DNA from: an uncultured Actinomycetes bacterium
Lineage (GTDB): Bacteria > Actinomycetota > UBA4738 > JBBDTT01
DNA: 64,000 nucleotides
Direction of reading: 5' to 3'
NCBI GenBank assembly: GCA_963742735.1
Contig: CAVUMN010000003.1
Coordinates: 128,001 to 192,000, forward strand
In this document: in pieces, positions 1-64,000 of the stretch
Layout: each line of letters starts with the position of its first letter
Numbering within the stretch: the first letter of the stretch is position 1
Program-made: the position numbers and the translations under genes
Notes under the pieces: model-generated
The model's input: only the letters and a program-made list of their open reading frames with translations
Databases searched by the model: none
Told to the model about the DNA's origin: nothing

Positions 1-167
1 CACACGTCGGGGCCGTCGGGCATGAGCTGGACCGGCTTGTCGTCCTCGTAGCCCAGGACGTGGAAGGGGCAGACGACCACGCACGCCGAGCACCCCGTGC
101 AGAGGCCGGTGACCACGACCTCGTGGTACAGGTCGCGCCACTGCGTCTTGTCGGCCGAGGAGGCCAT
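1..167 (-). CDS. 4Fe-4S ferredoxin-domain protein, N-terminal part (resembles F420 hydrogenase/dehydrogenase beta subunit, FrhB/FdhB family); runs off the window start
   Basis: Manual reverse translation from ATG at 167 gives [40 protein letters not shown]...GPDVC with a CxxCxxCxxxCP motif; TAGACT -10 box 7 nt upstream. Not in the ORF track. Confidence 0.7.
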
Positions 168-204
168 CGAGGGCAGTCTATGGCCCCCGGCTACACTCGC
201 CGCG

Positions 205-993
205 ATGGCGGAGTTCGCTGAGGACCTCGGCGCGTTCACGATGCGCCCCGGCGATCCCCTGTTCCACCGGGACCCCAAGGGCCGGTTCCTGATCTTCTTC
301 GGACCGGGCAGCCACCCGGTGTTCACGTCGGTGTTCCGGTTCCGGCTCGGCGCCGACGCCGACCTCCCCGCGGTGGTCGAGGAGATCCGCGCCGTGATCC
401 GCGGGCGCGGCCGGACCGGCTCGACCTGGGAGGTCGGCTCCTCGGCCACGCCCGCCGGCCTGGCCGACCGCCTGCTGCAGCTGGGGCTCGTTCCCTATGA
501 GGAGCCGGTCGCCGCGGCGATGCTCCTGGACGCCCCGCCGGCGGTTTCCGGAGGCGAGGGCGTCGAGGTGCGGCGCGTGCAGACCCTGGAGGAGTTCCGG
601 ACGGCCCAACGGATCGCGTCGGAGGCGTTCGGGGTGCCCCGCGACAACCTGGACGACGACGAGGGTCTGGCGAAGGAGTTCGCCGGCATGACCGACGCGG
701 GCGGCATGGTGTTCCTGGCGTTCATCGACGGCGAGCCGGTGGGGCAGGGGACGGCGTTCGCCACCGAGCGCGGCGTCTCGCTCGCGGGCGGCTCCGTGCT
801 CCCGGCCCATCGCGGGGCTGGGGCCTACCGCGCGCTGGTGCTGGCCCGGTGGGACGAGGCGGTCCGGCGGGGAACGCCCTTGCTGGCCACGAACGCCGGC
901 GCGATGTCGCGGCCGATCCTGGAACGGCTCGGGTTTCGCAAGGTCGCGGAGATCCGGATCCTGCTGGACGACAACGCCGGGGGCTCGCCGTAG
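205..993 (+). CDS. GNAT-family N-acetyltransferase
   Basis: C-terminal [14 protein letters not shown] acetyl-CoA loop and [10 protein letters not shown] motif; start moved to ATG 205, which follows a TACACT -10 box. Confidence 0.8.
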
Positions 994-995
994 GG

Positions 996-1340
996 TCAGA
1001 CGGAGAACGACTCGCCGCACGCGCACTCGTGGATCGCGCGCGGGTTGTTGATCTTGAAGCCGCCGCCCAGGAGGGCGTCGTTGAACTCGAGCGTGGACCC
1101 CTCCACGATCGGCGCGCTCTTCGGGTCGACGACGAAGGTGAGCCCGTGGGCCTCGAGCACGTGGTCGTCGTTCGCGACGTCGTCCTCGAAGGTGAGCCGG
1201 GAGGTGAAGCCGGAGCATCCGCCGGCCAGCACACGCAGGCGAAGGATCGGGCGGGTCCGCCCCTCCCGCTCGGCCAGGGCCACGGCCTTGCGGGCCGCCT
1301 GCTCCGTGACGCTCATGACGTGGGTCGCTTCGCGCTGCAT
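996..1340 (-). CDS. iscA: HesB/IscA-family Fe-S cluster assembly accessory protein
   Basis: GGCSGF, F..NP and CACGESF motifs. Confidence 0.92.
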   Translation of the reverse strand: MQREATHVMSVTEQAARKAVALAEREGRTRPILRLRVLAGGCSGFTSRLTFEDDVANDDHVLEAHGLTFVVDPKSAPIVEGSTLEFNDALLGGGFKINNPRAIHECACGESFSV

Positions 1341-1369
1341 CTTGGCTCGATGTTACAACCGTTCACGAG

Positions 1370-2137
1370 ATGGACCTCGGACTGAGCGGGAAGAACGCGC
1401 TGGTGGCCGCGGCCAGCCGCGGGCTGGGACGGGCCTGCGCGGAGGCACTGGCCGCGGAGGGCGCGCGCGTGGCGATCTGCGCACGCGACGCCGGCGCCCT
1501 GGAGGAGACGCGTAACGCGATCGCCTCGAGCACCGGCGCGGAGGTGGTCGCCATCCCGGCGGACGTCTCTACGGCCGAGGGCGCGACCGGCTTCGTCCGC
1601 GAGGGCGCCGAGGCGCTCGGGGGCTGCGGGATCCTGGTGGCCAACGCGGGCGGCCCGCGGCCGGGCCGGTTCGAGGACCTCTCCGACGAGGACTTCCAGG
1701 CCTCGTTCGAGCTCAACTTCCAGTCGACGCTGCGGATGGCCCGCGAGGCGCTTCCCCACATGCGCTCCGGGGGCTACGGACGGGTGATCGTGATCGGCTC
1801 GATGTCGATGGTGCAGCCGCTGCCCGGGCTCATGCTCTCGAACGCGATCCGCGCCGGCGTCGCGGGGTGGGCGAAGACGCTCGCCGACGAGGTGGCCGCG
1901 GACGGCATCACCGTGAACGGCGTCCTCCCGGACCGGATCCTCACCGACCGCACGCGCTCCCTGGCCGGCAACACGGAGGACGGGCTCGCCGCGCTGGCCC
2001 GTGACATCCCGCTGGGCAGGCTGGGCGAGCCGAGGGAGGTCGCCGACCTGGTGACGTACCTGGCGAGCGAGCGAGCCGCCTACTTGACCGGCGGCTTCTA
2101 CCGAGTGGACGGCGGCCGCTACCGCGCGCTGTTCTGA
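1370..2137 (+). CDS. Short-chain dehydrogenase/reductase (3-oxoacyl-ACP reductase-like, atypical active site)
   Basis: AASRGLG, NAGGP, SNAIRAG and VDGG motifs. Confidence 0.9.
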   Translation: MDLGLSGKNALVAAASRGLGRACAEALAAEGARVAICARDAGALEETRNAIASSTGAEVVAIPADVSTAEGATGFVREGAEALGGCGILVANAGGPRPGRFEDLSDEDFQASFELNFQSTLRMAREALPHMRSGGYGRVIVIGSMSMVQPLPGLMLSNAIRAGVAGWAKTLADEVAADGITVNGVLPDRILTDRTRSLAGNTEDGLAALARDIPLGRLGEPREVADLVTYLASERAAYLTGGFYRVDGGRYRALF

Positions 2138-2742
2138 GTGGCCGACGAGGCCGGCCAGGTGGCGAGGGTCTCGAGCAGGCCCAGGTGCTTCCATTCGAGC
2201 TCGACGATCTCGTGCCGCAAGATTCGCTCGCGCTCGGCGCGGTCCCGGTCTCGAGCCGCCCGGCGCCGCTCCGAGACGACCAGGAGCACCAGGCTCACCC
2301 CGGTGAGGACGAACGCGATGGCCGTGGCCGGTGAGGGCCGCCCGGAGACCGCACCGTCCACCGGCTGCAGGGCGCCGTCGATGCCGAGGTCGATCCCCAG
2401 GCCGTGTTCCAGGAGCGTCGCCACGCCGAGCGCGGCCACCAGGGCGCCGATCGCGCCGACGGCGACCGCCCGCGGCCACGACCGGCCGGTGGCGAGCGTC
2501 GCCACGGTGATGCCGATGGCCAGGAAGGCGACCGCCGTGACGGCGGTCATGCTTCCGCGCCCGGGCACGAAGCTTCGCAGGGCGGGCACGTCGTAGCGCC
2601 AGCCGATCAGGACGGCGAGGCCGGCCGCCGCCACGGCGCCGCCGAGGCCGGCGCTGACGCGGCGTGCCAGCTCGGACGTGCGGTCCAGGCTGAACCCCCG
2701 CGCGGCGTGCTTGGGCCGCCAGCGAGACGAGTGGATGAGCAT
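2119..2742 (-). CDS. Membrane protein resembling the N-terminal multi-TM input region of sensor kinases/cyclases, with no output domain
   Basis: About four hydrophobic helices; GW..D...L.S..PG...M...TA..F pattern; short charged C-terminal tail. Confidence 0.55.
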   Translation of the reverse strand: MLIHSSRWRPKHAARGFSLDRTSELARRVSAGLGGAVAAAGLAVLIGWRYDVPALRSFVPGRGSMTAVTAVAFLAIGITVATLATGRSWPRAVAVGAIGALVAALGVATLLEHGLGIDLGIDGALQPVDGAVSGRPSPATAIAFVLTGVSLVLLVVSERRRAARDRDRAERERILRHEIVELEWKHLGLLETLATWPASSATQNSAR

Positions 2743-2791
2743 GGGGGGTATAACGGCCGATTTCGGGACGAACTTGAGGTGTGGGCGCCGA

Positions 2792-4150
2792 TTACTTCTG
2801 GACCAGGCGGGACCAGGCGGTCCTGAGGGTCTGGGACCAGGTGGGGTAGGCGTGGATGGCCTGGGCGGCCACGGCGGCGGGCGTCCGGGAGGCCATCATC
2901 AGGACGACCTGGTGGATGAGCTCGCCGGCCAGCTCGCCGACGATATGGCCGCCGAGCACGTCGCCGGTCCGGGCGTCGGCGACGAGCTTCACGAAGCCCG
3001 CCGCCTCGCCCTCCAGGAACGCCCGGGTGGAGCCGGCGAAGTCGGACCGGCCGACCACGACCTCGTGGCCGGCCTCCACCGCCTGACGCTCCGTCAGGCC
3101 GACCGAGGCGATCTCGGGCTCGGTGTAGGTGACCTTCGGGACCACCCGGTAGTCCCGGGTGCGGGGCTTCCCGGCCAGGTCGGCCGCCACGATCCCCGCC
3201 TCGTAGGACCCCACGTGGGTGAACAGGAGCTCCCCGGTGGCGTCGCCGGCCACCGAGACCCGCGGGTTCGTCGTCCGCAGGGTCTGGGTGAGCAGCGGCT
3301 TCCCCGTGTCGTCCAGGCGCACCCCGGCGGCGTCGAAGTCGTGGGCGTCGAACACCGGCTTGCGGCCCGTCGCCACGAGCAGGTGCTCGGCGGTGACGGT
3401 CCGCCCGCCGTCGAGGTGCAGCGTGATGCCGTCGTCGCCGTGGGAGACCCGCAGGGTGCGGGCCGAGGTGAGCACCTCCACGCCCTCGGACTCCAGGATC
3501 GGCCGCATCGTTGCGGAGGCGTCCTCGTCCTCGACGATCAGGATCCGGTCGAACAGCTCGACCAGGGTGACCTTCGTGCCGAACCGCGCGTAGATCTGCG
3601 CGAACTCCACTCCGATCGGCCCGCTGCCCAGGATGGCGAGCGAGCCGGGCAGCCGCTCCTGCCAGATCGCCTCGACGTTCGACCACCACGTCACGGAGTC
3701 GAGCCCTTCGATCGGCGGCGCCGTGGCCGTCGACCCCGTCGCCAGGACCACGTGGTCCGGCTCGACCTGGGTGCCGTCCTCGAGCTCGACGCGCCGCTCG
3801 CCGGTCAGTCGTGCCTGCTGCATGAGCACCCGGCCGCCGCGTGACTCGTACGGCGTGGCTCCGCCGCTGAGCTCCTCGTCGACCAGGGCGCGGACTCGAG
3901 CCATGACCGCCGGGAAGTCGACCTCGACGCCGCTGACCCGGATCCCGTAGCGGCCGGCCTTGCGGGCCCACGCCGCCACCTTCGCGGCCTTGAGCATCGC
4001 CTTGGTGGGGTCGCAGCCGTAGTTGGCGCACTCGCCGCCGAGCTTGTGACGCTCGGCCATCGACACGTCGAACCCCCGATCGAGGAGCATCGAGGTGAGG
4101 GTTCCTCCCGTCCCGCCCCCGCCGATGACGAAGACCGCCTGCTTGGCCAC
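2792..4150 (-). CDS. Pyridine nucleotide-disulfide oxidoreductase (dihydrolipoyl dehydrogenase/MerA-like family)
   Basis: IGGGGTG FAD motif, GGECANYGCDPTK redox disulfide, GSGPIG NAD motif, C-terminal HAYPT; GTG start at 4150. Confidence 0.9.
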   Translation of the reverse strand: MAKQAVFVIGGGGTGGTLTSMLLDRGFDVSMAERHKLGGECANYGCDPTKAMLKAAKVAAWARKAGRYGIRVSGVEVDFPAVMARVRALVDEELSGGATPYESRGGRVLMQQARLTGERRVELEDGTQVEPDHVVLATGSTATAPPIEGLDSVTWWSNVEAIWQERLPGSLAILGSGPIGVEFAQIYARFGTKVTLVELFDRILIVEDEDASATMRPILESEGVEVLTSARTLRVSHGDDGITLHLDGGRTVTAEHLLVATGRKPVFDAHDFDAAGVRLDDTGKPLLTQTLRTTNPRVSVAGDATGELLFTHVGSYEAGIVAADLAGKPRTRDYRVVPKVTYTEPEIASVGLTERQAVEAGHEVVVGRSDFAGSTRAFLEGEAAGFVKLVADARTGDVLGGHIVGELAGELIHQVVLMMASRTPAAVAAQAIHAYPTWSQTLRTAWSRLVQK

Positions 4151-4189
4151 GCGACATTCTGACGCGCCCGTCGCTCGTAGACTCGGGTG

Positions 4190-4750
4190 ATGCCCCTGGA
4201 CCTGCGTCGCGTCACCCCGAGGCTCCTCACCGAGCCGCCGCCGCTGCCCGACGGCGCCCCCGCCGGGGTGTTGGTGCCGATCCTGGACGGGCCCGAGCCG
4301 TCGCTGATCTTCACCGTGCGCGCCGACTCGCTTCGCCACCACAGCGGCGAGATCTCGTTCCCGGGCGGCCGCGCCCATCCCGAGGACGCCGACCTGATGG
4401 CCACGGCGCTGCGCGAGACCCAGGAGGAGCTCGGCCTGCCGCCGGACGCGGTCGAGGTGATCGGATGCCTCCCGTTCGTCCACACCCGCGTGACGGGCTT
4501 CGTGGTCGTGCCGTACGTCGGGCTGCTCTCGGCGCGGCCCGATCTCGTCCCGAACCCGGACGAGATCGCCGAGGTGCTCGAGGTCCCGCTCGCCGCGCTG
4601 CTTGCGACGGAGGAGGAGCGGGAATGGGAGTTCGATACGGAGCGCTACCAGACGTATCAGTACGCGCACGGCGCGCACACCGTTTGGGGGGCGACGGCCC
4701 GGATCGTGAAGGACCTGCTGGACCGACTGCGCGAGGAGGGATGGGGATGA
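4190..4750 (+). CDS. NUDIX CoA pyrophosphatase (NudL/Pcd1-like)
   Basis: R...LRHHSGEISFPGG NuCoA motif, ALRETQEELG Nudix box, VWGATA. Confidence 0.9.
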   Translation: MPLDLRRVTPRLLTEPPPLPDGAPAGVLVPILDGPEPSLIFTVRADSLRHHSGEISFPGGRAHPEDADLMATALRETQEELGLPPDAVEVIGCLPFVHTRVTGFVVVPYVGLLSARPDLVPNPDEIAEVLEVPLAALLATEEEREWEFDTERYQTYQYAHGAHTVWGATARIVKDLLDRLREEGWG

Positions 4751-5184
4751 GCCTGCGTGCCTACGCTCCCGACGACGAACGCCTCGGCGAGCTGCTCGAT
4801 TCGTGGAAGACCATCGCGGTGGTGGGGCTGTCCGCGGATCCGTTCCGGCCCGCGTTCGGGGTCGCCCGCTACCTGAAGGACGTGGGGTATCGGGTGATCC
4901 CGGTGCACCCCGACGCGCAGGACGTCCTGGGCGAGCGGGCGTTCGCGACCCTGGCCGACGTTGACGAGCCGATCGACCTGGTCGACGTCTTCCGCCGCCC
5001 GGAGTTCACGCCCACCCACGCCCGCGAGGCCGTGGCGGTCGGCGCGAAGGGCCTGTGGCTGCAACAGGGGATCGTCAACGACGAGGCCCGCCAGATCGCC
5101 GAGGATGCGGGGCTCGACGTGGTCATGGGACTCTGCATCAAGACGGTCCACCGATGGCTTCGGTCACAGGAGGCGGCGAGATGA
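4747..5184 (+). CDS. CoA-binding protein (YccU-like)
   Basis: TIAVVGLS, VDVFR, LWLQQGI motifs; ATGA overlap with the upstream gene. Confidence 0.9.
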   Translation: MSLRAYAPDDERLGELLDSWKTIAVVGLSADPFRPAFGVARYLKDVGYRVIPVHPDAQDVLGERAFATLADVDEPIDLVDVFRRPEFTPTHAREAVAVGAKGLWLQQGIVNDEARQIAEDAGLDVVMGLCIKTVHRWLRSQEAAR

Positions 5185-5345
5185 CCAAGTGGGAGTACTT
5201 CGTGGCCCCCCTGCTTCCGCACAACCCCGGCGAGATCCTGAACACGTTCGGCGAGGACGGATGGGAGCTCGTCCAGATCCTCGAACAGACGACGCCGGCC
5301 GGCGGCTCGTCGCAGGTCGCGTACCTGAAGCGCCCCAAGCCCTGA
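5181..5345 (+). CDS. DUF4177-family small protein
   Basis: MTKWEY...LNTFGEDGWELV...YLKRP signature; ATGA overlap. Confidence 0.85.
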   Translation: MTKWEYFVAPLLPHNPGEILNTFGEDGWELVQILEQTTPAGGSSQVAYLKRPKP

Positions 5346-5354
5346 GCCCGCGGT

Positions 5355-6860
5355 TCAGGCGGAGGCGCCGGCGTCCTTCAGAAGCTCCGCCAGGACGTTC
5401 CGCCTGACCTTGTGGGTGGGGGTCCGGGGGACCTCGTCGATCACCTGCACCGTCCGCGGAACCTTGTAGCTCGCCAGCTTGTCGGCCACCCATGCCGAGA
5501 GCTCCTGGCCGGTCGCCGTGGCACCGGCCGCCAGGACGACGCCCGCCGCGGGGACTTCGCCCATGGTCGGGTGGGCCACGCCCGTGACGCCGGCGTCCGC
5601 GACCGCCGGATGGAGCAGGAGCGCCTCCTCGATCTCGGCGGGGTGCAGGCGGTGGCCGCCGACCTTCATCAGGTGCTCGGAGCGGCCGGTGATCTCCACG
5701 CCCTGCAGGCGCGACACCGTCCCCAGGTCCTGGGTCCGCAGCCATTCCCGGTCCTGCGGCTCCTCGCCGACGTAGCCACGGAACACGCCGGGGCCGGAGA
5801 GCTCCAGCGTGCCGGACTCGCTGGGCGAGACGGGCTGGCCGCTCGTCTCGTCGACCGCTCGCGCCCGCCATCCCGGCAGCGGCCGGTACTTCCGCATGAG
5901 CCCTACCGGACCCATGATCCGGAACAGGGCGGGGCCCGCCGCTTCGACCAGGCCGTAGCCGTCCACGAAGAACGCGGGGGAGAGCTTCCGGCCGGCCAGG
6001 GCCAGGGAGGAGCCGCGGTGCTGGAACGCGCGCGCCAGGTCGCGGGGCATCGCGTCGGCGCCGCTCACCCACAGCCGCACCGACGACAGGTCGCGAGCGT
6101 CCGCGTGTGCGTCCATCATCCGAAAGATCCCCGGAACCCCCGCGAACACCGAGGCCCGTGTGCTCTCGATCGCGTCCAGGACGCCGTCGGCGGTGAACCT
6201 CGGGAGGAAGACCGCCGGCACGCGGGCCTCGAGGTAGGCAAGGGCGAGGACCAGGCCCATGACGTGGGCCAGGGGGAGCGCCGCCACGGTGCGATCGTCG
6301 CGGCCGGGGGTCACGTCCGGGCGCAGGCGTGCGAAGCGCAGCGCGCTCGCCAGGGCCTCGGTCCGCAGCGGGACGCCCTTGGGTCGGCCGGTGGTGCCCG
6401 AGGTGTACAGGACCACGGCCACGTCGGGCGCGGGCCCCTCCGCCGGCAGCGACTCGGGCCCGGCAAGCTCCATCGCCGCCGCGAGCCCCTCCGGCCCCGG
6501 GCCAAGGACCCGGTCGGCGTCGACCAGGTTCACCAGCGGCTGCAGCTCGATCTCGGGGAGCCCGGCGTACAGGAAGGCCGGAGTGGCACCGGCGCGGGCC
6601 ACGGCCATGGCCGCCAGCAGGCCGTCGAGGTTGCTGCGCAGGACGACGGCGACGGCGTCGCCTCGGCCCACGCCGCTGCGTCGCAGGCCCGCGGCGCCGC
6701 GGGCGACGACCGTCTCGAGGTCGCCGAACGTGAGCGTGGTCTTGCGATGGATGCCCGGGAGCCGGATCGGCTCGGGCAGGATCGCCGCGATGTCGCCGGG
6801 CCCTCGCGCGGCGGCCAGGGCGGTCGCGGTGGCGAGCGACCAGGCGGGCTCGGCGCTCAC
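5355..6860 (-). CDS. AMP-dependent acyl-CoA synthetase/ligase
   Basis: YTSGTTGRPKG P-loop, GYGLVE, TQDLG, EIEEAL and YKVPR motifs; GTG start overlaps the upstream stop. Confidence 0.85.
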   Translation of the reverse strand: MSAEPAWSLATATALAAARGPGDIAAILPEPIRLPGIHRKTTLTFGDLETVVARGAAGLRRSGVGRGDAVAVVLRSNLDGLLAAMAVARAGATPAFLYAGLPEIELQPLVNLVDADRVLGPGPEGLAAAMELAGPESLPAEGPAPDVAVVLYTSGTTGRPKGVPLRTEALASALRFARLRPDVTPGRDDRTVAALPLAHVMGLVLALAYLEARVPAVFLPRFTADGVLDAIESTRASVFAGVPGIFRMMDAHADARDLSSVRLWVSGADAMPRDLARAFQHRGSSLALAGRKLSPAFFVDGYGLVEAAGPALFRIMGPVGLMRKYRPLPGWRARAVDETSGQPVSPSESGTLELSGPGVFRGYVGEEPQDREWLRTQDLGTVSRLQGVEITGRSEHLMKVGGHRLHPAEIEEALLLHPAVADAGVTGVAHPTMGEVPAAGVVLAAGATATGQELSAWVADKLASYKVPRTVQVIDEVPRTPTHKVRRNVLAELLKDAGASA

Positions 6861-8065
6861 ACGCGGGTGGGGTCGGGCGGGTCGCTCGGGGGACGGATCC
6901 GTCCGCGCATCGCGATGATCCCCAGCGCGAGCAGGACCGCGACGACGATGACCGACAGCGTGTTCCGGCCGTCGCCATCTCCCGTGGGGCTTGATGAAAC
7001 CGTCGGACTGGCCTCGGGCCCGGACGCGGTGGACGGCGACGGCGACGGCGACGGCGACGCCGTCGGCCCGGCCACCCGCATCCGCATGAGCGAGTTTCCG
7101 GCGGCCACGTACAGGAAACCGTCGGGCGCGGCCAGGACGTCGGACATCAGCCGTCCGACGTCGATGCGCCGCTCGGCCCCCAGGCCGTCCCCTTGGAGGT
7201 CGGCGTGGTGCAGGGAGCCGAGGCCGAAGTCCGTCCACCACAGCTGGCCGGCCGCCACCGTGCACCCGGTGGGGACGATCACGTTCGGGTAGTCGACGAC
7301 GGGGTCCACGAAGCGGTCGCCGCCACCCGGACCGGACACCTGCGGCCACCCGTAGTTCTCGCCGGCCACGATCCGGTTCACCTCGTCGTGCGACGAGGGC
7401 CCGTTCTCCGTTTCCCACACCTGCCCCGTGGACGGGTCGACGCAAAGCCCGAAGGAGTTCCGGTGGCCCATCGAGTACACCGGGCTGCCCGGGCCGAACG
7501 GGTTGTCGGCGGGGATCCCGCCCTCGGGCGTGACCCGCAGGATCTTGCCCCCCAGGTCGTCGGCCGCCTGCGCCCGCTCGGGGTTGTGGGCCTCGCCGGT
7601 CACGACGTACAGGTTCCCGTCCGGGCCGAACGCGATGTCGCCGCCGTTGTGATAGCCCGAGGTGGCGGGGAGGAGCTCCAGCAGCGGGTCGACCTCTCCG
7701 CCCCGGTCGCCCTCGGCGCGGACGCGGACCAGGCGGTTTCGCTCCGACCCCGAATCCGAGTAGTAGACGTAAACCCACGGTTCGGCCGGGTACTCGGGAT
7801 GCAGGGCGATGCCCAGCAGCCCGCGCTCGGCGTCGGGGATCACGTCGAACGTGGCGAACGGCTCGTCCAGGACCTGTCCGTCGCGCACGAGCAGGACCTC
7901 TCCCAGCTCCTTCTCGGTGACGAACAGCGTCCCGTCGCGGGCCGCGGCGACGTTGGTCAGGAAGTCGAACCCGTCCACGTACACCTCGAGCCCGTCCTGC
8001 GCGGACGCGGGGGACGCCGCGGCCGCGATCAGCACGGCGAAAAGCGCGGCGGTTGAGCGTCGCAT
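6857..8065 (-). CDS. PQQ-dependent glucose/sorbosone dehydrogenase family protein with signal peptide and C-terminal membrane anchor
   Basis: Signal peptide ending ASA; ERGLLGIALHP, HNGGDIAFGPDG, GHRNSFGL, ENYGWP motifs; Pro/Ser linker then TM helix. Confidence 0.88.
   Translation of the reverse strand: MRRSTAALFAVLIAAAASPASAQDGLEVYVDGFDFLTNVAAARDGTLFVTEKELGEVLLVRDGQVLDEPFATFDVIPDAERGLLGIALHPEYPAEPWVYVYYSDSGSERNRLVRVRAEGDRGGEVDPLLELLPATSGYHNGGDIAFGPDGNLYVVTGEAHNPERAQAADDLGGKILRVTPEGGIPADNPFGPGSPVYSMGHRNSFGLCVDPSTGQVWETENGPSSHDEVNRIVAGENYGWPQVSGPGGGDRFVDPVVDYPNVIVPTGCTVAAGQLWWTDFGLGSLHHADLQGDGLGAERRIDVGRLMSDVLAAPDGFLYVAAGNSLMRMRVAGPTASPSPSPSPSTASGPEASPTVSSSPTGDGDGRNTLSVIVVAVLLALGIIAMRGRIRPPSDPPDPTRV
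7032..7055. repeat. (GACGGC)x4 tandem hexamer encoding the SPSPSPSP linker
   Basis: Seen directly in the sequence, inside the dehydrogenase linker. Confidence 0.7.
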
Positions 8066-8125
8066 CCTCACGAGCATGCCACGTCGTGTTGTCGAGAGGC
8101 GCGCACTGCCCTAGCCTGCGGTTCC

Positions 8126-8548
8126 GTGCCGGCCGACGTCGAGTTCCTCGATCGCATCACCGAGCTGAGCCTGTTCAGTCAGCTCCCGCGCGCGCAGATC
8201 GAGGGGATCGCCCACACGTTCGAGGAGATGTCCTTCGAGCCGGAGGAGCGGGTGCTCCGCCAGGGACTCACGGGCTCCGGCTTCTACGTGATCGTCGAGG
8301 GCGAGGCGAACGTCGTCCACGACGGCGAGCAGATCGCCCGCCTGGCCCGCGGCGACTTCTTCGGCGAGGTCTCGGCGCTCCTGGACGAACCCCCCACGGC
8401 GGATGTGGTCGCCGCCACCCCGCTGAAGTGCCTGGTGATCGGGCCCACGGAGCTGACGGAGTTCCTCCGCCGGGTCCCCGAGGTCACCCTTCGGATGCTG
8501 CGCACGGAGTGCCGGCGCCTGCGCTCGAACCTGGGCTGGCGCGCCTAA
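8126..8548 (+). CDS. Stand-alone cyclic nucleotide-binding domain protein
   Basis: LFSQL, GFYVIVEG, GDFFGEVSALLDEPPTADV phosphate-binding cassette; no HTH. Confidence 0.88.
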   Translation: MPADVEFLDRITELSLFSQLPRAQIEGIAHTFEEMSFEPEERVLRQGLTGSGFYVIVEGEANVVHDGEQIARLARGDFFGEVSALLDEPPTADVVAATPLKCLVIGPTELTEFLRRVPEVTLRMLRTECRRLRSNLGWRA

Positions 8549-8554
8549 GCGGCT

Positions 8555-10056
8555 GTGTCGGACGACGGCCGACCCTTTCCGCCCGGGCGCTACCCCGTCG
8601 TGGTGGTCGGGACCGGCCCCGGCGGTCTTCAGGCCTCCTACTTGCTTCGCCGCCGCGGGATCGAGCACGCGCTGCTGTCCCGCGACGAGGGGCCCGGCGG
8701 CATGTTCCGTCGCTTCCCGCTCCTGCAGCGCCTGATCACCTGGAGCAAGCCGCACGCGCTCGTGGACCCCGCCGAGGAGCCGTACGAGCGCTACGACTGG
8801 AACTCGCTGTTGATCGAGCCGCCCGACACGCCCATCCGCGTGGCGAAGTTCATGGACGGCCCGACCTACTTCCCGGCCCGGGCCGAGATGGAGGCAGCGA
8901 TCGGCGCGTTCGCCGAGGAGCACGGCGTCGAGGCTCGGTACGGGTGCACCTGGGAGTCCACCGAACGGACCGACGACGGCTTCGTCATCCACACCTCGGA
9001 CGGGGACTACGAGACCGGCGTCGCGATCTTCTGCGTCGGCTCCGCCCATCCCTGGAAGCCGGGCATCGACGGCCTGGAGGACGTGCCGCACTATGCGGAC
9101 GTGGGCGACGTCCGCAGGTTCACCGACCGGCGCGTGTTCGTCATCGGCAAGCGCAACGGGGCGTTCGAGCTCGCCGACGGGCTGCTGGCCCACGCCTCGC
9201 AGATCGTGATGGCCTCGCCGCGCCCGGCGAACCTGTCGATCCTCACGCGCTCCACGGCGGGGGCCCGGGCCCGGTACCTGCAGGTGTACGAGGACGCGGT
9301 GCTCGGCGGGCGGGACCTACGTCCTGGACGCCGCGCTGACGCGGGTCGAGCGCAGGGGCGAGGGCTGGAAGGTGTACCTGGACGGGACCACGCGGCCGGG
9401 GTCGCTGACGTTCGCGATCGACGACGTCATCGCCGCGACGGGATGGAACGTCCCGATGCTCGACCTGCCCGACCTCGGCGTGCGCACCTTCCATCAGGCG
9501 CGGCTCCCGGCGCTGACCCCGTACTGGGAGAGCGCGACCGTCCCCGGGATCTACTTCGGGGGGACGACGACGATGGGCGCGGTGGGCCTGAAGAAGCACG
9601 GCATCCCCAGTACCTCCGCCGCCGTCCACGGGTTCCGGTACAACGTCCGGGTGCTGGTGGACCGGCTGGCGGAGACGCGGTTCGGGTGGACGCCGCCCCG
9701 GCCGTCCGCCGATCCCGAGGAGCTCCCGGCGATCATCGCCCGTGGAGCTGACCCAGAGCGGCGTCCTGTGGAACCAGCAGGCGTACCTGGCGCGGGTCTG
9801 GGAGGTGACCGAGGCGCAGGGCCTGGTCGACGGGGGCGTTCAACCGCTGCAGGCCTTCGTGGACCGCGACGGCGGGCCGGACTCGATCGCCGCCACGATC
9901 GAGACCACGGCGGACGGCTCGATCCGTCCGGTGCTCTACGTTCGTCGGGGGGGCGCGTTGGAGGAGCACGCCCTGGACGAAGATCAGCTGCTCGATTTCT
10001 CCTCCAACGCGTACCGTTCGGAGATCGCTGGCATCGTGAAGGGAGTGGTCACGTGA
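8555..10056 (+). CDS. FAD/NAD(P)-dependent oxidoreductase (FOXRED2-like), split by two apparent +1 indels near 9309 and 9741
   Basis: VVGTGPGGLQ, RYDWNSLL, VIGKRNGAFE, then IAATGW and HGFRYN in the next frame and ELTQSGVLWNQ in a third; the pieces join into about 500 aa. Confidence 0.75.
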
Positions 10057-10496
10057 GCGACTGGGATGAGGTCTACTCGCCGTCCGACGACGAGCTGGTC
10101 GAGCTGTACGGCCGCATCAAGACCATCGCCGTCGTGGGGGCGTCCGACGACCCCGCGAAGGCCGCGAGCCGGATCCCCCGATACCTGAAGAACCAGGGCT
10201 ACACGATCATCCCGGTGAACCCGAAGGGCGGGGAGATCATCGGCGAGCCCGCGAAGACCTCGCTGGCCGAGCTGGACGAGCCGCCGGACGTGGTCGACGT
10301 GTTCCGTCCCTCCGAGGAGACCCCCGACGTCGCGCGGGCCGCGGTGGCCGCGGGCGCCAAGGTCCTGTGGCTGCAGGAGGGGATCTCGAACGACGAGGCC
10401 CGGCAGATCGCCGAGGACGCGGGGCTGCTCGTGATCATGAACCGGTGCATGGGCGCGACCCACGCGCAGCTGGGACTGGGGCCCGGCCCCGGCTGA
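10053..10496 (+). CDS. CoA-binding protein (YccU-like), second paralog
   Basis: TIAVVGAS, VDVFRPSE, LWLQEGI motifs; GTGA overlap with the upstream stop. Confidence 0.9.
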   Translation: MSDWDEVYSPSDDELVELYGRIKTIAVVGASDDPAKAASRIPRYLKNQGYTIIPVNPKGGEIIGEPAKTSLAELDEPPDVVDVFRPSEETPDVARAAVAAGAKVLWLQEGISNDEARQIAEDAGLLVIMNRCMGATHAQLGLGPGPG

Positions 10497-10500
10497 AGGG

Positions 10501-11127
10501 CTATCCCGCCGGGGAAAGCGTCTTCCGGATCATCGAGCGAGCCGCGGCCACGATCCGGTCTCGGTCGATCGACTCCGTCCCGCCGTAGAGCATGGCGTGC
10601 TCGAGGGTTCCTTGGATCGCGTGGTCGATCAGCGTGGCCGTCGATTCGGGGTCCTCGCACTCGAACACGCCGGCATCCACCCCCATCTTGATGCCGGCCG
10701 CGAACATGGCCTGGAGCTTCGCCTCGCACTCGGCGAACGGCGCGAAGGTCGCGGGCGTGAAGCCCTCCTGCGCGAACACCTGGACCTGGTCGGCGTGCTC
10801 GAGCATGAAGTCGATCATCGACTCGATCGTGGCGTCGGCCAGGGCCCACCAGTCGTCGCGGCCGACGCGGGCGAAGAACGACGAGGCGTGGGCGATGAGC
10901 TCGTCGACGAACCGCTCCTTCAGCGCGCCGAGCAGCGCCTCCTTGGAGTCGTAGTACAGGTAGAAGGTGCCCTTGGCGACGCCGGCGCCGTCGGTGATGT
11001 CCGAGACGGTGGTGGCGCCGATCCCCTTGGCGACGAACACGCGAAGGGCGGCGTCCAGGATGTCCTCGCGGCGTTCCTCGGGACGCTTGGTGACCCGCTT
11101 GCGCGCTTCGCTCTCGACCGTCGCCAT
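10501..11127 (-). CDS. TetR/AcrR-family transcriptional regulator
   Basis: N-terminal HTH: ILDAALRVF...TTVSDI...GVAKGTFYLYYDSKEAL. Confidence 0.93.
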   Translation of the reverse strand: MATVESEARKRVTKRPEERREDILDAALRVFVAKGIGATTVSDITDGAGVAKGTFYLYYDSKEALLGALKERFVDELIAHASSFFARVGRDDWWALADATIESMIDFMLEHADQVQVFAQEGFTPATFAPFAECEAKLQAMFAAGIKMGVDAGVFECEDPESTATLIDHAIQGTLEHAMLYGGTESIDRDRIVAAARSMIRKTLSPAG

Positions 11128-11145
11128 ACTGACCGGGGTCAGTAT
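11126..11145. promoter_or_regulatory. Perfect 9-2-9 palindrome ATACTGACC-GG-GGTCAGTAT, probable TetR auto-operator
   Basis: Overlaps the minus-strand TATACT -10 box and the tetR start codon. Confidence 0.75.
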
Positions 11146-11170
11146 AGGACGCGCTCAGCGCCCGGGGGAG

Positions 11171-12295
11171 TCAGCCCAGGGCCTGCTCGAGATCGGCGAC
11201 GAGGTCCTCGCGGGTCCTCGATCCCCACCGACAGCCGGATCAGGGTGTCGGGGACCTCGAGCGGCGAGCCCGCCACGCTCATGTGCGTCATCCGGCCCGG
11301 GTGTTCGATGAGCGACTCGACGCCCCCCAGCGACTCGGCCAGGAAGAACAGCTTCGTCCGCGCGGGGACGGCCAGGGCCTCCTCGGCCGAGGCGACCTCG
11401 AAGGACACCATGCCCCCGAACCGTCCATCTGGTCGCGGGCGATCTCGTGGCCGGGATGCTCGGTCAGCCCGGGGTAGTGGACCCTCGTCACGCGCGGGTG
11501 CTTCACCAGGAACTCGGCGACCGCCTCGGCCCCCGCGCAGTGGGCCTCCATCCGCAGCGCGAGCGTCTTGATCCCCCGCAGCACCAGGAAGCAGTCGAGC
11601 GGTCCGGGGACCGCGCCGGCCGCGTTCTGCAGGAACGCCAGGCGCGCGTGGAGGTCGTCGTCGCCGGTCACCAGCAGCCCGCCGACCACGTCGGAGTGCC
11701 CGCCCAGGTACTTGGTGCTCGAGTGCACGACGACGTCGGCGCCGAGGGTCAGCGGCCGTTGCAGGTACGGCGAGGCGAACGTGTTGTCGACGACCAGCCG
11801 CGCGCCGGCCTCGTGCGCGATCTCCGCCACGGCGGCGATGTCCACGATCTTCAGGAGCGGGTTGGTCGGGGTCTCGGCCCACACGACTCGGGTGTCCTCT
11901 CGCACGGCCTTGCGCACGGCGGCGGGGTCGGTCAGGTCGACGGTGTCGAACTCCAGGGACCACTCCGCCAGGACCTGGGCGAGGAGCCGGTAGGTCCCCC
12001 CGTACACGTCGTCGCCGAGGATCACGTGGTCGCCCGGCTTCAGCGTGTAGAAGAGGGTCGCGCTCGCGGCCATTCCGCTGGCGAAGGCCAGGCCGTGGCC
12101 CCCTTCCTCGAGGGCGGCGATACAGGTCTCCAGCGCGGTGCGGGTGGGGTTCCCCGTCCGCGCGTAGTCGTAGCCCTTGTGCTCGCCCACCGCGGCCTGC
12201 GCGTAGGTGCTGGTCTGGTAGATCGGGACGTTCACCGAGCCGTACGCCGGCTCGGGCTCCTGCCCCGCGTGGATCGCCTTCGTCCGGAACCGCAT
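11171..12295 (-). CDS. metB: Cystathionine gamma-synthase/gamma-lyase; two apparent indels near 11421 and 11210
   Basis: TKAIHAGQ, YARTGNPTR, FASGMAA, ETPTNP, DNTFASP, SSTKYLGGHSD (PLP Lys); AESLGGVESL and IRLSVGIED in shifted frames. Confidence 0.88.
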
Positions 12296-12300
12296 CGTCC

Positions 12301-13188
12301 CTACTGTCTCACGCCCGGGGGCAGCTTCCACTTCCGGCGGACGAGCTCCTCGATCGCCGCGGAGCCCGCGGTCGCGTCCCGCCACAGCCGGGCCTTGTGC
12401 CGGGCGTCGTGCCCGGGCCGGAACTCGCCGCGCACCACCTCGCCGCACCCGCACGCGCACCACCGGGTGGTGGTGATCACCGGCATCGCCTCCGGCGCCT
12501 CGCACCGCTTGTAGCGGTCGAGCAGCCGGACGACGGGGACCACGATGACCCCCTCGCGCGGGTCGCCCTCGAAGGAGCCCCGGCCGTTCAGGAAGTGGAC
12601 GCCGGTGAGCCCCGCGCAGATCGCGTCCAGCCCGTCGATCGTCGCGTCCTCGGGCACGTCGCGGACCCCGGCCCGCTCCAGCACGCCGCGCCGCCAGGCG
12701 ACGCGCCACCGCCGCCCCGGGGAGAGGCAGCCCGCCAGCGCCACGTAGGAGGCGTAGGGGAACACCTCCAGGGCCCGCAGCTTGCGCTCGCCCGAACCCA
12801 GGTAGGGCGCATACCCGGCCGCCCTCGCCGCCGCGAACGTCTCGAAGCCGGCGGTCATCCAGGAGAACAGCTTCCCGTCCTCCCAGTGCGTCTGGTGCGA
12901 GCCGATCCCGCGGCGGGACAGCTCGTACTCGGCCACACGGCGGTCCAGGTGCTTGCCGGCCGCGGGCGGGACGGCCAGGCGACGGCGGACCTCCTCGTCC
13001 CGGAGCAGCCCCTTGCCGGGCGTGGGCGGCGCGTCGATGGCGACCGCGTCCGGGCGAACTGTGTCGAGGCACTCCCGCAGCGCCGCCGGCCCTCCCAGCT
13101 TGAACACCCGCTCCACGCGGGTCCCAACGACGACGGCGGCGTCCAGACCGCGCCCCAGGGAGACGTCGATTCCCAGGACGCGGGTCAC
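12301..13188 (-). CDS. DUF429-family predicted RNase H-like nuclease with a C-terminal Cys/His-rich (CACGCG...GHD) extension
   Basis: VLGIDVS, VAIDAP, LEVFPYAS and LDAICA acidic motifs; EGVIVVP. Confidence 0.75.
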   Translation of the reverse strand: MTRVLGIDVSLGRGLDAAVVVGTRVERVFKLGGPAALRECLDTVRPDAVAIDAPPTPGKGLLRDEEVRRRLAVPPAAGKHLDRRVAEYELSRRGIGSHQTHWEDGKLFSWMTAGFETFAAARAAGYAPYLGSGERKLRALEVFPYASYVALAGCLSPGRRWRVAWRRGVLERAGVRDVPEDATIDGLDAICAGLTGVHFLNGRGSFEGDPREGVIVVPVVRLLDRYKRCEAPEAMPVITTTRWCACGCGEVVRGEFRPGHDARHKARLWRDATAGSAAIEELVRRKWKLPPGVRQ

Positions 13189-13201
13189 GGCTCCGAGCGG
13201 C

Positions 13202-14572
13202 TCAGCGGCCCCGGTGGGCCAGGTACTCCAGCAGGTCCGAGCGGGTCAGGACCCCGATGGCCTCGTTGACGCGGCTGACCAGCACCGCCGGGCCGTGCTG
13301 GAGCTGTTCGAACGCCACCTCGACGGGCTCGGACTCGTCGACGAACGGGAACGGCGGCCCCATCACCTCGGCCACGTCGGCCTGGAGCGCGTCGGGGTCG
13401 CGGAACACCCGGTCCAGCAGGGAGCTCTCGCGGATCGAGCCGACGAACGCGGTGACGTCCGATCCCTCCTCGCGGGTCACCGGGGCCTGGCTGATCCCGA
13501 ACTGCTGGAGCACGTCCACGGCCTGGCGGACCTTGGCGTGCGCCCCGATCGTGACCAGGGGCGGCGTCTCGCCGTGGTGCTTGTCCTTGAGGATCTCGCC
13601 GACCCGCATGACCTCGGGGCGCTCGACGAAGCCGTACTGGAGCATCCATGTGTCCGAGTAGAGCTTCGAGAGGTAGTTCCGGCCGGTATCGGGCAGCAGG
13701 ACGACGACCACGGCGTTCTCGTCCAAATCCTGGGCCACCTGTAGGGCCGCGAACACCGCCGTCCCGCCGGAGCCCCCCACCAGGATGCCCTCCTCGCGAG
13801 TGACCGCCCGGGCGGTGAGCAGCGAGTCGCGGTCGGAGACGCGTACCCACTCGTCGACGATCTTCGGGTCGAACGTGCCCGGCCAGAAGTCCTCGCCGAT
13901 CCCCTCGGTCAGGTAGGGCCGCGGCTCGTCGCCGGAATAGAGGGAGCCTTCCGGGTCCGCGCCGATCACGCGGACCGCCGGGTTCTGCTCCTTCAGATAG
14001 CGGCCCGTACCGGTGACCGTCCCGCCGGTGCCGACGCCGATCACCAGGTGGGTGATCGCGCCCTCGGTCTGGCGCCAGATCTCCGGCCCGGTCGTGGCGT
14101 AGTGGGCCCGGGGGTTCTCCTGGTTGTAGTACTGGTTGGGCTGGAAGGCGCCGGGGATCTCCTCGGTCAGGCGGTCCGCGACCCGGTAGTACGACTCAGG
14201 GCTCTCCGGGGCGACCGCGGTCGGGGTGATCACGACCTCCGCGCCGTACGCGCGAAGCAGCGCGACCTTCTCCTGGCTCATCTTGTCGGGCATCACGAAG
14301 ATGCACTTGTAGCCCCGGATGGCCGCGGCGATCGCCAGGCCGTGTCCGGTGTTGCCGGAGGTCGGCTCCACGATGGTTCCGCCGGGCTTGAGCAGGCCCT
14401 CGCGCTCGGCGGCCTCGATCATCGGCAGCGCGATCCGGTCCTTCACGGACCCGCCCGGGTTGAGCATCTCGAGCTTGGCCAGGACCGGCGGGCGGACGTC
14501 ACGCCCGATCTTCGACAGCCGGACGAGGGGGGTGTTCCCCATCGCGTCCAGGAAGGAATCGAGCACGTCCAT
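13202..14572 (-). CDS. cbs: Cystathionine beta-synthase with C-terminal CBS pair
   Basis: NPGGSVKDRIA, EPTSGNTG, GTGGT, EGIGEDFWP motifs; CBS domains ending LTRSDLL. Confidence 0.95.
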   Translation of the reverse strand: MDVLDSFLDAMGNTPLVRLSKIGRDVRPPVLAKLEMLNPGGSVKDRIALPMIEAAEREGLLKPGGTIVEPTSGNTGHGLAIAAAIRGYKCIFVMPDKMSQEKVALLRAYGAEVVITPTAVAPESPESYYRVADRLTEEIPGAFQPNQYYNQENPRAHYATTGPEIWRQTEGAITHLVIGVGTGGTVTGTGRYLKEQNPAVRVIGADPEGSLYSGDEPRPYLTEGIGEDFWPGTFDPKIVDEWVRVSDRDSLLTARAVTREEGILVGGSGGTAVFAALQVAQDLDENAVVVVLLPDTGRNYLSKLYSDTWMLQYGFVERPEVMRVGEILKDKHHGETPPLVTIGAHAKVRQAVDVLQQFGISQAPVTREEGSDVTAFVGSIRESSLLDRVFRDPDALQADVAEVMGPPFPFVDESEPVEVAFEQLQHGPAVLVSRVNEAIGVLTRSDLLEYLAHRGR

Positions 14573-14709
14573 GGGCCCTGATCTCCCGTCGACGACCGGT
14601 CGTGTCGGTGGCGAGCGCTATGGTACCGCCGCGCGAGACCCGGGAAGGTTTCTGACGGTCCGCGCCGAAGGTGTCATTTCCGGCAATTCGCCGCCGGACG
14701 CCTGGAGGC

Positions 14710-16134
14710 ATGCCCGTGTCGTCTCGCCCGAGGATGCGCTGGACGTGGCCCGCGGTGCTCGCACTGTTGCTGGCGAGCGCGGGGGTCGTCCCGTCCGGGC
14801 GCGCCCACGCCCAGGCCGTGAACATCCCGCGGCTGGAGCCGAACCTGATCTTCGTGCTGACCGACGACCAGCGGGTCGACGCGATGTCGGTCATGCCCAA
14901 CACGATCCGGAACTTCCCGGTGGAGTTCTCCTCGGCGATCGTGTCGACGCCGCTGTGCTGCCCGTCGCGTGCGTCGTTCCTGACGGGCGAGTACGCGCAC
15001 AACCACGGGGTGTGGACGAACTTCGACTACCACGACAAGTTCCAGCCCCGGGAGCGGGACTCCCTCGGCCCGTGGCTCCAGGCCCAGGGGTACTACACGG
15101 GCTTCGTCGGCCGGTACCTGAACCGGTACAGCATCGACGACCCGACCCCGCCGGGCTGGGACGAGTTCTACGCACGGGTGGGTCAGGCGGACACCGGCGC
15201 CTTGATGTTCGACGGCTACACGAAGCTCAACGTCCACGAGCACTTCAAGAGTGGGACGGGGAACATCACGCGGATCGCGCGCTACCCGAACACCGAGCGC
15301 CCCGACTTCTACTCGACGGACTACTTCGCGGACATGGCCGCCCGGTTCGTCGATCGCGCGGAGAACCTCTCGTACAACCCGTTCCACAAGCCGTGGGCGC
15401 TGGTCGTGTGGACGACCGCGCCCCACCTGCCGCTGATCCCCGCCGCCCGGCATCGGACCGCGCCGGTCCCGGCGTTCCGGCCCCCGCCCTCGTTCCTCGA
15501 GGCCGACATGCGCGACAAGCCGGCGGAGGTCCGCGCTCCCATCTACGAGACCCTCAACGGCCTGAACCAGCGCAGGATCCACGACGGCATGCTCCGGATG
15601 CTCATGAGCGTCGACGAGCTGGTCGGCCGGGTCTGGGACCGCGTCGACGAGCACGGGCAGCGCGGCTCGACGTGGGGCGTGTTCGCCTCGGACAATGGGT
15701 GGTTCCTGGGGGAGCATCGGAAGACCGAGAAGGTCTATGCGTACGAGGAGGCCGCCCACGTGCCGTTCCGGATGGCCTTCCCCGGCGCGAAGCCGCGGGC
15801 GATCGACGAGCTGATCTCGAACGTCGACCTCGCGCCGACCCTGATGGACCTCGCCGGCGACTCGGGCGCGCATCACTTCCGGGGACGGTCGCTGCTGCCG
15901 CTGATCGAGGACACCGCGATGGGCTGGCGGACTGCCGCGCTCATCGAGGCCCGAAGCGCCATCGGCTACGACGCGGTCCGGACGGAGCGCTGGAAGTTCA
16001 TCCGCTGGGTGAGCGGCGCCCTCGAGCTCTACGACCTCCAGGCGGACCCGTACGAGCTGACGAACGTCGCCGCCCGCACCCCCGAGGTCGTGGCGGAGCT
16101 GCAGCAGACGCTGGACGCGCTGAAGAGGTTGTAG
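14710..16134 (+). CDS. Secreted Cys-type (formylglycine-dependent) sulfatase
   Basis: GGAGG RBS; signal peptide; PNLIFVLTDDQ, CCPSRAS.LTG, SDNG...GEH and ELYDLQADPYE motifs. Confidence 0.92.
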   Translation: MPVSSRPRMRWTWPAVLALLLASAGVVPSGRAHAQAVNIPRLEPNLIFVLTDDQRVDAMSVMPNTIRNFPVEFSSAIVSTPLCCPSRASFLTGEYAHNHGVWTNFDYHDKFQPRERDSLGPWLQAQGYYTGFVGRYLNRYSIDDPTPPGWDEFYARVGQADTGALMFDGYTKLNVHEHFKSGTGNITRIARYPNTERPDFYSTDYFADMAARFVDRAENLSYNPFHKPWALVVWTTAPHLPLIPAARHRTAPVPAFRPPPSFLEADMRDKPAEVRAPIYETLNGLNQRRIHDGMLRMLMSVDELVGRVWDRVDEHGQRGSTWGVFASDNGWFLGEHRKTEKVYAYEEAAHVPFRMAFPGAKPRAIDELISNVDLAPTLMDLAGDSGAHHFRGRSLLPLIEDTAMGWRTAALIEARSAIGYDAVRTERWKFIRWVSGALELYDLQADPYELTNVAARTPEVVAELQQTLDALKRL

Positions 16135-16145
16135 CATCCCCGGCC

Positions 16146-17558
16146 ATGAGCCCGGGAGCCGTGCGTCCCCGGGTCATCGCCGTTCTGATCGTCCTGTCGG
16201 CGGTGGTTGGCCCAACCGGTGATCGTGTCGCCGGAGCTCAGGCGGTCCCGCCCGCCAAGCCGAACCTGCTGTTCGTCCTGACCGACGACCAGCGGTTCGA
16301 CACACTCGCCCAGATGCCGGCGGTCAAGGCGAACTTCGACGTGGAGTTCACGAGCGCGATCGTCTCGACCCCGCTGTGCTGTCCGGCCCGGGCGACGTAC
16401 CTGACGGGCCAGTACGCACACAACCTGGGCGTCTGGAGCAACGCCGCGTATCCGCAGTTCCGGCCCCGGGAGCCGGACTCGCTCGGGCCGTGGCTGCAGG
16501 CTCAGGGCTACTACACCGGCTTCATGGGCAAGTACCTCAACGGGTTCACCGGGTCGCACGCGGCCCCTCCTGGGTGGGACGAGTTCTACGGGATGCTCAC
16601 CGACGCGGCGGGCAACTTCGTGGGCAACGGCTATACACAGGTCACCCTTCGCGAGCGGTTCAAGAAGAACGGGATCACGCAAGTCGACCGGCTGATGTCG
16701 TATCCGAACGCGAACCAGCAGGGCTTCTACTTCACCCGCTGGCTTCTGGAGCAGGCTCGCGCCTTCATCGGGCGTGCAGAGAACCCGACGTTCAATCCGA
16801 CCGGCAAGCCGTGGGCATTGTTCGTGTGGCCGACCGCGCCGCATCCGCCGTTCATCGCCGAGGCCCGCCACGTGAACAAGGTGATTCCCGCCTGGAGCCG
16901 ACCGCCGTCGTTTCTCGAGGAGGACATGAGCGACAAGCCGGAGGAGGTCACCGGATCGATCCATCGGGTGGACGACCCCGGCCTCCACGAGTTCCGCCGT
17001 GGAGGGATGCTTCGGGCGCTGCTGTCGGTGGACGACCTCGTACGAGAGGTGTTCGCGGAGCTGGATCGCCGGCTGCTTCGCGAGGAGACCTGGGGGCTCT
17101 ACACCTCGGACAACGGCTTCTTCTGGGGCGAGCACCACCTGACGAACAAGCTCTACGCGTACGAGGAGGCCGCACGGGTTCCGTTCCGAATGGCCGTGCC
17201 GGGCATCGGCGCCAAGCAGATCGCGAGCATGGTGTCTTCGATCGACGTCTCGCCGACCTTCGCGGCGCTCGCGGGGGACACGGCGGGACACGGGTTCCGG
17301 GGACTCTCCCTGCTGCCGCTCATCTCCGGGCCGGCGCCGAGCTCATGGCCCAAGGAGCAGCTCATCGAGTCGCGGTCGACCGCGGAGTACGACGCCCTGC
17401 GGACCCCGAACTACGTCTACATCGAGTGGCGCTCGACGGGCCATCGGGAGCTGTACTGGCGGCCGGGCGACCCGTACCAGCTGAACAACGTCGCCGCCCA
17501 GAAGCCGGCGCTGTGCGACTACTTCTCGGGACGGCTCGCCGCGCTGAAGGCCGCCTGA
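16146..17558 (+). CDS. Secreted Cys-type sulfatase, tandem paralog
   Basis: Signal peptide; PNLLFVLTDDQ, CCPARATYLTG, SDNGFFWGEH and DPYQL motifs. Confidence 0.92.
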   Translation: MSPGAVRPRVIAVLIVLSAVVGPTGDRVAGAQAVPPAKPNLLFVLTDDQRFDTLAQMPAVKANFDVEFTSAIVSTPLCCPARATYLTGQYAHNLGVWSNAAYPQFRPREPDSLGPWLQAQGYYTGFMGKYLNGFTGSHAAPPGWDEFYGMLTDAAGNFVGNGYTQVTLRERFKKNGITQVDRLMSYPNANQQGFYFTRWLLEQARAFIGRAENPTFNPTGKPWALFVWPTAPHPPFIAEARHVNKVIPAWSRPPSFLEEDMSDKPEEVTGSIHRVDDPGLHEFRRGGMLRALLSVDDLVREVFAELDRRLLREETWGLYTSDNGFFWGEHHLTNKLYAYEEAARVPFRMAVPGIGAKQIASMVSSIDVSPTFAALAGDTAGHGFRGLSLLPLISGPAPSSWPKEQLIESRSTAEYDALRTPNYVYIEWRSTGHRELYWRPGDPYQLNNVAAQKPALCDYFSGRLAALKAA

Positions 17559-17598
17559 GGCGCACTCCTCGGGCGTCGCCCGGCTCTAGGATCACGGC

Positions 17599-19254
17599 AT
17601 GAGCGGTCCGCGCGAGGTCCGGGCACCACGGGGTCAGGAACGCTCCTGCCGCGGCTGGCCGCAGGAGGCCGCGCTGCGGATGCTCATGAACAACCTGGAC
17701 CCCGAGGTTGCCGAGCGGCCGGACGACCTGGTCGTGTACGGGGGCACCGGGCGAGCCGCCCGGTCGTGGGACGCGTTCGACGCGATCGTCGCCGCCCTCC
17801 GTTCGCTCGGCGACGACGAGACGCTGCTCATCCAGTCGGGCAAGCCCGTCGGGGTGTTCCGGACTCACGCGACGGCGCCGCGGGTGCTGATCTCGAACGC
17901 GATGCTCGTGCCGAAGTGGGCCGACTGGGAGACGTTCCGGGACCTGGAGCGGGCCGGGCTGACCATGTACGGGCAGATGACGGCCGGGTCGTGGATCTAC
18001 ATCGGGACCCAGGGGATCCTGCAGGGCACCTACGAGACGCTGGCGGAGGTCGCCGCCCAGCACTTCGGGGGAACGCTGTCCGGACGGGTCGTCCTGACCG
18101 CCGGGCTCGGCGGGATGGGCGGCGCCCAGCCTCTCGCCGTGACGATGAACGACGGGATCGCGCTGTGTGTGGAGGTCGATCCCCAGCGGATCGAACGCCG
18201 GCTGAAGACCCGGTACCTGGACCGTGAGACGGCCGATCTGGACGAGGCGCTGCGGTGGGTCGGGGACGCTCGCGCCTCGGGGGAGGCGGTCTCCATCGGG
18301 CTCCTCGGTAACGCGGCGGAGGTCCTTCCCGAGCTCTTAGGCCGAGGGTTCAGCGCCGACGTCGTGACGGACCAGACCAGCGCGCACGATCCGGTCGGCG
18401 GCTACGTCCCCGGAGGGCTGCCGCTGCAGGAGGCGGCCGCGCTCCGCGAGCGTGACCCGGCCGAGTACTCCCGCCGGTCGTACGCCTCCATGGCAGCCCA
18501 CGTCGAGGCGATGGTGGGATTCAAGGACGCCGGGGCCGTGGTGTTCGACTACGGCAACAACCTTCGGGCCGGCGCCGAGCGGGGCGGGTACGCGCGGGCC
18601 TACGACTACCCGGGGTTCGTCCAGGCGTTCGTCCGGCCCCTGTTCTGCGAGGGCAAGGGGCCGTTCCGGTGGGCGGCGCTGTCGGGAGACCCCGCGGACA
18701 TCCTGGAGACCGACCGGGCCATCCTGGAGCTGTTCCCCGGCGACGAGCGGCTGCACCGGTGGATCCGGATGGCCGAGGAGCGCGTCGCCTTCCAGGGGCT
18801 CCCCGCCCGGATCTGCTGGCTGGGATACGGCGAGCGCGACCGGGCCGGCCTGCGGTTCAACGAGCTGGTCCGGGAGGGCCGGGTGTCGGCCCCGATCGTG
18901 ATCGGGCGGGATCACCTGGACGCGGGGTCGGTGGCGTCGCCGTACCGCGAGACCGAGGGCATGCTCGACGGCTCGGACGCCATCGCCGACTGGCCGATCC
19001 TCAACGCGCTGCTCAACACCGCCGCCGGCGCGCACTGGGTGAGCGTCCATCACGGGGGAGGAGTGGGGATCGGCTACTCGATCCACGCCGGGATGGTCGT
19101 GGTCGCCGACGGCTCGGCCGACGCGGACGAGCGGCTCGCGCGGGTGCTGGTCACCGACCCCGGGAGCGGTGTGATCCGTCACGCCGACGCCGGCTACGAC
19201 CGCGCGATCGAGGTCGCCGCCGAACGCGGCGTCCGGCTCCCCTGGCGCGAGTAG
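17599..19254 (+). CDS. hutU: Urocanate hydratase
   Basis: [46 protein letters not shown] motifs. Confidence 0.97.
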
Positions 19255-19327
19255 CGGAGCGCTCGATCCTGGCCTCGCCACGGGGAGGGCTCCATACTCC
19301 TGGTGTCCCTTCCATCACGGAGTCGAC

Positions 19328-22300
19328 CTGAGCACCGAGCCACCGCCCGGCACCGAGATCCTCACGTTCCTGATCGCGGACGTCCGCGGCTATACGATGT
19401 TCACCCAGGAGCGCGGCGATGAGGCCGCGGCCAAGCTCGCGGCGAAGTTCGCGGAGATCGCCCGCGAGGGGATCGAGACCCTCGGCGGCTCCCTGATCGA
19501 GCTGCGCGGCGACGAGGCCCTGGCCGTGTTCGCCTCGGCCCGGCAGGCCATCCGCGCCGCCCTCGCCCTGCAGGAGCGGTTCGTCGACGAGACCCTGGCC
19601 GACCCGGAGATCCCGCTCCTGGTCGGGATCGGCCTCGACGCCGGCGAGGCCGTCCCCGTGGAGGGCGGGTACCGCGGCGGCGCCCTCAATCTCGCGGCGC
19701 GGATGTGCGGCCAGGCCGGACCCGGCCAGATCCTGGCGAGCCGGGAGGTCACCCACCTGGCCCGGCGCCTGGAGGGCGTGCGCTACGTCGATCAGGGCGT
19801 GCATTCCTTCAAGGGGCTCACCGAGCCCGTCGGCGTGATCCGGATCGAGCCCGAGGAGGGCGACGCCGAGTCCCGGCTCCGACCCATGATGCCCGTCCCG
19901 GCGAAGCCGCAGCGCCGATGGCTGCCGCGAACCACGCGAGGCCGCATCGTCGCGGCGGCGGTCGCCCTGTCTCTACTCGCCGGGGCCGTCACCGCCGGCG
20001 TTGCCGTCCTCGGCGGTTCGGATATCTCGATCGGCCCGAGCGCGGTCGGGGTGATCGATCCGGGCGACGGGTCGGTCGTCGAGCGGGCCGACATCGCGGC
20101 CGGACGGGGCGGGATGGTCTTCGGCGAGGGGGCGGTGTGGGCAGCGGGCTCACGCCACGGCTCGGTCCTGAAGATCGATCCCGAGACGCGCGCCGTCGTG
20201 GACACGATCGATATCAGCGGGGAGGCGAGCGGGATCGCGGTCGCCGGCGATCTCGTGTGGGTCTCCGTGGCGAACCAGGGACGCGTCGAGCGGATCAATC
20301 CCTCCACCAACAAGGTGGTTGGCTCAGCGATCCGGGTCGGGAACGGCCCGGCCGGGATCGCCGCGGGCTTCGACTCGGTGTGGGTGGCGAACCAACTGGA
20401 CGCCACGGTCTCGCGGATCGATCTGGAGACAGGGGAGGTGCAGGCCCGGATCCCGGTGGGAGCGAGCCCCACCGGGGTCGCCATCGCAGCCGGCTCCGTG
20501 TGGGTGACGAACGCCGGAGAGGGGTCCGTCACGCGGATCGACCCAAAGACCGACCAGAAGACCCCGGTGGGCGTCGGGAACGGCCCGGCGTCGATCGTGG
20601 GCTCCGACGAGGCGGTCTGGGTGGCGAACGCCTCGGACGGCACCGTCTCGCGCATCGAGCCGGATAACACCGTCGCCGCCACCGTCGAGGTGGGCGCCGG
20701 GCCCGCGGCGATCGCCCTCGCCGGCGAGGACGTGTGGGTGGCCAGCGAGTTCGCGGGGACGGTGTCGCGCATCGATCCCGGTTCGAACGGCGTGGCCGGA
20801 AGCGTGGACGTCGGCGCGGGCGCACACGCCCTCGCGGCCGTCGGTGACCAACTCTGGGTGGCAACGGGCGCCGCGGCCGACGCCCGCCGTGGGGGGACGT
20901 TCACCTTTGTCTCGGAGGGGCCGCCCGATTCGATCGACCCTGCGTATGCGTACTCCATCGAGTCGTGGGCCGTGCTGGTGGCGACCAACGACGGGCTGGT
21001 CGGCTACCGGAAGGTCGGAGGGCAGGACGGGTCGGCCCTCGTCCCGGACCTCGCCACCTCGCTGCCCGAGCCGACCGACGGCGGCCGGACCTACGCGTTC
21101 ACCCTTCGGCGCGGCATCCCCTACTCCTCCGGAGGGGTCGTCCGCGCCCGCGACGTGCGCTCCTCGATCGAGCGCGTTCTCCGAGCACGGCCGGCGTCTC
21201 CGGGCGCGTTCTTCTTCGAGGCGATCGTCGGCGCGGAGGGGTGCGGCGGCGACCCGGATGCGTGTGATCTCTCGCGCGGCATCGTGACGAACGACGATAC
21301 GGGGTCGGTCACCTTCCACCTCTCGCGGCCCGATCCGGACTTCCTGTACAAGCTCGCCTTGCCGCTCGCGCACGTGCTGCCAGAAGAGGTGCGGGCCGCC
21401 GATCTCGAATCCACGGGTCCCCTCCCCGCGACGGGGCCGTACGTCATCGCGAGCTACACCCGGCCCGCCCGCGAGGGGGCCCAGGGAAGCCTGGAGCTGG
21501 AGCGCAACCCGCGGTTCCGGGTGTGGTCGGGAGCGGCCCAGCCCCCGGGGAACCCGGACCGGATCGTATGGCGGATGGGACCGGGCCTCGACGAAGCGGT
21601 CGACTTGGTCCGCGACGGAGACGCGGACTGGGCGGTGGGATCGCCGGAACCGGATCGGCTCGAGGAGCTGAGGACTCGCTACGCCCATCGGCTCCACGAA
21701 TATCCCCAGCTCGCCACCGTCGGGTTCGCTCTCAACACGCGGGTGCCGCCCTTCGACGACGTGGATGTGCGACGTGCGGTCAACTACGCCCTCGACCGCG
21801 GGGGAGCCGCGGCCTTGCTCGGGGAGGGACCGGTCACGTGCCAGATCCTGCCCCCCAACTACCCGGGCTACCGGCCCTACTGTCCGTACACCGTGGACGG
21901 CGGCGACGGCGTCGAGTGGGCCGCGCGGGACCTCACCCGCGCCCGCCGCCTGGTGGACGCGTCGGGATCCTCGGGCGCGAAGGTGACGGTGTGGACCTTC
22001 CATGGGCCTCCGTTCGGTTCGAGGAACGTGGGAGAGCGCGTCGCCGGGGTGCTTCGCGAGCTCGGCTTCAAGGCCACGGTCCGCGTCATGGAGGACGTGG
22101 GCCGGTACTTCGAACTGGTCTCGAACTCTGGGACGCGCGCCCAGATCTTCGCCGTGGGTTGGGCCCAGGACTACGCCGCGGCGTCGAACTTCCTGGACGT
22201 GCTGTTCAGCTGCGACGCGTTCGTGCCGAACGACCCGTTCCAGGCGAACTACTCCGAGCTCTGCGACCCCGAGATCGACGGGCTGATCGAAGAGGCCTAC

Positions 22301-22489
22301 GAGCTCCAGGTAACCGACCCCAGCGCCGCTGGGGAGGCGTGGGCGGCGGTCGATCGCGCGATCGTCGACGCCGCGGCGTGGCTCCCCATCGCGAACCCGG
22401 CCGGGTTCGACTTCGTGTCCGAGCGCGTCGGCAACTACCTCCATCACCCCCAATGGGGGCTGCTGCTCTCCCAGGTCACCGTCCGCTGA
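19328..22489 (+). CDS. Membrane receptor: class III nucleotide cyclase - TM - YVTN/Vgb-like beta-propeller - family 5 solute-binding domain
   Basis: TFLIADVRGYT...GDE...LNLAAR cyclase; one TM helix; repeated VWVAN...VSRIDP blades; LVPDLA, DVRRAVNYALDR and ERVGNY..HP motifs of SBP5; probable CTG start at 19328. Confidence 0.85.
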   Translation: MSTEPPPGTEILTFLIADVRGYTMFTQERGDEAAAKLAAKFAEIAREGIETLGGSLIELRGDEALAVFASARQAIRAALALQERFVDETLADPEIPLLVGIGLDAGEAVPVEGGYRGGALNLAARMCGQAGPGQILASREVTHLARRLEGVRYVDQGVHSFKGLTEPVGVIRIEPEEGDAESRLRPMMPVPAKPQRRWLPRTTRGRIVAAAVALSLLAGAVTAGVAVLGGSDISIGPSAVGVIDPGDGSVVERADIAAGRGGMVFGEGAVWAAGSRHGSVLKIDPETRAVVDTIDISGEASGIAVAGDLVWVSVANQGRVERINPSTNKVVGSAIRVGNGPAGIAAGFDSVWVANQLDATVSRIDLETGEVQARIPVGASPTGVAIAAGSVWVTNAGEGSVTRIDPKTDQKTPVGVGNGPASIVGSDEAVWVANASDGTVSRIEPDNTVAATVEVGAGPAAIALAGEDVWVASEFAGTVSRIDPGSNGVAGSVDVGAGAHALAAVGDQLWVATGAAADARRGGTFTFVSEGPPDSIDPAYAYSIESWAVLVATNDGLVGYRKVGGQDGSALVPDLATSLPEPTDGGRTYAFTLRRGIPYSSGGVVRARDVRSSIERVLRARPASPGAFFFEAIVGAEGCGGDPDACDLSRGIVTNDDTGSVTFHLSRPDPDFLYKLALPLAHVLPEEVRAADLESTGPLPATGPYVIASYTRPAREGAQGSLELERNPRFRVWSGAAQPPGNPDRIVWRMGPGLDEAVDLVRDGDADWAVGSPEPDRLEELRTRYAHRLHEYPQLATVGFALNTRVPPFDDVDVRRAVNYALDRGGAAALLGEGPVTCQILPPNYPGYRPYCPYTVDGGDGVEWAARDLTRARRLVDASGSSGAKVTVWTFHGPPFGSRNVGERVAGVLRELGFKATVRVMEDVGRYFELVSNSGTRAQIFAVGWAQDYAAASNFLDVLFSCDAFVPNDPFQANYSELCDPEIDGLIEEAYELQVTDPSAAGEAWAAVDRAIVDAAAWLPIANPAGFDFVSERVGNYLHHPQWGLLLSQVTVR

Positions 22490-22566
22490 CCGGAGGTCGT
22501 AGTCGCGCGAGCGTCGAGCCGGTACGATCGGGGCCCCCCGTCCCCGATCCCGAGGAGCCACCCACC

Positions 22567-23916
22567 ATGCGCATCGTCATCGTCGGCGCGGGCCACGTCG
22601 GGCTCGTCTCGGCGGCCTGTTTCGCCGCCGTAGGCCACGACGTCATCGCGCTCGACATCGACGAGGCGCGCATCGAGTTGCTCCGGGGCGGGGAGTCGCC
22701 GTTCTTCGAGCCGGGCCTCGACGAGCTCCTGCGGGCGGGTACGGCGGCGGGCCGCGTCGCGTTCACCACCGATCCGTTCGAGGCGTTCGCGGGCCGCGAG
22801 CTGGCCTTCCTGTGCGTGGCCACGCCGAACGACGAGCAGGGCAAGGTGGACCTGCGCGGCGTGGTCGCGGCCGCGCGAACGATCGCGCATCACGCCGATC
22901 CGGGCACCGTCCTGGTGAACCGAAGCACCTCCCCGGTGGGCACCGCCGGGTACGTTCGCTCGATCATCGAGGAGGGCCGGGAGGGCGACGTGCAGGTCGC
23001 CGTCAACCCCGAGTTCCTGGCCGAGGGCACGGCCGTCCGCGACTTCCTGTATCCGGACCGCGTGGTGATCGGCGCGTGGGATCCGGAGGCGGCGGGACGG
23101 GTCCAGGCGGCGTACGACCCGATCATCGCCCGGGACCTCCCCGCCGACCTGCCGGACGGCCTCGGGTCGCCGCCGTACGACACCGAGGCGCCGGTCCCCG
23201 TAGTGATCACCGGCCCGCCCACCGCGGAGCTCATCAAGTACGCGGCCAACGCCTTCCTGGCCATGAAGATCTCGTTCATCAACGAGATGGGATGGATCGC
23301 CGAGGAGGTGGGCGGCGACGTCACCGAGGTCTCCCGGGCGGTCGGGCTCGACCGCCGGATCGGCCCCCACTTCCTGAACGCCGGGATCGGGTGGGGCGGC
23401 TCGTGCTTCCCGAAGGACATCGTGGCGCTGCAGGGCATGGCGGCGACGCACGGCCTGGAGGCCCGGCTGCTGAAGGCGGCCAACGATGTGAACGCCCACC
23501 AGCACCTGTGGGTGGTGCGCAAGCTCCAGCGGCACCTGAAGACCCTCGTCGGGCGGCGGGTGGCCCTGCTCGGGCTGGCCTTCAAGCCGAACACCGATGA
23601 CCTCCGCAACGCTCCGGCGCTGGAGATCGCCGTGGAGCTCGCCCGCTCGAGCGTGCGGGTCAAGGCGTACGACCCCATCGTCAAGGAGCTCCCCGAGGAG
23701 TACGCCGGCGTGATCGAGCTTGCCGACGACCCCATCTCGGCGGCGAGCGGCGCGGAGGCCGTCGTCCTGGTGACCGAGTGGCCGCAGTTCCGCGAGCTCG
23801 ACCTGAACGCGCTGGGCTCGGCGATGCGCGAGCGGCTATTCCTGGACGGGCGGAACTACCTTGACCCCGAGACCGTCCGAGCCGCCGGGTTCACCTACGT
23901 CGGCGTCGGCCGCTAG
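22567..23916 (+). CDS. ugd: UDP-glucose/GDP-mannose dehydrogenase
   Basis: VGAGHVG, NPEFLAEG, IKYAANAFLA, GGSCFPKD and GLAFKPNTDD motifs. Confidence 0.93.
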   Translation: MRIVIVGAGHVGLVSAACFAAVGHDVIALDIDEARIELLRGGESPFFEPGLDELLRAGTAAGRVAFTTDPFEAFAGRELAFLCVATPNDEQGKVDLRGVVAAARTIAHHADPGTVLVNRSTSPVGTAGYVRSIIEEGREGDVQVAVNPEFLAEGTAVRDFLYPDRVVIGAWDPEAAGRVQAAYDPIIARDLPADLPDGLGSPPYDTEAPVPVVITGPPTAELIKYAANAFLAMKISFINEMGWIAEEVGGDVTEVSRAVGLDRRIGPHFLNAGIGWGGSCFPKDIVALQGMAATHGLEARLLKAANDVNAHQHLWVVRKLQRHLKTLVGRRVALLGLAFKPNTDDLRNAPALEIAVELARSSVRVKAYDPIVKELPEEYAGVIELADDPISAASGAEAVVLVTEWPQFRELDLNALGSAMRERLFLDGRNYLDPETVRAAGFTYVGVGR

Positions 23917-25236
23917 GCCCCAGGCCGGCCGCCACCCGCGGGTCACCTCGCGTACCCGGGCCCCCAGCTCCGCCTCGTCGACGTTCGTCAGGACCCCGTC
24001 CTGGACGATCGTCTCGCCGCCGACGATGACCCGCCGGATCGCGGCAGGCTGCATCGCGTAGACGGCCTGCTTCTCGGCGGTGGCGCTCGGCTGCATCGAG
24101 AGCGCCTCGAGGTCCAGGACGACCAGGTCGGCGGCGTGCTGCGGCGCGATGCGCCCGACGGGCAGGCCCAGGGCCTCGCCGCCCAGGGAGGTGCCCATCG
24201 CGAGGACCTCCTCGGCCCGAAGCGCCGACGCGTCGGCCAGCCGGCCCTTCTGCAGCAACGCGGCCATGCGCATCTCCTCGAACACCGACTGCCGGCTGTT
24301 CGTGCACCCGCCGTCGGTGCCCAGGCACACCCGGATCCCCCGCTCGCGCATCTCGCGCACGGGCGCGATCCCGTCGCCCAGGAACAGGTTCGCCGAGGGG
24401 TTGTGGACCACGCTGACGCCGCGCTCCGCCATCACCGACAGGTCCTCCTCGTCGACCCACACGCAGTGGACCATCAGGGTCCGGGGGGACAGGACCCCGA
24501 GCGAGTCGAGATAGCGGACCGGCGACAGCCCGTGCTGCTCCAGGCTCTGTTCGCGCTCGTAGCGCCCCTCCGCGACGTGGATGTGGAACGGGACGTCCGC
24601 CTCCTCGGCGATGGCGGCCCCGGCCACGATCATGCCCGCGCTCGCCCCGTGGACCGAGTGCGGCGCCGGCTGGGCGAACGCGCGCGTGTCGCCGCGCAGC
24701 GCCTCGCGGAGCGCCCGGACGTTCTCCGCCGCCCGGTCGGGCGCCTCCTGGTAGCGCTTCGGCGCGCCGGTCCAGTCGTACATCGTTCGGGCGAGCACGA
24801 TGCGGATCCCCACCTGCCGCGCCGCCCCGATCACGGCCATCGCGTTCTCGTTGCCGCCGTCGTTGAGATAGAAGAAGTCGGCGACGGTCGTGATCCCGGC
24901 CCGCGCCATCTCCGCGAAGTCGAGCAGGGCGCCGGCCTCGATGCCGTCACGATCGAGCTGCTCCGAGAACGGATACAGCACGCGGTCCCGCCACGCCATG
25001 AACGGCAGGTCGTCGCCGTAGCCGCGGAGCAGGACCTGGAACGAGTGGGCGTGCCCGTTGACCGTCCCGGGGACGACGGCGACCTCGCCCCAGTCCTCCG
25101 CCGGCTCGCCGGGGAACTCCAGGGCCAGCTCGCCGGGCTCGCCCACCGCCTCGATGCTTCCGCCGCGCATCACGAAGGCGTGGTCGCGCTCCCACCGGCC
25201 GTCGGCGAGGACCAGGCGGGCCGAGACGAGGGTCAT
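23836..25236 (-). CDS. Metal-dependent amidohydrolase, probable formimidoylglutamate deiminase (HutF-like); true stop probably near 23913
   Basis: NGHAHSFQ, APHS, HIHVAE, VHCVW and LGTDG metal ligands; divergent from hutH. Confidence 0.75.
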   Translation of the reverse strand: MTLVSARLVLADGRWERDHAFVMRGGSIEAVGEPGELALEFPGEPAEDWGEVAVVPGTVNGHAHSFQVLLRGYGDDLPFMAWRDRVLYPFSEQLDRDGIEAGALLDFAEMARAGITTVADFFYLNDGGNENAMAVIGAARQVGIRIVLARTMYDWTGAPKRYQEAPDRAAENVRALREALRGDTRAFAQPAPHSVHGASAGMIVAGAAIAEEADVPFHIHVAEGRYEREQSLEQHGLSPVRYLDSLGVLSPRTLMVHCVWVDEEDLSVMAERGVSVVHNPSANLFLGDGIAPVREMRERGIRVCLGTDGGCTNSRQSVFEEMRMAALLQKGRLADASALRAEEVLAMGTSLGGEALGLPVGRIAPQHAADLVVLDLEALSMQPSATAEKQAVYAMQPAAIRRVIVGGETIVQDGVLTNVDEAELGARVREVTRGWRPAWGLAADADVGEPGGSDGLGVKVVPPVQE

Positions 25237-25300
25237 GCCTACCCTTCTACCACGCCCTCCCGGCTTGCCCGTCGGGACGGGGCGCGCCTAGGGTCCGCCC

Positions 25301-26828
25301 ATGCCGGTGGAGGTTGGCGGGACCCTGTCCGTGGAGGAGGTCGTCCGGGTGGCCGCGGGCGAGGCCGTCGCCGTCGCGACGGGGGCTCGCGAGCGCATGG
25401 CCGCCGCGCGCGCGGTCGTGGACGCGAAGGTGGCGTCCGGCGAGACCGTGTACGGGGTCACCACGGGGATCGGCGACCTGGCCACGGTTCGCATCCCTCC
25501 CGAGCGGGTCCGGCAGCTGCAGCACGACATCCTCAAGAGCCACGCGGTCGGGCTGGGTCCCCCGCTGTCGGCCGAGGAGACCCGCGCCATGCTGCTCCTG
25601 CGGGCGCACGTCCTGGCGAGGGGGTACTCGGGCGTCCGGCCCGAGGTCGTGGACCTGCTGGTCGAGCTCCTCAACCGGCGGATCCATCCCGGTGGTCCCC
25701 GAGCAGGGTTCGCTCGGGGCGTCGGGCGACCTGGCGCCTCTGGCCCATCTGGCGCTGCCGCTCATCGGCCTCGGCGAGGTCGTGCACGGCGGCCGGGTTC
25801 GTCCCGGGGCCGAGGCGCTCGCCGCCGAGGGCCTCGCCCCGCTCGAGCTCGAGGCCAAGGAGGGGCTCGCCCTGGTGAACGGCACGCAGGCCATGCTCGC
25901 CGTCGGCCTGCTCTCGCTGGCCCGCGCCGAGTCGCTGGCCCGCGCGGCGGACGTGGCCGCGGCCATGACGGTGGAGGCCGCGCTCGGCTCGAACCGGCCG
26001 TTCGACGCGCGGCTCCACGAGCTTCGGCCGCACGCCGGCCAGATCGCGTCGGCGGCCAACCTGCGAAGGCTCACGGACGCCAGCCAGATCATCGAGTCGC
26101 ACCGGGAGAGCGCGCACCTGGTCCAGGACGCCTACTCGCTGCGATGCGCGCCCCAGGTCCACGGCGCCTTCCGCGACGCGGTCGCCCACGCCCGCGCCGT
26201 CCTGGAGACGGAGATCGACTCGGTGGTCGACAACCCGATCGTCCTGCCGGAGTCGGGGGAGGTTCTCTCGGGCGGGAACTTCCACGGCCAGCCGGTCGCG
26301 AACGCCCTCGACGGGCTGGCCGCGGCGACGGTCTCGCTCGCCTCCATCTCCGAGCGGCGCCTCTACCGCATCCTCGATCCCGCGCACTCGCACGGCCTGC
26401 CGGCCTTCCTGGTCGAGGAGAGCGGCGTGAACTCCGGGTTCATGCTCGTGCAGTACACCGCGGCCTCGCTGGTCTCGGAGTCGAAGTCCCTGGCGCATCC
26501 CGCGGGCGTCGACTCGATCCCGTCCTCGGCCGGCCAGGAGGACCACGTGTCGATGGGCATGACCTCGGCGCGCCACGCCCGGGCCTGCGTCACGAACGCG
26601 GAGGCCGTGGTGGCGCTGGAGGCGTTCGCCGCGGCGCAGGCCCTCGACTTCCGGGCACCGCTGATTCCCGGCGCCGGGTCGCGGGCCGCCCTGGCGGCCG
26701 TGCGCGAACGGATCCCCCACCTGGACCGGGACCGGGAGATCCGGACCGACCTCCAGGCCGCGGTGGATCTGGTGCGCTCGGGATCGCTCGTCGGCGCGGT
26801 GGAGGTCGCGCTCGGCCCGCTCGCCTGA
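25301..26828 (+). CDS. hutH: Histidine ammonia-lyase; one apparent +1 indel near 25689
   Basis: VYGVTTG in the first frame; GSLGASGDLAPL (MIO), VQDAYSLRC, GGNFHGQP and QEDHVSMG in the second. Confidence 0.93.
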
Positions 26829-26840
26829 CCGGCCGTGCCG

Positions 26841-28061
26841 CTAGACGGGGCGGCCCTCGACCCACACGGCCGCGACGGGGTCGTGCCCCGGGCGGTAGGG
26901 GACCATCGCGAAGTCCGCCGAGTCCAGGACGACGAAGTCCGCGCGCTTGCCGGGCTCCAGCGAGCCGGCCTCCGCGTCGAGCCCGAGCACCCAGGCGGGG
27001 TTGATCGTCGAGGCGGTGAGGGCCTCCGCCGGGGGGATCCGGTAGAGGCCGGCGGCCGTCGCGATGGCGTGGGGCATCGAGGCGGTCGGCGAGGTCCCCG
27101 GGTTCAGGTCGGTGGCGATGGCGATCGCCGCGCCGGCCGCCAGGAGGTCGCCGGCGGGCGGGGGGGCGGCGCCGAGGAACAGGGTCGATGCCGGGAGCAT
27201 CACCGCGACGATCTCCGCGCCGGCCAGGGCCTCGATCCCGGCGCGGGAGACGTGGTTGAGGTGGTCGGCGCTGCGCGCCCCCGCGGCGACCGCGACCTCC
27301 GCCGCCCCCGAGGGCCCGAGCTGGTCCGCGTGGCAGCGCAGTGGCAGGCCGAGCCCCATCGCGACCTCGGCGACCCGCGCGAGGTCCTCCAGGGAGAACG
27401 CGATGTCCTCCACGTAGACGTCCACCGCGTCCACCAGGCCCTCGTGCGCGGCGACGGGGATCAGCTCGCGGCACACGGTGTCGACCCACTGCGAGCGCTC
27501 CATCCCCGGCGGGACCGCGTGGCAGGCGAGCAGGGTGACCGTCGCTCGCTGCGGGATCCGCTCGGCCAGGGCTCGGGCCAGGCGCGCCTGGCGGAGCTCG
27601 GCCTCGACGGACAGCCCGTAGCCGGTCTTGAGCTCGAGCGCCGTCGTCCCTCCCTGGAGGGCCTCCTCGGCGAGCGCGGCGGAGAACTCCAGGACGGCCT
27701 CGTCCTCGGCCTCGGCGAGCATCCGCGCGCTCCGGAAGATCCCGCCCTCGCGTCCGTGGAGGTCGCGATAGCTCGTGCCGGCCAGGCGCGCGGCGTGCTC
27801 GTCGGCCCGCCAGCCGGCGAACGGGAGGTGGGTGTGGCAGTCGACGAAGCCGGGGACGATCGCGCCCCGCACCCGGTCGGTGATCGCCCCGGTCCAGCCG
27901 GACGCCGGCCCGGCGTACCTCACCCGGCCGTCCTCGAACGCGAGCACAGCGTCGGGGATCACCGTGGCGGCCTGTCCGGGGCCCCGGCGGGGCGGCGGAG
28001 GTCCCGCCAGCGTGTACAGGGCGGGTGTGTGTACGGCGTTTGAGGGAGGGGGACTAGTCAT
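26841..28061 (-). CDS. hutI: Imidazolonepropionase
   Basis: PGFVDCHTHLPFAG.R..E, KTGYGL, HADQL, SADHL and ATDLNPGTS motifs. Confidence 0.93.
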   Translation of the reverse strand: MTSPPPSNAVHTPALYTLAGPPPPRRGPGQAATVIPDAVLAFEDGRVRYAGPASGWTGAITDRVRGAIVPGFVDCHTHLPFAGWRADEHAARLAGTSYRDLHGREGGIFRSARMLAEAEDEAVLEFSAALAEEALQGGTTALELKTGYGLSVEAELRQARLARALAERIPQRATVTLLACHAVPPGMERSQWVDTVCRELIPVAAHEGLVDAVDVYVEDIAFSLEDLARVAEVAMGLGLPLRCHADQLGPSGAAEVAVAAGARSADHLNHVSRAGIEALAGAEIVAVMLPASTLFLGAAPPPAGDLLAAGAAIAIATDLNPGTSPTASMPHAIATAAGLYRIPPAEALTASTINPAWVLGLDAEAGSLEPGKRADFVVLDSADFAMVPYRPGHDPVAAVWVEGRPV

Positions 28062-28070
28062 TTATGACTA
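28055..28070. promoter_or_regulatory. Perfect 7-2-7 palindrome TAGTCAT-TT-ATGACTA over the hutI start, candidate operator
   Basis: AT-rich inverted repeat in a very GC-rich background. Confidence 0.5.
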
Positions 28071-28206
28071 CAGGAAATTGGCCCGTATGGACCCTTCATG
28101 GAGATGGCAGTCACCCACAGAATACGGGGAGCAACATCAGCATGAACCTGGCGGCTCTGGTCGCTAGGAAAGCAGCGTGACGAGAGGGCGCTCGAACGCT
28201 GCATGT

Positions 28207-28252
28207 GCCAGGGGGGGACGCGCGGGCAGTCCCCCACCTGGCTTTTTCTTTT
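28207..28252 (+). terminator. Rho-independent terminator on the + strand
   Basis: GCCAGGGGGGGAC / GTCCCCCACCTGGC stem followed by TTTTTCTTTT. Confidence 0.8.
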
Positions 28253-28287
28253 CCTTGGGGTGGTTCGCCGGTGGCAGGGCCGGCCCT

Positions 28288-28794
28288 CTAACAGGTGAGC
28301 TGGCCGACGAAACAGCTGGTGCCGGGCTTCCAGATCATCAGCGCGAGGACGACGAGGAAGAGCAGCGACAGGATCATCCCGAACATCCGCGCGCGCTTCC
28401 CCAGGCCCTGGAGCTCGGCCGCCGTTTCCGGGCCGGCGGTCCCGGCCATCATCGCGTCGAGCTTCTCCTTGATCTTGTGTCCGATCGGCCGATTCACGAA
28501 GACGCCGATCGACCACGCCACGATGAAAACCGCCACCGCGATGAGCAGCCAGGTCGTCTTCCAGAACTCGTAGCGCCGGGTGAAGATCAGGGCGGCGCCG
28601 AACAGTGGAGCGAGCGTGAAGGCGGGAAGGACCAGCCGGCTCTCGATCATGTTATTGATCTTTACGCCGAACGACGCGAACTGAGGCTCCTTCTGGATGC
28701 CGGCCGCGATAATGCCGAACACGGGCGTCGGCCCGAATGCCACGATGATCGACAGGATGTGCAAGAACAGCCAGATCTTTGACCACGTCGACAT
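28288..28794 (-). CDS. DUF2269-like four-helix membrane protein
   Basis: LFLHILSIIVAFG start, four TM helices, LMIWKPG end; AAGGAG RBS. Confidence 0.75.
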   Translation of the reverse strand: MSTWSKIWLFLHILSIIVAFGPTPVFGIIAAGIQKEPQFASFGVKINNMIESRLVLPAFTLAPLFGAALIFTRRYEFWKTTWLLIAVAVFIVAWSIGVFVNRPIGHKIKEKLDAMMAGTAGPETAAELQGLGKRARMFGMILSLLFLVVLALMIWKPGTSCFVGQLTC

Positions 28795-28856
28795 GACGTC
28801 TCCTTCCCCGATCGCCGCGGGCCATCAAATCCGCACCCGAGCCCGGAGTCAATGAG

Positions 28857-29285
28857 GTGAAGGTCTCGGCGAGCGGAACGCTGCCAGTCCCGATCGAGCG
28901 GGCGTGGGCCGGGATGATGGAATGGGAGCGCCAGCCGGAGTGGATGCTCGACGCGGCGTCGGTTCGTGTGGTGGGCGACAGGCGGGAGGGCGTCGGGACT
29001 CGCTTCGCGGTGCGGACGCGGGTCCTGGGCATCCCGGCCTTCACGGAGGTCCTCGAGGTCACCCGCTGGGAACCGCCCTACGCCCTGGACGTGCGGCACA
29101 CCGGGTTCGTCCGCGGGGCCGGGCGGTGGCGCCTGTCGGAGACGGCCGGCGGGACGACGTTCGCATGGGAGGAGGAGCTGCGCATGCCGATCCCGCTGCT
29201 CGGCGAGCTGGCGCTTCTGGCCTATCGTCCGATCATGCGGATGCTGATGCGCCGCGCGATCGGCCGGCTCGCGGAGCGGCTGTGA
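28857..29285 (+). CDS. SRPBCC (polyketide cyclase/START-like) family protein
   Basis: P.ERAW...WERQPEW...GVGTR...EVTRWEPP pattern. Confidence 0.8.
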   Translation: MKVSASGTLPVPIERAWAGMMEWERQPEWMLDAASVRVVGDRREGVGTRFAVRTRVLGIPAFTEVLEVTRWEPPYALDVRHTGFVRGAGRWRLSETAGGTTFAWEEELRMPIPLLGELALLAYRPIMRMLMRRAIGRLAERL

Positions 29286-30235
29286 CGGCCGAGCCCGGCG
29301 AGCTCCCGGCGAAGCTCCGCCGCTGGGTCGAGGCCGGCCTCATCGAGCCGGAGCAGGCCGAGGCCATCCAGGCTCACGAGCGGGAGCACTCCCCGCCGCC
29401 GCGCCGGATCTCCCTGGTCACCGAGGCGCTCGGGTACGTGGGCGCCGTGCTCGCGCTGGCCGGTCTCAGCGTGGCCCTCGCCAACGTGTGGGTGGACCTG
29501 ACCCCGCTGACTCGCTCGATGGTCCTGTTCGTGGCGGCGGCGGTCTTCCTGGTGGCGGGCTGGCCGATGCGTGGCTCGGAGGAGCCCGCGCTCGCCAGGC
29601 TGTCCAGCGTCCTGTGGTTCCTCTCCACCGGGGCGCTGGCCTGGGCCCTGATCGTCCTGGCCCTGGACGAGCTCGATCTGGATGGCGCGGAGGCGTCGGC
29701 CTTGATGGGCGCCGGCACGGCGCTCTACGCCCTGACGCTGTGGCGGATCCAGCGGCGCTCGCTCCAGCAGGTGGCGCTGCTGTTCGGCGGCGCGCAGGCC
29801 CTGCTCTCGGGGATTGCGGTCGCCGGAGACGACGTCGACGGCTGGGTGTTCGGGCTCGTGTTGTGGCTGGCCGGGCTGGCGTGGGTGAGCCTGGCCCGGG
29901 TGGACGTGATGGTGCCCGTGGACACGGCCTTCGTCCTGGGAGGGTTCCTCATGCTCGTCGGCCCGGGCATCGGCGCCGACGACTACGACTGGCTCTTCAT
30001 CCTGGCGTTCGTGACCGCCGGCGGACTGATGACCGCGAGCGTGGCCCTGGAGCGAACGTCGCTCCTCGCCCTCGGCACGGTCGGCATGTTCGTCTACCTG
30101 ATCTGGGCCGTGGTGAAGTACTTCGGCGACTCGCTCGGGGTGCCGCTCGCGCTGACGCTCGCGGGGGTGCTCGTCCTGGCGGTGGCGATCGTCGCCGGCC
30201 GCTTGAAGACGGGGATCAGTCCAGAGACGCGATGA
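29282..30235 (+). CDS. DUF2157-family membrane protein
   Basis: LRRWVEAGLIEPEQAEAI N-terminal motif followed by many TM helices; GTGA overlap. Confidence 0.78.
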   Translation: MTAEPGELPAKLRRWVEAGLIEPEQAEAIQAHEREHSPPPRRISLVTEALGYVGAVLALAGLSVALANVWVDLTPLTRSMVLFVAAAVFLVAGWPMRGSEEPALARLSSVLWFLSTGALAWALIVLALDELDLDGAEASALMGAGTALYALTLWRIQRRSLQQVALLFGGAQALLSGIAVAGDDVDGWVFGLVLWLAGLAWVSLARVDVMVPVDTAFVLGGFLMLVGPGIGADDYDWLFILAFVTAGGLMTASVALERTSLLALGTVGMFVYLIWAVVKYFGDSLGVPLALTLAGVLVLAVAIVAGRLKTGISPETR

Positions 30236-30737
30236 ACGCCTCGAGGTCGGGCAGGTGCGCCGACGCGTGCCCGAACGGCGCCTTCGGCGCCCCGAGGATC
30301 GACCCGAGCACGGTGACCATCGTGTCCCGCCGCTCGGCGGCGTACGGGGCCTTGCGCCGCCAGTTCTCGTCGGACATCCCATCGATCGCCTCGATCAGCC
30401 GCGCGTGGACCTCGTCGGCGTCGACCCGAACCTCCTCGTAGTCCCACGCGGCCTTGCGCTCGGCGTCCTCCGCGTTGGCCGCGTCGATGGCCTCGGCGCC
30501 ACCGGTGAAGTACGCCTCCGCCAGCGGCCGCGCGTCCCGGCCCCACGCCTCGATCGCCTCGAGCGCGAGGGACTCCCAGTGCGCCAGGTGGCCGAGCAGG
30601 TCCTTCACCGACCAGTCGCCGCCCCCGATGCCGGCCAGGGTCCGCCGGCCCTCGGGAACGCGGGCCAGCAGCTCGAGGACCCGATCGCGCAGGGTCTCGA
30701 GTGTGGCCGTCGCCTCCTCGCGGGTGGGCTGCGTCAA
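30216..30737 (-). CDS. DinB/DfsB (MDMPI-like) four-helix bundle protein
   Basis: WSVKDLLGHLAHWE and C-terminal H..AH metal-binding motifs. Confidence 0.8.
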   Translation of the reverse strand: MTQPTREEATATLETLRDRVLELLARVPEGRRTLAGIGGGDWSVKDLLGHLAHWESLALEAIEAWGRDARPLAEAYFTGGAEAIDAANAEDAERKAAWDYEEVRVDADEVHARLIEAIDGMSDENWRRKAPYAAERRDTMVTVLGSILGAPKAPFGHASAHLPDLEAFIASLD

Positions 30738-30738
30738 C

Positions 30739-32247
30739 TCACTCGTTCGGCCGCTTCGGGACCGAGATGTCCCACCACGGGTGCCGCTCCCGGCTCGGGC
30801 CGAGCAGGTCCACGTGGATGTGCTTGACCTCGCGGTACTCGTCGAAGCCGATCTTGCCGTGCTCCCGGCCGAGGCCCGACTGCTTGTATCCGCCGAAGGG
30901 GAACCGGGGGTTGATCATGTGGTAGTCGTTGATCCACACGGTCCCGGTCCGGAGCTGGTTCGCCACCCGGATCGCGCGCGCGTTGTCACCGGACCACACT
31001 CCGCCGGCCAGCCCGTAGATCGAGTCGTTGGCCAGCCGGACCGCCTCGTCGTCGTCCTCCACCGGTACGACCACCAGAACCGGTCCGAAGATCTCCTCCT
31101 GCGCGATCTTCATCTCGTTGGTCCCGGCGAAGATCGTGGGCCGGTAGTAGTAGCCGCCGTCGTGGCCCTCGACCGTCGCCCGCTCGCCGCCGGTGAGCAG
31201 TTCGGCTCCCTCCTCGCTCCCGATCGCCACGTAGCGCTCGACGGTCTCGAGCTGGCTCCGGGCCACGACGGGGCCGACGTCGCTCGCCTCGTCGAGCGCC
31301 GGGCCGACCCGCGACCCCTCCGCTCGCCGGACGAGCTCGGTCACGAAGTTGTCGTAGATCGCCCGGCTCACGAACGCGCGCGTGCCGGCGCTGCATACCT
31401 GGCCGGCGTGGAAGAAGACGCCCCACAGGACGCCGTCGATCGCGTAGTCGAGGTCGGCGTCGTCAAGGACGATGTTCGCCGACTTGCCGCCCAGCTCCAG
31501 GGTGCACTTCTTGATGGTGCCGGAGGCGAGCTGCATGATCCGCGAACCGACCTCGGTCGAGCCCGTGAACGCGACCTTGTCCACGAGCGGGCTGGTGACC
31601 AGGGCCTCGCCCGTGGCCGCGCCGGGCCCGGACAGGACCTGGACCACGCCTTCGGGCAAGCCGGCCTCGAGGCACAGCCGGCCGAGCTCCAGCGAGGTGA
31701 GCGCCGTGTAGCTGGCGGGCTTGAGGACCACGGTGTTGCCAGCGGCGATGGCCGGCGCGACCTTCCACGAGGCCATCTGTATCGGGAAGTTCCAGGGCGT
31801 GATCGCGGCGCAGACGCCGATCGGCTCGCGGCGCAGGTAGTTGAGCGAGGACGGCCCGTGGGCGAGCGGCTCCTCGTCCTCCTCCTTGGCGGCGAGCTCG
31901 GCGAAGGTGCGGAAGGTCGAGATGACCATCCCGACGTCCGCGCCCCTGGCCTTGCGGATGGTGGCGCCGGAGTCGCGGGCCTCGAGTTCGGCGAGCTCGG
32001 CGCCGTGCTTCTTGACCTGGTCCACCACGCTCAGCAGGCGCTCGGCGCGCTCGCGGCCCTTCATCCGGGGCCACGGTCCCTCGTCGAAGGCGTGCCGGGC
32101 GATCTCGAGCGCGCGCTGGACGTCCTCGGCCCCGGCCTTGGGGACGGTGGCGAACACCTCGCCGGTCGAGGGGTCGGTCGTCTCGAAGGTCTCTCCGGAT
32201 GCGGCATCGGTCAGGTCGCCGCCGATCACCAGCTTGTAGTCAGGCAT
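30739..32247 (-). CDS. NAD-dependent aldehyde dehydrogenase
   Basis: [34 protein letters not shown] and FGGYKQSG motifs. Confidence 0.95.
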
Positions 32248-32294
32248 GGCCTCGAACCTCCTCGTTCGTGGATTCTCATCGTATCGTCCGCGCG

Positions 32295-32762
32295 ATGGGC
32301 GCCGACGGCTGGACGCAGGTCCCCGACGTCGCCGGGATCGGGCTGCTGTGGGTCTGCCCCCGGTGCGGGAAGAAGTTCGTCCAGCGCAACTCCTCGCATT
32401 CGTGCGGACCGCACACGATCGAGGCGTTCCTGGAAGGCAAGGGGCCGCGGGCGATGGGGCTGTGGGAGCGCTTCGCGGAGATCGTGCGGGGCTTTGGGCC
32501 GGTCGAGGCCGTCGCCAACAGGATGAACATCGGGTTCATGGTCCGGGCCCGGTTCGCGGGCGTGTTCTCGCTCAGTGAGCGCGGGATGAGCGTCCACTTC
32601 TGGCTGAAGCGTCGCGTGGACAGCCCGCGGTTCGCGAGGCGGGAGTACCTGCTGCATCGGGACTGGATCTACCGGGTGCGGGTGACCGATCCGAGCGAGC
32701 TCGACGACGAGCTCATCGGCTGGCTGCGCGAGGCGTACCAGGTCGGCGCCCAGCGGGCGTAG
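32295..32762 (+). CDS. DUF5655-like protein with an N-terminal Zn-ribbon
   Basis: WVCPRCG..F....SHSC and ELDDELIGWLREAY motifs; TATCGT -10 box 7 nt before the ATG. Confidence 0.75.
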   Translation: MGADGWTQVPDVAGIGLLWVCPRCGKKFVQRNSSHSCGPHTIEAFLEGKGPRAMGLWERFAEIVRGFGPVEAVANRMNIGFMVRARFAGVFSLSERGMSVHFWLKRRVDSPRFARREYLLHRDWIYRVRVTDPSELDDELIGWLREAYQVGAQRA

Positions 32763-32775
32763 GGGGAGAGGTAAC

Positions 32776-33501
32776 GTGGCGGAGCGCGGGATCGACGGGT
32801 TGGGGACCATCCTCGGGGTCTGGGCGCACCCGGACGATGAGACGTACCTGACCGCGGGGCTGATGGCGAACGCGGTTCGCCTGGGCCAGCGCGTGGTGTG
32901 CGTCACGGCGACCCGGGGCGAGGAGGGCTCCTGGGACGAGGAGCGATGGCCGGCGTCGGAGCTCGGAGCGATCCGGCAGGCCGAGCTCGAGCGCGGCCTC
33001 GCGATCCTCGGCGTGACCGAGCACCACTGGCTCGACTATCACGACGGGAAGGTCGACGAGGTCCCGCAGGACGAGGGCGTCGCCCGGGTCGAGGGGTTCA
33101 TGCGCGACGTCGTGCCCGACACGGTGTTCACCTTCGGGCCCGAGGGCATGACCGATCACCCCGACCACAAGGCCGTCCACCGGTGGACGGCGGAGGCGTT
33201 CGAGCGCGCGGCAAAGCCCGGAGCGCGGCTGCTCCACGCGACGACGACGCCCGACTGGGTCGAGCGATGGAAGCCGAAGCTCGACAGGTTCAACGTCTTC
33301 TACTCGCCCGACACGCCGCCCATCACCGCACGAGAGGACCTGGCGGTCGAGTTCGACCTCCCGCCGGACCTGCTCGACCTCAAGGAGCGAGCGATCAAGG
33401 AGCACGTCAGCCAGGTCGAGGGCTTCGCCAACGCCTTCGGCCCTGACTTCCTCCGCGACTCGAACGTCACCGAAGCCTTCGTCCTGGCGCGGACGAGGTA
33501 G
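32776..33501 (+). CDS. PIG-L/LmbE-family deacetylase
   Basis: AHPDDE, ATRGEEG, HPDH and HVSQ motifs. Confidence 0.9.
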   Translation: MAERGIDGLGTILGVWAHPDDETYLTAGLMANAVRLGQRVVCVTATRGEEGSWDEERWPASELGAIRQAELERGLAILGVTEHHWLDYHDGKVDEVPQDEGVARVEGFMRDVVPDTVFTFGPEGMTDHPDHKAVHRWTAEAFERAAKPGARLLHATTTPDWVERWKPKLDRFNVFYSPDTPPITAREDLAVEFDLPPDLLDLKERAIKEHVSQVEGFANAFGPDFLRDSNVTEAFVLARTR

Positions 33502-33510
33502 CGCCCTCGC

Positions 33511-33858
33511 TCAGCCGGCCTTCCAGTCGCACCAGGCCTTGATGGCCTTCTCGAGCTGGGCCTTCTTCTTCTCCACGTCGTCCAGGTCGACAAAGCGGGC
33601 TGTCCGGGCGAGCTTGCCGTCACCCTCCAGGAGCGGATGCTTCCCTGGGATCTCCGCGCCGCGGTGGAACAGCAGGCTGACCAGGTTCTTCGCCGGGTTG
33701 AAGCTGAAGATGTTTCCGTTGAACGAGTAGGTGGGCGTCTGCCACTTGATCGACTCCTCGACCCGAGGGTCCGCGGCGAGCGCGATCTCCCGCACCCGCT
33801 GCATGGCCGCCTCCATCGGTGGTTTCCGTTCCGCGAACCAGGCGTCGACGTCGTTCAC
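33511..33858 (-). CDS. DUF1801 (YdhG-like) protein
   Basis: ESIKWQTPTY, LFHRGA and LEGDGK motifs. Confidence 0.85.
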   Translation of the reverse strand: MNDVDAWFAERKPPMEAAMQRVREIALAADPRVEESIKWQTPTYSFNGNIFSFNPAKNLVSLLFHRGAEIPGKHPLLEGDGKLARTARFVDLDDVEKKKAQLEKAIKAWCDWKAG

Positions 33859-34202
33859 TTCGGGAGCGCGGCCACGTATCCGTACGCCGCCCTGGCGAGC
33901 TCGGACCAGCGTTTGGACTGGGCGACGGGGATGGCGACCCACTCCTTCATCGGACGGTTCTGGCCGCTGGGGTCGAACAGGTGGGCGCCCTTGATCGCCA
34001 TCGCCTCGCCGTGGGCGGGAACGCCGAGCTTGAAGACGAGCTCCTTGCCCCACAGGCCGACGAACATCTTGCCGTTCGCCTTGAGAGAGGGCATGCCCAT
34101 CATCTTCGTCCGCTGCGTGGGCGTGCTCGCGGCCAGCTCGTCCGCGATCGCCTCGTACGCCTTCAGCGCCCTCGGGTCCGGCGCCGGCATCTCCATCGGC
34201 AT
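33855..34202 (-). CDS. TfoX/YjbR-like small protein
   Basis: KMMGMPSLKANGKMF...FDPSGQNRPMKEWV; TAGGCT -10 box 6 nt upstream. Confidence 0.7.
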   Translation of the reverse strand: MPMEMPAPDPRALKAYEAIADELAASTPTQRTKMMGMPSLKANGKMFVGLWGKELVFKLGVPAHGEAMAIKGAHLFDPSGQNRPMKEWVAIPVAQSKRWSELARAAYGYVAALPK

Positions 34203-34256
34203 GGAGGAAGCCTACCGCCGCCCGCGAGTACGATTGACCGTGGAAGGAGGTCGACG

Positions 34257-35171
34257 ATGACCTACGCGGAGCGGACGGCGGAGTTCAAGGCGCGCATCGA
34301 CGCCGGCGAGAAGATCGAGGCCGGCGACTGGATGCCGGACCAGTACCGGCAGGCGGCGTTGAAGTTCATCGAGATGCACGCGAACTCCGAGGTCATGGGG
34401 GCCCTCCCCGAGCGCGAGTGGATCCCGCGGGCCCCGTCGCTGCGCCGCAAGCTCTCCTTGACCGCCAAGGTCCAGGACGAGGTGGGACACGGGCAGATCC
34501 TGTACCGCGTCGCCGAGGACCTCGGCAAGAGTCGCGAGGCGATGTTCGGCGACCTGGTCAACGGCCGGACCAAGTTCCACAACGTCTTCCACTACCCGAC
34601 CGAGACGTGGGGCGACGTCGCCGTCATCGGCTGGCTCATCGACGGCGCCGCGCTCGTGACGCAGAAGGCCCTGCTGGACGCGAGCTACGCGCCGTACGTC
34701 CGGGCGATGCGCCGCATCTGTCCCGAGGAGTCCCTGCACCTGCGCCACGGCGAGGACCTCACCCTGGAGCTGTGCAGCGGCAGCGACGCGCAGCGCGCGA
34801 TGTTCCAGGACGCCGTGAACCGGTGGTGGCGGCCGATCATGCACTTCTACGGCCCCCCCTCGAACCCGGAGAAGGACGTCCTCCTGTACTGGGGGATCAA
34901 GACCAAGACCAACGAGGCGCTGCGCCAGGAGTTCTTCTCGACGTACGTCCCGAAGCTGTGGGACCTCGGGATCTCGGTCCCGGACGACAAGCTCGCCTGG
35001 AACGGGACGGTGGGTGAGTGGGACTGGTCGGACCCGGGCTGGGACGACTTCTGGGAGGTCGTGCGAGGGCGCGGGCCGATGACCTCCGTCCGCCTGCTGT
35101 ATCGCAAGTCCATGTGGGACACCCACGCCTGGGTGCGCGAGGCGTTCGCCGGCCTGCCCCGCGTGGCCTGA
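34257..35171 (+). CDS. paaA: Phenylacetyl-CoA 1,2-epoxidase subunit A
   Basis: KIEAGDWMP..YR, HANSE..G.LPE, KVQDEVGHG and EESLH di-iron motifs; AAGGAGG RBS. Confidence 0.93.
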   Translation: MTYAERTAEFKARIDAGEKIEAGDWMPDQYRQAALKFIEMHANSEVMGALPEREWIPRAPSLRRKLSLTAKVQDEVGHGQILYRVAEDLGKSREAMFGDLVNGRTKFHNVFHYPTETWGDVAVIGWLIDGAALVTQKALLDASYAPYVRAMRRICPEESLHLRHGEDLTLELCSGSDAQRAMFQDAVNRWWRPIMHFYGPPSNPEKDVLLYWGIKTKTNEALRQEFFSTYVPKLWDLGISVPDDKLAWNGTVGEWDWSDPGWDDFWEVVRGRGPMTSVRLLYRKSMWDTHAWVREAFAGLPRVA

Positions 35172-35178
35172 CCGCCGC

Positions 35179-35529
35179 GTGGACGTCTGGGACGTGCTCC
35201 AGCAGCGCGTGGACGGGGAGGAGCTCACGCTGGCGGGCTCGATCAACGCGCCGTCGCTCGACGTCGCTCTGATGCTCGCTCGCGAGACCCATTTCCGCCA
35301 CGGTGAGGGCGTGAACTTCGCCGTCCGCCGTCGCGGTGAGGACGAGGTGCACGTATGCGCCGACCCGACCGCGCTCGGCGGCGTGATCGACCGGTCGTAC
35401 CGCCGCCAGGACGGCTACGTCGGGGTGGGCGCCAAGCTCCGGCGCGTCCGTGAGCAGCTGGCCGGCCGCGGCCTGGTCATCGAGGGCCACCGTCCTCCGG
35501 CCCACGCCCACGCACAGGCCGATGGCTGA
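35179..35529 (+). CDS. paaB: PaaB-like epoxidase subunit (divergent)
   Basis: WDV...AGSINAP...ALMLARE...R.YR pattern; lies between paaA and paaC. Confidence 0.65.
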   Translation: MDVWDVLQQRVDGEELTLAGSINAPSLDVALMLARETHFRHGEGVNFAVRRRGEDEVHVCADPTALGGVIDRSYRRQDGYVGVGAKLRRVREQLAGRGLVIEGHRPPAHAHAQADG

Positions 35530-36397
35530 GGATCCCCGCCGGACGCTGCTGCTGGCGCTCGCCGACGACGAGCTCGTCATCGGCCACCGTCACTCGGAGT
35601 GGACCGGATGGGCCCCCCACATCGAGGAGGACTTGGCCTTCTCCTCGATCGCCCAGGACGAGATCGCCCACGCGCGCCTGCTGTACGAGCTCGCGGCGGA
35701 GCTCGACGGCGACACCGGCGGCGTGGACGCCCTGGCCCTGGGCCGGCCGGCGGCCGGCTACCGGCACGCCGTGCTCTGCGAACGGCCCAACGGCGGCTGG
35801 GGCCGCACGATCGCCCGCCAGTACCTGTACGACACCGCGGACGCGGTGCGGCTCGGCGCCCTGGCCGGGTCGAGCTGGAAGGACCTTGCCGACCGAGTCC
35901 GGCTCATGCAGCTCGAGGAGCGCTACCACCTGGACCATGCGGGGACGTGGTTCGAGCGGCTCGCCAACGGCCCGGTGGAAGCCCGCCAGCACTATGCCGA
36001 CGGGCTCGCGTCGACGGTCGGAGAGGCGATGGCGCTGTTCGAACCGGTCCCCGGCGAGGAGGAGCTGGTCTCCGAGGGGGTCCTTCCCCGTTCGAACGAA
36101 CAGCTGCTGGCCGAGTGGCTGGAGGGCCTCGGCACCGCGCTGGAGGCGGTCGGCCTGGACTGGGTCCTGTCGGACACCGGCGGCGAAGCCGGCGAGATGG
36201 TCCCGACGTCCTCCGGAGAGGTCGAGGCGGCCCCCACGATCACCGTTCCGGGGCTCGTACGGCGCGACGGAACCTGGGCTCACGAGGGCGGCTTCGCCGG
36301 CGAGGGAGGACGGCTTGGCCGGCACACCGAGGACTTCGTGGCACTCTGGGACGAGATGACCGCCCTGTATCGCGCCCATCCCGGAGCGTCGTGGTGA
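35522..36397 (+). CDS. paaC: Phenylacetyl-CoA epoxidase subunit C
   Basis: LADDELVIGHRHSEW...PHIEEDLAFSSIAQDEIAHA, EERYH, GGRLGRHTE and HPGASW motifs. Confidence 0.92.
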   Translation: MAEDPRRTLLLALADDELVIGHRHSEWTGWAPHIEEDLAFSSIAQDEIAHARLLYELAAELDGDTGGVDALALGRPAAGYRHAVLCERPNGGWGRTIARQYLYDTADAVRLGALAGSSWKDLADRVRLMQLEERYHLDHAGTWFERLANGPVEARQHYADGLASTVGEAMALFEPVPGEEELVSEGVLPRSNEQLLAEWLEGLGTALEAVGLDWVLSDTGGEAGEMVPTSSGEVEAAPTITVPGLVRRDGTWAHEGGFAGEGGRLGRHTEDFVALWDEMTALYRAHPGASW

Positions 36398-36915
36398 ACC
36401 GGCTGCAGGCGCTCACCCTCGAGACCGAGGTCCGCGACCGGCTCACCCACGTCATGGACCCGGAGATCCCGACGTGTTCGATCCAGGACCTCGGGCTGGT
36501 CGAGCGGATCGAAGTCACCGACGACGCCATCGAGGTCGACCTGCTGCCCACCTTCGCCGGCTGCCCCGCATTGGACGTGATCGAGCGCGACGTCCGCGCC
36601 GCCGTGGAGGAGCTCGCCGAGGGCCGCGAGACGCGCGTGAAGTTCGTGTACGACCCGCCGTGGACGACCGACCGGATCAGCGCCGCCGGCGAGCGGTATC
36701 TGCGCGCCTACGGGATCTCGCCCGCGCCGCACGGCCACGGCGGCCCGGTGGTGATCTCCATCGCCGACGTCCGCTCGCGCGTGGTGCTGTGCCCGTTCTG
36801 CGGCTCCGAGGACACCAACGTCGAGAGCGCGTTCGGGCCGACCCCGTGCCGGACCACGCACTTCTGTCGGTCGTGCCGCAACCCGTTCGAGGGTTTCAAG
36901 CCGAAAACCCGATGA
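36394..36915 (+). CDS. paaD: Phenylacetyl-CoA epoxidase maturation subunit D (PaaJ)
   Basis: V.DPEIP, PTFAGCPA, PPWTTD, CPFCGS and FGPTPC...C.SC.NPFE motifs. Confidence 0.92.
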   Translation: MNRLQALTLETEVRDRLTHVMDPEIPTCSIQDLGLVERIEVTDDAIEVDLLPTFAGCPALDVIERDVRAAVEELAEGRETRVKFVYDPPWTTDRISAAGERYLRAYGISPAPHGHGGPVVISIADVRSRVVLCPFCGSEDTNVESAFGPTPCRTTHFCRSCRNPFEGFKPKTR

Positions 36916-38006
36916 TCTCGCTGCGCGAGGTCACGAAGGTGTTCCCGGGCGCGACCGAGCCGGCCGTCAACGCGCTTTCCCTGGAGATCGGCGAGGGCGA
37001 GACCGTCGTCCTGGTCGGGCCGTCGGGATGCGGCAAGACCACGACGATGAAGATGATCAACCGGCTGATCGAGCCGACCTCGGGCGAGATCTGGGTCGGC
37101 GACGTCAACGTGATGGAGCAGGACCCCGCGAAGCTGCGCCGCGGGATCGGCTACGTCATCCAGACGATCGGGCTGATGCCCCACCGCACGGTGGCGCAGA
37201 ACATCGCGATCGTCCCCAAGCTGCTCGACTGGGAGGACGGGCGCATCGAGGGTCGCGTCGACGAGCTGCTGGAGATCTTCCATCTGGACCCTGCGCTCAA
37301 GCATCGGTATCCGGCCGAGCTCTCCGGGGGGCAGCGCCAGCGCGTGGGCGTGGCACGGGCACTGGCCGGCGACCCGCCAGTGATGCTGATGGACGAGCCC
37401 TTCGCCGCGGTCGACCCGATCGTTCGGGGCAGGCTCCAGGAGCAGTTCCTCGAGATTCAGGACCGTCTGCGCAAGACGATCGTGTTCGTCACCCACGACA
37501 TCGACGAGGCCATCAAGATGGCCGACCGGATCGCGATCCTGAACGTCGGCGGGATCCTCGAGCAGTTCGACACGCCCGAGGTCATCCTGCGCTCGCCTGC
37601 CAACGAGTTCGTGGAGCAGTTCGTCGGTGCCGAGCGCGGCCTGAAACGCCTGGCGCTGATCCCGGTCTCGGCCATCGAGGTCGAGCAGGGCCCCGTCGTG
37701 TCGCCGGACGCGACCGCGGCCGAGGCGCGCAAGGTCATCAAGGAGCTCGGGATGGGCTGGACGAGCGTGGTCGCCGACGGCGAGCTCCTCGGCTGGATCG
37801 ACGAGGAGTCGCTGAAAGGAAAATCGACCGCGGTCGAGGCCGGGCCCCGCAGGTTTAGCGCGTACGTGACCGAGCGCGACTCGCTCCGTCAGGCCCTGGA
37901 CTCGATCGTCACCTCGCAGACGAACGTCGCGGTCGTCGTCACCGAGGGTCAGCACTACAAGGGCATCCTCACCCTCGAGCGGGTCTCGCAGGAGATCGTG
38001 TCGTGA
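36912..38006 (+). CDS. Osmoprotectant (OpuC/OsmV-type) ABC transporter ATP-binding protein with CBS-like tail
   Basis: GPSGCGKTT, LRRGIGYVIQ, LSGGQRQRVG and MDEPF motifs. Confidence 0.93.
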   Translation: MISLREVTKVFPGATEPAVNALSLEIGEGETVVLVGPSGCGKTTTMKMINRLIEPTSGEIWVGDVNVMEQDPAKLRRGIGYVIQTIGLMPHRTVAQNIAIVPKLLDWEDGRIEGRVDELLEIFHLDPALKHRYPAELSGGQRQRVGVARALAGDPPVMLMDEPFAAVDPIVRGRLQEQFLEIQDRLRKTIVFVTHDIDEAIKMADRIAILNVGGILEQFDTPEVILRSPANEFVEQFVGAERGLKRLALIPVSAIEVEQGPVVSPDATAAEARKVIKELGMGWTSVVADGELLGWIDEESLKGKSTAVEAGPRRFSAYVTERDSLRQALDSIVTSQTNVAVVVTEGQHYKGILTLERVSQEIVS

Positions 38007-38707
38007 ACGGCCAGCCGTTCATCCGCTGGGACTGGATCTGGGATCACCTCGACGACATCGGGACGCAGCTCGTCGAGCATCTCTACCTGACGGGGATCGC
38101 GGTGGGGGTCGGGCTCGCCATCGCCCTGCCCCTCGGCGTCTTCGCCTACCGGCACCGGTGGGCGTATCCGCCGCTCACCTGGTTCACGGGGATCCTGTAC
38201 ACGATCCCGAGCCTGGCCCTGTTCGTGCTCCTCATCCCGTTCACCGGCCTGTCCACGCTGACCGCCGAGATCGGGCTGGTCAGCTACACCCTGCTCATCC
38301 TGATCCGCAACATCGTCGCCGGGCTGCGCTCCGTCCCGGAGGACGCAAAGGAGGCCGCACTCGGCATGGGCTACACCCACCGGCAGCTGCTGTGGAAGGT
38401 CGAGCTTCCCCTCGCCCTGCCGGTGATCGTCGCCGGCATCCGCATCGCCACCGTGACGACGATCGGCCTGGTCACGGTCACCTCGCTGATCGGGCTGGGG
38501 GGCCTCGGCACGTTCATCCTCCAGGGGCGCCGTCGCGCCTTCTTCACCATGACCTTCGTCGGCTCGGTGCTCTCGGTCGTCCTGGCGCTCGCGGCCGACG
38601 CGCTGCTGATCCTGATCCAGCGGAGGCTCACGCCTTGGGTGCGCAAGCGCCGCGTCGTCCAGCCCGTGGGCGTCGAACCGAGGGTTGGCTGGACGGTGGC
38701 GGGTTGA
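38003..38707 (+). CDS. Osmoprotectant ABC transporter permease
   Basis: YTIPSLAL, EAALGMG and VELPLALP motifs. Confidence 0.92.
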   Translation: MNGQPFIRWDWIWDHLDDIGTQLVEHLYLTGIAVGVGLAIALPLGVFAYRHRWAYPPLTWFTGILYTIPSLALFVLLIPFTGLSTLTAEIGLVSYTLLILIRNIVAGLRSVPEDAKEAALGMGYTHRQLLWKVELPLALPVIVAGIRIATVTTIGLVTVTSLIGLGGLGTFILQGRRRAFFTMTFVGSVLSVVLALAADALLILIQRRLTPWVRKRRVVQPVGVEPRVGWTVAG

Positions 38708-39456
38708 ACGAGCCGGGTCTGTGGCAGGAGCTGACCACCTGGCTCTTCGACCCCGTCCACTGGCAAGGACCCGAGGGGATCCCTACGCGCATCCTCGAGC
38801 ACGTGCAGATCTCGGTCACGGCACTTGTGATCGCCGTCGCGATCGGACTTCCCTTGGGCCTCTACGTGGGCCACACGCGCCGCGGGGAGTTCGTCGCGGT
38901 CGGCGTGGCGAACCTCGGGCGCGCGATCCCGTCGCTGGCGATCCTGGCCATCGCGTACCAGGTGATCCTTGAGATCCGTCCACAGAGCGCGTTCGGATTC
39001 CTTCCAACGGTGATCGCGATGGTCCTTCTCGGCGTGCCCCCGATCCTCACCAATACCTATGTGGGTGTCCAGGCGGTCGATCCCGACACGCTCGAGTCGG
39101 CGAAGGGGATGGGGCTCACCCCACGACAGGTGCTCACGCGCCTCGAGATGCGGTTGGCCATGCCGCTGATCATGGGAGGCATCCGCACGGCGGCCGTCCA
39201 GATCGTGGCGACGGCGACCCTGGCCGCGGTCATCGCGGGTGGCGGTCTCGGCCGATTCATCGTCGACGGCTTTGCCGGCCAGGATTACGACGAGATGATC
39301 GGTGGCGTCATCTTCGTGGTCGCGCTGGCCATCACAACCGAGGGGCTCTTTGCAGGGATCGAACGCCTGGCGACGCCGCGAACGAGCTCACGGGGGCGGC
39401 GCCGGACGCCCTCGATCCGGCCCGATCTCGAACCCGTTCGACGCCCCGCCACGTAA
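38704..39456 (+). CDS. Osmoprotectant ABC transporter permease
   Basis: RAIPSLA, ESAKGMG and GGGLGRFI motifs; TTG start overlapping the upstream stop. Confidence 0.9.
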   Translation: MNEPGLWQELTTWLFDPVHWQGPEGIPTRILEHVQISVTALVIAVAIGLPLGLYVGHTRRGEFVAVGVANLGRAIPSLAILAIAYQVILEIRPQSAFGFLPTVIAMVLLGVPPILTNTYVGVQAVDPDTLESAKGMGLTPRQVLTRLEMRLAMPLIMGGIRTAAVQIVATATLAAVIAGGGLGRFIVDGFAGQDYDEMIGGVIFVVALAITTEGLFAGIERLATPRTSSRGRRRTPSIRPDLEPVRRPAT

Positions 39457-39578
39457 CACTCGGCGAGGGATCTGAGCTGCATTGCCGGAAACGCCCGTTT
39501 CCAGGTTGGCCTGCTAGGGTGCTGACCAGCCCATTCTCACGGGGTTGGCAGCCCCACGACCAGGATCGGAGGAGACCC

Positions 39579-40514
39579 ATGCGGCACCACCGCAAGCTCG
39601 TCCTCGGGGCGAGTCTCCTCGCATTCGCGCTGTTCAGCGCGGCGTGCGGAGACGACTCGGGTGGGGGCGGCACACCGACCACCACGGCAGATATCGAGCG
39701 CGGCACGGTCGTCGTCGGCGTGTCCGGCGCGTTCGCGGAGAGCCAGGTCGTCGCCGAGATGTACGCGCAGGTCCTCGAGGACGCCGGCTACACCGTCGAG
39801 CGCCAGCTGGATCTGGACAGCCGCGCCGTCGGTGACCAGGCGCTGGCAAGCGGTGACATAGACGTGAAGCCCGAGTACGTCGCGTTCGAGCTGACGGCGC
39901 TCGACGAGGACGCCGACAATCAGGGCACGGTCGAGGACGTCTACCCGCGCATGCAGGCCGCCGCCGAGGCCAAAGGCCTCACGGCGCTGGCCTACTCGCC
40001 GGCGAACAGCACAAACGCCTTCGTGATGCTCCCGGACCGGGCGACGGAGCTCAGCGTGGCCTCGCTGACCGACCTGGCGGAGCCTTCCGGTGACCTCGTG
40101 CTGGCCGCGCCGCCCGACTGCGACGAGAACTACCCCTGCCAGCAGGGTCTGAAGGAGGTCTACGGGATCGAGTTCAAGGAGATCAAGAAGCTCGACTTCG
40201 GCGGACCCGACACCGTGGCCGCGGTCGACAGCGGCCAGGCCGATGTGGGGATCCTGTTCACCCTCGACCCGACGATCACCCAGAAGGGCTACACGGTCCT
40301 GGAGGACGACGAGAATCTCCAGCCCGCGGGGAACTTCTTCGCCCTGGCGCGAACGGAGATCCTGAACGGGGAGATCGAGGAGCTGTTGAACTCCGTGACC
40401 ACGTCGCTTACCACCGAGGAGATGCTCGAGCTCGTCGGCCGGGTACAGGTCGACCAGGAGGACGTGGCGGACGTCGCCACCGACTACCTGGACGGGAAGG
40501 GCCTGCTGGGCTAG
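39579..40514 (+). CDS. Glycine betaine/osmoprotectant ABC substrate-binding lipoprotein
   Basis: Lipobox FSAAC; F.ES...AE.YAQ.LE, PEY and LEDD motifs; GGAGG RBS. Confidence 0.9.
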   Translation: MRHHRKLVLGASLLAFALFSAACGDDSGGGGTPTTTADIERGTVVVGVSGAFAESQVVAEMYAQVLEDAGYTVERQLDLDSRAVGDQALASGDIDVKPEYVAFELTALDEDADNQGTVEDVYPRMQAAAEAKGLTALAYSPANSTNAFVMLPDRATELSVASLTDLAEPSGDLVLAAPPDCDENYPCQQGLKEVYGIEFKEIKKLDFGGPDTVAAVDSGQADVGILFTLDPTITQKGYTVLEDDENLQPAGNFFALARTEILNGEIEELLNSVTTSLTTEEMLELVGRVQVDQEDVADVATDYLDGKGLLG

Positions 40515-40534
40515 TCGCCGGCAGGGAGGGAAGC

Positions 40535-40565
40535 AAAGGGCCCGCCCCTACGGGGCGGGCCCTTT
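40535..40565. terminator. Bidirectional hairpin terminator between convergent genes
   Basis: AAAGGGCCCGCCCC-TAC-GGGGCGGGCCCTTT perfect stem. Confidence 0.85.
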
Positions 40566-40569
40566 CGCG

Positions 40570-42189
40570 TCACGCCGCGCCGGAGCCTGCGCCGGAGTCC
40601 TTCGAGGCGGCCTCGAGCTGTTCTTGCGAGGGGTTCTTGATCCCGAACCCGTTGATGGCGGCGCCGAGGAACAGCAACGCCGAGGCGACCACGACGGCCA
40701 CGTGCAGGGCCCCGGTCGAGGCCTCCTTGTCGGCGTCGGCGATCTTCGCCTCGACCGGCGGGGGGAGCTCGAGCTTCGTGAAGTCCGGCGGGTTGAGCGG
40801 GGCCACCGCCTCCCGGAAGTCGGGGCTCTCGGTGTTCACCTCCGGGACCTTCTCTCCGATCGTGGCGTAGAACGAGGAAACGATCGCGATGAAGATCACG
40901 GCCGTCACCAGGGGCGCCCCGACGCGAGAGATGGCGTTGTTGATCGCCGAGCCGACCCCGGCGTTCTGCTTCGGGATGGAGGTCATGACGGCGGTGGTCA
41001 GCGGCGCGACCATCACCGCGAGGCCCGCTCCGAAGACCAGCAGGGCCGGGAGGAAGTCCACCAGGTAGTCGCCGGGAGGCAGCAGGGACCTTCCCCCGCC
41101 GGACCCGAACACCCACGGCGCGCTGGTGGCGGGAAGACGGACCAGCCAGAGCAGCCCCAGGCCCATCAGGGCCGGACCGACGGTCATGAACAGCCGCGGG
41201 CCGTGCCGGGCGGCGAGCTTTCCGAACCGGGTCGACAGGAAGGTGAGCAGCAGCGCGCTGGGGATCCCGGCGATGCCGGCCGCGGGCTCGTTGTAGCCGA
41301 GCGTGCCGATCATGAACAACCCCTGGAACGTGAAGCTGACGTAGAGGGCTCCGTAGATGACGAACGTGGAGAGGTTCGTCACGGTGAAGTTCCGGGACTT
41401 GAAGAGCGAGGGCGGGACGAGCGGGTTCCGTCGCTTCAGCATCAGGACCGGGAGGGCGATGAGGGCCAGGCCTCCCACCGCGAGGGCGATGAAGGCCTCG
41501 GTTCCGGTCCACCGGGTCTGTTCTCCGCGGATCGCGCCGAAGGCGAGTCCGCCCACGGCCACGACCACCGCGAGGGAGCCGACCCAGTCGAAGTGCCCTG
41601 CGGCGTTCTCGTCCCGCGACTCGGGGACGTGGCGCAGGGTCGCCCACACGGCCAGCAGCAGGAACGGGACGTTGATGAAGAAGGCCGCCCGCCAGGAGAT
41701 CGAGTTCACGAGCACGCCGCCGACGAACGGGCCGAGGATCGCCGTCGCCGCGGAGGCTCCCGCCCAGATCCCGTAGGCGCGACCCTGCTCTTCGCCCTCG
41801 AAGGTCGCCGTGATGATGGCCAGCGAACCGGGAACGACGAACGCGCCGGCGGCGCCCTGCAGGATCCGGAACGCGATCAGGCTCTCCATGTTCCACGCGA
41901 TGCCGCACAGCACCGACGTGGCCAGGAACCCCAGCAGCCCGATGGCGAAGACCTTGCGCCGCCCGAAGAAGTCGGTGATGGCTCCCGCGAGGATGAGGAG
42001 GGCCGACAGCGTCACGAAGTAGAAGCCGTAGACGTAGGACTGCCCCTCGAAGGCGCTCGACACGAACGAGCGGGGGAGCTCCTTGCCGATCGCTTTCAGG
42101 GCCAGGTTCACGACCGAGGTGTCCAGGAAGACGATCCCGGAGCCAAGGATGACGGCGATGAGGGTCCATCGCTTCTGGGTCTTCGTCAC
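40570..42189 (-). CDS. MFS transporter, DHA2 (14-TM) drug/H+ antiporter family
   Basis: FLDTSVVNLAL, D.FGRRK, RILQG, GPFVGG and WRAAFFINVP motifs. Confidence 0.9.
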   Translation of the reverse strand: MTKTQKRWTLIAVILGSGIVFLDTSVVNLALKAIGKELPRSFVSSAFEGQSYVYGFYFVTLSALLILAGAITDFFGRRKVFAIGLLGFLATSVLCGIAWNMESLIAFRILQGAAGAFVVPGSLAIITATFEGEEQGRAYGIWAGASAATAILGPFVGGVLVNSISWRAAFFINVPFLLLAVWATLRHVPESRDENAAGHFDWVGSLAVVVAVGGLAFGAIRGEQTRWTGTEAFIALAVGGLALIALPVLMLKRRNPLVPPSLFKSRNFTVTNLSTFVIYGALYVSFTFQGLFMIGTLGYNEPAAGIAGIPSALLLTFLSTRFGKLAARHGPRLFMTVGPALMGLGLLWLVRLPATSAPWVFGSGGGRSLLPPGDYLVDFLPALLVFGAGLAVMVAPLTTAVMTSIPKQNAGVGSAINNAISRVGAPLVTAVIFIAIVSSFYATIGEKVPEVNTESPDFREAVAPLNPPDFTKLELPPPVEAKIADADKEASTGALHVAVVVASALLFLGAAINGFGIKNPSQEQLEAASKDSGAGSGAA

Positions 42190-42252
42190 CCGCGCCCCCC
42201 CTTGGCCGTCGCCGCTCCCAACCCGGCGGGCGAGACTAGCATTCCGGCCCGG

Positions 42253-43641
42253 ATGGACTACGACGTGATCGTTATCGGCGCCGGCGCGGCCGGGGAGGGG
42301 GCGGGGACGCTCGCCGGAGAGCTCGGAACCCGCGTCGCCGTCATCGAGAGCAATCTGGTCGGCGGGGAGTGCTCCTTCTGGGCGTGCCTGCCGTCGAAGA
42401 CCCTGCTCGACTCGGCGCGGCATCGCGCAATGGGCGCGGACTATCCCTGGGACCGGGCGGTGGCCCGCCGCGACTGGATGATCAGCCGCGAGGGCGACCT
42501 CGACTACCCCGACGACTCCGGCCACGTCCGCGGCCTGGAGTCCGCCGGCGCCGAGGTCATCCGCGGCATCGCCCGCATCGTCGGTTCGAACCGCGTGGAG
42601 GTTCGCCCGAAGGACGGCGGCGCGCCTCGAACCCTGGAGTCCCGCTCGCTGCTCGTGGCCACGGGCTCGGTTCCGGTGATCCCCGCGATCGAGGGCCTGG
42701 TCGACGCCGGCTTCTGGACGAGCCGGGAGGCCACGTCGCTGCGGCACCTGCCCTCCAGCCTGGGGATCATGGGGGGCGGCCCGGTGGGCATCGAGATGGC
42801 CCAGGTCTACGCGCGGTTCGGCGTGAAGACCACGGTCATCGAGGGCAACGACCGCATCCTGGTCCGCGACCACCCCCGGTCCTCGGCGGTCGTCGCGGAG
42901 CAGCTGGAACGCGAAGGGGTTGAGCTCCGGCTCGGCGTGAAGGCCACCGCGGTCCGGGCCGGCGGCGCCGGGCGGATCGTGGAGCTCTCGGACGGGTCGA
43001 CCGTCGACATCGCCGAGTTGGTGGTCGCGGTCGGCCGCGCCCCCATCGGCCTGACCGACCTGGGCGTCGAGGAGGCCGGCGTGACGCTGAACGACCGTGG
43101 CGTTAGCCAGCCCGACGAGCGGATGCGAGTGGCGGACGGCGTGTACGTGGCGGGCGACGCCGCCGGCGGCCTGCAGTTCACCCACGTGGCCGACTACCAA
43201 GCGCGGATCGCCGTTCGCAACGCCACGGGCGGCGACGCCGTCGCCGACCTGGAGTCCGTCCCCAAGGCGACCTACACCGACCCGGAGACCGGCGCGGTGG
43301 GGATCACGGTCGAGGACGCGACGGAGCGCGGGATCGACGCGTTCGAGGTCACCCAGGACTTCTCGGTGACCGCACGCGGCTTCACCATCGAGACGCCCAC
43401 CCGCGACGTGCGCGAGGGCGCCCCCGGGCACCTCACCGCCGTCGTCGATCGCGAACGCGGCCTGCTGGTCGGCGCCTTCGCGGCCTGCCCCGGCGCGTCC
43501 GAGCTGATCCACGAGGCCACGCTGGCCATCAAGGCCAAGGTCCCGCTGCCGGTGCTGGCCGACACGATCCACGCGTTCCCGACCGGAGCACGGGTGTTCG
43601 GGAACCTCATGGCCGAGGCCCTCAAGCGCAAGGAGGAGTGA
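42253..43641 (+). CDS. Pyridine nucleotide-disulfide oxidoreductase (Lpd/MerA-like), second paralog
   Basis: IGAGAAG, GGECSFWACLPSK, GGGPVG and HAFPT motifs. Confidence 0.9.
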   Translation: MDYDVIVIGAGAAGEGAGTLAGELGTRVAVIESNLVGGECSFWACLPSKTLLDSARHRAMGADYPWDRAVARRDWMISREGDLDYPDDSGHVRGLESAGAEVIRGIARIVGSNRVEVRPKDGGAPRTLESRSLLVATGSVPVIPAIEGLVDAGFWTSREATSLRHLPSSLGIMGGGPVGIEMAQVYARFGVKTTVIEGNDRILVRDHPRSSAVVAEQLEREGVELRLGVKATAVRAGGAGRIVELSDGSTVDIAELVVAVGRAPIGLTDLGVEEAGVTLNDRGVSQPDERMRVADGVYVAGDAAGGLQFTHVADYQARIAVRNATGGDAVADLESVPKATYTDPETGAVGITVEDATERGIDAFEVTQDFSVTARGFTIETPTRDVREGAPGHLTAVVDRERGLLVGAFAACPGASELIHEATLAIKAKVPLPVLADTIHAFPTGARVFGNLMAEALKRKEE

Positions 43642-44966
43642 TGGAGCCCGAACCGACCCCCGAGGAGGAGCTGGCGCGCGTCCTGGAGTCCGCGAAGCGG
43701 CTGGGCGTGGAGATCGACGAAGCCGAGGCCCGCCAATGGCTGGAGGCAATGGCCGCCGAGGAGACCGGGGTCGGCGACGTGGTCCTCGACACCGAGACCG
43801 GCGTGTACGGCCACCGCGTGACCATGCTCGACTTCTCGCCGAAGGAGCTCGACCGGTTCCGGCGCATCGCCGAGATCGTCGAGATCCCGGACGTGCCGGG
43901 CCGTGTCGAGACCGCGATCGCGCTGTCCGGTTCGGCCGCGCAGTCGAAGATCCAGAGCTACCCCGGCGACGCCGACTTCTTCGAACGGATCAACATCCTG
44001 GCGCCCACGCGCGAGGAGGCGTGTCTGATCCTGGCCGAGACCATGCGCCAGAAGGTCCTCGACTCGCTGGACGGGCCGACGCACCGGTTCATCGAGGCCA
44101 AGTGGAGCAACTACCCCCGCGACGTGGAGCACGGGGGGAAGCCGCGCTCCAAGGGCTCGCCGATCGCGTGGAACGCCCAGGAGGTGGCCGACGGCCGCAT
44201 CGAGGTGCAGGAGCCGGACGGCTCGACCGCGCCGATCGCCTGGAACGATCTGGCCGGCGACCCGGGCTGGTGCAAGCTCGACTGGATCGTCGCCGATCCC
44301 ATCCGCCGGACGCTGTGCAACGCCAGCAACATGTTCGACGTGACGTGGGAGGCGCCGGACGGATCGATCACGCCGCTCGACGGCTACCTGGACCCCTACT
44401 TCCAGGAGGTGTACCTGGAGGCGTCCTCGATCCCGGTGTTCTCCAAGGTCGCGAAGCACCTGATGGGCAACGCCCTCGATCAGTACGTCGACCAGCTCGA
44501 GCACGAGATCCACAAGTACGCGAACGCACCGGAGAACTACGGCAAGGTCGCCAAGCGGATGTACAACGTGTTCCGGCTCACGGGCTCCTACGACGAGGCC
44601 GCGTACCTTCGCGAGCTCTTCGACGAGCCGGCGACCGTCCTGTACCAGGTGGCCGCGGTGATCCGGTCGCTCGACGAGGCCGCCGGCGAGGGCTCCGACG
44701 TCCCGGTCGAGACCCTGGTCGCTCAGGCGGACTCGCTCATCGACGCGGTCCAGGGGGCGGTGCCGGACGACCTCGAGGTGGCGATCGTCGACCGGCTCAC
44801 CCAGATCCGGGAGAACCTGCTGACCGGAGGCGACCCCAAGGACCGGACCGAGCACGTTCGGGCGGCGGTCGAGGACGTCTCGGCGATGGTGAACGACTTC
44901 TTCTACGAGAAGCTCGTCGCCGTCCCGGAGATCAAGGCCCGGCTGGACGCCGCGCGCGGGACCTGA
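43641..44966 (+). CDS. Hypothetical protein with a Pol-beta-superfamily nucleotidyltransferase-like motif
   Basis: ALSGSAAQSKIQSYPGDADFFE (hGS...DxD) plus a later CKLDW; typical codon usage; TGATG overlap with the upstream gene. Confidence 0.6.
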   Translation: MEPEPTPEEELARVLESAKRLGVEIDEAEARQWLEAMAAEETGVGDVVLDTETGVYGHRVTMLDFSPKELDRFRRIAEIVEIPDVPGRVETAIALSGSAAQSKIQSYPGDADFFERINILAPTREEACLILAETMRQKVLDSLDGPTHRFIEAKWSNYPRDVEHGGKPRSKGSPIAWNAQEVADGRIEVQEPDGSTAPIAWNDLAGDPGWCKLDWIVADPIRRTLCNASNMFDVTWEAPDGSITPLDGYLDPYFQEVYLEASSIPVFSKVAKHLMGNALDQYVDQLEHEIHKYANAPENYGKVAKRMYNVFRLTGSYDEAAYLRELFDEPATVLYQVAAVIRSLDEAAGEGSDVPVETLVAQADSLIDAVQGAVPDDLEVAIVDRLTQIRENLLTGGDPKDRTEHVRAAVEDVSAMVNDFFYEKLVAVPEIKARLDAARGT

Positions 44967-44970
44967 CCGG

Positions 44971-45762
44971 TCAGGTCCCGGTGAACTTCGCCTCGCGCTT
45001 CTCGAGGAAGGCCAGGATGCCCTCGGCGAAGTCGTGCGTCTCGCCGAGCTCCTGCTGCACCTCGGCCTCGCGGTCCAGGACGTCGGCCAGCGACATGCCC
45101 CACGCCTCGCGCATCACGCGCTTCGACGCGGCGATCGCCTTCGTGGGCAGGGCGGCGAGCTTCGCGGCGTACGCGGCGAGCTCGTCCCGGAAGCTCTCGG
45201 CGTCGACCACCACGCTCGCCAGGCCGATCCGGTAGGCCTCCTCGGCGGAGACGCGGTCGCCGGTGATCGACAGCTCGAGGGCCTTGGCGTGGCCCACGAT
45301 CCGGGGAAGCAGGTAGTTCCCGCCGGAGTCCGGCAGGAGCCCGATCTTCACGAACGCCTGGATGAACGACGCGGCGCTGGATACGACGCGGACGTCCGCG
45401 GCGCAGGCCAGCGACACGCCGGCGCCGGCGGCGACTCCGTTCACGCCGGCCACGACCGGCTTCGGCAGGTCGATGATCGACAGGATCAGCCGGTTGTACG
45501 TCTGGCGGAGCAGCCCCGCGAAGTCGATCTTGGTGAGGTCGGTCCCCAGGCTCGGGTCCTTCAGATCCTGGCCGGCGCAGAACCCGCGGCCCTCTCCGGT
45601 GATCACCACGCACCGGACCTCGTCGTCGCCCGCGGCCTCGGCGACGGCGTCGCCCGCCTCGGCGGAGAGCTGGCCCGTCAGGGCGTTCAGCGAGTCCGGG
45701 CGGTTGAGCGTCAGCCAGGCGACGGGCCCGTCGACCTCGTAGCGGATCGTCTCGTACGTCAC
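44971..45762 (-). CDS. Enoyl-CoA hydratase/isomerase (PaaG-like)
   Basis: LNRPDSLNA, FCAGQDL, NGVAAGAG, AFVKIGLLPDSGG and DFAEG motifs. Confidence 0.88.
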   Translation of the reverse strand: MTYETIRYEVDGPVAWLTLNRPDSLNALTGQLSAEAGDAVAEAAGDDEVRCVVITGEGRGFCAGQDLKDPSLGTDLTKIDFAGLLRQTYNRLILSIIDLPKPVVAGVNGVAAGAGVSLACAADVRVVSSAASFIQAFVKIGLLPDSGGNYLLPRIVGHAKALELSITGDRVSAEEAYRIGLASVVVDAESFRDELAAYAAKLAALPTKAIAASKRVMREAWGMSLADVLDREAEVQQELGETHDFAEGILAFLEKREAKFTGT

Positions 45763-46148
45763 GGGTTCAGCTCCTTCGCGTCGACGTAGCGCTGCACGAA
45801 CGTGCCGCGGCCCACCGTGCCCTTCGGTCCGCGAACCTCGACCTCGGCCACGCACTGCTCCTCGTCGGCGAACGTGCACCGGGCGAGGATGGCCAGGCGG
45901 TCGCCGGGGTGGGCCGCCCGCAGATGGGTCGCCTCGATTCGGTACCCGACGGCGTCCTCACCCTCGGGCATGTGACGGTCGACGAGCAGCCGCCCGGCCT
46001 CCTCCATGTGACGGACCATCCAGGACGTCCCGTACCGCCGGCTCATGACCCGGTCGAACAGGACGGCGACCATGTCCTCGGTCACCTCGACCTCGTGGGA
46101 GGCCTCCTCGCCCTGGGCCGGACGCCCCGTGCTTCGCCGCTCGGACAC
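45759..46148 (-). CDS. Hot-dog fold thioesterase (fluoroacetyl-CoA thioesterase-like)
   Basis: YGT..M...ME.A and VG..I...HL.A...GD patterns. Confidence 0.7.
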   Translation of the reverse strand: MSERRSTGRPAQGEEASHEVEVTEDMVAVLFDRVMSRRYGTSWMVRHMEEAGRLLVDRHMPEGEDAVGYRIEATHLRAAHPGDRLAILARCTFADEEQCVAEVEVRGPKGTVGRGTFVQRYVDAKELNP

Positions 46149-46169
46149 GGCGGCGATTCTTCCACACGG

Positions 46170-46955
46170 CTACGCGGTGCTCCGGCGGCGAGCCTCCCAC
46201 TCCGAGGCGCCGAGGAAGACGGCGCCGCCGACCAGCGCGACGAGGCCCCAGGTGTCGCCGGCGCTGCCCGCGTAGTTCGGGAACACCACCGAGGCCAGGC
46301 CGAGGACCATCGCCGCCAGTCCCGCGCAGCGCGCCGGGACGAGCCAGCCAGGCATGCGCAACGAGGCGAGGAGCCCGACCAGCGCGAGCGTGATGGCCAA
46401 CGCCGCCATCTGGGCCCAGTGGTGCTCGTCCACGTGCGAGTCCCCCTCCACGCCCAGACGCTGGAGCTCGGCCATGCTCAGGGCGTAGGCGGTCAGGGGG
46501 ACGGCGGCCGCGACGGCGAGCGCCGCCAGGATCGGGCTCGGCCGGCGCTCCGGCCGCACGAACCGAGCGCGGAAGGCCGGGCCGCCGATCGCCAGGAGCG
46601 TCCCCACGGCCACCGCGCCCGGCAGAAAGCCGATGACGAGCCACACGGGGTCGGCCGCGAGCGCCGCGGCGACCAGGCCGCCCAGAGACGCCAGCGCCAC
46701 CTGATACAGCGGCGCGACCTGCCTGCGGGCGGCCACCGCGAACAGCGGCACCGCGAGCAGGATCCCGACGAGGATCCCGCCCCCCAGGTCGTGGACCCGG
46801 TGGACCAGCCGCTCGCCGCCCTCGAACCACCCAAGGATCAGGGCGGGGAAGCCGAACAAGGCGAGGCCGAACAGCACGCCGACCACGACGGCGATCAGGC
46901 GAAACGCCCTCGGTCGCGTGATCTGGTCTCCGGTGCTCTCCTCGGTGGCGGCCAC
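46170..46955 (-). CDS. Hypothetical integral membrane protein
   Basis: About eight TM segments; HRVHD and HVDEHHW His clusters; GAGG RBS. Confidence 0.7.
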   Translation of the reverse strand: MAATEESTGDQITRPRAFRLIAVVVGVLFGLALFGFPALILGWFEGGERLVHRVHDLGGGILVGILLAVPLFAVAARRQVAPLYQVALASLGGLVAAALAADPVWLVIGFLPGAVAVGTLLAIGGPAFRARFVRPERRPSPILAALAVAAAVPLTAYALSMAELQRLGVEGDSHVDEHHWAQMAALAITLALVGLLASLRMPGWLVPARCAGLAAMVLGLASVVFPNYAGSAGDTWGLVALVGGAVFLGASEWEARRRSTA

Positions 46956-46967
46956 GCGTGCCTCCTC

Positions 46968-48245
46968 TCAGCCGATGACTCGGCAGACCTCGATGGGCTC
47001 GGATCGCCCCTTCACCTGGCGCGGGCCCACCGGCTCGGCGGTGACGCCGGGCGCCCGCGCGACGGTGGACGCGGACGCCAGGACCTCGCCGCCGGCCGCT
47101 TCGGACTCCAGGCGCTGGGCGACGTTCACCGCGTCGCCCAGGACGGTGTACGCGAGCCGGCCGCCGCCGCCGACCGTGCCCGCGACCACCGTGCCGGTGT
47201 TGACGCCGATGCCGACGCCGAGGGGCGGCTTGCCCTCGCGGACATCCTCCGCGTTCAGCTCCGACTGGCGGGCCTGCATGGCCAGCGCGCAGCGCAGGGC
47301 CCGCTCGGGGTGGTCGGGGAGCGGGTCCGGCGCACCGAACACGGCCATCACGGCGTCTCCGCTGAACTTGTCCAGGGTGCCACCGTGGTCCAGGACGACC
47401 TCGGCCATCGCGGTCAGGTGGCGGGCGATGACCGTGGCCAACTCGCGCGCCGGCAGCTCCTCGGAAAGCGTCGTGAATCCCCGGATGTCGGAGAAGAGGA
47501 TCGTCGCCTCGACCTCCTCCTGTTCCCCCAGCCCCTCGGCCGAGGCGAGCCGGTCGGCCACCTGTGAGGGAACGAACGACCGCAGGCTGCGAGTGGACGT
47601 CTCCCGGTCGACGACCGCGGAGTGGAGGCGCTTGAGCTCGTCGACGGCCACGGCGGCGCCGCGTCCGACCTCGCCCGCGAGCCGCTCGAAAAGCTCCGTG
47701 ACCCGGCGGTCGATCGCCTCCTGGGTCGTGCCCAGCCGTTCCGCCATCTCGGCGTAGCCCAGGCCCTGTGCCATCAGGTCGAGCACCTCGCGGTCGGCGT
47801 CGCCGCGGTCCTCGCGCCCGGACAGCCGCTCGGCGATCACCGGGTCGATGGCCGTGCCCCCGGCGGCCACCTCGCGGATGGCCCGCACCAGCTCGTCGCC
47901 CTCGGCCACCCGCTCCTTCAGCAGATAGGCCAGCCCGGACTCGCCCCCGCCCAGCAACGCGAGGGCGTACGCCTCGTCGTCGTGGGCGGACAGGACCACC
48001 ACGCCCGTGCCGGGGTGCCGCCGGCGGATCTCGTGGGCGGCCTCGATCCCCTCGAGCTGGAAGTTCGGGGGCATCTTGATGTCGGTCACCACCACGTCCG
48101 GAAGCTCGGCGTCCGCAACCTCCAGGAGCGAGGGCGCGTCGGCGGCCACGCCGACCACGGTGACCCCGTCGGACGCGTCCAGGAGTGCGCGCACGCCCTC
48201 GCGGACCAACACGTTGTCCTCGCCCAGCACCACCCGGATCGTCAC
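46968..48245 (-). CDS. Response regulator-adenylate cyclase fusion (REC - LuxR-like HTH - class III cyclase)
   Basis: GEDNVLVREG...TDIKMPP receiver; EVLDLMAQGLG HTH-like segment; LFSDIRGFT, DKFSGDA and YTVLGDAVNVAQRL cyclase motifs. Confidence 0.88.
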   Translation of the reverse strand: MTIRVVLGEDNVLVREGVRALLDASDGVTVVGVAADAPSLLEVADAELPDVVVTDIKMPPNFQLEGIEAAHEIRRRHPGTGVVVLSAHDDEAYALALLGGGESGLAYLLKERVAEGDELVRAIREVAAGGTAIDPVIAERLSGREDRGDADREVLDLMAQGLGYAEMAERLGTTQEAIDRRVTELFERLAGEVGRGAAVAVDELKRLHSAVVDRETSTRSLRSFVPSQVADRLASAEGLGEQEEVEATILFSDIRGFTTLSEELPARELATVIARHLTAMAEVVLDHGGTLDKFSGDAVMAVFGAPDPLPDHPERALRCALAMQARQSELNAEDVREGKPPLGVGIGVNTGTVVAGTVGGGGRLAYTVLGDAVNVAQRLESEAAGGEVLASASTVARAPGVTAEPVGPRQVKGRSEPIEVCRVIG

Positions 48246-48268
48246 TGGCTCACCTGTAGCATCCCTCC

Positions 48269-48946
48269 ATGGCCCGCCTCCGCGTCGTCTTCGCCGAGGA
48301 CAACTATCTCGTACGCGAGGGAACCGCGGCCCTGCTCGCGGAGGTCGGCGACGTCGAGATCGTCGCCGCGGTGGACGACCTCCCCTCGCTCCTCGAGGCC
48401 GTCGCGGAGCATCGGCCCGACGCGGTGCTCACCGACATCCGCATGCCGCCGACGCATACCTCCGAGGGGATCGACGCCGCCCGGCAGATCCGCGCGGAGT
48501 ATCCGGAGACCGGCGTCGTCGTCCTGTCGCAGTTCGCGGAGGACGCCTACGCCTACGACCTGCTGAAGGGCGGCGCCTCCGGCCTCGGGTACCTGCTCAA
48601 GGAGCGGGTCGCCGACGTCGACGAGCTCGTGCGCGCGCTCGGCGAGGTCGCGCGGGGCGGCTCCGTGCTCGATCCGAAGGTGGTCGAGGCCCTCGTCTCC
48701 CATCGCGAGCGGCTCGCCGACTCGCCCGTGGCGCAGCTGACCGAGCGCGAGCGCGAGGTCCTCGGCCATATGGCCGAGGGCATGAACAACGCCGCCATCG
48801 CTCGCGCCCTGGTACTGACGGACCGCGCCATCGAGAAGCACATCAACTCGGTGTTCCACAAGCTCGGCCTCTCCGAGGAGCCCGACGTGCACCGCCGGGT
48901 CATGGCCGTCCTCGCGTTCCTCCGCGAGGCGGGTCCGCCGGAGTAG
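48269..48946 (+). CDS. NarL/LuxR-family response regulator
   Basis: AEDNYLVREG, TDIRMPP, GYLLKERV, LTEREREVL.HMAEG.NN and IEKHINSVF.KL motifs. Confidence 0.93.
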   Translation: MARLRVVFAEDNYLVREGTAALLAEVGDVEIVAAVDDLPSLLEAVAEHRPDAVLTDIRMPPTHTSEGIDAARQIRAEYPETGVVVLSQFAEDAYAYDLLKGGASGLGYLLKERVADVDELVRALGEVARGGSVLDPKVVEALVSHRERLADSPVAQLTEREREVLGHMAEGMNNAAIARALVLTDRAIEKHINSVFHKLGLSEEPDVHRRVMAVLAFLREAGPPE

Positions 48947-48968
48947 ACGCCCCCCGGCCCCCATCGCC

Positions 48969-49571
48969 TCAGGCACGCGCGCGCCGCCGGGCCACGGCCC
49001 GGACCAAGGCGAGCGCCAGCAGCCCGGTCGCGACGTACACCGGCACCCCCACCAGGACCTGCAGGACCATCTCCGAAAGCGTCGAGTGCGTGTGCACCAC
49101 TCGCGCCGCCACCTCCGGGTCGCGCCCGAAGATGTCCACGGCCAGCTTCCCGAGCGGGGCGTCGCGTCCCACCAGCGTGTCGTGGATGAACGGGCCAGGG
49201 CCGGTCGCGACGCCGAACAGCACGCCCACCGCGCCCACGTACAGCCCCGCCTTCAACGGTCCGGCCTTCAGCCCCGCGCGATTCACCGCCCACAGCGCCG
49301 CCGGCATGATCAGGAACAGCGCCGGCGTGAGCGCGACGAACCCGAGCGAGGAGTCGAAGAACCAGTGCGCCCAGTCGTTGATCGGCGGGCCGGCCTCGCC
49401 TCGGTAGATCGCGTGGAACCAGAACATCACGCCGCCGCCGCCGTAGGCGAGCACCGCCGACGTGACCAGCAGCGCCAGCCAGCCCAGCGGACGCGCGTAG
49501 AACGCCCGGACCCCCCGTACGGCAGCCCTCTTCGTGCGGGCGACCGCGTCTCGTGCCTCGACGGCGGTCAC
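48969..49571 (-). CDS. Hypothetical membrane protein
   Basis: About four TM helices; FWFHAIYRGEAGP...HW; GTG start overlapping the USP stop. Confidence 0.65.
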   Translation of the reverse strand: MTAVEARDAVARTKRAAVRGVRAFYARPLGWLALLVTSAVLAYGGGGVMFWFHAIYRGEAGPPINDWAHWFFDSSLGFVALTPALFLIMPAALWAVNRAGLKAGPLKAGLYVGAVGVLFGVATGPGPFIHDTLVGRDAPLGKLAVDIFGRDPEVAARVVHTHSTLSEMVLQVLVGVPVYVATGLLALALVRAVARRRARA

Positions 49572-49975
49572 TGCGCCGCCCTGGTATCCACGACGTACAC
49601 CGAGCAGGGAGCGTGCTGGACGATGGCGTTCGGGACGCTTCCCAGGAACCACCGCCTCTTGCCGTGCGTCCCCCGGTTGCCGACCACGATCACGTCGGCG
49701 CCCTCGTCCTCGGCCACGTCGCAGATCGTCTCGGCCGGGTCGCCGGCCTCCTCGCGGGTGCGGAGCTTCACGTCGGTGAACCGGGCGGCCAGCGTGGCGA
49801 GATAGCCGTTGGCGTCCGGGACCTTCCCCGGGTCGAACACCTCCCGGGCGTCCAGGGGCGGCTTCACGTACACCACGATCAGCTCCGCGTCCTGGGCCTT
49901 CGACAGCTCCGCCGCCGCCGCGACGGCCAGCTCCGCGGACGCGGAGGTGTCGGTTCCGACCACGATCTTCTGCAT
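49568..49975 (-). CDS. Universal stress protein (UspA family)
   Basis: IVVGTD.S, GDPAETI, IVVGNRG, LGSVPN and APCSVYVV motifs; AAAGGAG RBS. Confidence 0.93.
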   Translation of the reverse strand: MQKIVVGTDTSASAELAVAAAAELSKAQDAELIVVYVKPPLDAREVFDPGKVPDANGYLATLAARFTDVKLRTREEAGDPAETICDVAEDEGADVIVVGNRGTHGKRRWFLGSVPNAIVQHAPCSVYVVDTRAAQ

Positions 49976-49995
49976 GGTGGGGCTCCTTTCGAACG

Positions 49996-50145
49996 TCAGG
50001 GGGTTCGCGACGCCAGGGCTCGCCGCAGGCGGCGGTCGAGGATGGAGGCCGCGATCCACATCGCCGGCCCGAGCACGGCCCGCTCCACCTTTCGGCGTCG
50101 CCGGGACGTGCGCTTCGGGACCGTCTGCCAGCGCCGAGCTCCCAT
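49996..50145 (-). CDS. Small basic protein (49 aa) with one hydrophobic helix
   Basis: Strong AAGGAGG RBS before the ATG; MGARRWQTVPKRTSRRRRKVERAVLGPAMWIAASILDRRLRRALASRTP; co-oriented with the USP gene. Confidence 0.6.
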   Translation of the reverse strand: MGARRWQTVPKRTSRRRRKVERAVLGPAMWIAASILDRRLRRALASRTP

Positions 50146-50343
50146 CGCGTCCTCCTTGGTTTCGATGTGGACACGATGCGAGTCACGAGGCCGGTCACGA
50201 CACCCGGGGGGCACGAGGGATCGGGGAGCCGCTCACCCCGACGGGGAGGGGTGGCACCACCACCTCGGTGAGGGGCGTTCCTCGCTCGAACCGTTCGGCT
50301 CGCACACTTGGGAGGAGGATCGCGAAGTCCGACAATGTGACCC

Positions 50344-52362
50344 ATGGCGATGACTGGGAGGACCGCCAAACGGCTGGCCTGGTCCGGCGTGGCGTGGTTC
50401 GGGCTGATGGGAGCAATCGGGGTCACGCTGAACCTCCTGGACGGCTCGTACTCGCTCGAGGACATCGTGCTGCTCCCCGTGATGTTCGGGGCGTTCGCGT
50501 CGGTCGGCGCGGTCATCGCGTCGCGCCAACCCTCCAACCCGATCGGCTGGCTGTTCGTGTTGATCGCGTTGGGGCCCCCGACGTCGTTCGCGGCCGAGGC
50601 TTACGCCTACCGGGCTCTCATCGGCGACCCGGGCTCCCTCCCCGCCGGTCAGTACGCGGGCTGGGTCTCGAACTGGGCGTGGGGGACCGTGCCGCTTCTC
50701 CTGTTCCTGCTCCTGCTGTTCCCGACCGGGAGGCTTCCCAGCCGGCGGTGGCGACCCGTGGCCTGGGCGATCGGGATCTGGTTCGGGCTCGCGATGATCG
50801 GGTCCATGACCGTGTCGGGGGAGATGGACAACCTCCCGGGGAGCCGGAACCCGTTCGGGATCGAGGCCCTGGAGGGGGTCATCCGTCCCTTCCTCCAGGA
50901 CATCGCCTACGCCGGGTTCTCCGTGGGGGCGCTCCTGGCTGCCTCGTCGCTGATCTTCCGATACCGCCGGGCCCGGGACGAGGAGCGCCGGCAGCTGAGG
51001 CTGTTCACGTATGCGGCGTTCCTCAGCGGGATCCTCCTCACGATCGTGGAGTACGTGCCGGACGGAGTTGGGAGCGTGCTCTTCGCGCTCGTCCTGGCCC
51101 TGCTCACGACCGCGACCGCCGTGTCCATCCTCAAGTTTCGGCTCTATGCGATCGATCTGGTCGTACGCAAGACGCTCGTGTACGGAGTCCTCGCCGCCCT
51201 CGTTACGGGCCTCTACCTGCTCCTGGTCGTGGCCGTCCCGGCGGCGATCCTCGGCACGAGCGCGGATGGATCCAGCGTCCTCATCATTCTCGGCACGGCG
51301 GTGCTCGCGCTCCTCCTGCTTCCCCTGCGCCGCCGGATGGCGCACCTTGCGAACCGGCTCGTGTACGGGAAGCGGGCGACGCCCTACGAGGTCCTGTCGG
51401 AGTTCGCCGGCCGCGTCGGCGGGTCGTACGGGGTCGAGGACGTTCTGCCGCGGATGGCCCGGGTCCTCGCGGAGGGGACGGGCGCCGAGCGAGCCGAGGT
51501 GCTGCTGCGGTCCGAGGGAGGCCTTCGCCCGGCGGCGGTCTGGCCCGCCGACGCGGAGCCGTTGGAGGTCCGTGACCTGGTCGTGCCCGTCGTTCACCAG
51601 GGCGAGGACCTCGGCGCGCTGGCCGTCACCAAGCCGCGCGGGGAGCCGTTGACGCCGGCAGAGGAGAAGCTCGTCCGCGACCTGGCCGCGCAGGCGGGAC
51701 TGGTCCTTCGCAACGTGGGGCTCTTCGAGGACCTCCGGGCCTCGCGGGTCCGCCTGGTCGAGGCGCAGGACGCCGAGCGCCGCCGGCTGGAACGCGACAT
51801 CCACGACGGCGCCCAGCAGCACCTGGTGTCGTTGATGGTCCGGCTGCGCCTGGCCGAGAGCCTCATCGCCAAGGATCCCGCGAAGGCCACGGCCGCAGTG
51901 GCCGAGGCGAAGGATCAGGCGAACGACGCCCTGGAGACGCTGCGCGATCTGGCCAGGGGCATCTATCCGCCCTTGCTCGCGGACCAGGGCCTGCCCGCGG
52001 CGCTCGAGGCCGCGGCCCGCAAGGCGCCACTCCCCGTCGACGTCCGGCCGGACGGCGTGGGTCGGTACCCCCAGGCCGCCGAGGCCGCGGTTTACTTCTG
52101 CGTGCTGGAGGCTCTCCAGAACGTCACGAAGTACGCCGAGGCCAGCCGAGCCGCCGTGCGCCTGTCGAGCGAGCCCGGCGCGCTTCGCTTCGAGGTCACC
52201 GACGACGGGCGGGGCTTCGACCTCTCGGCGGTCGCGCGCGGGTCCGGGACCCAGAACATGGCCGACCGGCTCGAGGCCCTCGGCGGTTCGCTGGAGATCC
52301 GCAGCGCCCCGGGAGAGGGGACCACGGTGACGGGCCGCGTCCCGACAGGGTTGGCCCAATGA
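50344..52362 (+). CDS. Multi-TM GAF/HisKA_3 sensor histidine kinase (copy 1)
   Basis: FPTGRLPSRRWR TM region; ERDIHDGAQQ H-box; EALQN, DDGRGF and GSG boxes. Confidence 0.92.
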   Translation: MAMTGRTAKRLAWSGVAWFGLMGAIGVTLNLLDGSYSLEDIVLLPVMFGAFASVGAVIASRQPSNPIGWLFVLIALGPPTSFAAEAYAYRALIGDPGSLPAGQYAGWVSNWAWGTVPLLLFLLLLFPTGRLPSRRWRPVAWAIGIWFGLAMIGSMTVSGEMDNLPGSRNPFGIEALEGVIRPFLQDIAYAGFSVGALLAASSLIFRYRRARDEERRQLRLFTYAAFLSGILLTIVEYVPDGVGSVLFALVLALLTTATAVSILKFRLYAIDLVVRKTLVYGVLAALVTGLYLLLVVAVPAAILGTSADGSSVLIILGTAVLALLLLPLRRRMAHLANRLVYGKRATPYEVLSEFAGRVGGSYGVEDVLPRMARVLAEGTGAERAEVLLRSEGGLRPAAVWPADAEPLEVRDLVVPVVHQGEDLGALAVTKPRGEPLTPAEEKLVRDLAAQAGLVLRNVGLFEDLRASRVRLVEAQDAERRRLERDIHDGAQQHLVSLMVRLRLAESLIAKDPAKATAAVAEAKDQANDALETLRDLARGIYPPLLADQGLPAALEAAARKAPLPVDVRPDGVGRYPQAAEAAVYFCVLEALQNVTKYAEASRAAVRLSSEPGALRFEVTDDGRGFDLSAVARGSGTQNMADRLEALGGSLEIRSAPGEGTTVTGRVPTGLAQ

Positions 52363-54389
52363 CGCAGAAGGTCGCCGCCCGGCTCGCCTGGGGTCTGTGG
52401 GGCCTCACCCTGGCGATCTCGGCCGCCGCTCTCGTGGCGTGGGTGCTCTCGCTCGACACGCCGACGCAGGCCTACGGGTTCCGGGGGGTGGCCCTCCTGC
52501 ACGCCATGGCCTTCGCGACGGCGGGGGCTCTCATCGCGTCGCGCAGGTCGACGCATCCGCTGGGCTGGATCTTCTGTGCGGTCGGAGCCCTGATCGCCGT
52601 CCAGGAGCTCGGCTACGAGTACGCGGTGTACGCCCTCGAGCATGCTGCCGTCGCCGAGCTGGCCCGGGTGGGTGCCTGGATCGTGAACTGGATCTGGGTG
52701 GTGTGGATCTTCGGGGTCGGTATGTTCGGGCTCCTGCTGTACCCGGACGGACGCCTTCCCTCTCGCCGTTGGCGGCCCGTCGCCTGGTTCGACGGGGTCG
52801 CGATCGTAATGCTCGGCGTGACCTCGGCGTTCAAACAGGGAACGCTCGACAACGTCCGTGAGTACACGAACCCGTTCGGGTTCCTTCGGGGCACCACGTT
52901 CGAGGTGCTCGATACCCTGGGCATCCTCCTGGCGATGACCGGGATCGTCCTGTCCGTCGCCTCGATCGTCGTGCGGATGCGGCGGGCTCGCCCGGAGGAG
53001 CGCCTGCAGCTTCGGTGGTTCCTCCTCGCCGGCGCCGTCCTGGTAGTCGGTCTGGGTACGAACGTCTTCGAGAACGTCCTGTCGGACAAGGTCATCGGAT
53101 CCTCCGTCCTCGCCGCGCTCGCGCTGTTCCCGGTGGCTCTCGGCATCGGGATTCTCAAGTACCGGGCGTTCGACCTGGACGTCGTCATCAGCAAGGCCGT
53201 CGTCTACGGCATCCTGCTGGTGATCATCACGCTCGACTACCTGGCCATCGTGGTGGGCATCGGGACGCTCGTCGGCGACCGTGCCAGCCCCGTCCTCACC
53301 GCGGCCGCGGCGGCGATCGCGGCGCTGTCGTTCCAGCCGATCAACCGCCGGCTCACTCGGTTCGCGAACCGGTTGGTCTACGGCAAGCGGGCGACCCCGT
53401 ACGAGGTGCTCTCGGAGTTCTCCGAGCGCGTCGGCACCGCGTACTCGACCGAGGACGTCCTGCCCCGGATGGCCCGGCTGATCGTCGAGGGCACGGGCGC
53501 GACGCGCGGCGACGTGTGGCTTCGCATCGGCGACACCTGGCGGCTCGAGGCTTCGTGGCCGGCCGAAGCCCCGACGCTCTCCGCTCCCGACGACGATGAG
53601 GGTCGCCCGTTCGAGGTCCGGCACCAGGGCCAGACGCTCGGCGCCCTCAGCCTGGTCAAGCCGGCGAACGATCCGGTCACCCCGGCCGAGGAACGTCTCC
53701 TGGGCGACCTGGCCGCGCAGGCCGGACTCGTCTTGCGCAACGTGCGGCTGCTGGAGGATCTCCGCGCTTCGCGCCGCCGGCTGGTGACCGCCCAGAACGA
53801 CGAGCGGCGCCGGTTGGAGCGCGACATCCATGACGGCGCACAGCAGCACCTCGTCGCGCTGATGGTGAAGCTTCGGGTTCTGGAGGCCCTCGCGAAGAAA
53901 AATCCCGCCAGGGTGGCCGGCGCGGTCGAGGAGCTGAAGGGGCAGGCCCAGGACGCCCTGGAGACACTGCGCGACCTGGCCCGCGGGATCTATCCGCCCG
54001 TCCTCGCCGACCGGGGTTTGGCCGCGGCCCTCGAGGCGCAGACCCGTGGCGGGCCGGTGCCGGTGGCGATCAGTCCGGACGGCGTCGGCCGCCTGCCGCA
54101 GGAGGTGGAGGCCGCCGTGTACTTCTGTGTCCTGGAGGCGTTGCAGAACGTCGCGAAGTATGCCGGGGCGTCCGGGGTCGATCTGACGCTCCGTCAGATC
54201 GACGGCCAGGTCGAGTTCGAGGTCCGCGACGACGGCCGGGGGTTCGACCCAGACACCACGCCGCGGGGGTCCGGGCTGCAGAACATGGCCGACCGCCTGG
54301 AGGCGCTGGGGGGCACGCTCGTGGTCACCAGCGCGCCGGGGGGCGGGACCACGGTGGTCGGCCGTGTCCCCGCGGAGGCGCTGCGATGA
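52359..54389 (+). CDS. Multi-TM GAF/HisKA_3 sensor histidine kinase (copy 2)
   Basis: Same architecture with intact H, N, D and G boxes; ATGA overlap. Confidence 0.92.
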   Translation: MTQKVAARLAWGLWGLTLAISAAALVAWVLSLDTPTQAYGFRGVALLHAMAFATAGALIASRRSTHPLGWIFCAVGALIAVQELGYEYAVYALEHAAVAELARVGAWIVNWIWVVWIFGVGMFGLLLYPDGRLPSRRWRPVAWFDGVAIVMLGVTSAFKQGTLDNVREYTNPFGFLRGTTFEVLDTLGILLAMTGIVLSVASIVVRMRRARPEERLQLRWFLLAGAVLVVGLGTNVFENVLSDKVIGSSVLAALALFPVALGIGILKYRAFDLDVVISKAVVYGILLVIITLDYLAIVVGIGTLVGDRASPVLTAAAAAIAALSFQPINRRLTRFANRLVYGKRATPYEVLSEFSERVGTAYSTEDVLPRMARLIVEGTGATRGDVWLRIGDTWRLEASWPAEAPTLSAPDDDEGRPFEVRHQGQTLGALSLVKPANDPVTPAEERLLGDLAAQAGLVLRNVRLLEDLRASRRRLVTAQNDERRRLERDIHDGAQQHLVALMVKLRVLEALAKKNPARVAGAVEELKGQAQDALETLRDLARGIYPPVLADRGLAAALEAQTRGGPVPVAISPDGVGRLPQEVEAAVYFCVLEALQNVAKYAGASGVDLTLRQIDGQVEFEVRDDGRGFDPDTTPRGSGLQNMADRLEALGGTLVVTSAPGGGTTVVGRVPAEALR

Positions 54390-56509
54390 ACCCGCGACGG
54401 ATCGCGTGGAGCGCATGGACTCTGTCGCTGGCCATCGTGGCCGGTTTCGTCGCGCTGGCGTTCGTGAACAGCCGAACCGACATCGGCCTAGGGTTCATCG
54501 TGGCCCTCGCCACGATGGGCTACGCGACGACGGGCGCGCTCATCGTCTCGCGGCAGCCCAGGAACACGGTCGGATGGCTGTTCCTCCTGATCGGGCTCTG
54601 CGTTGGCTTCTCCGGTTTCGCCGAGAACTACTCGCAGCGGGCACTTGACCTGGGAGGTCCTGAGGCGATCCCGCTGGTGCCCCTCGTCGCGTGGCTCGGA
54701 GCGAACTTCGCGCTCGTCGTCGGCTTCGGCTCCATCCCCCTCGTGCTCCTCGTGTTCCCCGACGGCCGTCTGCCTTCCCGCAGATGGCGGGTGGTCGCGG
54801 TCGCGATGGTGCTCGCGCTCGCTGCGGGGCTCGCCGGGCTGGCGCTCAGTCCGAACCCGCTGGGTGGCGAGGCAAAGATCCCGAACCCCACGGCGATCCC
54901 CGGCTTGAAGGAGCTGGCATCGCTCCTGATGACGATCGGTGGGTTCGGCTCGGTCATCTCCGGCGCGCTGTGCGTGGCCGCCCTCGTCGTGCGATTTCGG
55001 CGCTCGCGCGGCGCCGAGCGACAGCAGCTTCGATGGCTGGCCTACTCCGCCGGAGCCGCGGTGGTGCTGTTCCTCTCGACCGTTACCGTCGGCGTCCTCG
55101 ACGAAGGTCGCCTGAGCGACGCGATCTTCTTCGCGTTCCTCACGCTGTTCGCGGTCGGGATCCCGGTGTCGTGCGGGATCGCGATCCTGAAGCACGGGCT
55201 GTTCGGGATCGACGTCGTGGTCAACAAAGCGCTCGTCTACGGGTCGCTCGCCGCGTTCATCACCGCGGTGTACGTCGCGATCGTCGTGGGCATCGGCACG
55301 GTGATCGGCACCGGCGACGAGCCGAACCTGGCCCTGTCGATCGCCGCGACCGCCGTGGTCGCGATCGCTTTCCAGCCCGTCCGGACCCGTGTTCAGCGAG
55401 TCGCGAACCGTCTGGTGTATGGCGAGCGGGCGTCGCCCTACGAGGTCCTGTCCGGGTTCGCAGCGAGCGTCGGTGGCTCCTACGACGTCGAGGATGTCCT
55501 TCCCCGCATGGCCCGCGTGGTGGCCGAGGGGACGGGCGCGGCCCGAGCTGAGGTCTGGCTGACCGTCGGAGACGCGCTCGTCGCGGGGGCCTCGTGGCCA
55601 GCCGACCCGCAACCGCGCGACCCCCTTCCGCTGCCAGACGACGGAGGTGCGCCGGAGGTTCCGGGAGCCGACCGAGCGGTGGCCGTCCGGGCGCAGGGCC
55701 AGCTCCTGGGTGCGCTCTCGGTGACGAAACCACCGGGCGAGGCCCTCCGTCCCGCCGAGGCAGCCCTGCTGGACCACCTCGCCGCCCAGGCCGGCCTGGT
55801 CGTTCGCAGCGCCCGCCTGGCCGCGGAGCTCCGGGCCCGGCTTGAGGAGCTCTCCCGCCATGCGGAGGCGCTGCGGCTCTCACGGCAGCGGATCGTGGCC
55901 GCGGAGGACGGGGAGCGCCGGCGGCTGGAGCGGGACATCCACGACGGCGCGCAGCAGCACCTGGTGGCGCTGGCGGTGAAGATTCGCCTCGCCCGTCAGC
56001 TCGCCGGCAAGGACCCGGAGCGGGCCCGGGGACTGATCGCCGACCTTCGCCGGGACGCCGTGTCGGCCTCGGACACGCTCGCCGGTCTGGCGACGGGGAT
56101 CTACCCGCCGCTGCTCTCGGAGGGAGGCCTGGTCCGGGCCCTGCGGGCGAGCGCCGAGGGCATGCCGTTCGAGGTCCACGTCGAGCCGGACGGGGTGGGC
56201 CGCTACGCCGAGGACGTGGAGGCCGCCGTGTACTTCTCGATCCTCGAGGCGCTGCAGAACGCGGCGAAGTACGCGGAGGCCTCTCGCGTGGATCTGACCC
56301 TCCGTCAGGTGGACGGGACGATCGAGTTCGAGGTGTCAGACGATGGCAGCGGCTTCGACCCCGAAGCCACGACGCACGGCTCGGGCTCGCGGAACATGGC
56401 GGATCGACTGGAGGCGCTCGGGGGCGTCGTCTCGATCGACAGCGGGCCGGGGCGCGGGACGCGCGTGAGCGGCATGGTCCCCGCCACGCCGGTGGAGGTG
56501 GCGGGATGA
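54386..56509 (+). CDS. Multi-TM GAF/HisKA_3 sensor histidine kinase (copy 3)
   Basis: Same architecture with intact boxes; ATGA overlap. Confidence 0.92.
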   Translation: MNPRRIAWSAWTLSLAIVAGFVALAFVNSRTDIGLGFIVALATMGYATTGALIVSRQPRNTVGWLFLLIGLCVGFSGFAENYSQRALDLGGPEAIPLVPLVAWLGANFALVVGFGSIPLVLLVFPDGRLPSRRWRVVAVAMVLALAAGLAGLALSPNPLGGEAKIPNPTAIPGLKELASLLMTIGGFGSVISGALCVAALVVRFRRSRGAERQQLRWLAYSAGAAVVLFLSTVTVGVLDEGRLSDAIFFAFLTLFAVGIPVSCGIAILKHGLFGIDVVVNKALVYGSLAAFITAVYVAIVVGIGTVIGTGDEPNLALSIAATAVVAIAFQPVRTRVQRVANRLVYGERASPYEVLSGFAASVGGSYDVEDVLPRMARVVAEGTGAARAEVWLTVGDALVAGASWPADPQPRDPLPLPDDGGAPEVPGADRAVAVRAQGQLLGALSVTKPPGEALRPAEAALLDHLAAQAGLVVRSARLAAELRARLEELSRHAEALRLSRQRIVAAEDGERRRLERDIHDGAQQHLVALAVKIRLARQLAGKDPERARGLIADLRRDAVSASDTLAGLATGIYPPLLSEGGLVRALRASAEGMPFEVHVEPDGVGRYAEDVEAAVYFSILEALQNAAKYAEASRVDLTLRQVDGTIEFEVSDDGSGFDPEATTHGSGSRNMADRLEALGGVVSIDSGPGRGTRVSGMVPATPVEVAG

Positions 56510-58557
56510 GCGCGCGTGCTCGTTCGGTGGCCGCGTGGTCTGCCCTCGGGCTGTGCATTGCATTCGCCGTCGCCGGCGCCGTCGTCGCCGCGGCGTTCAC
56601 GCCGACGCCCTTTGAGTGGTCCGGGATCGGCTTCATCATCGGGGTCATGGGGGCGCCGACGTTCGGGGCCCTGATTTTGTCCCGCGCCCCCAACCGGGTG
56701 GGGTGGCTCCTGATCGTCGTCGGGCTGGGCGGCACCCTGGCCATCGTGCTGGGGTCGATGGCCGACTCGAACGTCGAGGCCGGGTGGATGGTGTGGGTGG
56801 CCTGGGTGGCCAACTGGGTGTGGCCCTTCTCCCTGGGGAGCCTGATCCTGATCCTGCAGCTCTTCCCGGACGGACGCCCCCTGACCCCGCGGTGGCGGTG
56901 GTTGGTCGGGCTTACCCTGCTCGCGGTCGGCCTCCTGGTGATCGGAAGCGCGTTCGGCCCTGGTCGGCTGGGCGACTACGAGCGCTACACGAACCCCGTG
57001 GGCCTGGAGGCGCTCCGCGGGAGTTGGGTGTCGGCGGATGTGAACATCGGGTGGGCCCTGATCATCCCCTCGGTGCTCGGGTCGGCGGCGTCGTTGGTGG
57101 TGCGGTACCGGCGAAGCCGCGGCGAGCGGAGGCAGCAGCTCAAGTGGCTGTCCTACGCCGCGGTGCTGTTCGGCCTCGGGTGGGTGGGCGTGGTGGTCTC
57201 CTACGAGGCGTTCGGCAGCGACCTGGTCGGTCAGATCCTGTTCGCGTCCGGAATGATCGCCGTCCCGGTCGCGGTGGGGATCGCGATCCTCAAGTACCGG
57301 CTGTACGACATCGACCTCGTCATCAACAAGACGATGGTCTACGGGGCGCTCGCCGCGTTCATCACGGCGGTGTACGTCGCGATCGTGGTCGGCGTCGGCG
57401 CGTTGATCGGCAGTGGCGACGAGCCGAACCTGGCCCTGTCGATCGCGGCCACCGCCGTCGTCGCGCTCTCCTTCCAGCCCGTCCGCGAGCGCGTGCAGCG
57501 GGTCGCCAACCGGTTGGTCTACGGCGAGCGCGCCACGCCCTACCAGGTGATGGCGGGGTTCTCCGACCGTGTGGCGAACGCGATCTCAGTCGAGGACGTG
57601 CTGCCGCGGATGGCGGAGACCGCCGCCCGCGGTGTCGGCGCGGCCGCCACCCGTGTGTCGGTGTTCCTGTCCGAGGGGGATCGCCACGCGGTGTGGCCGG
57701 AGGACGCCGAGGCGTCTCACGGCTTCGATCGGACGATCACCGTGCGGGACCGTGGAGAGGCCGTGGGGGAGATCGCCCTGCGCAAGCCGGCCGGCGAGGC
57801 GTTCACATCCTCCGACGAGCGGCTGCTCGAGGACCTCGCGGCGCAGGCAGGCCTCGCCCTGCGCAACGTGCGCCTCACGGCCGAGCTCGAGCGTCGGGTC
57901 GAGGAGACCTCGGCGCTCGCCGGGGATCTGGCCGAGTCGCGTCGTCGGATCCTGTCGGCCCGGGACGAGGAGCGACGCCGCCTCGAGCGCCGCGTTCACG
58001 GTGGCCCTCAGCGCCGCCTCGCGGTCATGAACGACCGGCTGCGGGAGATCGACGAGGCCCTCGATGACCCGGCGCGCGCCACGGAGCTCCTCGAGGCCCT
58101 CGGCATGGAGACCGCCGGGACCCTGGACGTCCTCAGGGAGCTGGCCCGGGGGATCTTCCCGCCGCTGCTGTCCGACCAGGGCCTCGCGCCCGCCCTCGAG
58201 GCGCAGGCGCGGAAGCTCGATCGCGCCGTCGAGATCTCGCCGGAGCTCGTTGGCGTCCGCCTGTCGGCGGAGGCCGAGGCCGCCGCGTACTTCTGCTCCG
58301 CGCTTCTGCTCGAGGAGGCGAACCCCGCCGCGGTGCTGTCGGCTGCGCTCGAAGGAGGGTCCGTGGTCCTGTCGCTCCCCGGCGGCGTCTCCGAGGAAAC
58401 CCTCCGGCGTGTTCGCGACCGGGCGGAAGCCCTCGGGGGTTCGCTGGAGACGGGGGCGGCGGTGCAGGCCAGGATCCCGGTCGGCGATCAGCCGGAGCTG
58501 GCGGCGGCCCAGGCCTCCTCGAGCCGGTCCGGCTCGAACTCCGACTTGGGGATGTAG
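56506..58557 (+). CDS. Multi-TM GAF/HisKA_3 kinase-like protein (copy 4) with a degenerate ATPase domain
   Basis: H-box altered to ERRVHGGPQRRL; no EALQN or DDGxGF; ATGA overlap. Confidence 0.85.
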   Translation: MSARARSVAAWSALGLCIAFAVAGAVVAAAFTPTPFEWSGIGFIIGVMGAPTFGALILSRAPNRVGWLLIVVGLGGTLAIVLGSMADSNVEAGWMVWVAWVANWVWPFSLGSLILILQLFPDGRPLTPRWRWLVGLTLLAVGLLVIGSAFGPGRLGDYERYTNPVGLEALRGSWVSADVNIGWALIIPSVLGSAASLVVRYRRSRGERRQQLKWLSYAAVLFGLGWVGVVVSYEAFGSDLVGQILFASGMIAVPVAVGIAILKYRLYDIDLVINKTMVYGALAAFITAVYVAIVVGVGALIGSGDEPNLALSIAATAVVALSFQPVRERVQRVANRLVYGERATPYQVMAGFSDRVANAISVEDVLPRMAETAARGVGAAATRVSVFLSEGDRHAVWPEDAEASHGFDRTITVRDRGEAVGEIALRKPAGEAFTSSDERLLEDLAAQAGLALRNVRLTAELERRVEETSALAGDLAESRRRILSARDEERRRLERRVHGGPQRRLAVMNDRLREIDEALDDPARATELLEALGMETAGTLDVLRELARGIFPPLLSDQGLAPALEAQARKLDRAVEISPELVGVRLSAEAEAAAYFCSALLLEEANPAAVLSAALEGGSVVLSLPGGVSEETLRRVRDRAEALGGSLETGAAVQARIPVGDQPELAAAQASSSRSGSNSDLGM

Positions 58558-58862
58558 GCGGCGGCGCCGGCGGCCTCGGCCTTCGGCGCGTACTCGTCGT
58601 ACTCGTAGGTCGACAGAAGCAGGACCACGACCCGTCCGGGCGCCGCGCCCAGGATCTGCCGGGTGGCCTCAAGCCCGTCGATGCCGGGAAGGTTCACGTC
58701 CATCAGGACGAGGTCGGGGTTCAGCCGGGCCGCGGCCTCCACCGAGGCCTCCCCGGTCTCCGCCTCCCCGACGACCTCGAAGCCGTCGGTAAGCTCGACC
58801 ACGGTCCTGGCGGCCTCCCGGAAGGGGGCCTGGTCGTCCACGATGAGCACATTGATCGCCAT
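58488..58862 (-). CDS. Single-domain response regulator (receiver only)
   Basis: VLIVDDQ, LVLMDVNLPGIDG, LLST and AYIPK motifs; no output domain. Confidence 0.9.
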   Translation of the reverse strand: MAINVLIVDDQAPFREAARTVVELTDGFEVVGEAETGEASVEAAARLNPDLVLMDVNLPGIDGLEATRQILGAAPGRVVVLLLSTYEYDEYAPKAEAAGAAAYIPKSEFEPDRLEEAWAAASSG

Positions 58863-58960
58863 CCTGCGGGGAATCCTCGCCCATCCGGACCGCCCGGGCC
58901 AGGGTGCGCGCACGAGACCTCGAGGTGGTGCCCGCCCCCGGCCCCGGCTACAGTGCGGCG

Positions 58961-59050
58961 ACGGGGGAGTCCGGCGGCACCGGGCTGAGAGGCGGGTACC
59001 ACGCCCGCGACCCTTCGAACCTGATCCGGGTCATGCCGGCGGAGGGAGGC
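58961..59050 (+). ncRNA. TPP (THI-box) riboswitch
   Basis: GGGG...GGGCTGAGA...GACCCTTCGAACCTGATCCGGGTCATGCCGGCGGAGGGAG consensus; its 3' end contains the SD of the next gene; TACAGT -10 box at 58949-58954. Confidence 0.93.
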
Positions 59051-59053
59051 GCG

Positions 59054-60466
59054 ATGTCCACGGTCACCGAGCGGCTCGAGCGAGAGGCGCCGGAATGGGG
59101 CGTCCGCCCGTCCCCTCCCGAGGTCCGGCGACTGGGCGGCCGGGACTTCGCCGTCCTGTGGGGCGATCTGTCGATCGGCCTGCTGGTCGCACTCACCGGC
59201 GCGTTCCTGGTCCCCGGCCTCGGGCTGCCGACGGCGCTGCTGGCGATCGTCGTGGGCTCGGTGCTGGGCTGCGCGCTCCTGGGGGCGGTCGGCGTCGCCG
59301 GGGCCCGCGAGGGTGTTCCCGGCATGGTCCTGTTCCGTCCGCTCCTCGGCATCCGCGGCTCGTACCTGCCGACGCTGTTCAACGTGGTCCAGCTCCTGGG
59401 TTGGACGGCGTTCGAGCTGTGGGCGATGGCGGTCGTCGCCAGCCGCGTGGGAGGCGACCTTCTGGGCGTCGACTCGTACGCGTTTTGGCTGGTCGCGATC
59501 TCCGTCATCTGCCTAGCCCTGGCCCTCGGTGGGCCCGTGCTCGTGGTCCGCCGGTGGATGGAGCGGTTCGGGGCGTGGGTGGTGGCGGCCGTCGGGCTGT
59601 GGATCACGATCGGGCTGTTCATCCAGGGCGACGTCTCGGGGATCTGGTCGGCGCCGGGGGCCGGCGGCTATCCGGGCTTCTGGCAGGGCGTGGACCTGGT
59701 GATCGTCATGCCGATCTCGTGGCTGCCCCTGGTGGCGGACTACAGCCGCTTCGCGCGCCCGGGGGTCTCGAGCTTCGCCGGGACCTTCGGCGGCTACTTC
59801 GTGGGCAACGTGTGGTTCTACGCGCTCGGGGCCCTGCTGGTCCTTGCCGGCGGGCTCGACCCGCTGGCGGGGCCGGCCGGGCTGTCGGCCTCCATCGCCG
59901 CGCTGGCCGGGGGCGGGGCCGTGCTGATCGCGCTGCTGGTGGGGGAGACCGACCAGGCGTTCGCCGACATCTACTCGACGGCCGTCTCCGCGCAGAACGT
60001 GGCGCCGAAGCTCCCACAGCGCCCCACGATCGTCGTGGTCGGGCTCGTCGGATTCGGCATCGCCCTGGCCCTGGGGAACGACCCCGTGGGCGCCCTGGGC
60101 TCCTACGAGCAGTTCCTGTTCCTGCTGGGGTCGGTGTTCGTGCCGGTGTACGGCGCCTTCGTGGCCGACTACTTCTTCCTGCGACGGCGGGGGTTCGCCG
60201 AGGCCGACCTGTTTCCCGACCGAGGCGGCCGGTTCTGGTACGTGGGCGGGTTCAACTTCCGAACGATCGTGCCGTGGGTTGCCGGCTTCCTCGTCTACCA
60301 CTGGACCGGCCCATTGGCACCGGCGTGGTGGATCAACGGATTCAAGGCTGCGGTCGAGGCGGTCGGCCTGCCCTATCCGCTGTTCGACGGCGCGCTCGGG
60401 GCGAGCATCCCGGCGTTCGCCGTGGCGCTCCTCGCCACCCTGCTGCTGCGGGGACGCGGTCGATAG
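59054..60466 (+). CDS. cytX: NCS1/cytosine-permease family transporter, probable thiamine-precursor (HMP) importer CytX
   Basis: N..QL.GWT.FE, MPISWLPLVADYSRF and FADIYS motifs; lies under the TPP riboswitch. Confidence 0.85.
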   Translation: MSTVTERLEREAPEWGVRPSPPEVRRLGGRDFAVLWGDLSIGLLVALTGAFLVPGLGLPTALLAIVVGSVLGCALLGAVGVAGAREGVPGMVLFRPLLGIRGSYLPTLFNVVQLLGWTAFELWAMAVVASRVGGDLLGVDSYAFWLVAISVICLALALGGPVLVVRRWMERFGAWVVAAVGLWITIGLFIQGDVSGIWSAPGAGGYPGFWQGVDLVIVMPISWLPLVADYSRFARPGVSSFAGTFGGYFVGNVWFYALGALLVLAGGLDPLAGPAGLSASIAALAGGGAVLIALLVGETDQAFADIYSTAVSAQNVAPKLPQRPTIVVVGLVGFGIALALGNDPVGALGSYEQFLFLLGSVFVPVYGAFVADYFFLRRRGFAEADLFPDRGGRFWYVGGFNFRTIVPWVAGFLVYHWTGPLAPAWWINGFKAAVEAVGLPYPLFDGALGASIPAFAVALLATLLLRGRGR

Positions 60467-60476
60467 GCTCGGCGTC

Positions 60477-61493
60477 GTGAAGTTCGTCATCCTCGTCAAG
60501 GCCACGAAGAACACCGAGGTGGGCCTCCTGCCGACCGAGGAGCTCCTCCAGGCGCAGCTCGAGTACAACGAGTCGCTCATGCAGGCCGGCGTCTGGGTGG
60601 ACGGCAACGGCTTCCGCCCCACCCGCGACGCGTGGCGCGTGCACTACGAGCCCGACGGCGTCCGCATCGAGGAAGGGCCCTTCGACGAGGAAGGGCTCAT
60701 CGCGGGCTACCTCATCATGGAGGTGCGTTCGCGCGAGGAGGCCATGGAGTGGTCCAGGCGCATGCCCAAGCCTGCCTTCCCCCACGAGTGGGGCGTCCAC
60801 ACCGAGGTCCGGCCGTTCGTCGAGCTCGACGACTTCGTCCAGGGACCGGCCATCGCACGGTTCCGCGAGCTGGAGCTGCTCGACCGGATGGCGGCCGATG
60901 CGGGCCGCGACCGCCCGGACCTCACCGCCGCGACGGCGCCGAACGGCACGGTCACGCTGCTGTTCTCCGACATCGAGGGCTCCACGCAGCTGACCGAGGC
61001 CCTCGGCGACCGGGAGTGGATGAACCTGCTCCGTGAGCACAACGAGCTCGTTCGCGCGCAGCTCGCCGCCAACCACGGCTTCGAGGTGAAGGCGCAGGGA
61101 GACGGGTTCATGCTCGCGTTCGCCTCGGCCCGGGATGCGCTGAACTGCGCGATCGGGATCCAGAGTGCGCTCGCGAAGCGGAACGCCTCCGGCCCCGACG
61201 GCGGGCGCGTGGAACCGGAGGGCCCGAAGGGGCCCGAGCTCCGCGTCCGGATCGGCCTGCACACGGGCGAGACCATCAAGGAGGCGGACGATTTCTTCGG
61301 CAAGGCCGTCATCCTGGCGGCGCGGATCGCCGGCGAGGCCCGCGGCTCGGAGATCCTGGCGTCGTCGCTCGTTCGCGAGCTCGTCGAGCACACCGGGGAG
61401 TTCTCGTTCGAAGACCCCACCGACACGGAGCTGAAGGGCCTGTCGGGGATGTACCGCCTGTCGTCGTTGCGGTGGGCGGAACCGGTGGCCTGA
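60477..61493 (+). CDS. YciI (DGPF)-domain - class III adenylate cyclase fusion
   Basis: EGPF.E..LIAGY....V.S.EEA.EW YciI part; TLLFSDIEGST, VKAQGDGFM, IGLHTGE and DFFG.AV.LAARI cyclase part; TAGGCT -10 box 7 nt before the GTG. Confidence 0.85.
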   Translation: MKFVILVKATKNTEVGLLPTEELLQAQLEYNESLMQAGVWVDGNGFRPTRDAWRVHYEPDGVRIEEGPFDEEGLIAGYLIMEVRSREEAMEWSRRMPKPAFPHEWGVHTEVRPFVELDDFVQGPAIARFRELELLDRMAADAGRDRPDLTAATAPNGTVTLLFSDIEGSTQLTEALGDREWMNLLREHNELVRAQLAANHGFEVKAQGDGFMLAFASARDALNCAIGIQSALAKRNASGPDGGRVEPEGPKGPELRVRIGLHTGETIKEADDFFGKAVILAARIAGEARGSEILASSLVRELVEHTGEFSFEDPTDTELKGLSGMYRLSSLRWAEPVA

Positions 61494-61495
61494 GC

Positions 61496-61864
61496 TCAGC
61501 CCGTCCGCTCGGGGCCGGGCTCGCCCGTTCCGTCCCCGGCCGGCACGGCCGGCGGGGGCGCGGCCACCAGCAGCACCACGAGCGGATCGGCCGACGCGTT
61601 CGAGATCGAGAGCTCGTTCTTCGCCGGCACCAGAGCGGTTTCCCATTGCTTCAGCCGCTTGCGCCCGGCGCCCACCAGCACCACGGCCTCGCCGGCGACG
61701 ATCGTCACCATCGCGTCGGAGTCCGGGTCCGAGACGGGGCCGTGCGACTGGTTGACCTCGAAGCAGAGCACCTGCGCGAACAGGTGCTCGGTCTCGAACA
61801 CGGTCTCCTTGCGCACCGCGTCCTCGTCGAACTCGACGTAGCGCCGCAGGTCCTTCGCCTCCAC
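61496..61864 (-). CDS. Cupin-domain protein
   Basis: VLCFEVNQ...V.GEA.V.VG...LVPA...I.N cupin barrel; canonical His ligands appear to be replaced. Confidence 0.75.
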   Translation of the reverse strand: MEAKDLRRYVEFDEDAVRKETVFETEHLFAQVLCFEVNQSHGPVSDPDSDAMVTIVAGEAVVLVGAGRKRLKQWETALVPAKNELSISNASADPLVVLLVAAPPPAVPAGDGTGEPGPERTG

Positions 61865-61926
61865 GGCGCCAGAGCGTAGTGGACGGATAGACTCGGAGCT
61901 CCCCACGAGTCCACGAGGAGGCAACG

Positions 61927-63453
61927 TTGCCGACGTTCGACTTCATCACCGGCCCCGCCACCGAGCACGCCGCCGACCTGCTGATCGTCCCCGTCTACGA
62001 GGGACCCGAGGCCGGCCCCGGCGTGAAGGACGTCGAGAAGGCGCTCGGCATCTCGGTCCTGGACACGCTCAAGGACAACGGCCTGACCGGCAAGAAGCAC
62101 GAGTTCTTCTCGATCCCCGCCTACGACAAGCTCCCGGTGACGACCGTGCTGGTGGTGGGCCTCGGGCCGCGCCGCGAGGTCGACGCCGACCGGGTTCGTC
62201 GCGCCGCCGGGCACGCCGCGCGGTGGACGTCGCGGTACGCGTCGGTGGTGACCACCCTGCCGCAGGCGGCGTCGGGCAAGGCGGACGACAACGTCCACGC
62301 CTTCGTGGAGGGCCTGCTGCTCGGCTCCTACCGGTTCACCCGGTACAAGTCGTCGTCCAACGGCGACGAGCCGGCCCGGCTCGCGCGGGTGACCATTGCG
62401 GGCGGTGCCAAGCTGGACGCCAAGGCGGGGCGCAAGGCGATCGAGCGCGGGCAGGTCTACGCCGAGGCCGCGATGTGGGCCCGCGACCTGGTCAACACCC
62501 CGGCCGGCGACGCGACTCCGGACTTCCTGGCCAAGGCCGCCGCGAAGATGGCCGGCGAGGTCGGCCTGGAGTGCAAGGTGTGGACCAAGGCCGACCTGAC
62601 CAAGGGCGGGTTCGGCGGCGTGCTCGGCGTGGGCCAGGGGAGCGAGAACGATCCCCGGTTCATCGAGCTCCGGTACTCCGGCGGCGGCAAGAACGAGCGC
62701 CCGGTCGCCATCACCGGCAAGGGGATCACGTTCGACTCCGGCGGCCTGTCCATCAAGGACGCGGCGGGGATGGAGTGGATGAAGTCCGACATGGGCGGGG
62801 CGGCGGCCGCGCTGGCGGCGATGCGCGCGATCGCCGTCCTGAAGCCGCGGGTGAACGTGATCGCCGGGATCCCCTCGGCCGAGAACCTCCCGAGCGGCTC
62901 GGCCCTGCGTCCGGGCGACGTGATCACGCATAGGGGCGGCAAGACCTCGGAGGTCCTGAACACCGACGCCGAGGGCCGCCTGGTCCTGGCCGACGCGCTC
63001 GCGTGGCTCTCGGAGCAGGACCCGGTCCTGATCGTGGACGCCGCCACTCTGACCGGCGCCTGCATGATCGCTCTGGGTGAGGACATGTGGGGCGTCATGG
63101 GCAACGACCGCCGGCTGATCCGCGAGGTGCTCGACGCCGGCGAGGAGGTCGGTGAGCCCGGGTGGGAGCTTCCCCTGTGGCGCGAGTACAAGCGCCACAT
63201 CGAGTCGCCGATCGCCGACGTCAAGAACGTGGGGCAGCGCTACGGCGGCGCCATCCACGCGGCACTGTTCCTGGCCGAGTTCGTGGGCGACACCCCGTGG
63301 GCGCACATGGACGTGGCGGGGACGGCGTTCCACCAGAAGCCGGGGGACTACTGGGGCAAGGGCGGCACGGGCAACCCGGCCCGGACGTTCATCCGGTTCA
63401 TCGAGAACCGCGCGGCCAAGGCCCGGCCGCGCAAGAAGGCCGCCGCCCGGTAG
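61927..63453 (+). CDS. pepA: Leucyl aminopeptidase (M17)
   Basis: GKGITFDSGGLSIK, MKSDMGGAA, NTDAEGRLVLAD and HMDVAG motifs; GAGGAGG RBS. Confidence 0.95.
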   Translation: MPTFDFITGPATEHAADLLIVPVYEGPEAGPGVKDVEKALGISVLDTLKDNGLTGKKHEFFSIPAYDKLPVTTVLVVGLGPRREVDADRVRRAAGHAARWTSRYASVVTTLPQAASGKADDNVHAFVEGLLLGSYRFTRYKSSSNGDEPARLARVTIAGGAKLDAKAGRKAIERGQVYAEAAMWARDLVNTPAGDATPDFLAKAAAKMAGEVGLECKVWTKADLTKGGFGGVLGVGQGSENDPRFIELRYSGGGKNERPVAITGKGITFDSGGLSIKDAAGMEWMKSDMGGAAAALAAMRAIAVLKPRVNVIAGIPSAENLPSGSALRPGDVITHRGGKTSEVLNTDAEGRLVLADALAWLSEQDPVLIVDAATLTGACMIALGEDMWGVMGNDRRLIREVLDAGEEVGEPGWELPLWREYKRHIESPIADVKNVGQRYGGAIHAALFLAEFVGDTPWAHMDVAGTAFHQKPGDYWGKGGTGNPARTFIRFIENRAAKARPRKKAAAR

Positions 63454-63460
63454 GGCCCGG

Positions 63461-64000
63461 CTAGTCCTCGCGGACCGAGACGGCGAGCAGGACCTCGACC
63501 GAGTCGCCGAACCGCTCCTCGAAGCGCTCCCGGTACACGGCCGTGACGTCCTCCTGGAAGCGGGCCCACAGGGCGTCGCCGAGCAGGTCGCGCATGTACC
63601 GGGCGCCGCGGATCTCGTTGCGGTTGGCGACGAACGCGTCGCGGTCCCACTCGAACCGGTAGCCCCGCTTCTCGATCTGGATCTTGCGGAAGCCGGCGTT
63701 CCACAGGACGTCCTTGAGCCGTCCGGGGTCACCCACGATCTCCTCGGATCGCATGAGTGTGGCCTTCGCCTGGGCGAGCAGCTCGCGCCCCGCGTAGCGT
63801 TCCGCGACGTCCATCCAGGCGCGGTCGAACTCGTCGTCCGACGGCACCCACGCGGTCATCCCGAACCGCCCCCCGTTTCGCAGGACCCGGCGCATGTCGA
63901 ACAGCGCCGTGTCCAGGCGCGTGAAGTGCGACACCACGAAGTTGGCGGTCTCGACGTCGAACGTCTGGTCCCGGAAGGGGAGGTCGAGGGCCGCCGCCCC
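63461..64000 (-). CDS. Class I SAM-dependent methyltransferase, C-terminal part (starts beyond the window)
   Basis: ALDLPFRDQTFDV..ANFVVSHF...ALFDMRRVLRNGG motifs. Confidence 0.8.
   Translation of the reverse strand, partial: GAAALDLPFRDQTFDVETANFVVSHFTRLDTALFDMRRVLRNGGRFGMTAWVPSDDEFDRAWMDVAERYAGRELLAQAKATLMRSEEIVGDPGRLKDVLWNAGFRKIQIEKRGYRFEWDRDAFVANRNEIRGARYMRDLLGDALWARFQEDVTAVYRERFEERFGDSVEVLLAVSVRED

Follow-up and report, generated by a model that had tools for sequence, protein, structure and literature searches.

The window, a 64,000-nucleotide stretch of DNA from an uncultured soil actinobacterium, carries a signalling cluster composed of a tandem array of four genes (K1-K4) and three receiver proteins. 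The genes and features of this cluster are as follows, with the basis of each assignment in brackets.

46170..46955, minus strand: M2, a 261-aa membrane protein (GC3 frame, hydropathy)
46968..48245, minus strand: cyclase-regulator, predicted REC, diverged LuxR-type HTH, linker and class III nucleotidyl cyclase (Pfam, NCBIfam, PDB)
48246..48268, no strand: divergent intergenic spacer, 23 nt (sequence)
48269..48946, plus strand: NarL/FixJ-type response regulator, REC and GerE HTH, 225 aa (Pfam)
48969..49520 (end approximate), minus strand: small membrane protein, ~183 aa (GC3, hydropathy)
49568..49978, minus strand: universal stress protein (USP), 136 aa from M28 (Pfam Usp)
50344..52362, plus strand: K1, 672 aa, KN, short GAF-like module, HisKA_3 and HATPase_c (Pfam, motifs)
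52359..54389, plus strand: K2, 676 aa, architecture as K1 (Pfam, motifs)
54386..56509, plus strand: K3, 707 aa, architecture as K1 (Pfam, motifs)
56506..58557, plus strand: K4, 683 aa, putative pseudokinase (motif table, no kinase-domain match)
58488..58862 (ORF to 58913), minus strand: stand-alone receiver (bare REC), 124 aa from M18 (Response_reg)

The four tandem open reading frames reported by the first-pass annotation are all real, with plus-strand frames backed by GC3, and the ATGA overlaps are seen at all three junctions (52359, 54386 and 56506). A hydropathy scan also agrees with its multi-TM description, giving 9-10 hydrophobic segments per N-terminus. K1-K3 qualify as HisKA_3-type sensor histidine kinases, with both domains above the Pfam cut-offs (24 bits for HisKA_3, PF07730; 26.4 bits for HATPase_c, PF02518) at 56.1/40.3, 56.4/49.1 and 43.2/42.0 bits, respectively, and all catalytic motifs are present in each. 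The GAF domain attributed to all four is recovered in K1 (27.0 bits) and K3 (25.5 bits), while K2 has no match and K4 falls below the Pfam cut-off; in the AF2 model of K1 (mean pLDDT 86.9), this GAF-like module is truncated to two helices and four strands. K2, K3 and K4 are 52, 48 and 41% identical to K1, and because the genome holds no other full-length paralogues (seven further matches cover the kinase core alone), an array of the four is beyond chance. In related arrays, 60 of 83 adjacent kinase pairs share the 4-nt overlap. The full set of His, DxxxQ, N, G1 and G2 motifs, in which DxxxQ, read by eye, is presumably the phosphatase motif, occurs in 173 of 190 unique full-length kinases. The DHp of K1 is 74, 59 and 52% identical to those of K2, K3 and K4, compared with at most 36% for other kinases of the genome, and the DHp consensus is near-identical between 138 array kinases and 38 cyclase-linked kinases. 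On their motifs, K1-K3 are predicted to be the active kinases of this genome.

The N-terminus of K1-K4 is a 10-helix membrane domain, KN, according to AF2 and hydropathy (AF2 model with pLDDT 88.9 and pTM 0.81), whose membrane topology is read from helix count and charge bias only. Residues 1-350 yielded nothing meaningful in Pfam at E<=10 and no match in NCBIfam, and a PDB sequence search gave no match ahead of residue 393. Foldseek of KN against the PDB returned 0 matches at E<=1e-3, with query-normalised TM-scores of at most 0.36, and the nearest named Atlas cluster, HisKA_7TM, scored 0.83, under the lead threshold. The domain is abundant nonetheless (37,826 representatives at E<=1e-3), and tandem amplification is common among KN genes, including those without a kinase domain. 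KN is only 33-43% identical to its counterparts in relatives of other genera, and positions at least 80% conserved number 31 in the inner half and 3 in the outer half. As modelled, KN is an undescribed sensor family, with a predicted cytoplasmic face that is conserved and an outer half that is hypervariable.

Three receivers with different outputs had been proposed at the locus, and all are found in place, as REC with cyclase, REC with GerE, and REC alone. The cyclase-regulator matches Response_reg at 60.7 bits and Guanylate_cyc at 90.9 bits; its acceptor is D54 in TDIKMPP, a putative HTH spans ~150-190 and the cyclase 243-416. Its earlier label as a receiver-cyclase was correct for both end domains and missed the probable NarL-like HTH between them. 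This protein has no GerE match at E<=0.01, and its alignment to the NCBIfam NarL model covers 8-210 of 216 (E 5.5e-17) with a score far short of the model's cut-off. NarL (1a04) and DevR (3c3w) from the PDB align to residues 3-207, through the HTH, and CyaB and other cyclases in the PDB align to residues 242-424. Atlas clusters of Actinomycetota proteins with Response_reg and Guanylate_cyc exist; in a related cluster GerE is found in 99% of members, while in the window lineage the HTH has drifted below the Pfam GerE threshold. The cyclase has a PF00211 domain and the metal, substrate and transition-state residues of class III, in the motifs FSDIRGF, KFSGDAVMAVFG and YTVLGDAVNVAQR, the residue roles being assigned by eye on what we take to be established motif knowledge. 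Among 87 orthologues, conservation of the acceptor and catalytic motifs reaches 95% or more, and that of the HTH is only partial. By sequence, the protein is best described as a class III cyclase joined to a whole NarL-type regulator, REC and diverged HTH; its product would be cAMP, with predicted adenine specificity.

The NarL regulator scores above both cut-offs (Response_reg 59.9 bits, GerE 46 bits), which places it among NarL/FixJ regulators, and its motifs are conserved in 79 orthologues. The bare REC matches Response_reg at 80.2 bits and holds DD, D72, S/T and K123, with motifs conserved in 46 orthologues. Because orthologue matches begin at residues 17-20, its true start is likely M18 at 58862, which is also the end coordinate in the first-pass annotation. 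In the 87, 79 and 46 orthologues of the cyclase-regulator, NarL regulator and bare REC, respectively, the acceptor Asp is at least 95% conserved, in keeping with functional receivers. The cyclase-regulator and NarL regulator have REC domains that are mutual closest paralogues (58% identity), other RECs of the genome reaching at most 41%. The spacer between these two genes holds TAGCAT, ending 7 nt before the NarL regulator ATG, and possibly serving as the -10 box of a leaderless transcript; in 85 loci the spacer measures 20-88 nt, and a TA(C/G)(C/G)AT-like word is conserved beside the regulator start.

The NarL regulator does not directly bracket the kinases as had been described, since the genes of the small membrane protein and USP, both on the minus strand, separate it from the array. 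The small membrane protein, with four hydrophobic segments, no Pfam or NCBIfam match and homologues in L013 and L091 only, is a lineage-specific insertion between the NarL regulator and USP. The USP gene, divergent from the array, encodes a protein matching Pfam Usp at 111.9 bits; its best match to a PDB USP has E 1.5e-9, and the cAMP-binding mycobacterial USPs (5ahw, 1tq8) match no better than others. M2, encoded 12 nt downstream of the cyclase-regulator gene, has seven predicted hydrophobic segments and a weak resemblance to TgpA_N (19.3 bits against a cut-off of 30), and 28 of 70 related loci have an M2 homologue next after the cyclase gene. At the other end, the bare REC gene is convergent with the array.

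The order of cyclase-regulator, NarL regulator, USP, kinase array and bare REC recurs across an order of uncultured Actinomycetota, contrary to the prospect, raised in the first-pass annotation, that the arrangement might not be conserved. The NarL regulator lies next to the cyclase-regulator, in divergent orientation, in all 71 loci with at least 900 nt upstream, and USP comes next after the NarL regulator in 56 of 69. In 37 loci, a bare REC (at least 55% identity, within a 10-kb flank) closes the array at its far end; the number of intervening kinases is 0, 1, 2, 3 and 4 in 8, 8, 8, 8 and 5 of these loci, respectively, and five-kinase arrays occur in L003, L004 and L006. Single-kinase loci keep all three receivers, e.g. 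L020/L026. In comparisons with relatives from other genera, sequence identity is far higher for the receivers than for the KN sensors, at 65-73% for the cyclase, 68-82% for the NarL regulator HTH and 70-80% for the bare REC. A co-directional downstream kinase is linked to the cyclase-regulator in 45 of 70 loci, with 9 of 10 such kinases in a separate clade of the kinase tree; it is absent in the window, as in the 25 of 70 loci that keep the cyclase-regulator without it.

K4, although counted as a kinase in the first-pass annotation, is not one by sequence, because neither HisKA_3 nor HATPase_c is matched at E<=0.01 and the alignment shows, among the ATP-binding boxes, a changed N box and the loss of G1 and part of G2; it was rejected as a HisKA_3 kinase on these grounds. 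Its H-box reads VHGGPQRRL, and the D and Q of DxxxQ are gone. K4 still has the KN sensor, the GAF-like module and DHp-like helices, and its final 70 nt overlap the convergent bare REC gene. The orthologue in the same-genus genome G001 is 79% identical and carries the same deletion, with Asn in place of the phospho-acceptor His that is present in the window K4. The frame is open across 683 codons in both species. With a dN/dS of 0.21 as a whole (0.13 for the DHp, 0.36 for what is left of the CA domain), K4 is under purifying selection.

In trees from full-length columns, all 15 degenerate kinases fall in one clade (SH-aLRT 97), most members of which are without the phospho-acceptor His. When sensor and GAF columns alone are used, 12 of them, K4 included, still form a clade (99), and three split off once the kinase-core columns are left out, so that two origins are possible. 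The DHp consensus of 14 degenerate kinases loses conservation just after the His position and keeps helix 2. The K4 lineage is found in several families of the order, and a degenerate kinase is not universal: among 37 bounded arrays a clear case is seen in L044 only, and the degenerate kinase of L077 is probably a frameshift artefact. These sequence comparisons identify K4 as part of a putative old pseudokinase lineage, which is mostly without the His and has intact ATP-binding boxes, the ATP site being gone too in the genus of the window. K4 would have retained its sensor and dimerisation helices and lost catalysis and the surface that docks the regulator. Its most likely role is to modulate an active neighbour, probably K3, via hetero-oligomerisation or scaffolding.

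We propose, with a probability of roughly 60%, that the locus is a conserved module encoding a branched multikinase two-component network. The phosphorelay suggested in the first-pass annotation is unsupported. Hpt (PF01627) had no match in the 88.9%-complete genome, and the control search recovered matches in 9 of 14 named genomes; the scanned ORFs likewise contained no Hpt-like domain, which argues for a branched network instead. As inputs, this network would have membrane kinases with KN sensors, encoded in an array of variable size whose genes are translationally coupled. K1-K3 are likely to phosphorylate one shared small set of receivers, because the DHp helices of the array kinases are not diversified, and such convergence fits the varying kinase number with fixed receivers, the DHp consensus and the REC paralogy. 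The outputs would comprise a NarL-type transcription factor, a cyclase-regulator whose cAMP synthesis would be turned on when phosphorylation drives it to dimerise, and a bare REC that may compete for phosphate or modulate the kinases.

HisKA_3 kinases and NarL regulators usually pair one-to-one, and paralogue insulation is expected to diversify the DHp. Exactly three motif-complete kinases and three receivers lie in the window, as would be expected if K1, K2 and K3 each served one receiver in insulated pairs and clustering meant co-regulation only; in other genomes, moreover, a co-directional kinase from a distinct clade accompanies the cyclase-regulator, as expected of a classical cognate pair. 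Such pairing is nevertheless improbable given that array kinases vary from 0 to 5 and receivers stay at three, even next to a single array kinase, and that the DHp consensus is the same across positional classes. The linked kinase, present in 45 of 70 loci and forming its own clade, does imply that the ancestral wiring may have been two sub-systems rather than one hub, and its absence here means that the cyclase-regulator might go unphosphorylated. The array could then act on the NarL regulator and bare REC only, leaving a cyclase-regulator without its cognate kinase to be constitutive or controlled otherwise, by small phosphodonors or its own HTH/linker; that M2 directly follows the cyclase gene and that the genome has four KN kinases only are in keeping with this. 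We consider it unlikely, however, since the REC acceptor pocket is intact and matches the columns conserved at 95% or more, this REC is the closest paralogue of that of the NarL regulator, and the protein is retained in the 25 loci that also are without the linked kinase.

It is very improbable that the array is a recent redundant amplification with K4 as a decaying, functionless pseudogene. The lost catalytic motifs of K4, its run of 70 nt into the REC gene and the tendency of KN genes to amplify in tandem even without a kinase domain would all accord with this reading, but the paralogues are only 41-52% identical and have closer orthologues elsewhere (K2 81%, K3 71% and K4 79% in G001), and the open frame of K4 in two species, its dN/dS and its spread over several families point the other way.

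The usual reading of a two-component system is one kinase paired with one regulator, and cAMP signalling is prominent in Actinomycetota. Comparative data from about 100 species-level genomes point to a fixed receiver trio with changeable sensors, and the branched network would provide a natural system for the gain and loss of inputs in multikinase networks. It also offers a natural, long-lived HisKA_3 pseudokinase lineage, a response regulator predicted to couple phosphorylation to cAMP synthesis, and an abundant membrane sensor domain without Pfam, NCBIfam or structural annotation. More speculatively, KN could be a large undescribed class of membrane receptors whose arrays, together with the dead paralogue, form a plug-in sensory hub acting at once on transcription, through the NarL regulator, and on cAMP, through the cyclase-regulator. 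If this tentative idea is true, KN diversifies by tandem duplication, an ancient dead paralogue tunes its neighbours, and two-component signalling is coupled directly to cAMP, with a built-in pseudokinase, in a manner undescribed in any cultured organism.

In the DosS/DosT-DosR (DevRS) system of Mycobacterium tuberculosis, paralogous GAF HisKA_3-type kinases converge on one NarL-type regulator, and USP genes are associated with this dormancy system. The CA and GAF regions of K1 match DevS/DosT chains (E 1.7e-6 and 8e-3), and DevR aligns with residues 3-207 of the cyclase-regulator. DosS and DosT are, however, soluble, with two haem-binding GAF domains each, whereas K1-K4 combine a membrane domain of 10 helices with a single truncated GAF-like module, and the cluster has three receivers, including a cyclase, plus a pseudokinase. 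A DosRST-type system was rejected, because K1-K4, with 10 predicted membrane helices, are not tandem-GAF soluble kinases.

Integration of several kinases onto one output is described for GacS/RetS/LadS of Pseudomonas aeruginosa, one member of which acts by direct kinase-kinase interaction rather than regulator phosphorylation (PMC8498467, PMC5992135). The Pseudomonas kinases are hybrid or unorthodox, use Hpt steps and are encoded by dispersed genes, in contrast to the HisKA_3 kinases of the window, which form a coupled tandem array with no Hpt found and a predicted cAMP output. As for the cyclase-regulator, the available portions of a census of 53 actinobacterial genomes include CHD+LuxR proteins and do not list the order REC+LuxR+CHD (PMC3466318), and no characterised member appeared in the papers returned by literature searches.

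With regard to K4, one account describes DivL of the Caulobacter DivL-DivK-CckA system as a histidine-kinase-like pseudokinase that acts with a single-domain receiver and can do without both its ATPase domain and its phosphorylatable residue (PMC9491836). The likeness drawn here is functional; the bare REC of the cluster is present with or without an array pseudokinase. As a precedent for K4, the same text reports that native ChrS and HrrS of the Corynebacterium glutamicum haem systems form heterodimers and cross-phosphorylate regulators, and that ChrS_CA-fs, a CA-defective HisKA_3-type pseudokinase whose own His is dispensable, enhanced signalling of its paralogue HrrS (PMC9491836). These, like K1-K4, are paralogous actinobacterial membrane kinases, but ChrS_CA-fs is laboratory-evolved and has a different sensor domain, whereas the K4 lineage appears natural and old.

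The gene order seen in the window is shared with its relatives. The synteny check proposed in the first-pass annotation has been run on related genomes, and a cyclase-regulator, a NarL regulator, a universal stress protein (USP), a kinase array and a stand-alone receiver (bare REC) recur there in the same order. The host genome (G000) is 3.08 Mb, 88.9% complete, with a GC content of ~71%, and its close protein relatives all belong to metagenome assemblies of uncultured organisms labelled "Actinomycetota bacterium".

Features of the module and its surroundings (ORF listing, GC3 frame plot, and Pfam and NCBIfam scans; riboswitch from the Rfam scan)
45759-46148, minus strand: thioesterase
46170-46955, minus strand: M2, a 7-segment membrane protein
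46968-48245, minus strand: REC-HTH-cyclase protein (cyclase-regulator)
48269-48946, plus strand: NarL-type regulator
48969-~49520, minus strand: small membrane protein
49568-49978, minus strand: USP
50344-58557, plus strand: kinase array K1 to K4
58488-58862, minus strand: bare REC
58953-59064, plus strand: TPP riboswitch (RF00059, full length, 62.1 bits)

The riboswitch, 5' of a cytosine/purine/thiamine-family permease gene, sets the right-hand edge of the module and, lying outside it, is the sole match in an Rfam scan of 44000-62000. Because it precedes the permease, that gene must start after 59064, not at 58904, and its product is probably a thiamine-precursor transporter. Further on, a second cyclase (60279-61493, plus strand; true start probably near 60474) combines a YCII-related domain (Pfam 33.7 bits) with a class III cyclase domain (64.8 bits) and has a counterpart of 88% identity at the same place in the same-genus genome G001 (L101 6249-6863). 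Used as a tblastn query against G000, the cyclase domain matched 24 segments, which lie on contigs C3 and C4, indicating that many class III cyclases are encoded by this 3-Mb genome. To the left, a 1005-aa ORF (40624-43641, plus strand) carries a pyridine-nucleotide-disulphide oxidoreductase in its C-terminal half (546-992), and its N-terminal ~540 residues have no Pfam match at E<=0.01. A sequencing-run search with the window returned zero RNA runs and a single run of soil DNA, whose word share was 0.17.

The recurrence was established in two samplings. In the first, window domains were mapped by tblastn onto 20 array loci, including L002 from the unpublished genome G031, and the order was cyclase-regulator, divergent NarL regulator, opposite-strand USP, one to five kinases and convergent bare REC. 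Among 41 genomes of this order, 36 match the N-terminal domain of K1, often as tandem runs; five genomes flagged as unpublished count in this tally. The second, independent sampling started from the cyclase-regulator (327 relatives; 80 loci kept, all from uncultured MAGs). The NarL regulator is its divergent neighbour in all 71 loci whose upstream sequence reaches 900 nt or more, and the USP comes next in 56 of 69. In 37 loci the bare REC falls inside the 10-kb flank; of these, 8 have no kinase in between, 8 have one, 8 two, 8 three and 5 four, arrays longer than the flank being impossible to bound in this count. A homologue of M2 lies 3' of the cyclase gene in 28/70 loci. The two locus sets share six contigs, and, the genomes being related, these counts are not independent trials.

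The spacers contain elements of their own. The divergent regulator genes are 20-88 nt apart in 85 related loci and 23 nt apart in the window (48246-48268), and a conserved TAnnnT word stands ~7 nt before the NarL regulator start codon, a position that suggests a leaderless transcript. In the USP-kinase spacers of 25 loci (e.g. L078 and L035), GGAAC...N~16...GTGCTGGCACC(CC) is conserved on the USP-reading strand; this GGAAC...GTGCTGGCACC element, which might be an ECF-sigma-type promoter or leader element, is not present in the window's own USP-kinase spacer. That spacer holds, just upstream of the USP gene, a 49-codon basic ORF (MGARRWQ..., 49996-50145, minus strand) with an AAGGAGG Shine-Dalgarno sequence. 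The USP was considered as a cAMP binder and the idea was dropped, as the mycobacterial USP chains known to bind cAMP (5ahw, 1tq8) do not outscore other USPs.

Four tandem paralogues had been reported in the array, and this is borne out: K1-K4 are 672, 676, 707 and 683 aa long, K2-K4 are 52, 48 and 41% identical to K1, and all junctions (52359, 54386, 56506) are the ATGA overlaps described earlier, a 4-nt overlap being found in 60/83 adjacent kinase pairs overall. They are the only full-length paralogues in G000, where seven further matches cover the kinase core only. The description of all four as HisKA_3 kinases holds for K1-K3, which exceed the Pfam cut-offs for HisKA_3 and HATPase_c, but not for K4, which has neither domain; similarly, a GAF domain passes the cut-off in K1 and K3 but not in K2 or K4, and in the AF2 model this region is a short module, with two helices and four strands. 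Nor does the NarL regulator directly bracket the array, since two opposite-strand genes intervene.

K4 is a degenerate copy, reading VHGGPQRRL at the H-box against IHDGAQQHL in active kinases, with its N box altered, G1 deleted and G2 truncated in the alignment. Among 190 unique full-length kinases (of 206, identical proteins being counted once), 173 contain all of the His, DxxxQ, N, G1 and G2 motifs. Twelve of the other 17 have E, R, S or Q instead of His and keep the N and G1 boxes, L075_382 keeps His and has lost DxxxQ, K4 keeps His and has lost the ATP-binding boxes, and three look like C-terminal frameshift artefacts. K4 might also be read as a dying gene, but this is unlikely. In G001, K3', K4', REC, permease and YCII-cyclase stand in the window's order, K4' is 79% identical to K4 across all 683 residues and shares its CA deletion, and dN/dS between the two is 0.21 for the whole protein, with 0.13 for the DHp and 0.36 for what is left of the CA, so K4 is not an artefact of assembly and not a free-running pseudogene. 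The His of K4 is not conserved, as K4' has Asn at that position. In an unrooted IQ-TREE analysis of 73 full-length kinases (quick, LG+G4), a single clade (SH-aLRT 97) takes in all 15 degenerate proteins; when the columns of the kinase core are left out, 12 of the 15, K4 included, still group together (99) and three fall elsewhere, so that one or two origins are possible on these trees. In 14 degenerate kinases conservation is lost just past the His position, and helix 2 is kept.

The protein first called a receiver-adenylate cyclase does have both of these parts, but it also contains a NarL-like HTH. It aligns to NarL and DevR through the HTH (NCBIfam NarL model; PDB chains), and thus probably represents a whole NarL-type regulator with an added cyclase; GerE occurs in 99% of members of a related Atlas cluster. 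The HTH is partly conserved among its orthologues, whereas that of the NarL regulator is strongly conserved. The cyclase motifs FSDIRGF, KFSGDAVMAVFG and YTVLGDAVNVAQR, which we take to hold the two metal-binding Asp, the Lys/Thr for adenine and the Asn/Arg, are at least 95% conserved among orthologues. All three receivers have the acceptor Asp, acidic pair, Ser/Thr and Lys, also conserved among orthologues.

The N-terminal membrane sensor domain of the kinases (KN) has, over residues 1-350, zero matches in NCBIfam or PDB sequences and, in Pfam at E<=10, only the chance-level matches CNNM, Heliorhodopsin and PelG; a HisKA_7TM identity (an Atlas lead at 0.83) is unsupported by Pfam. The AF2 model, built with 122 homologues, is a confident 10-helix bundle (pLDDT 88.9, pTM 0.81). 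Foldseek against the PDB gave zero matches at E<=1e-3 and query-normalised TM of at most 0.36, and generic helical-bundle (GPCR) matches, at 0.17-0.36 with rmsd 9-19 Å, were rejected. An N-in topology is assumed because the helices are even in number, the loops are rich in Arg and the kinase is cytoplasmic; on that assumption, 31 positions are at least 80% conserved in the cytoplasmic half and loops (mean top-residue frequency 0.54) and 3 in the outer half (0.33).

KN is widespread, its profile matching 112/301 sampled Actinomycetota genomes (a tally with nine unpublished genomes) and, at E<=1e-3, 37,826 representatives, falling to 23,898 at 1e-10 and 9,371 at 1e-30. In other orders, KN is found on its own as well, with no kinase attached (L102 1912-9951, minus strand, in G196; also L103). 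One genome has six or seven tandem KN-only genes of ~410-440 aa with 4-nt overlaps and zero Pfam matches, and one KN-only protein aligns with K1 residues 46-391 at 33% identity. Such kinase-less arrays indicate that tandem amplification is a property of the KN family itself. Fused double-KN forms exist as well, as P0121, P0126, P0127 and others (~1060-1090 aa) each have two KN-matched stretches.

We infer a converging network in which K1-K3 would sense different membrane-associated stimuli via the variable outer half of KN, autophosphorylate and act as phosphodonors for three receivers: the NarL regulator, the bare REC and the cyclase-regulator. Once phosphorylated, the cyclase-regulator would form dimers, which would bring together the two subunits needed for a class III active site. 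The bare REC would serve as a phosphate drain or as a modulator of the kinases, and K4 might tune a neighbour through hetero-oligomerisation. Precedents are RetS-GacS and the laboratory-evolved ChrS pseudokinase with DivL (PMC9491836). The earlier term phosphorelay is not apt, as zero Hpt was found in the 88.9%-complete G000 genome.

Evidence on the wiring comes from the DHp and REC domains. The DHp of K1 is 74, 59 and 52% identical to those of K2-K4 and at most 36% to G000's other kinases, and the DHp consensus is nearly equal through helices 1 and 2 between 138 array and 38 cyclase-linked kinases. The RECs of the NarL regulator and cyclase-regulator share 58% identity, against a maximum of 41% with any further REC in G000; for the bare REC, the highest identity to another REC there is 42%. 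Less probably, the kinases and receivers form insulated one-to-one pairs. It may also be that the cyclase-regulator is orphaned in G000: a kinase lies directly 3' of the cyclase gene in 45/70 loci and is absent there in the window, and of ten cyclase-linked kinases in the first set, nine group in a clade of their own (FastTree support 97).

HisKA_3 kinases, NarL regulators, class III cyclases, USPs, pseudokinases and multikinase networks are all of known kinds. The closest named system is presumably DosS/DosT-DosR, whose defining soluble tandem-GAF haem sensors are, however, absent from the window module. In open-access main texts, zero descriptions were found of the module, of REC-HTH-cyclase regulators or of tandem KN kinases. 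What appears to be new is the conserved gene combination, the natural lineage of pseudokinases, the constant pairing of a NarL regulator with a REC-HTH-cyclase regulator, and the unannotated KN domain.
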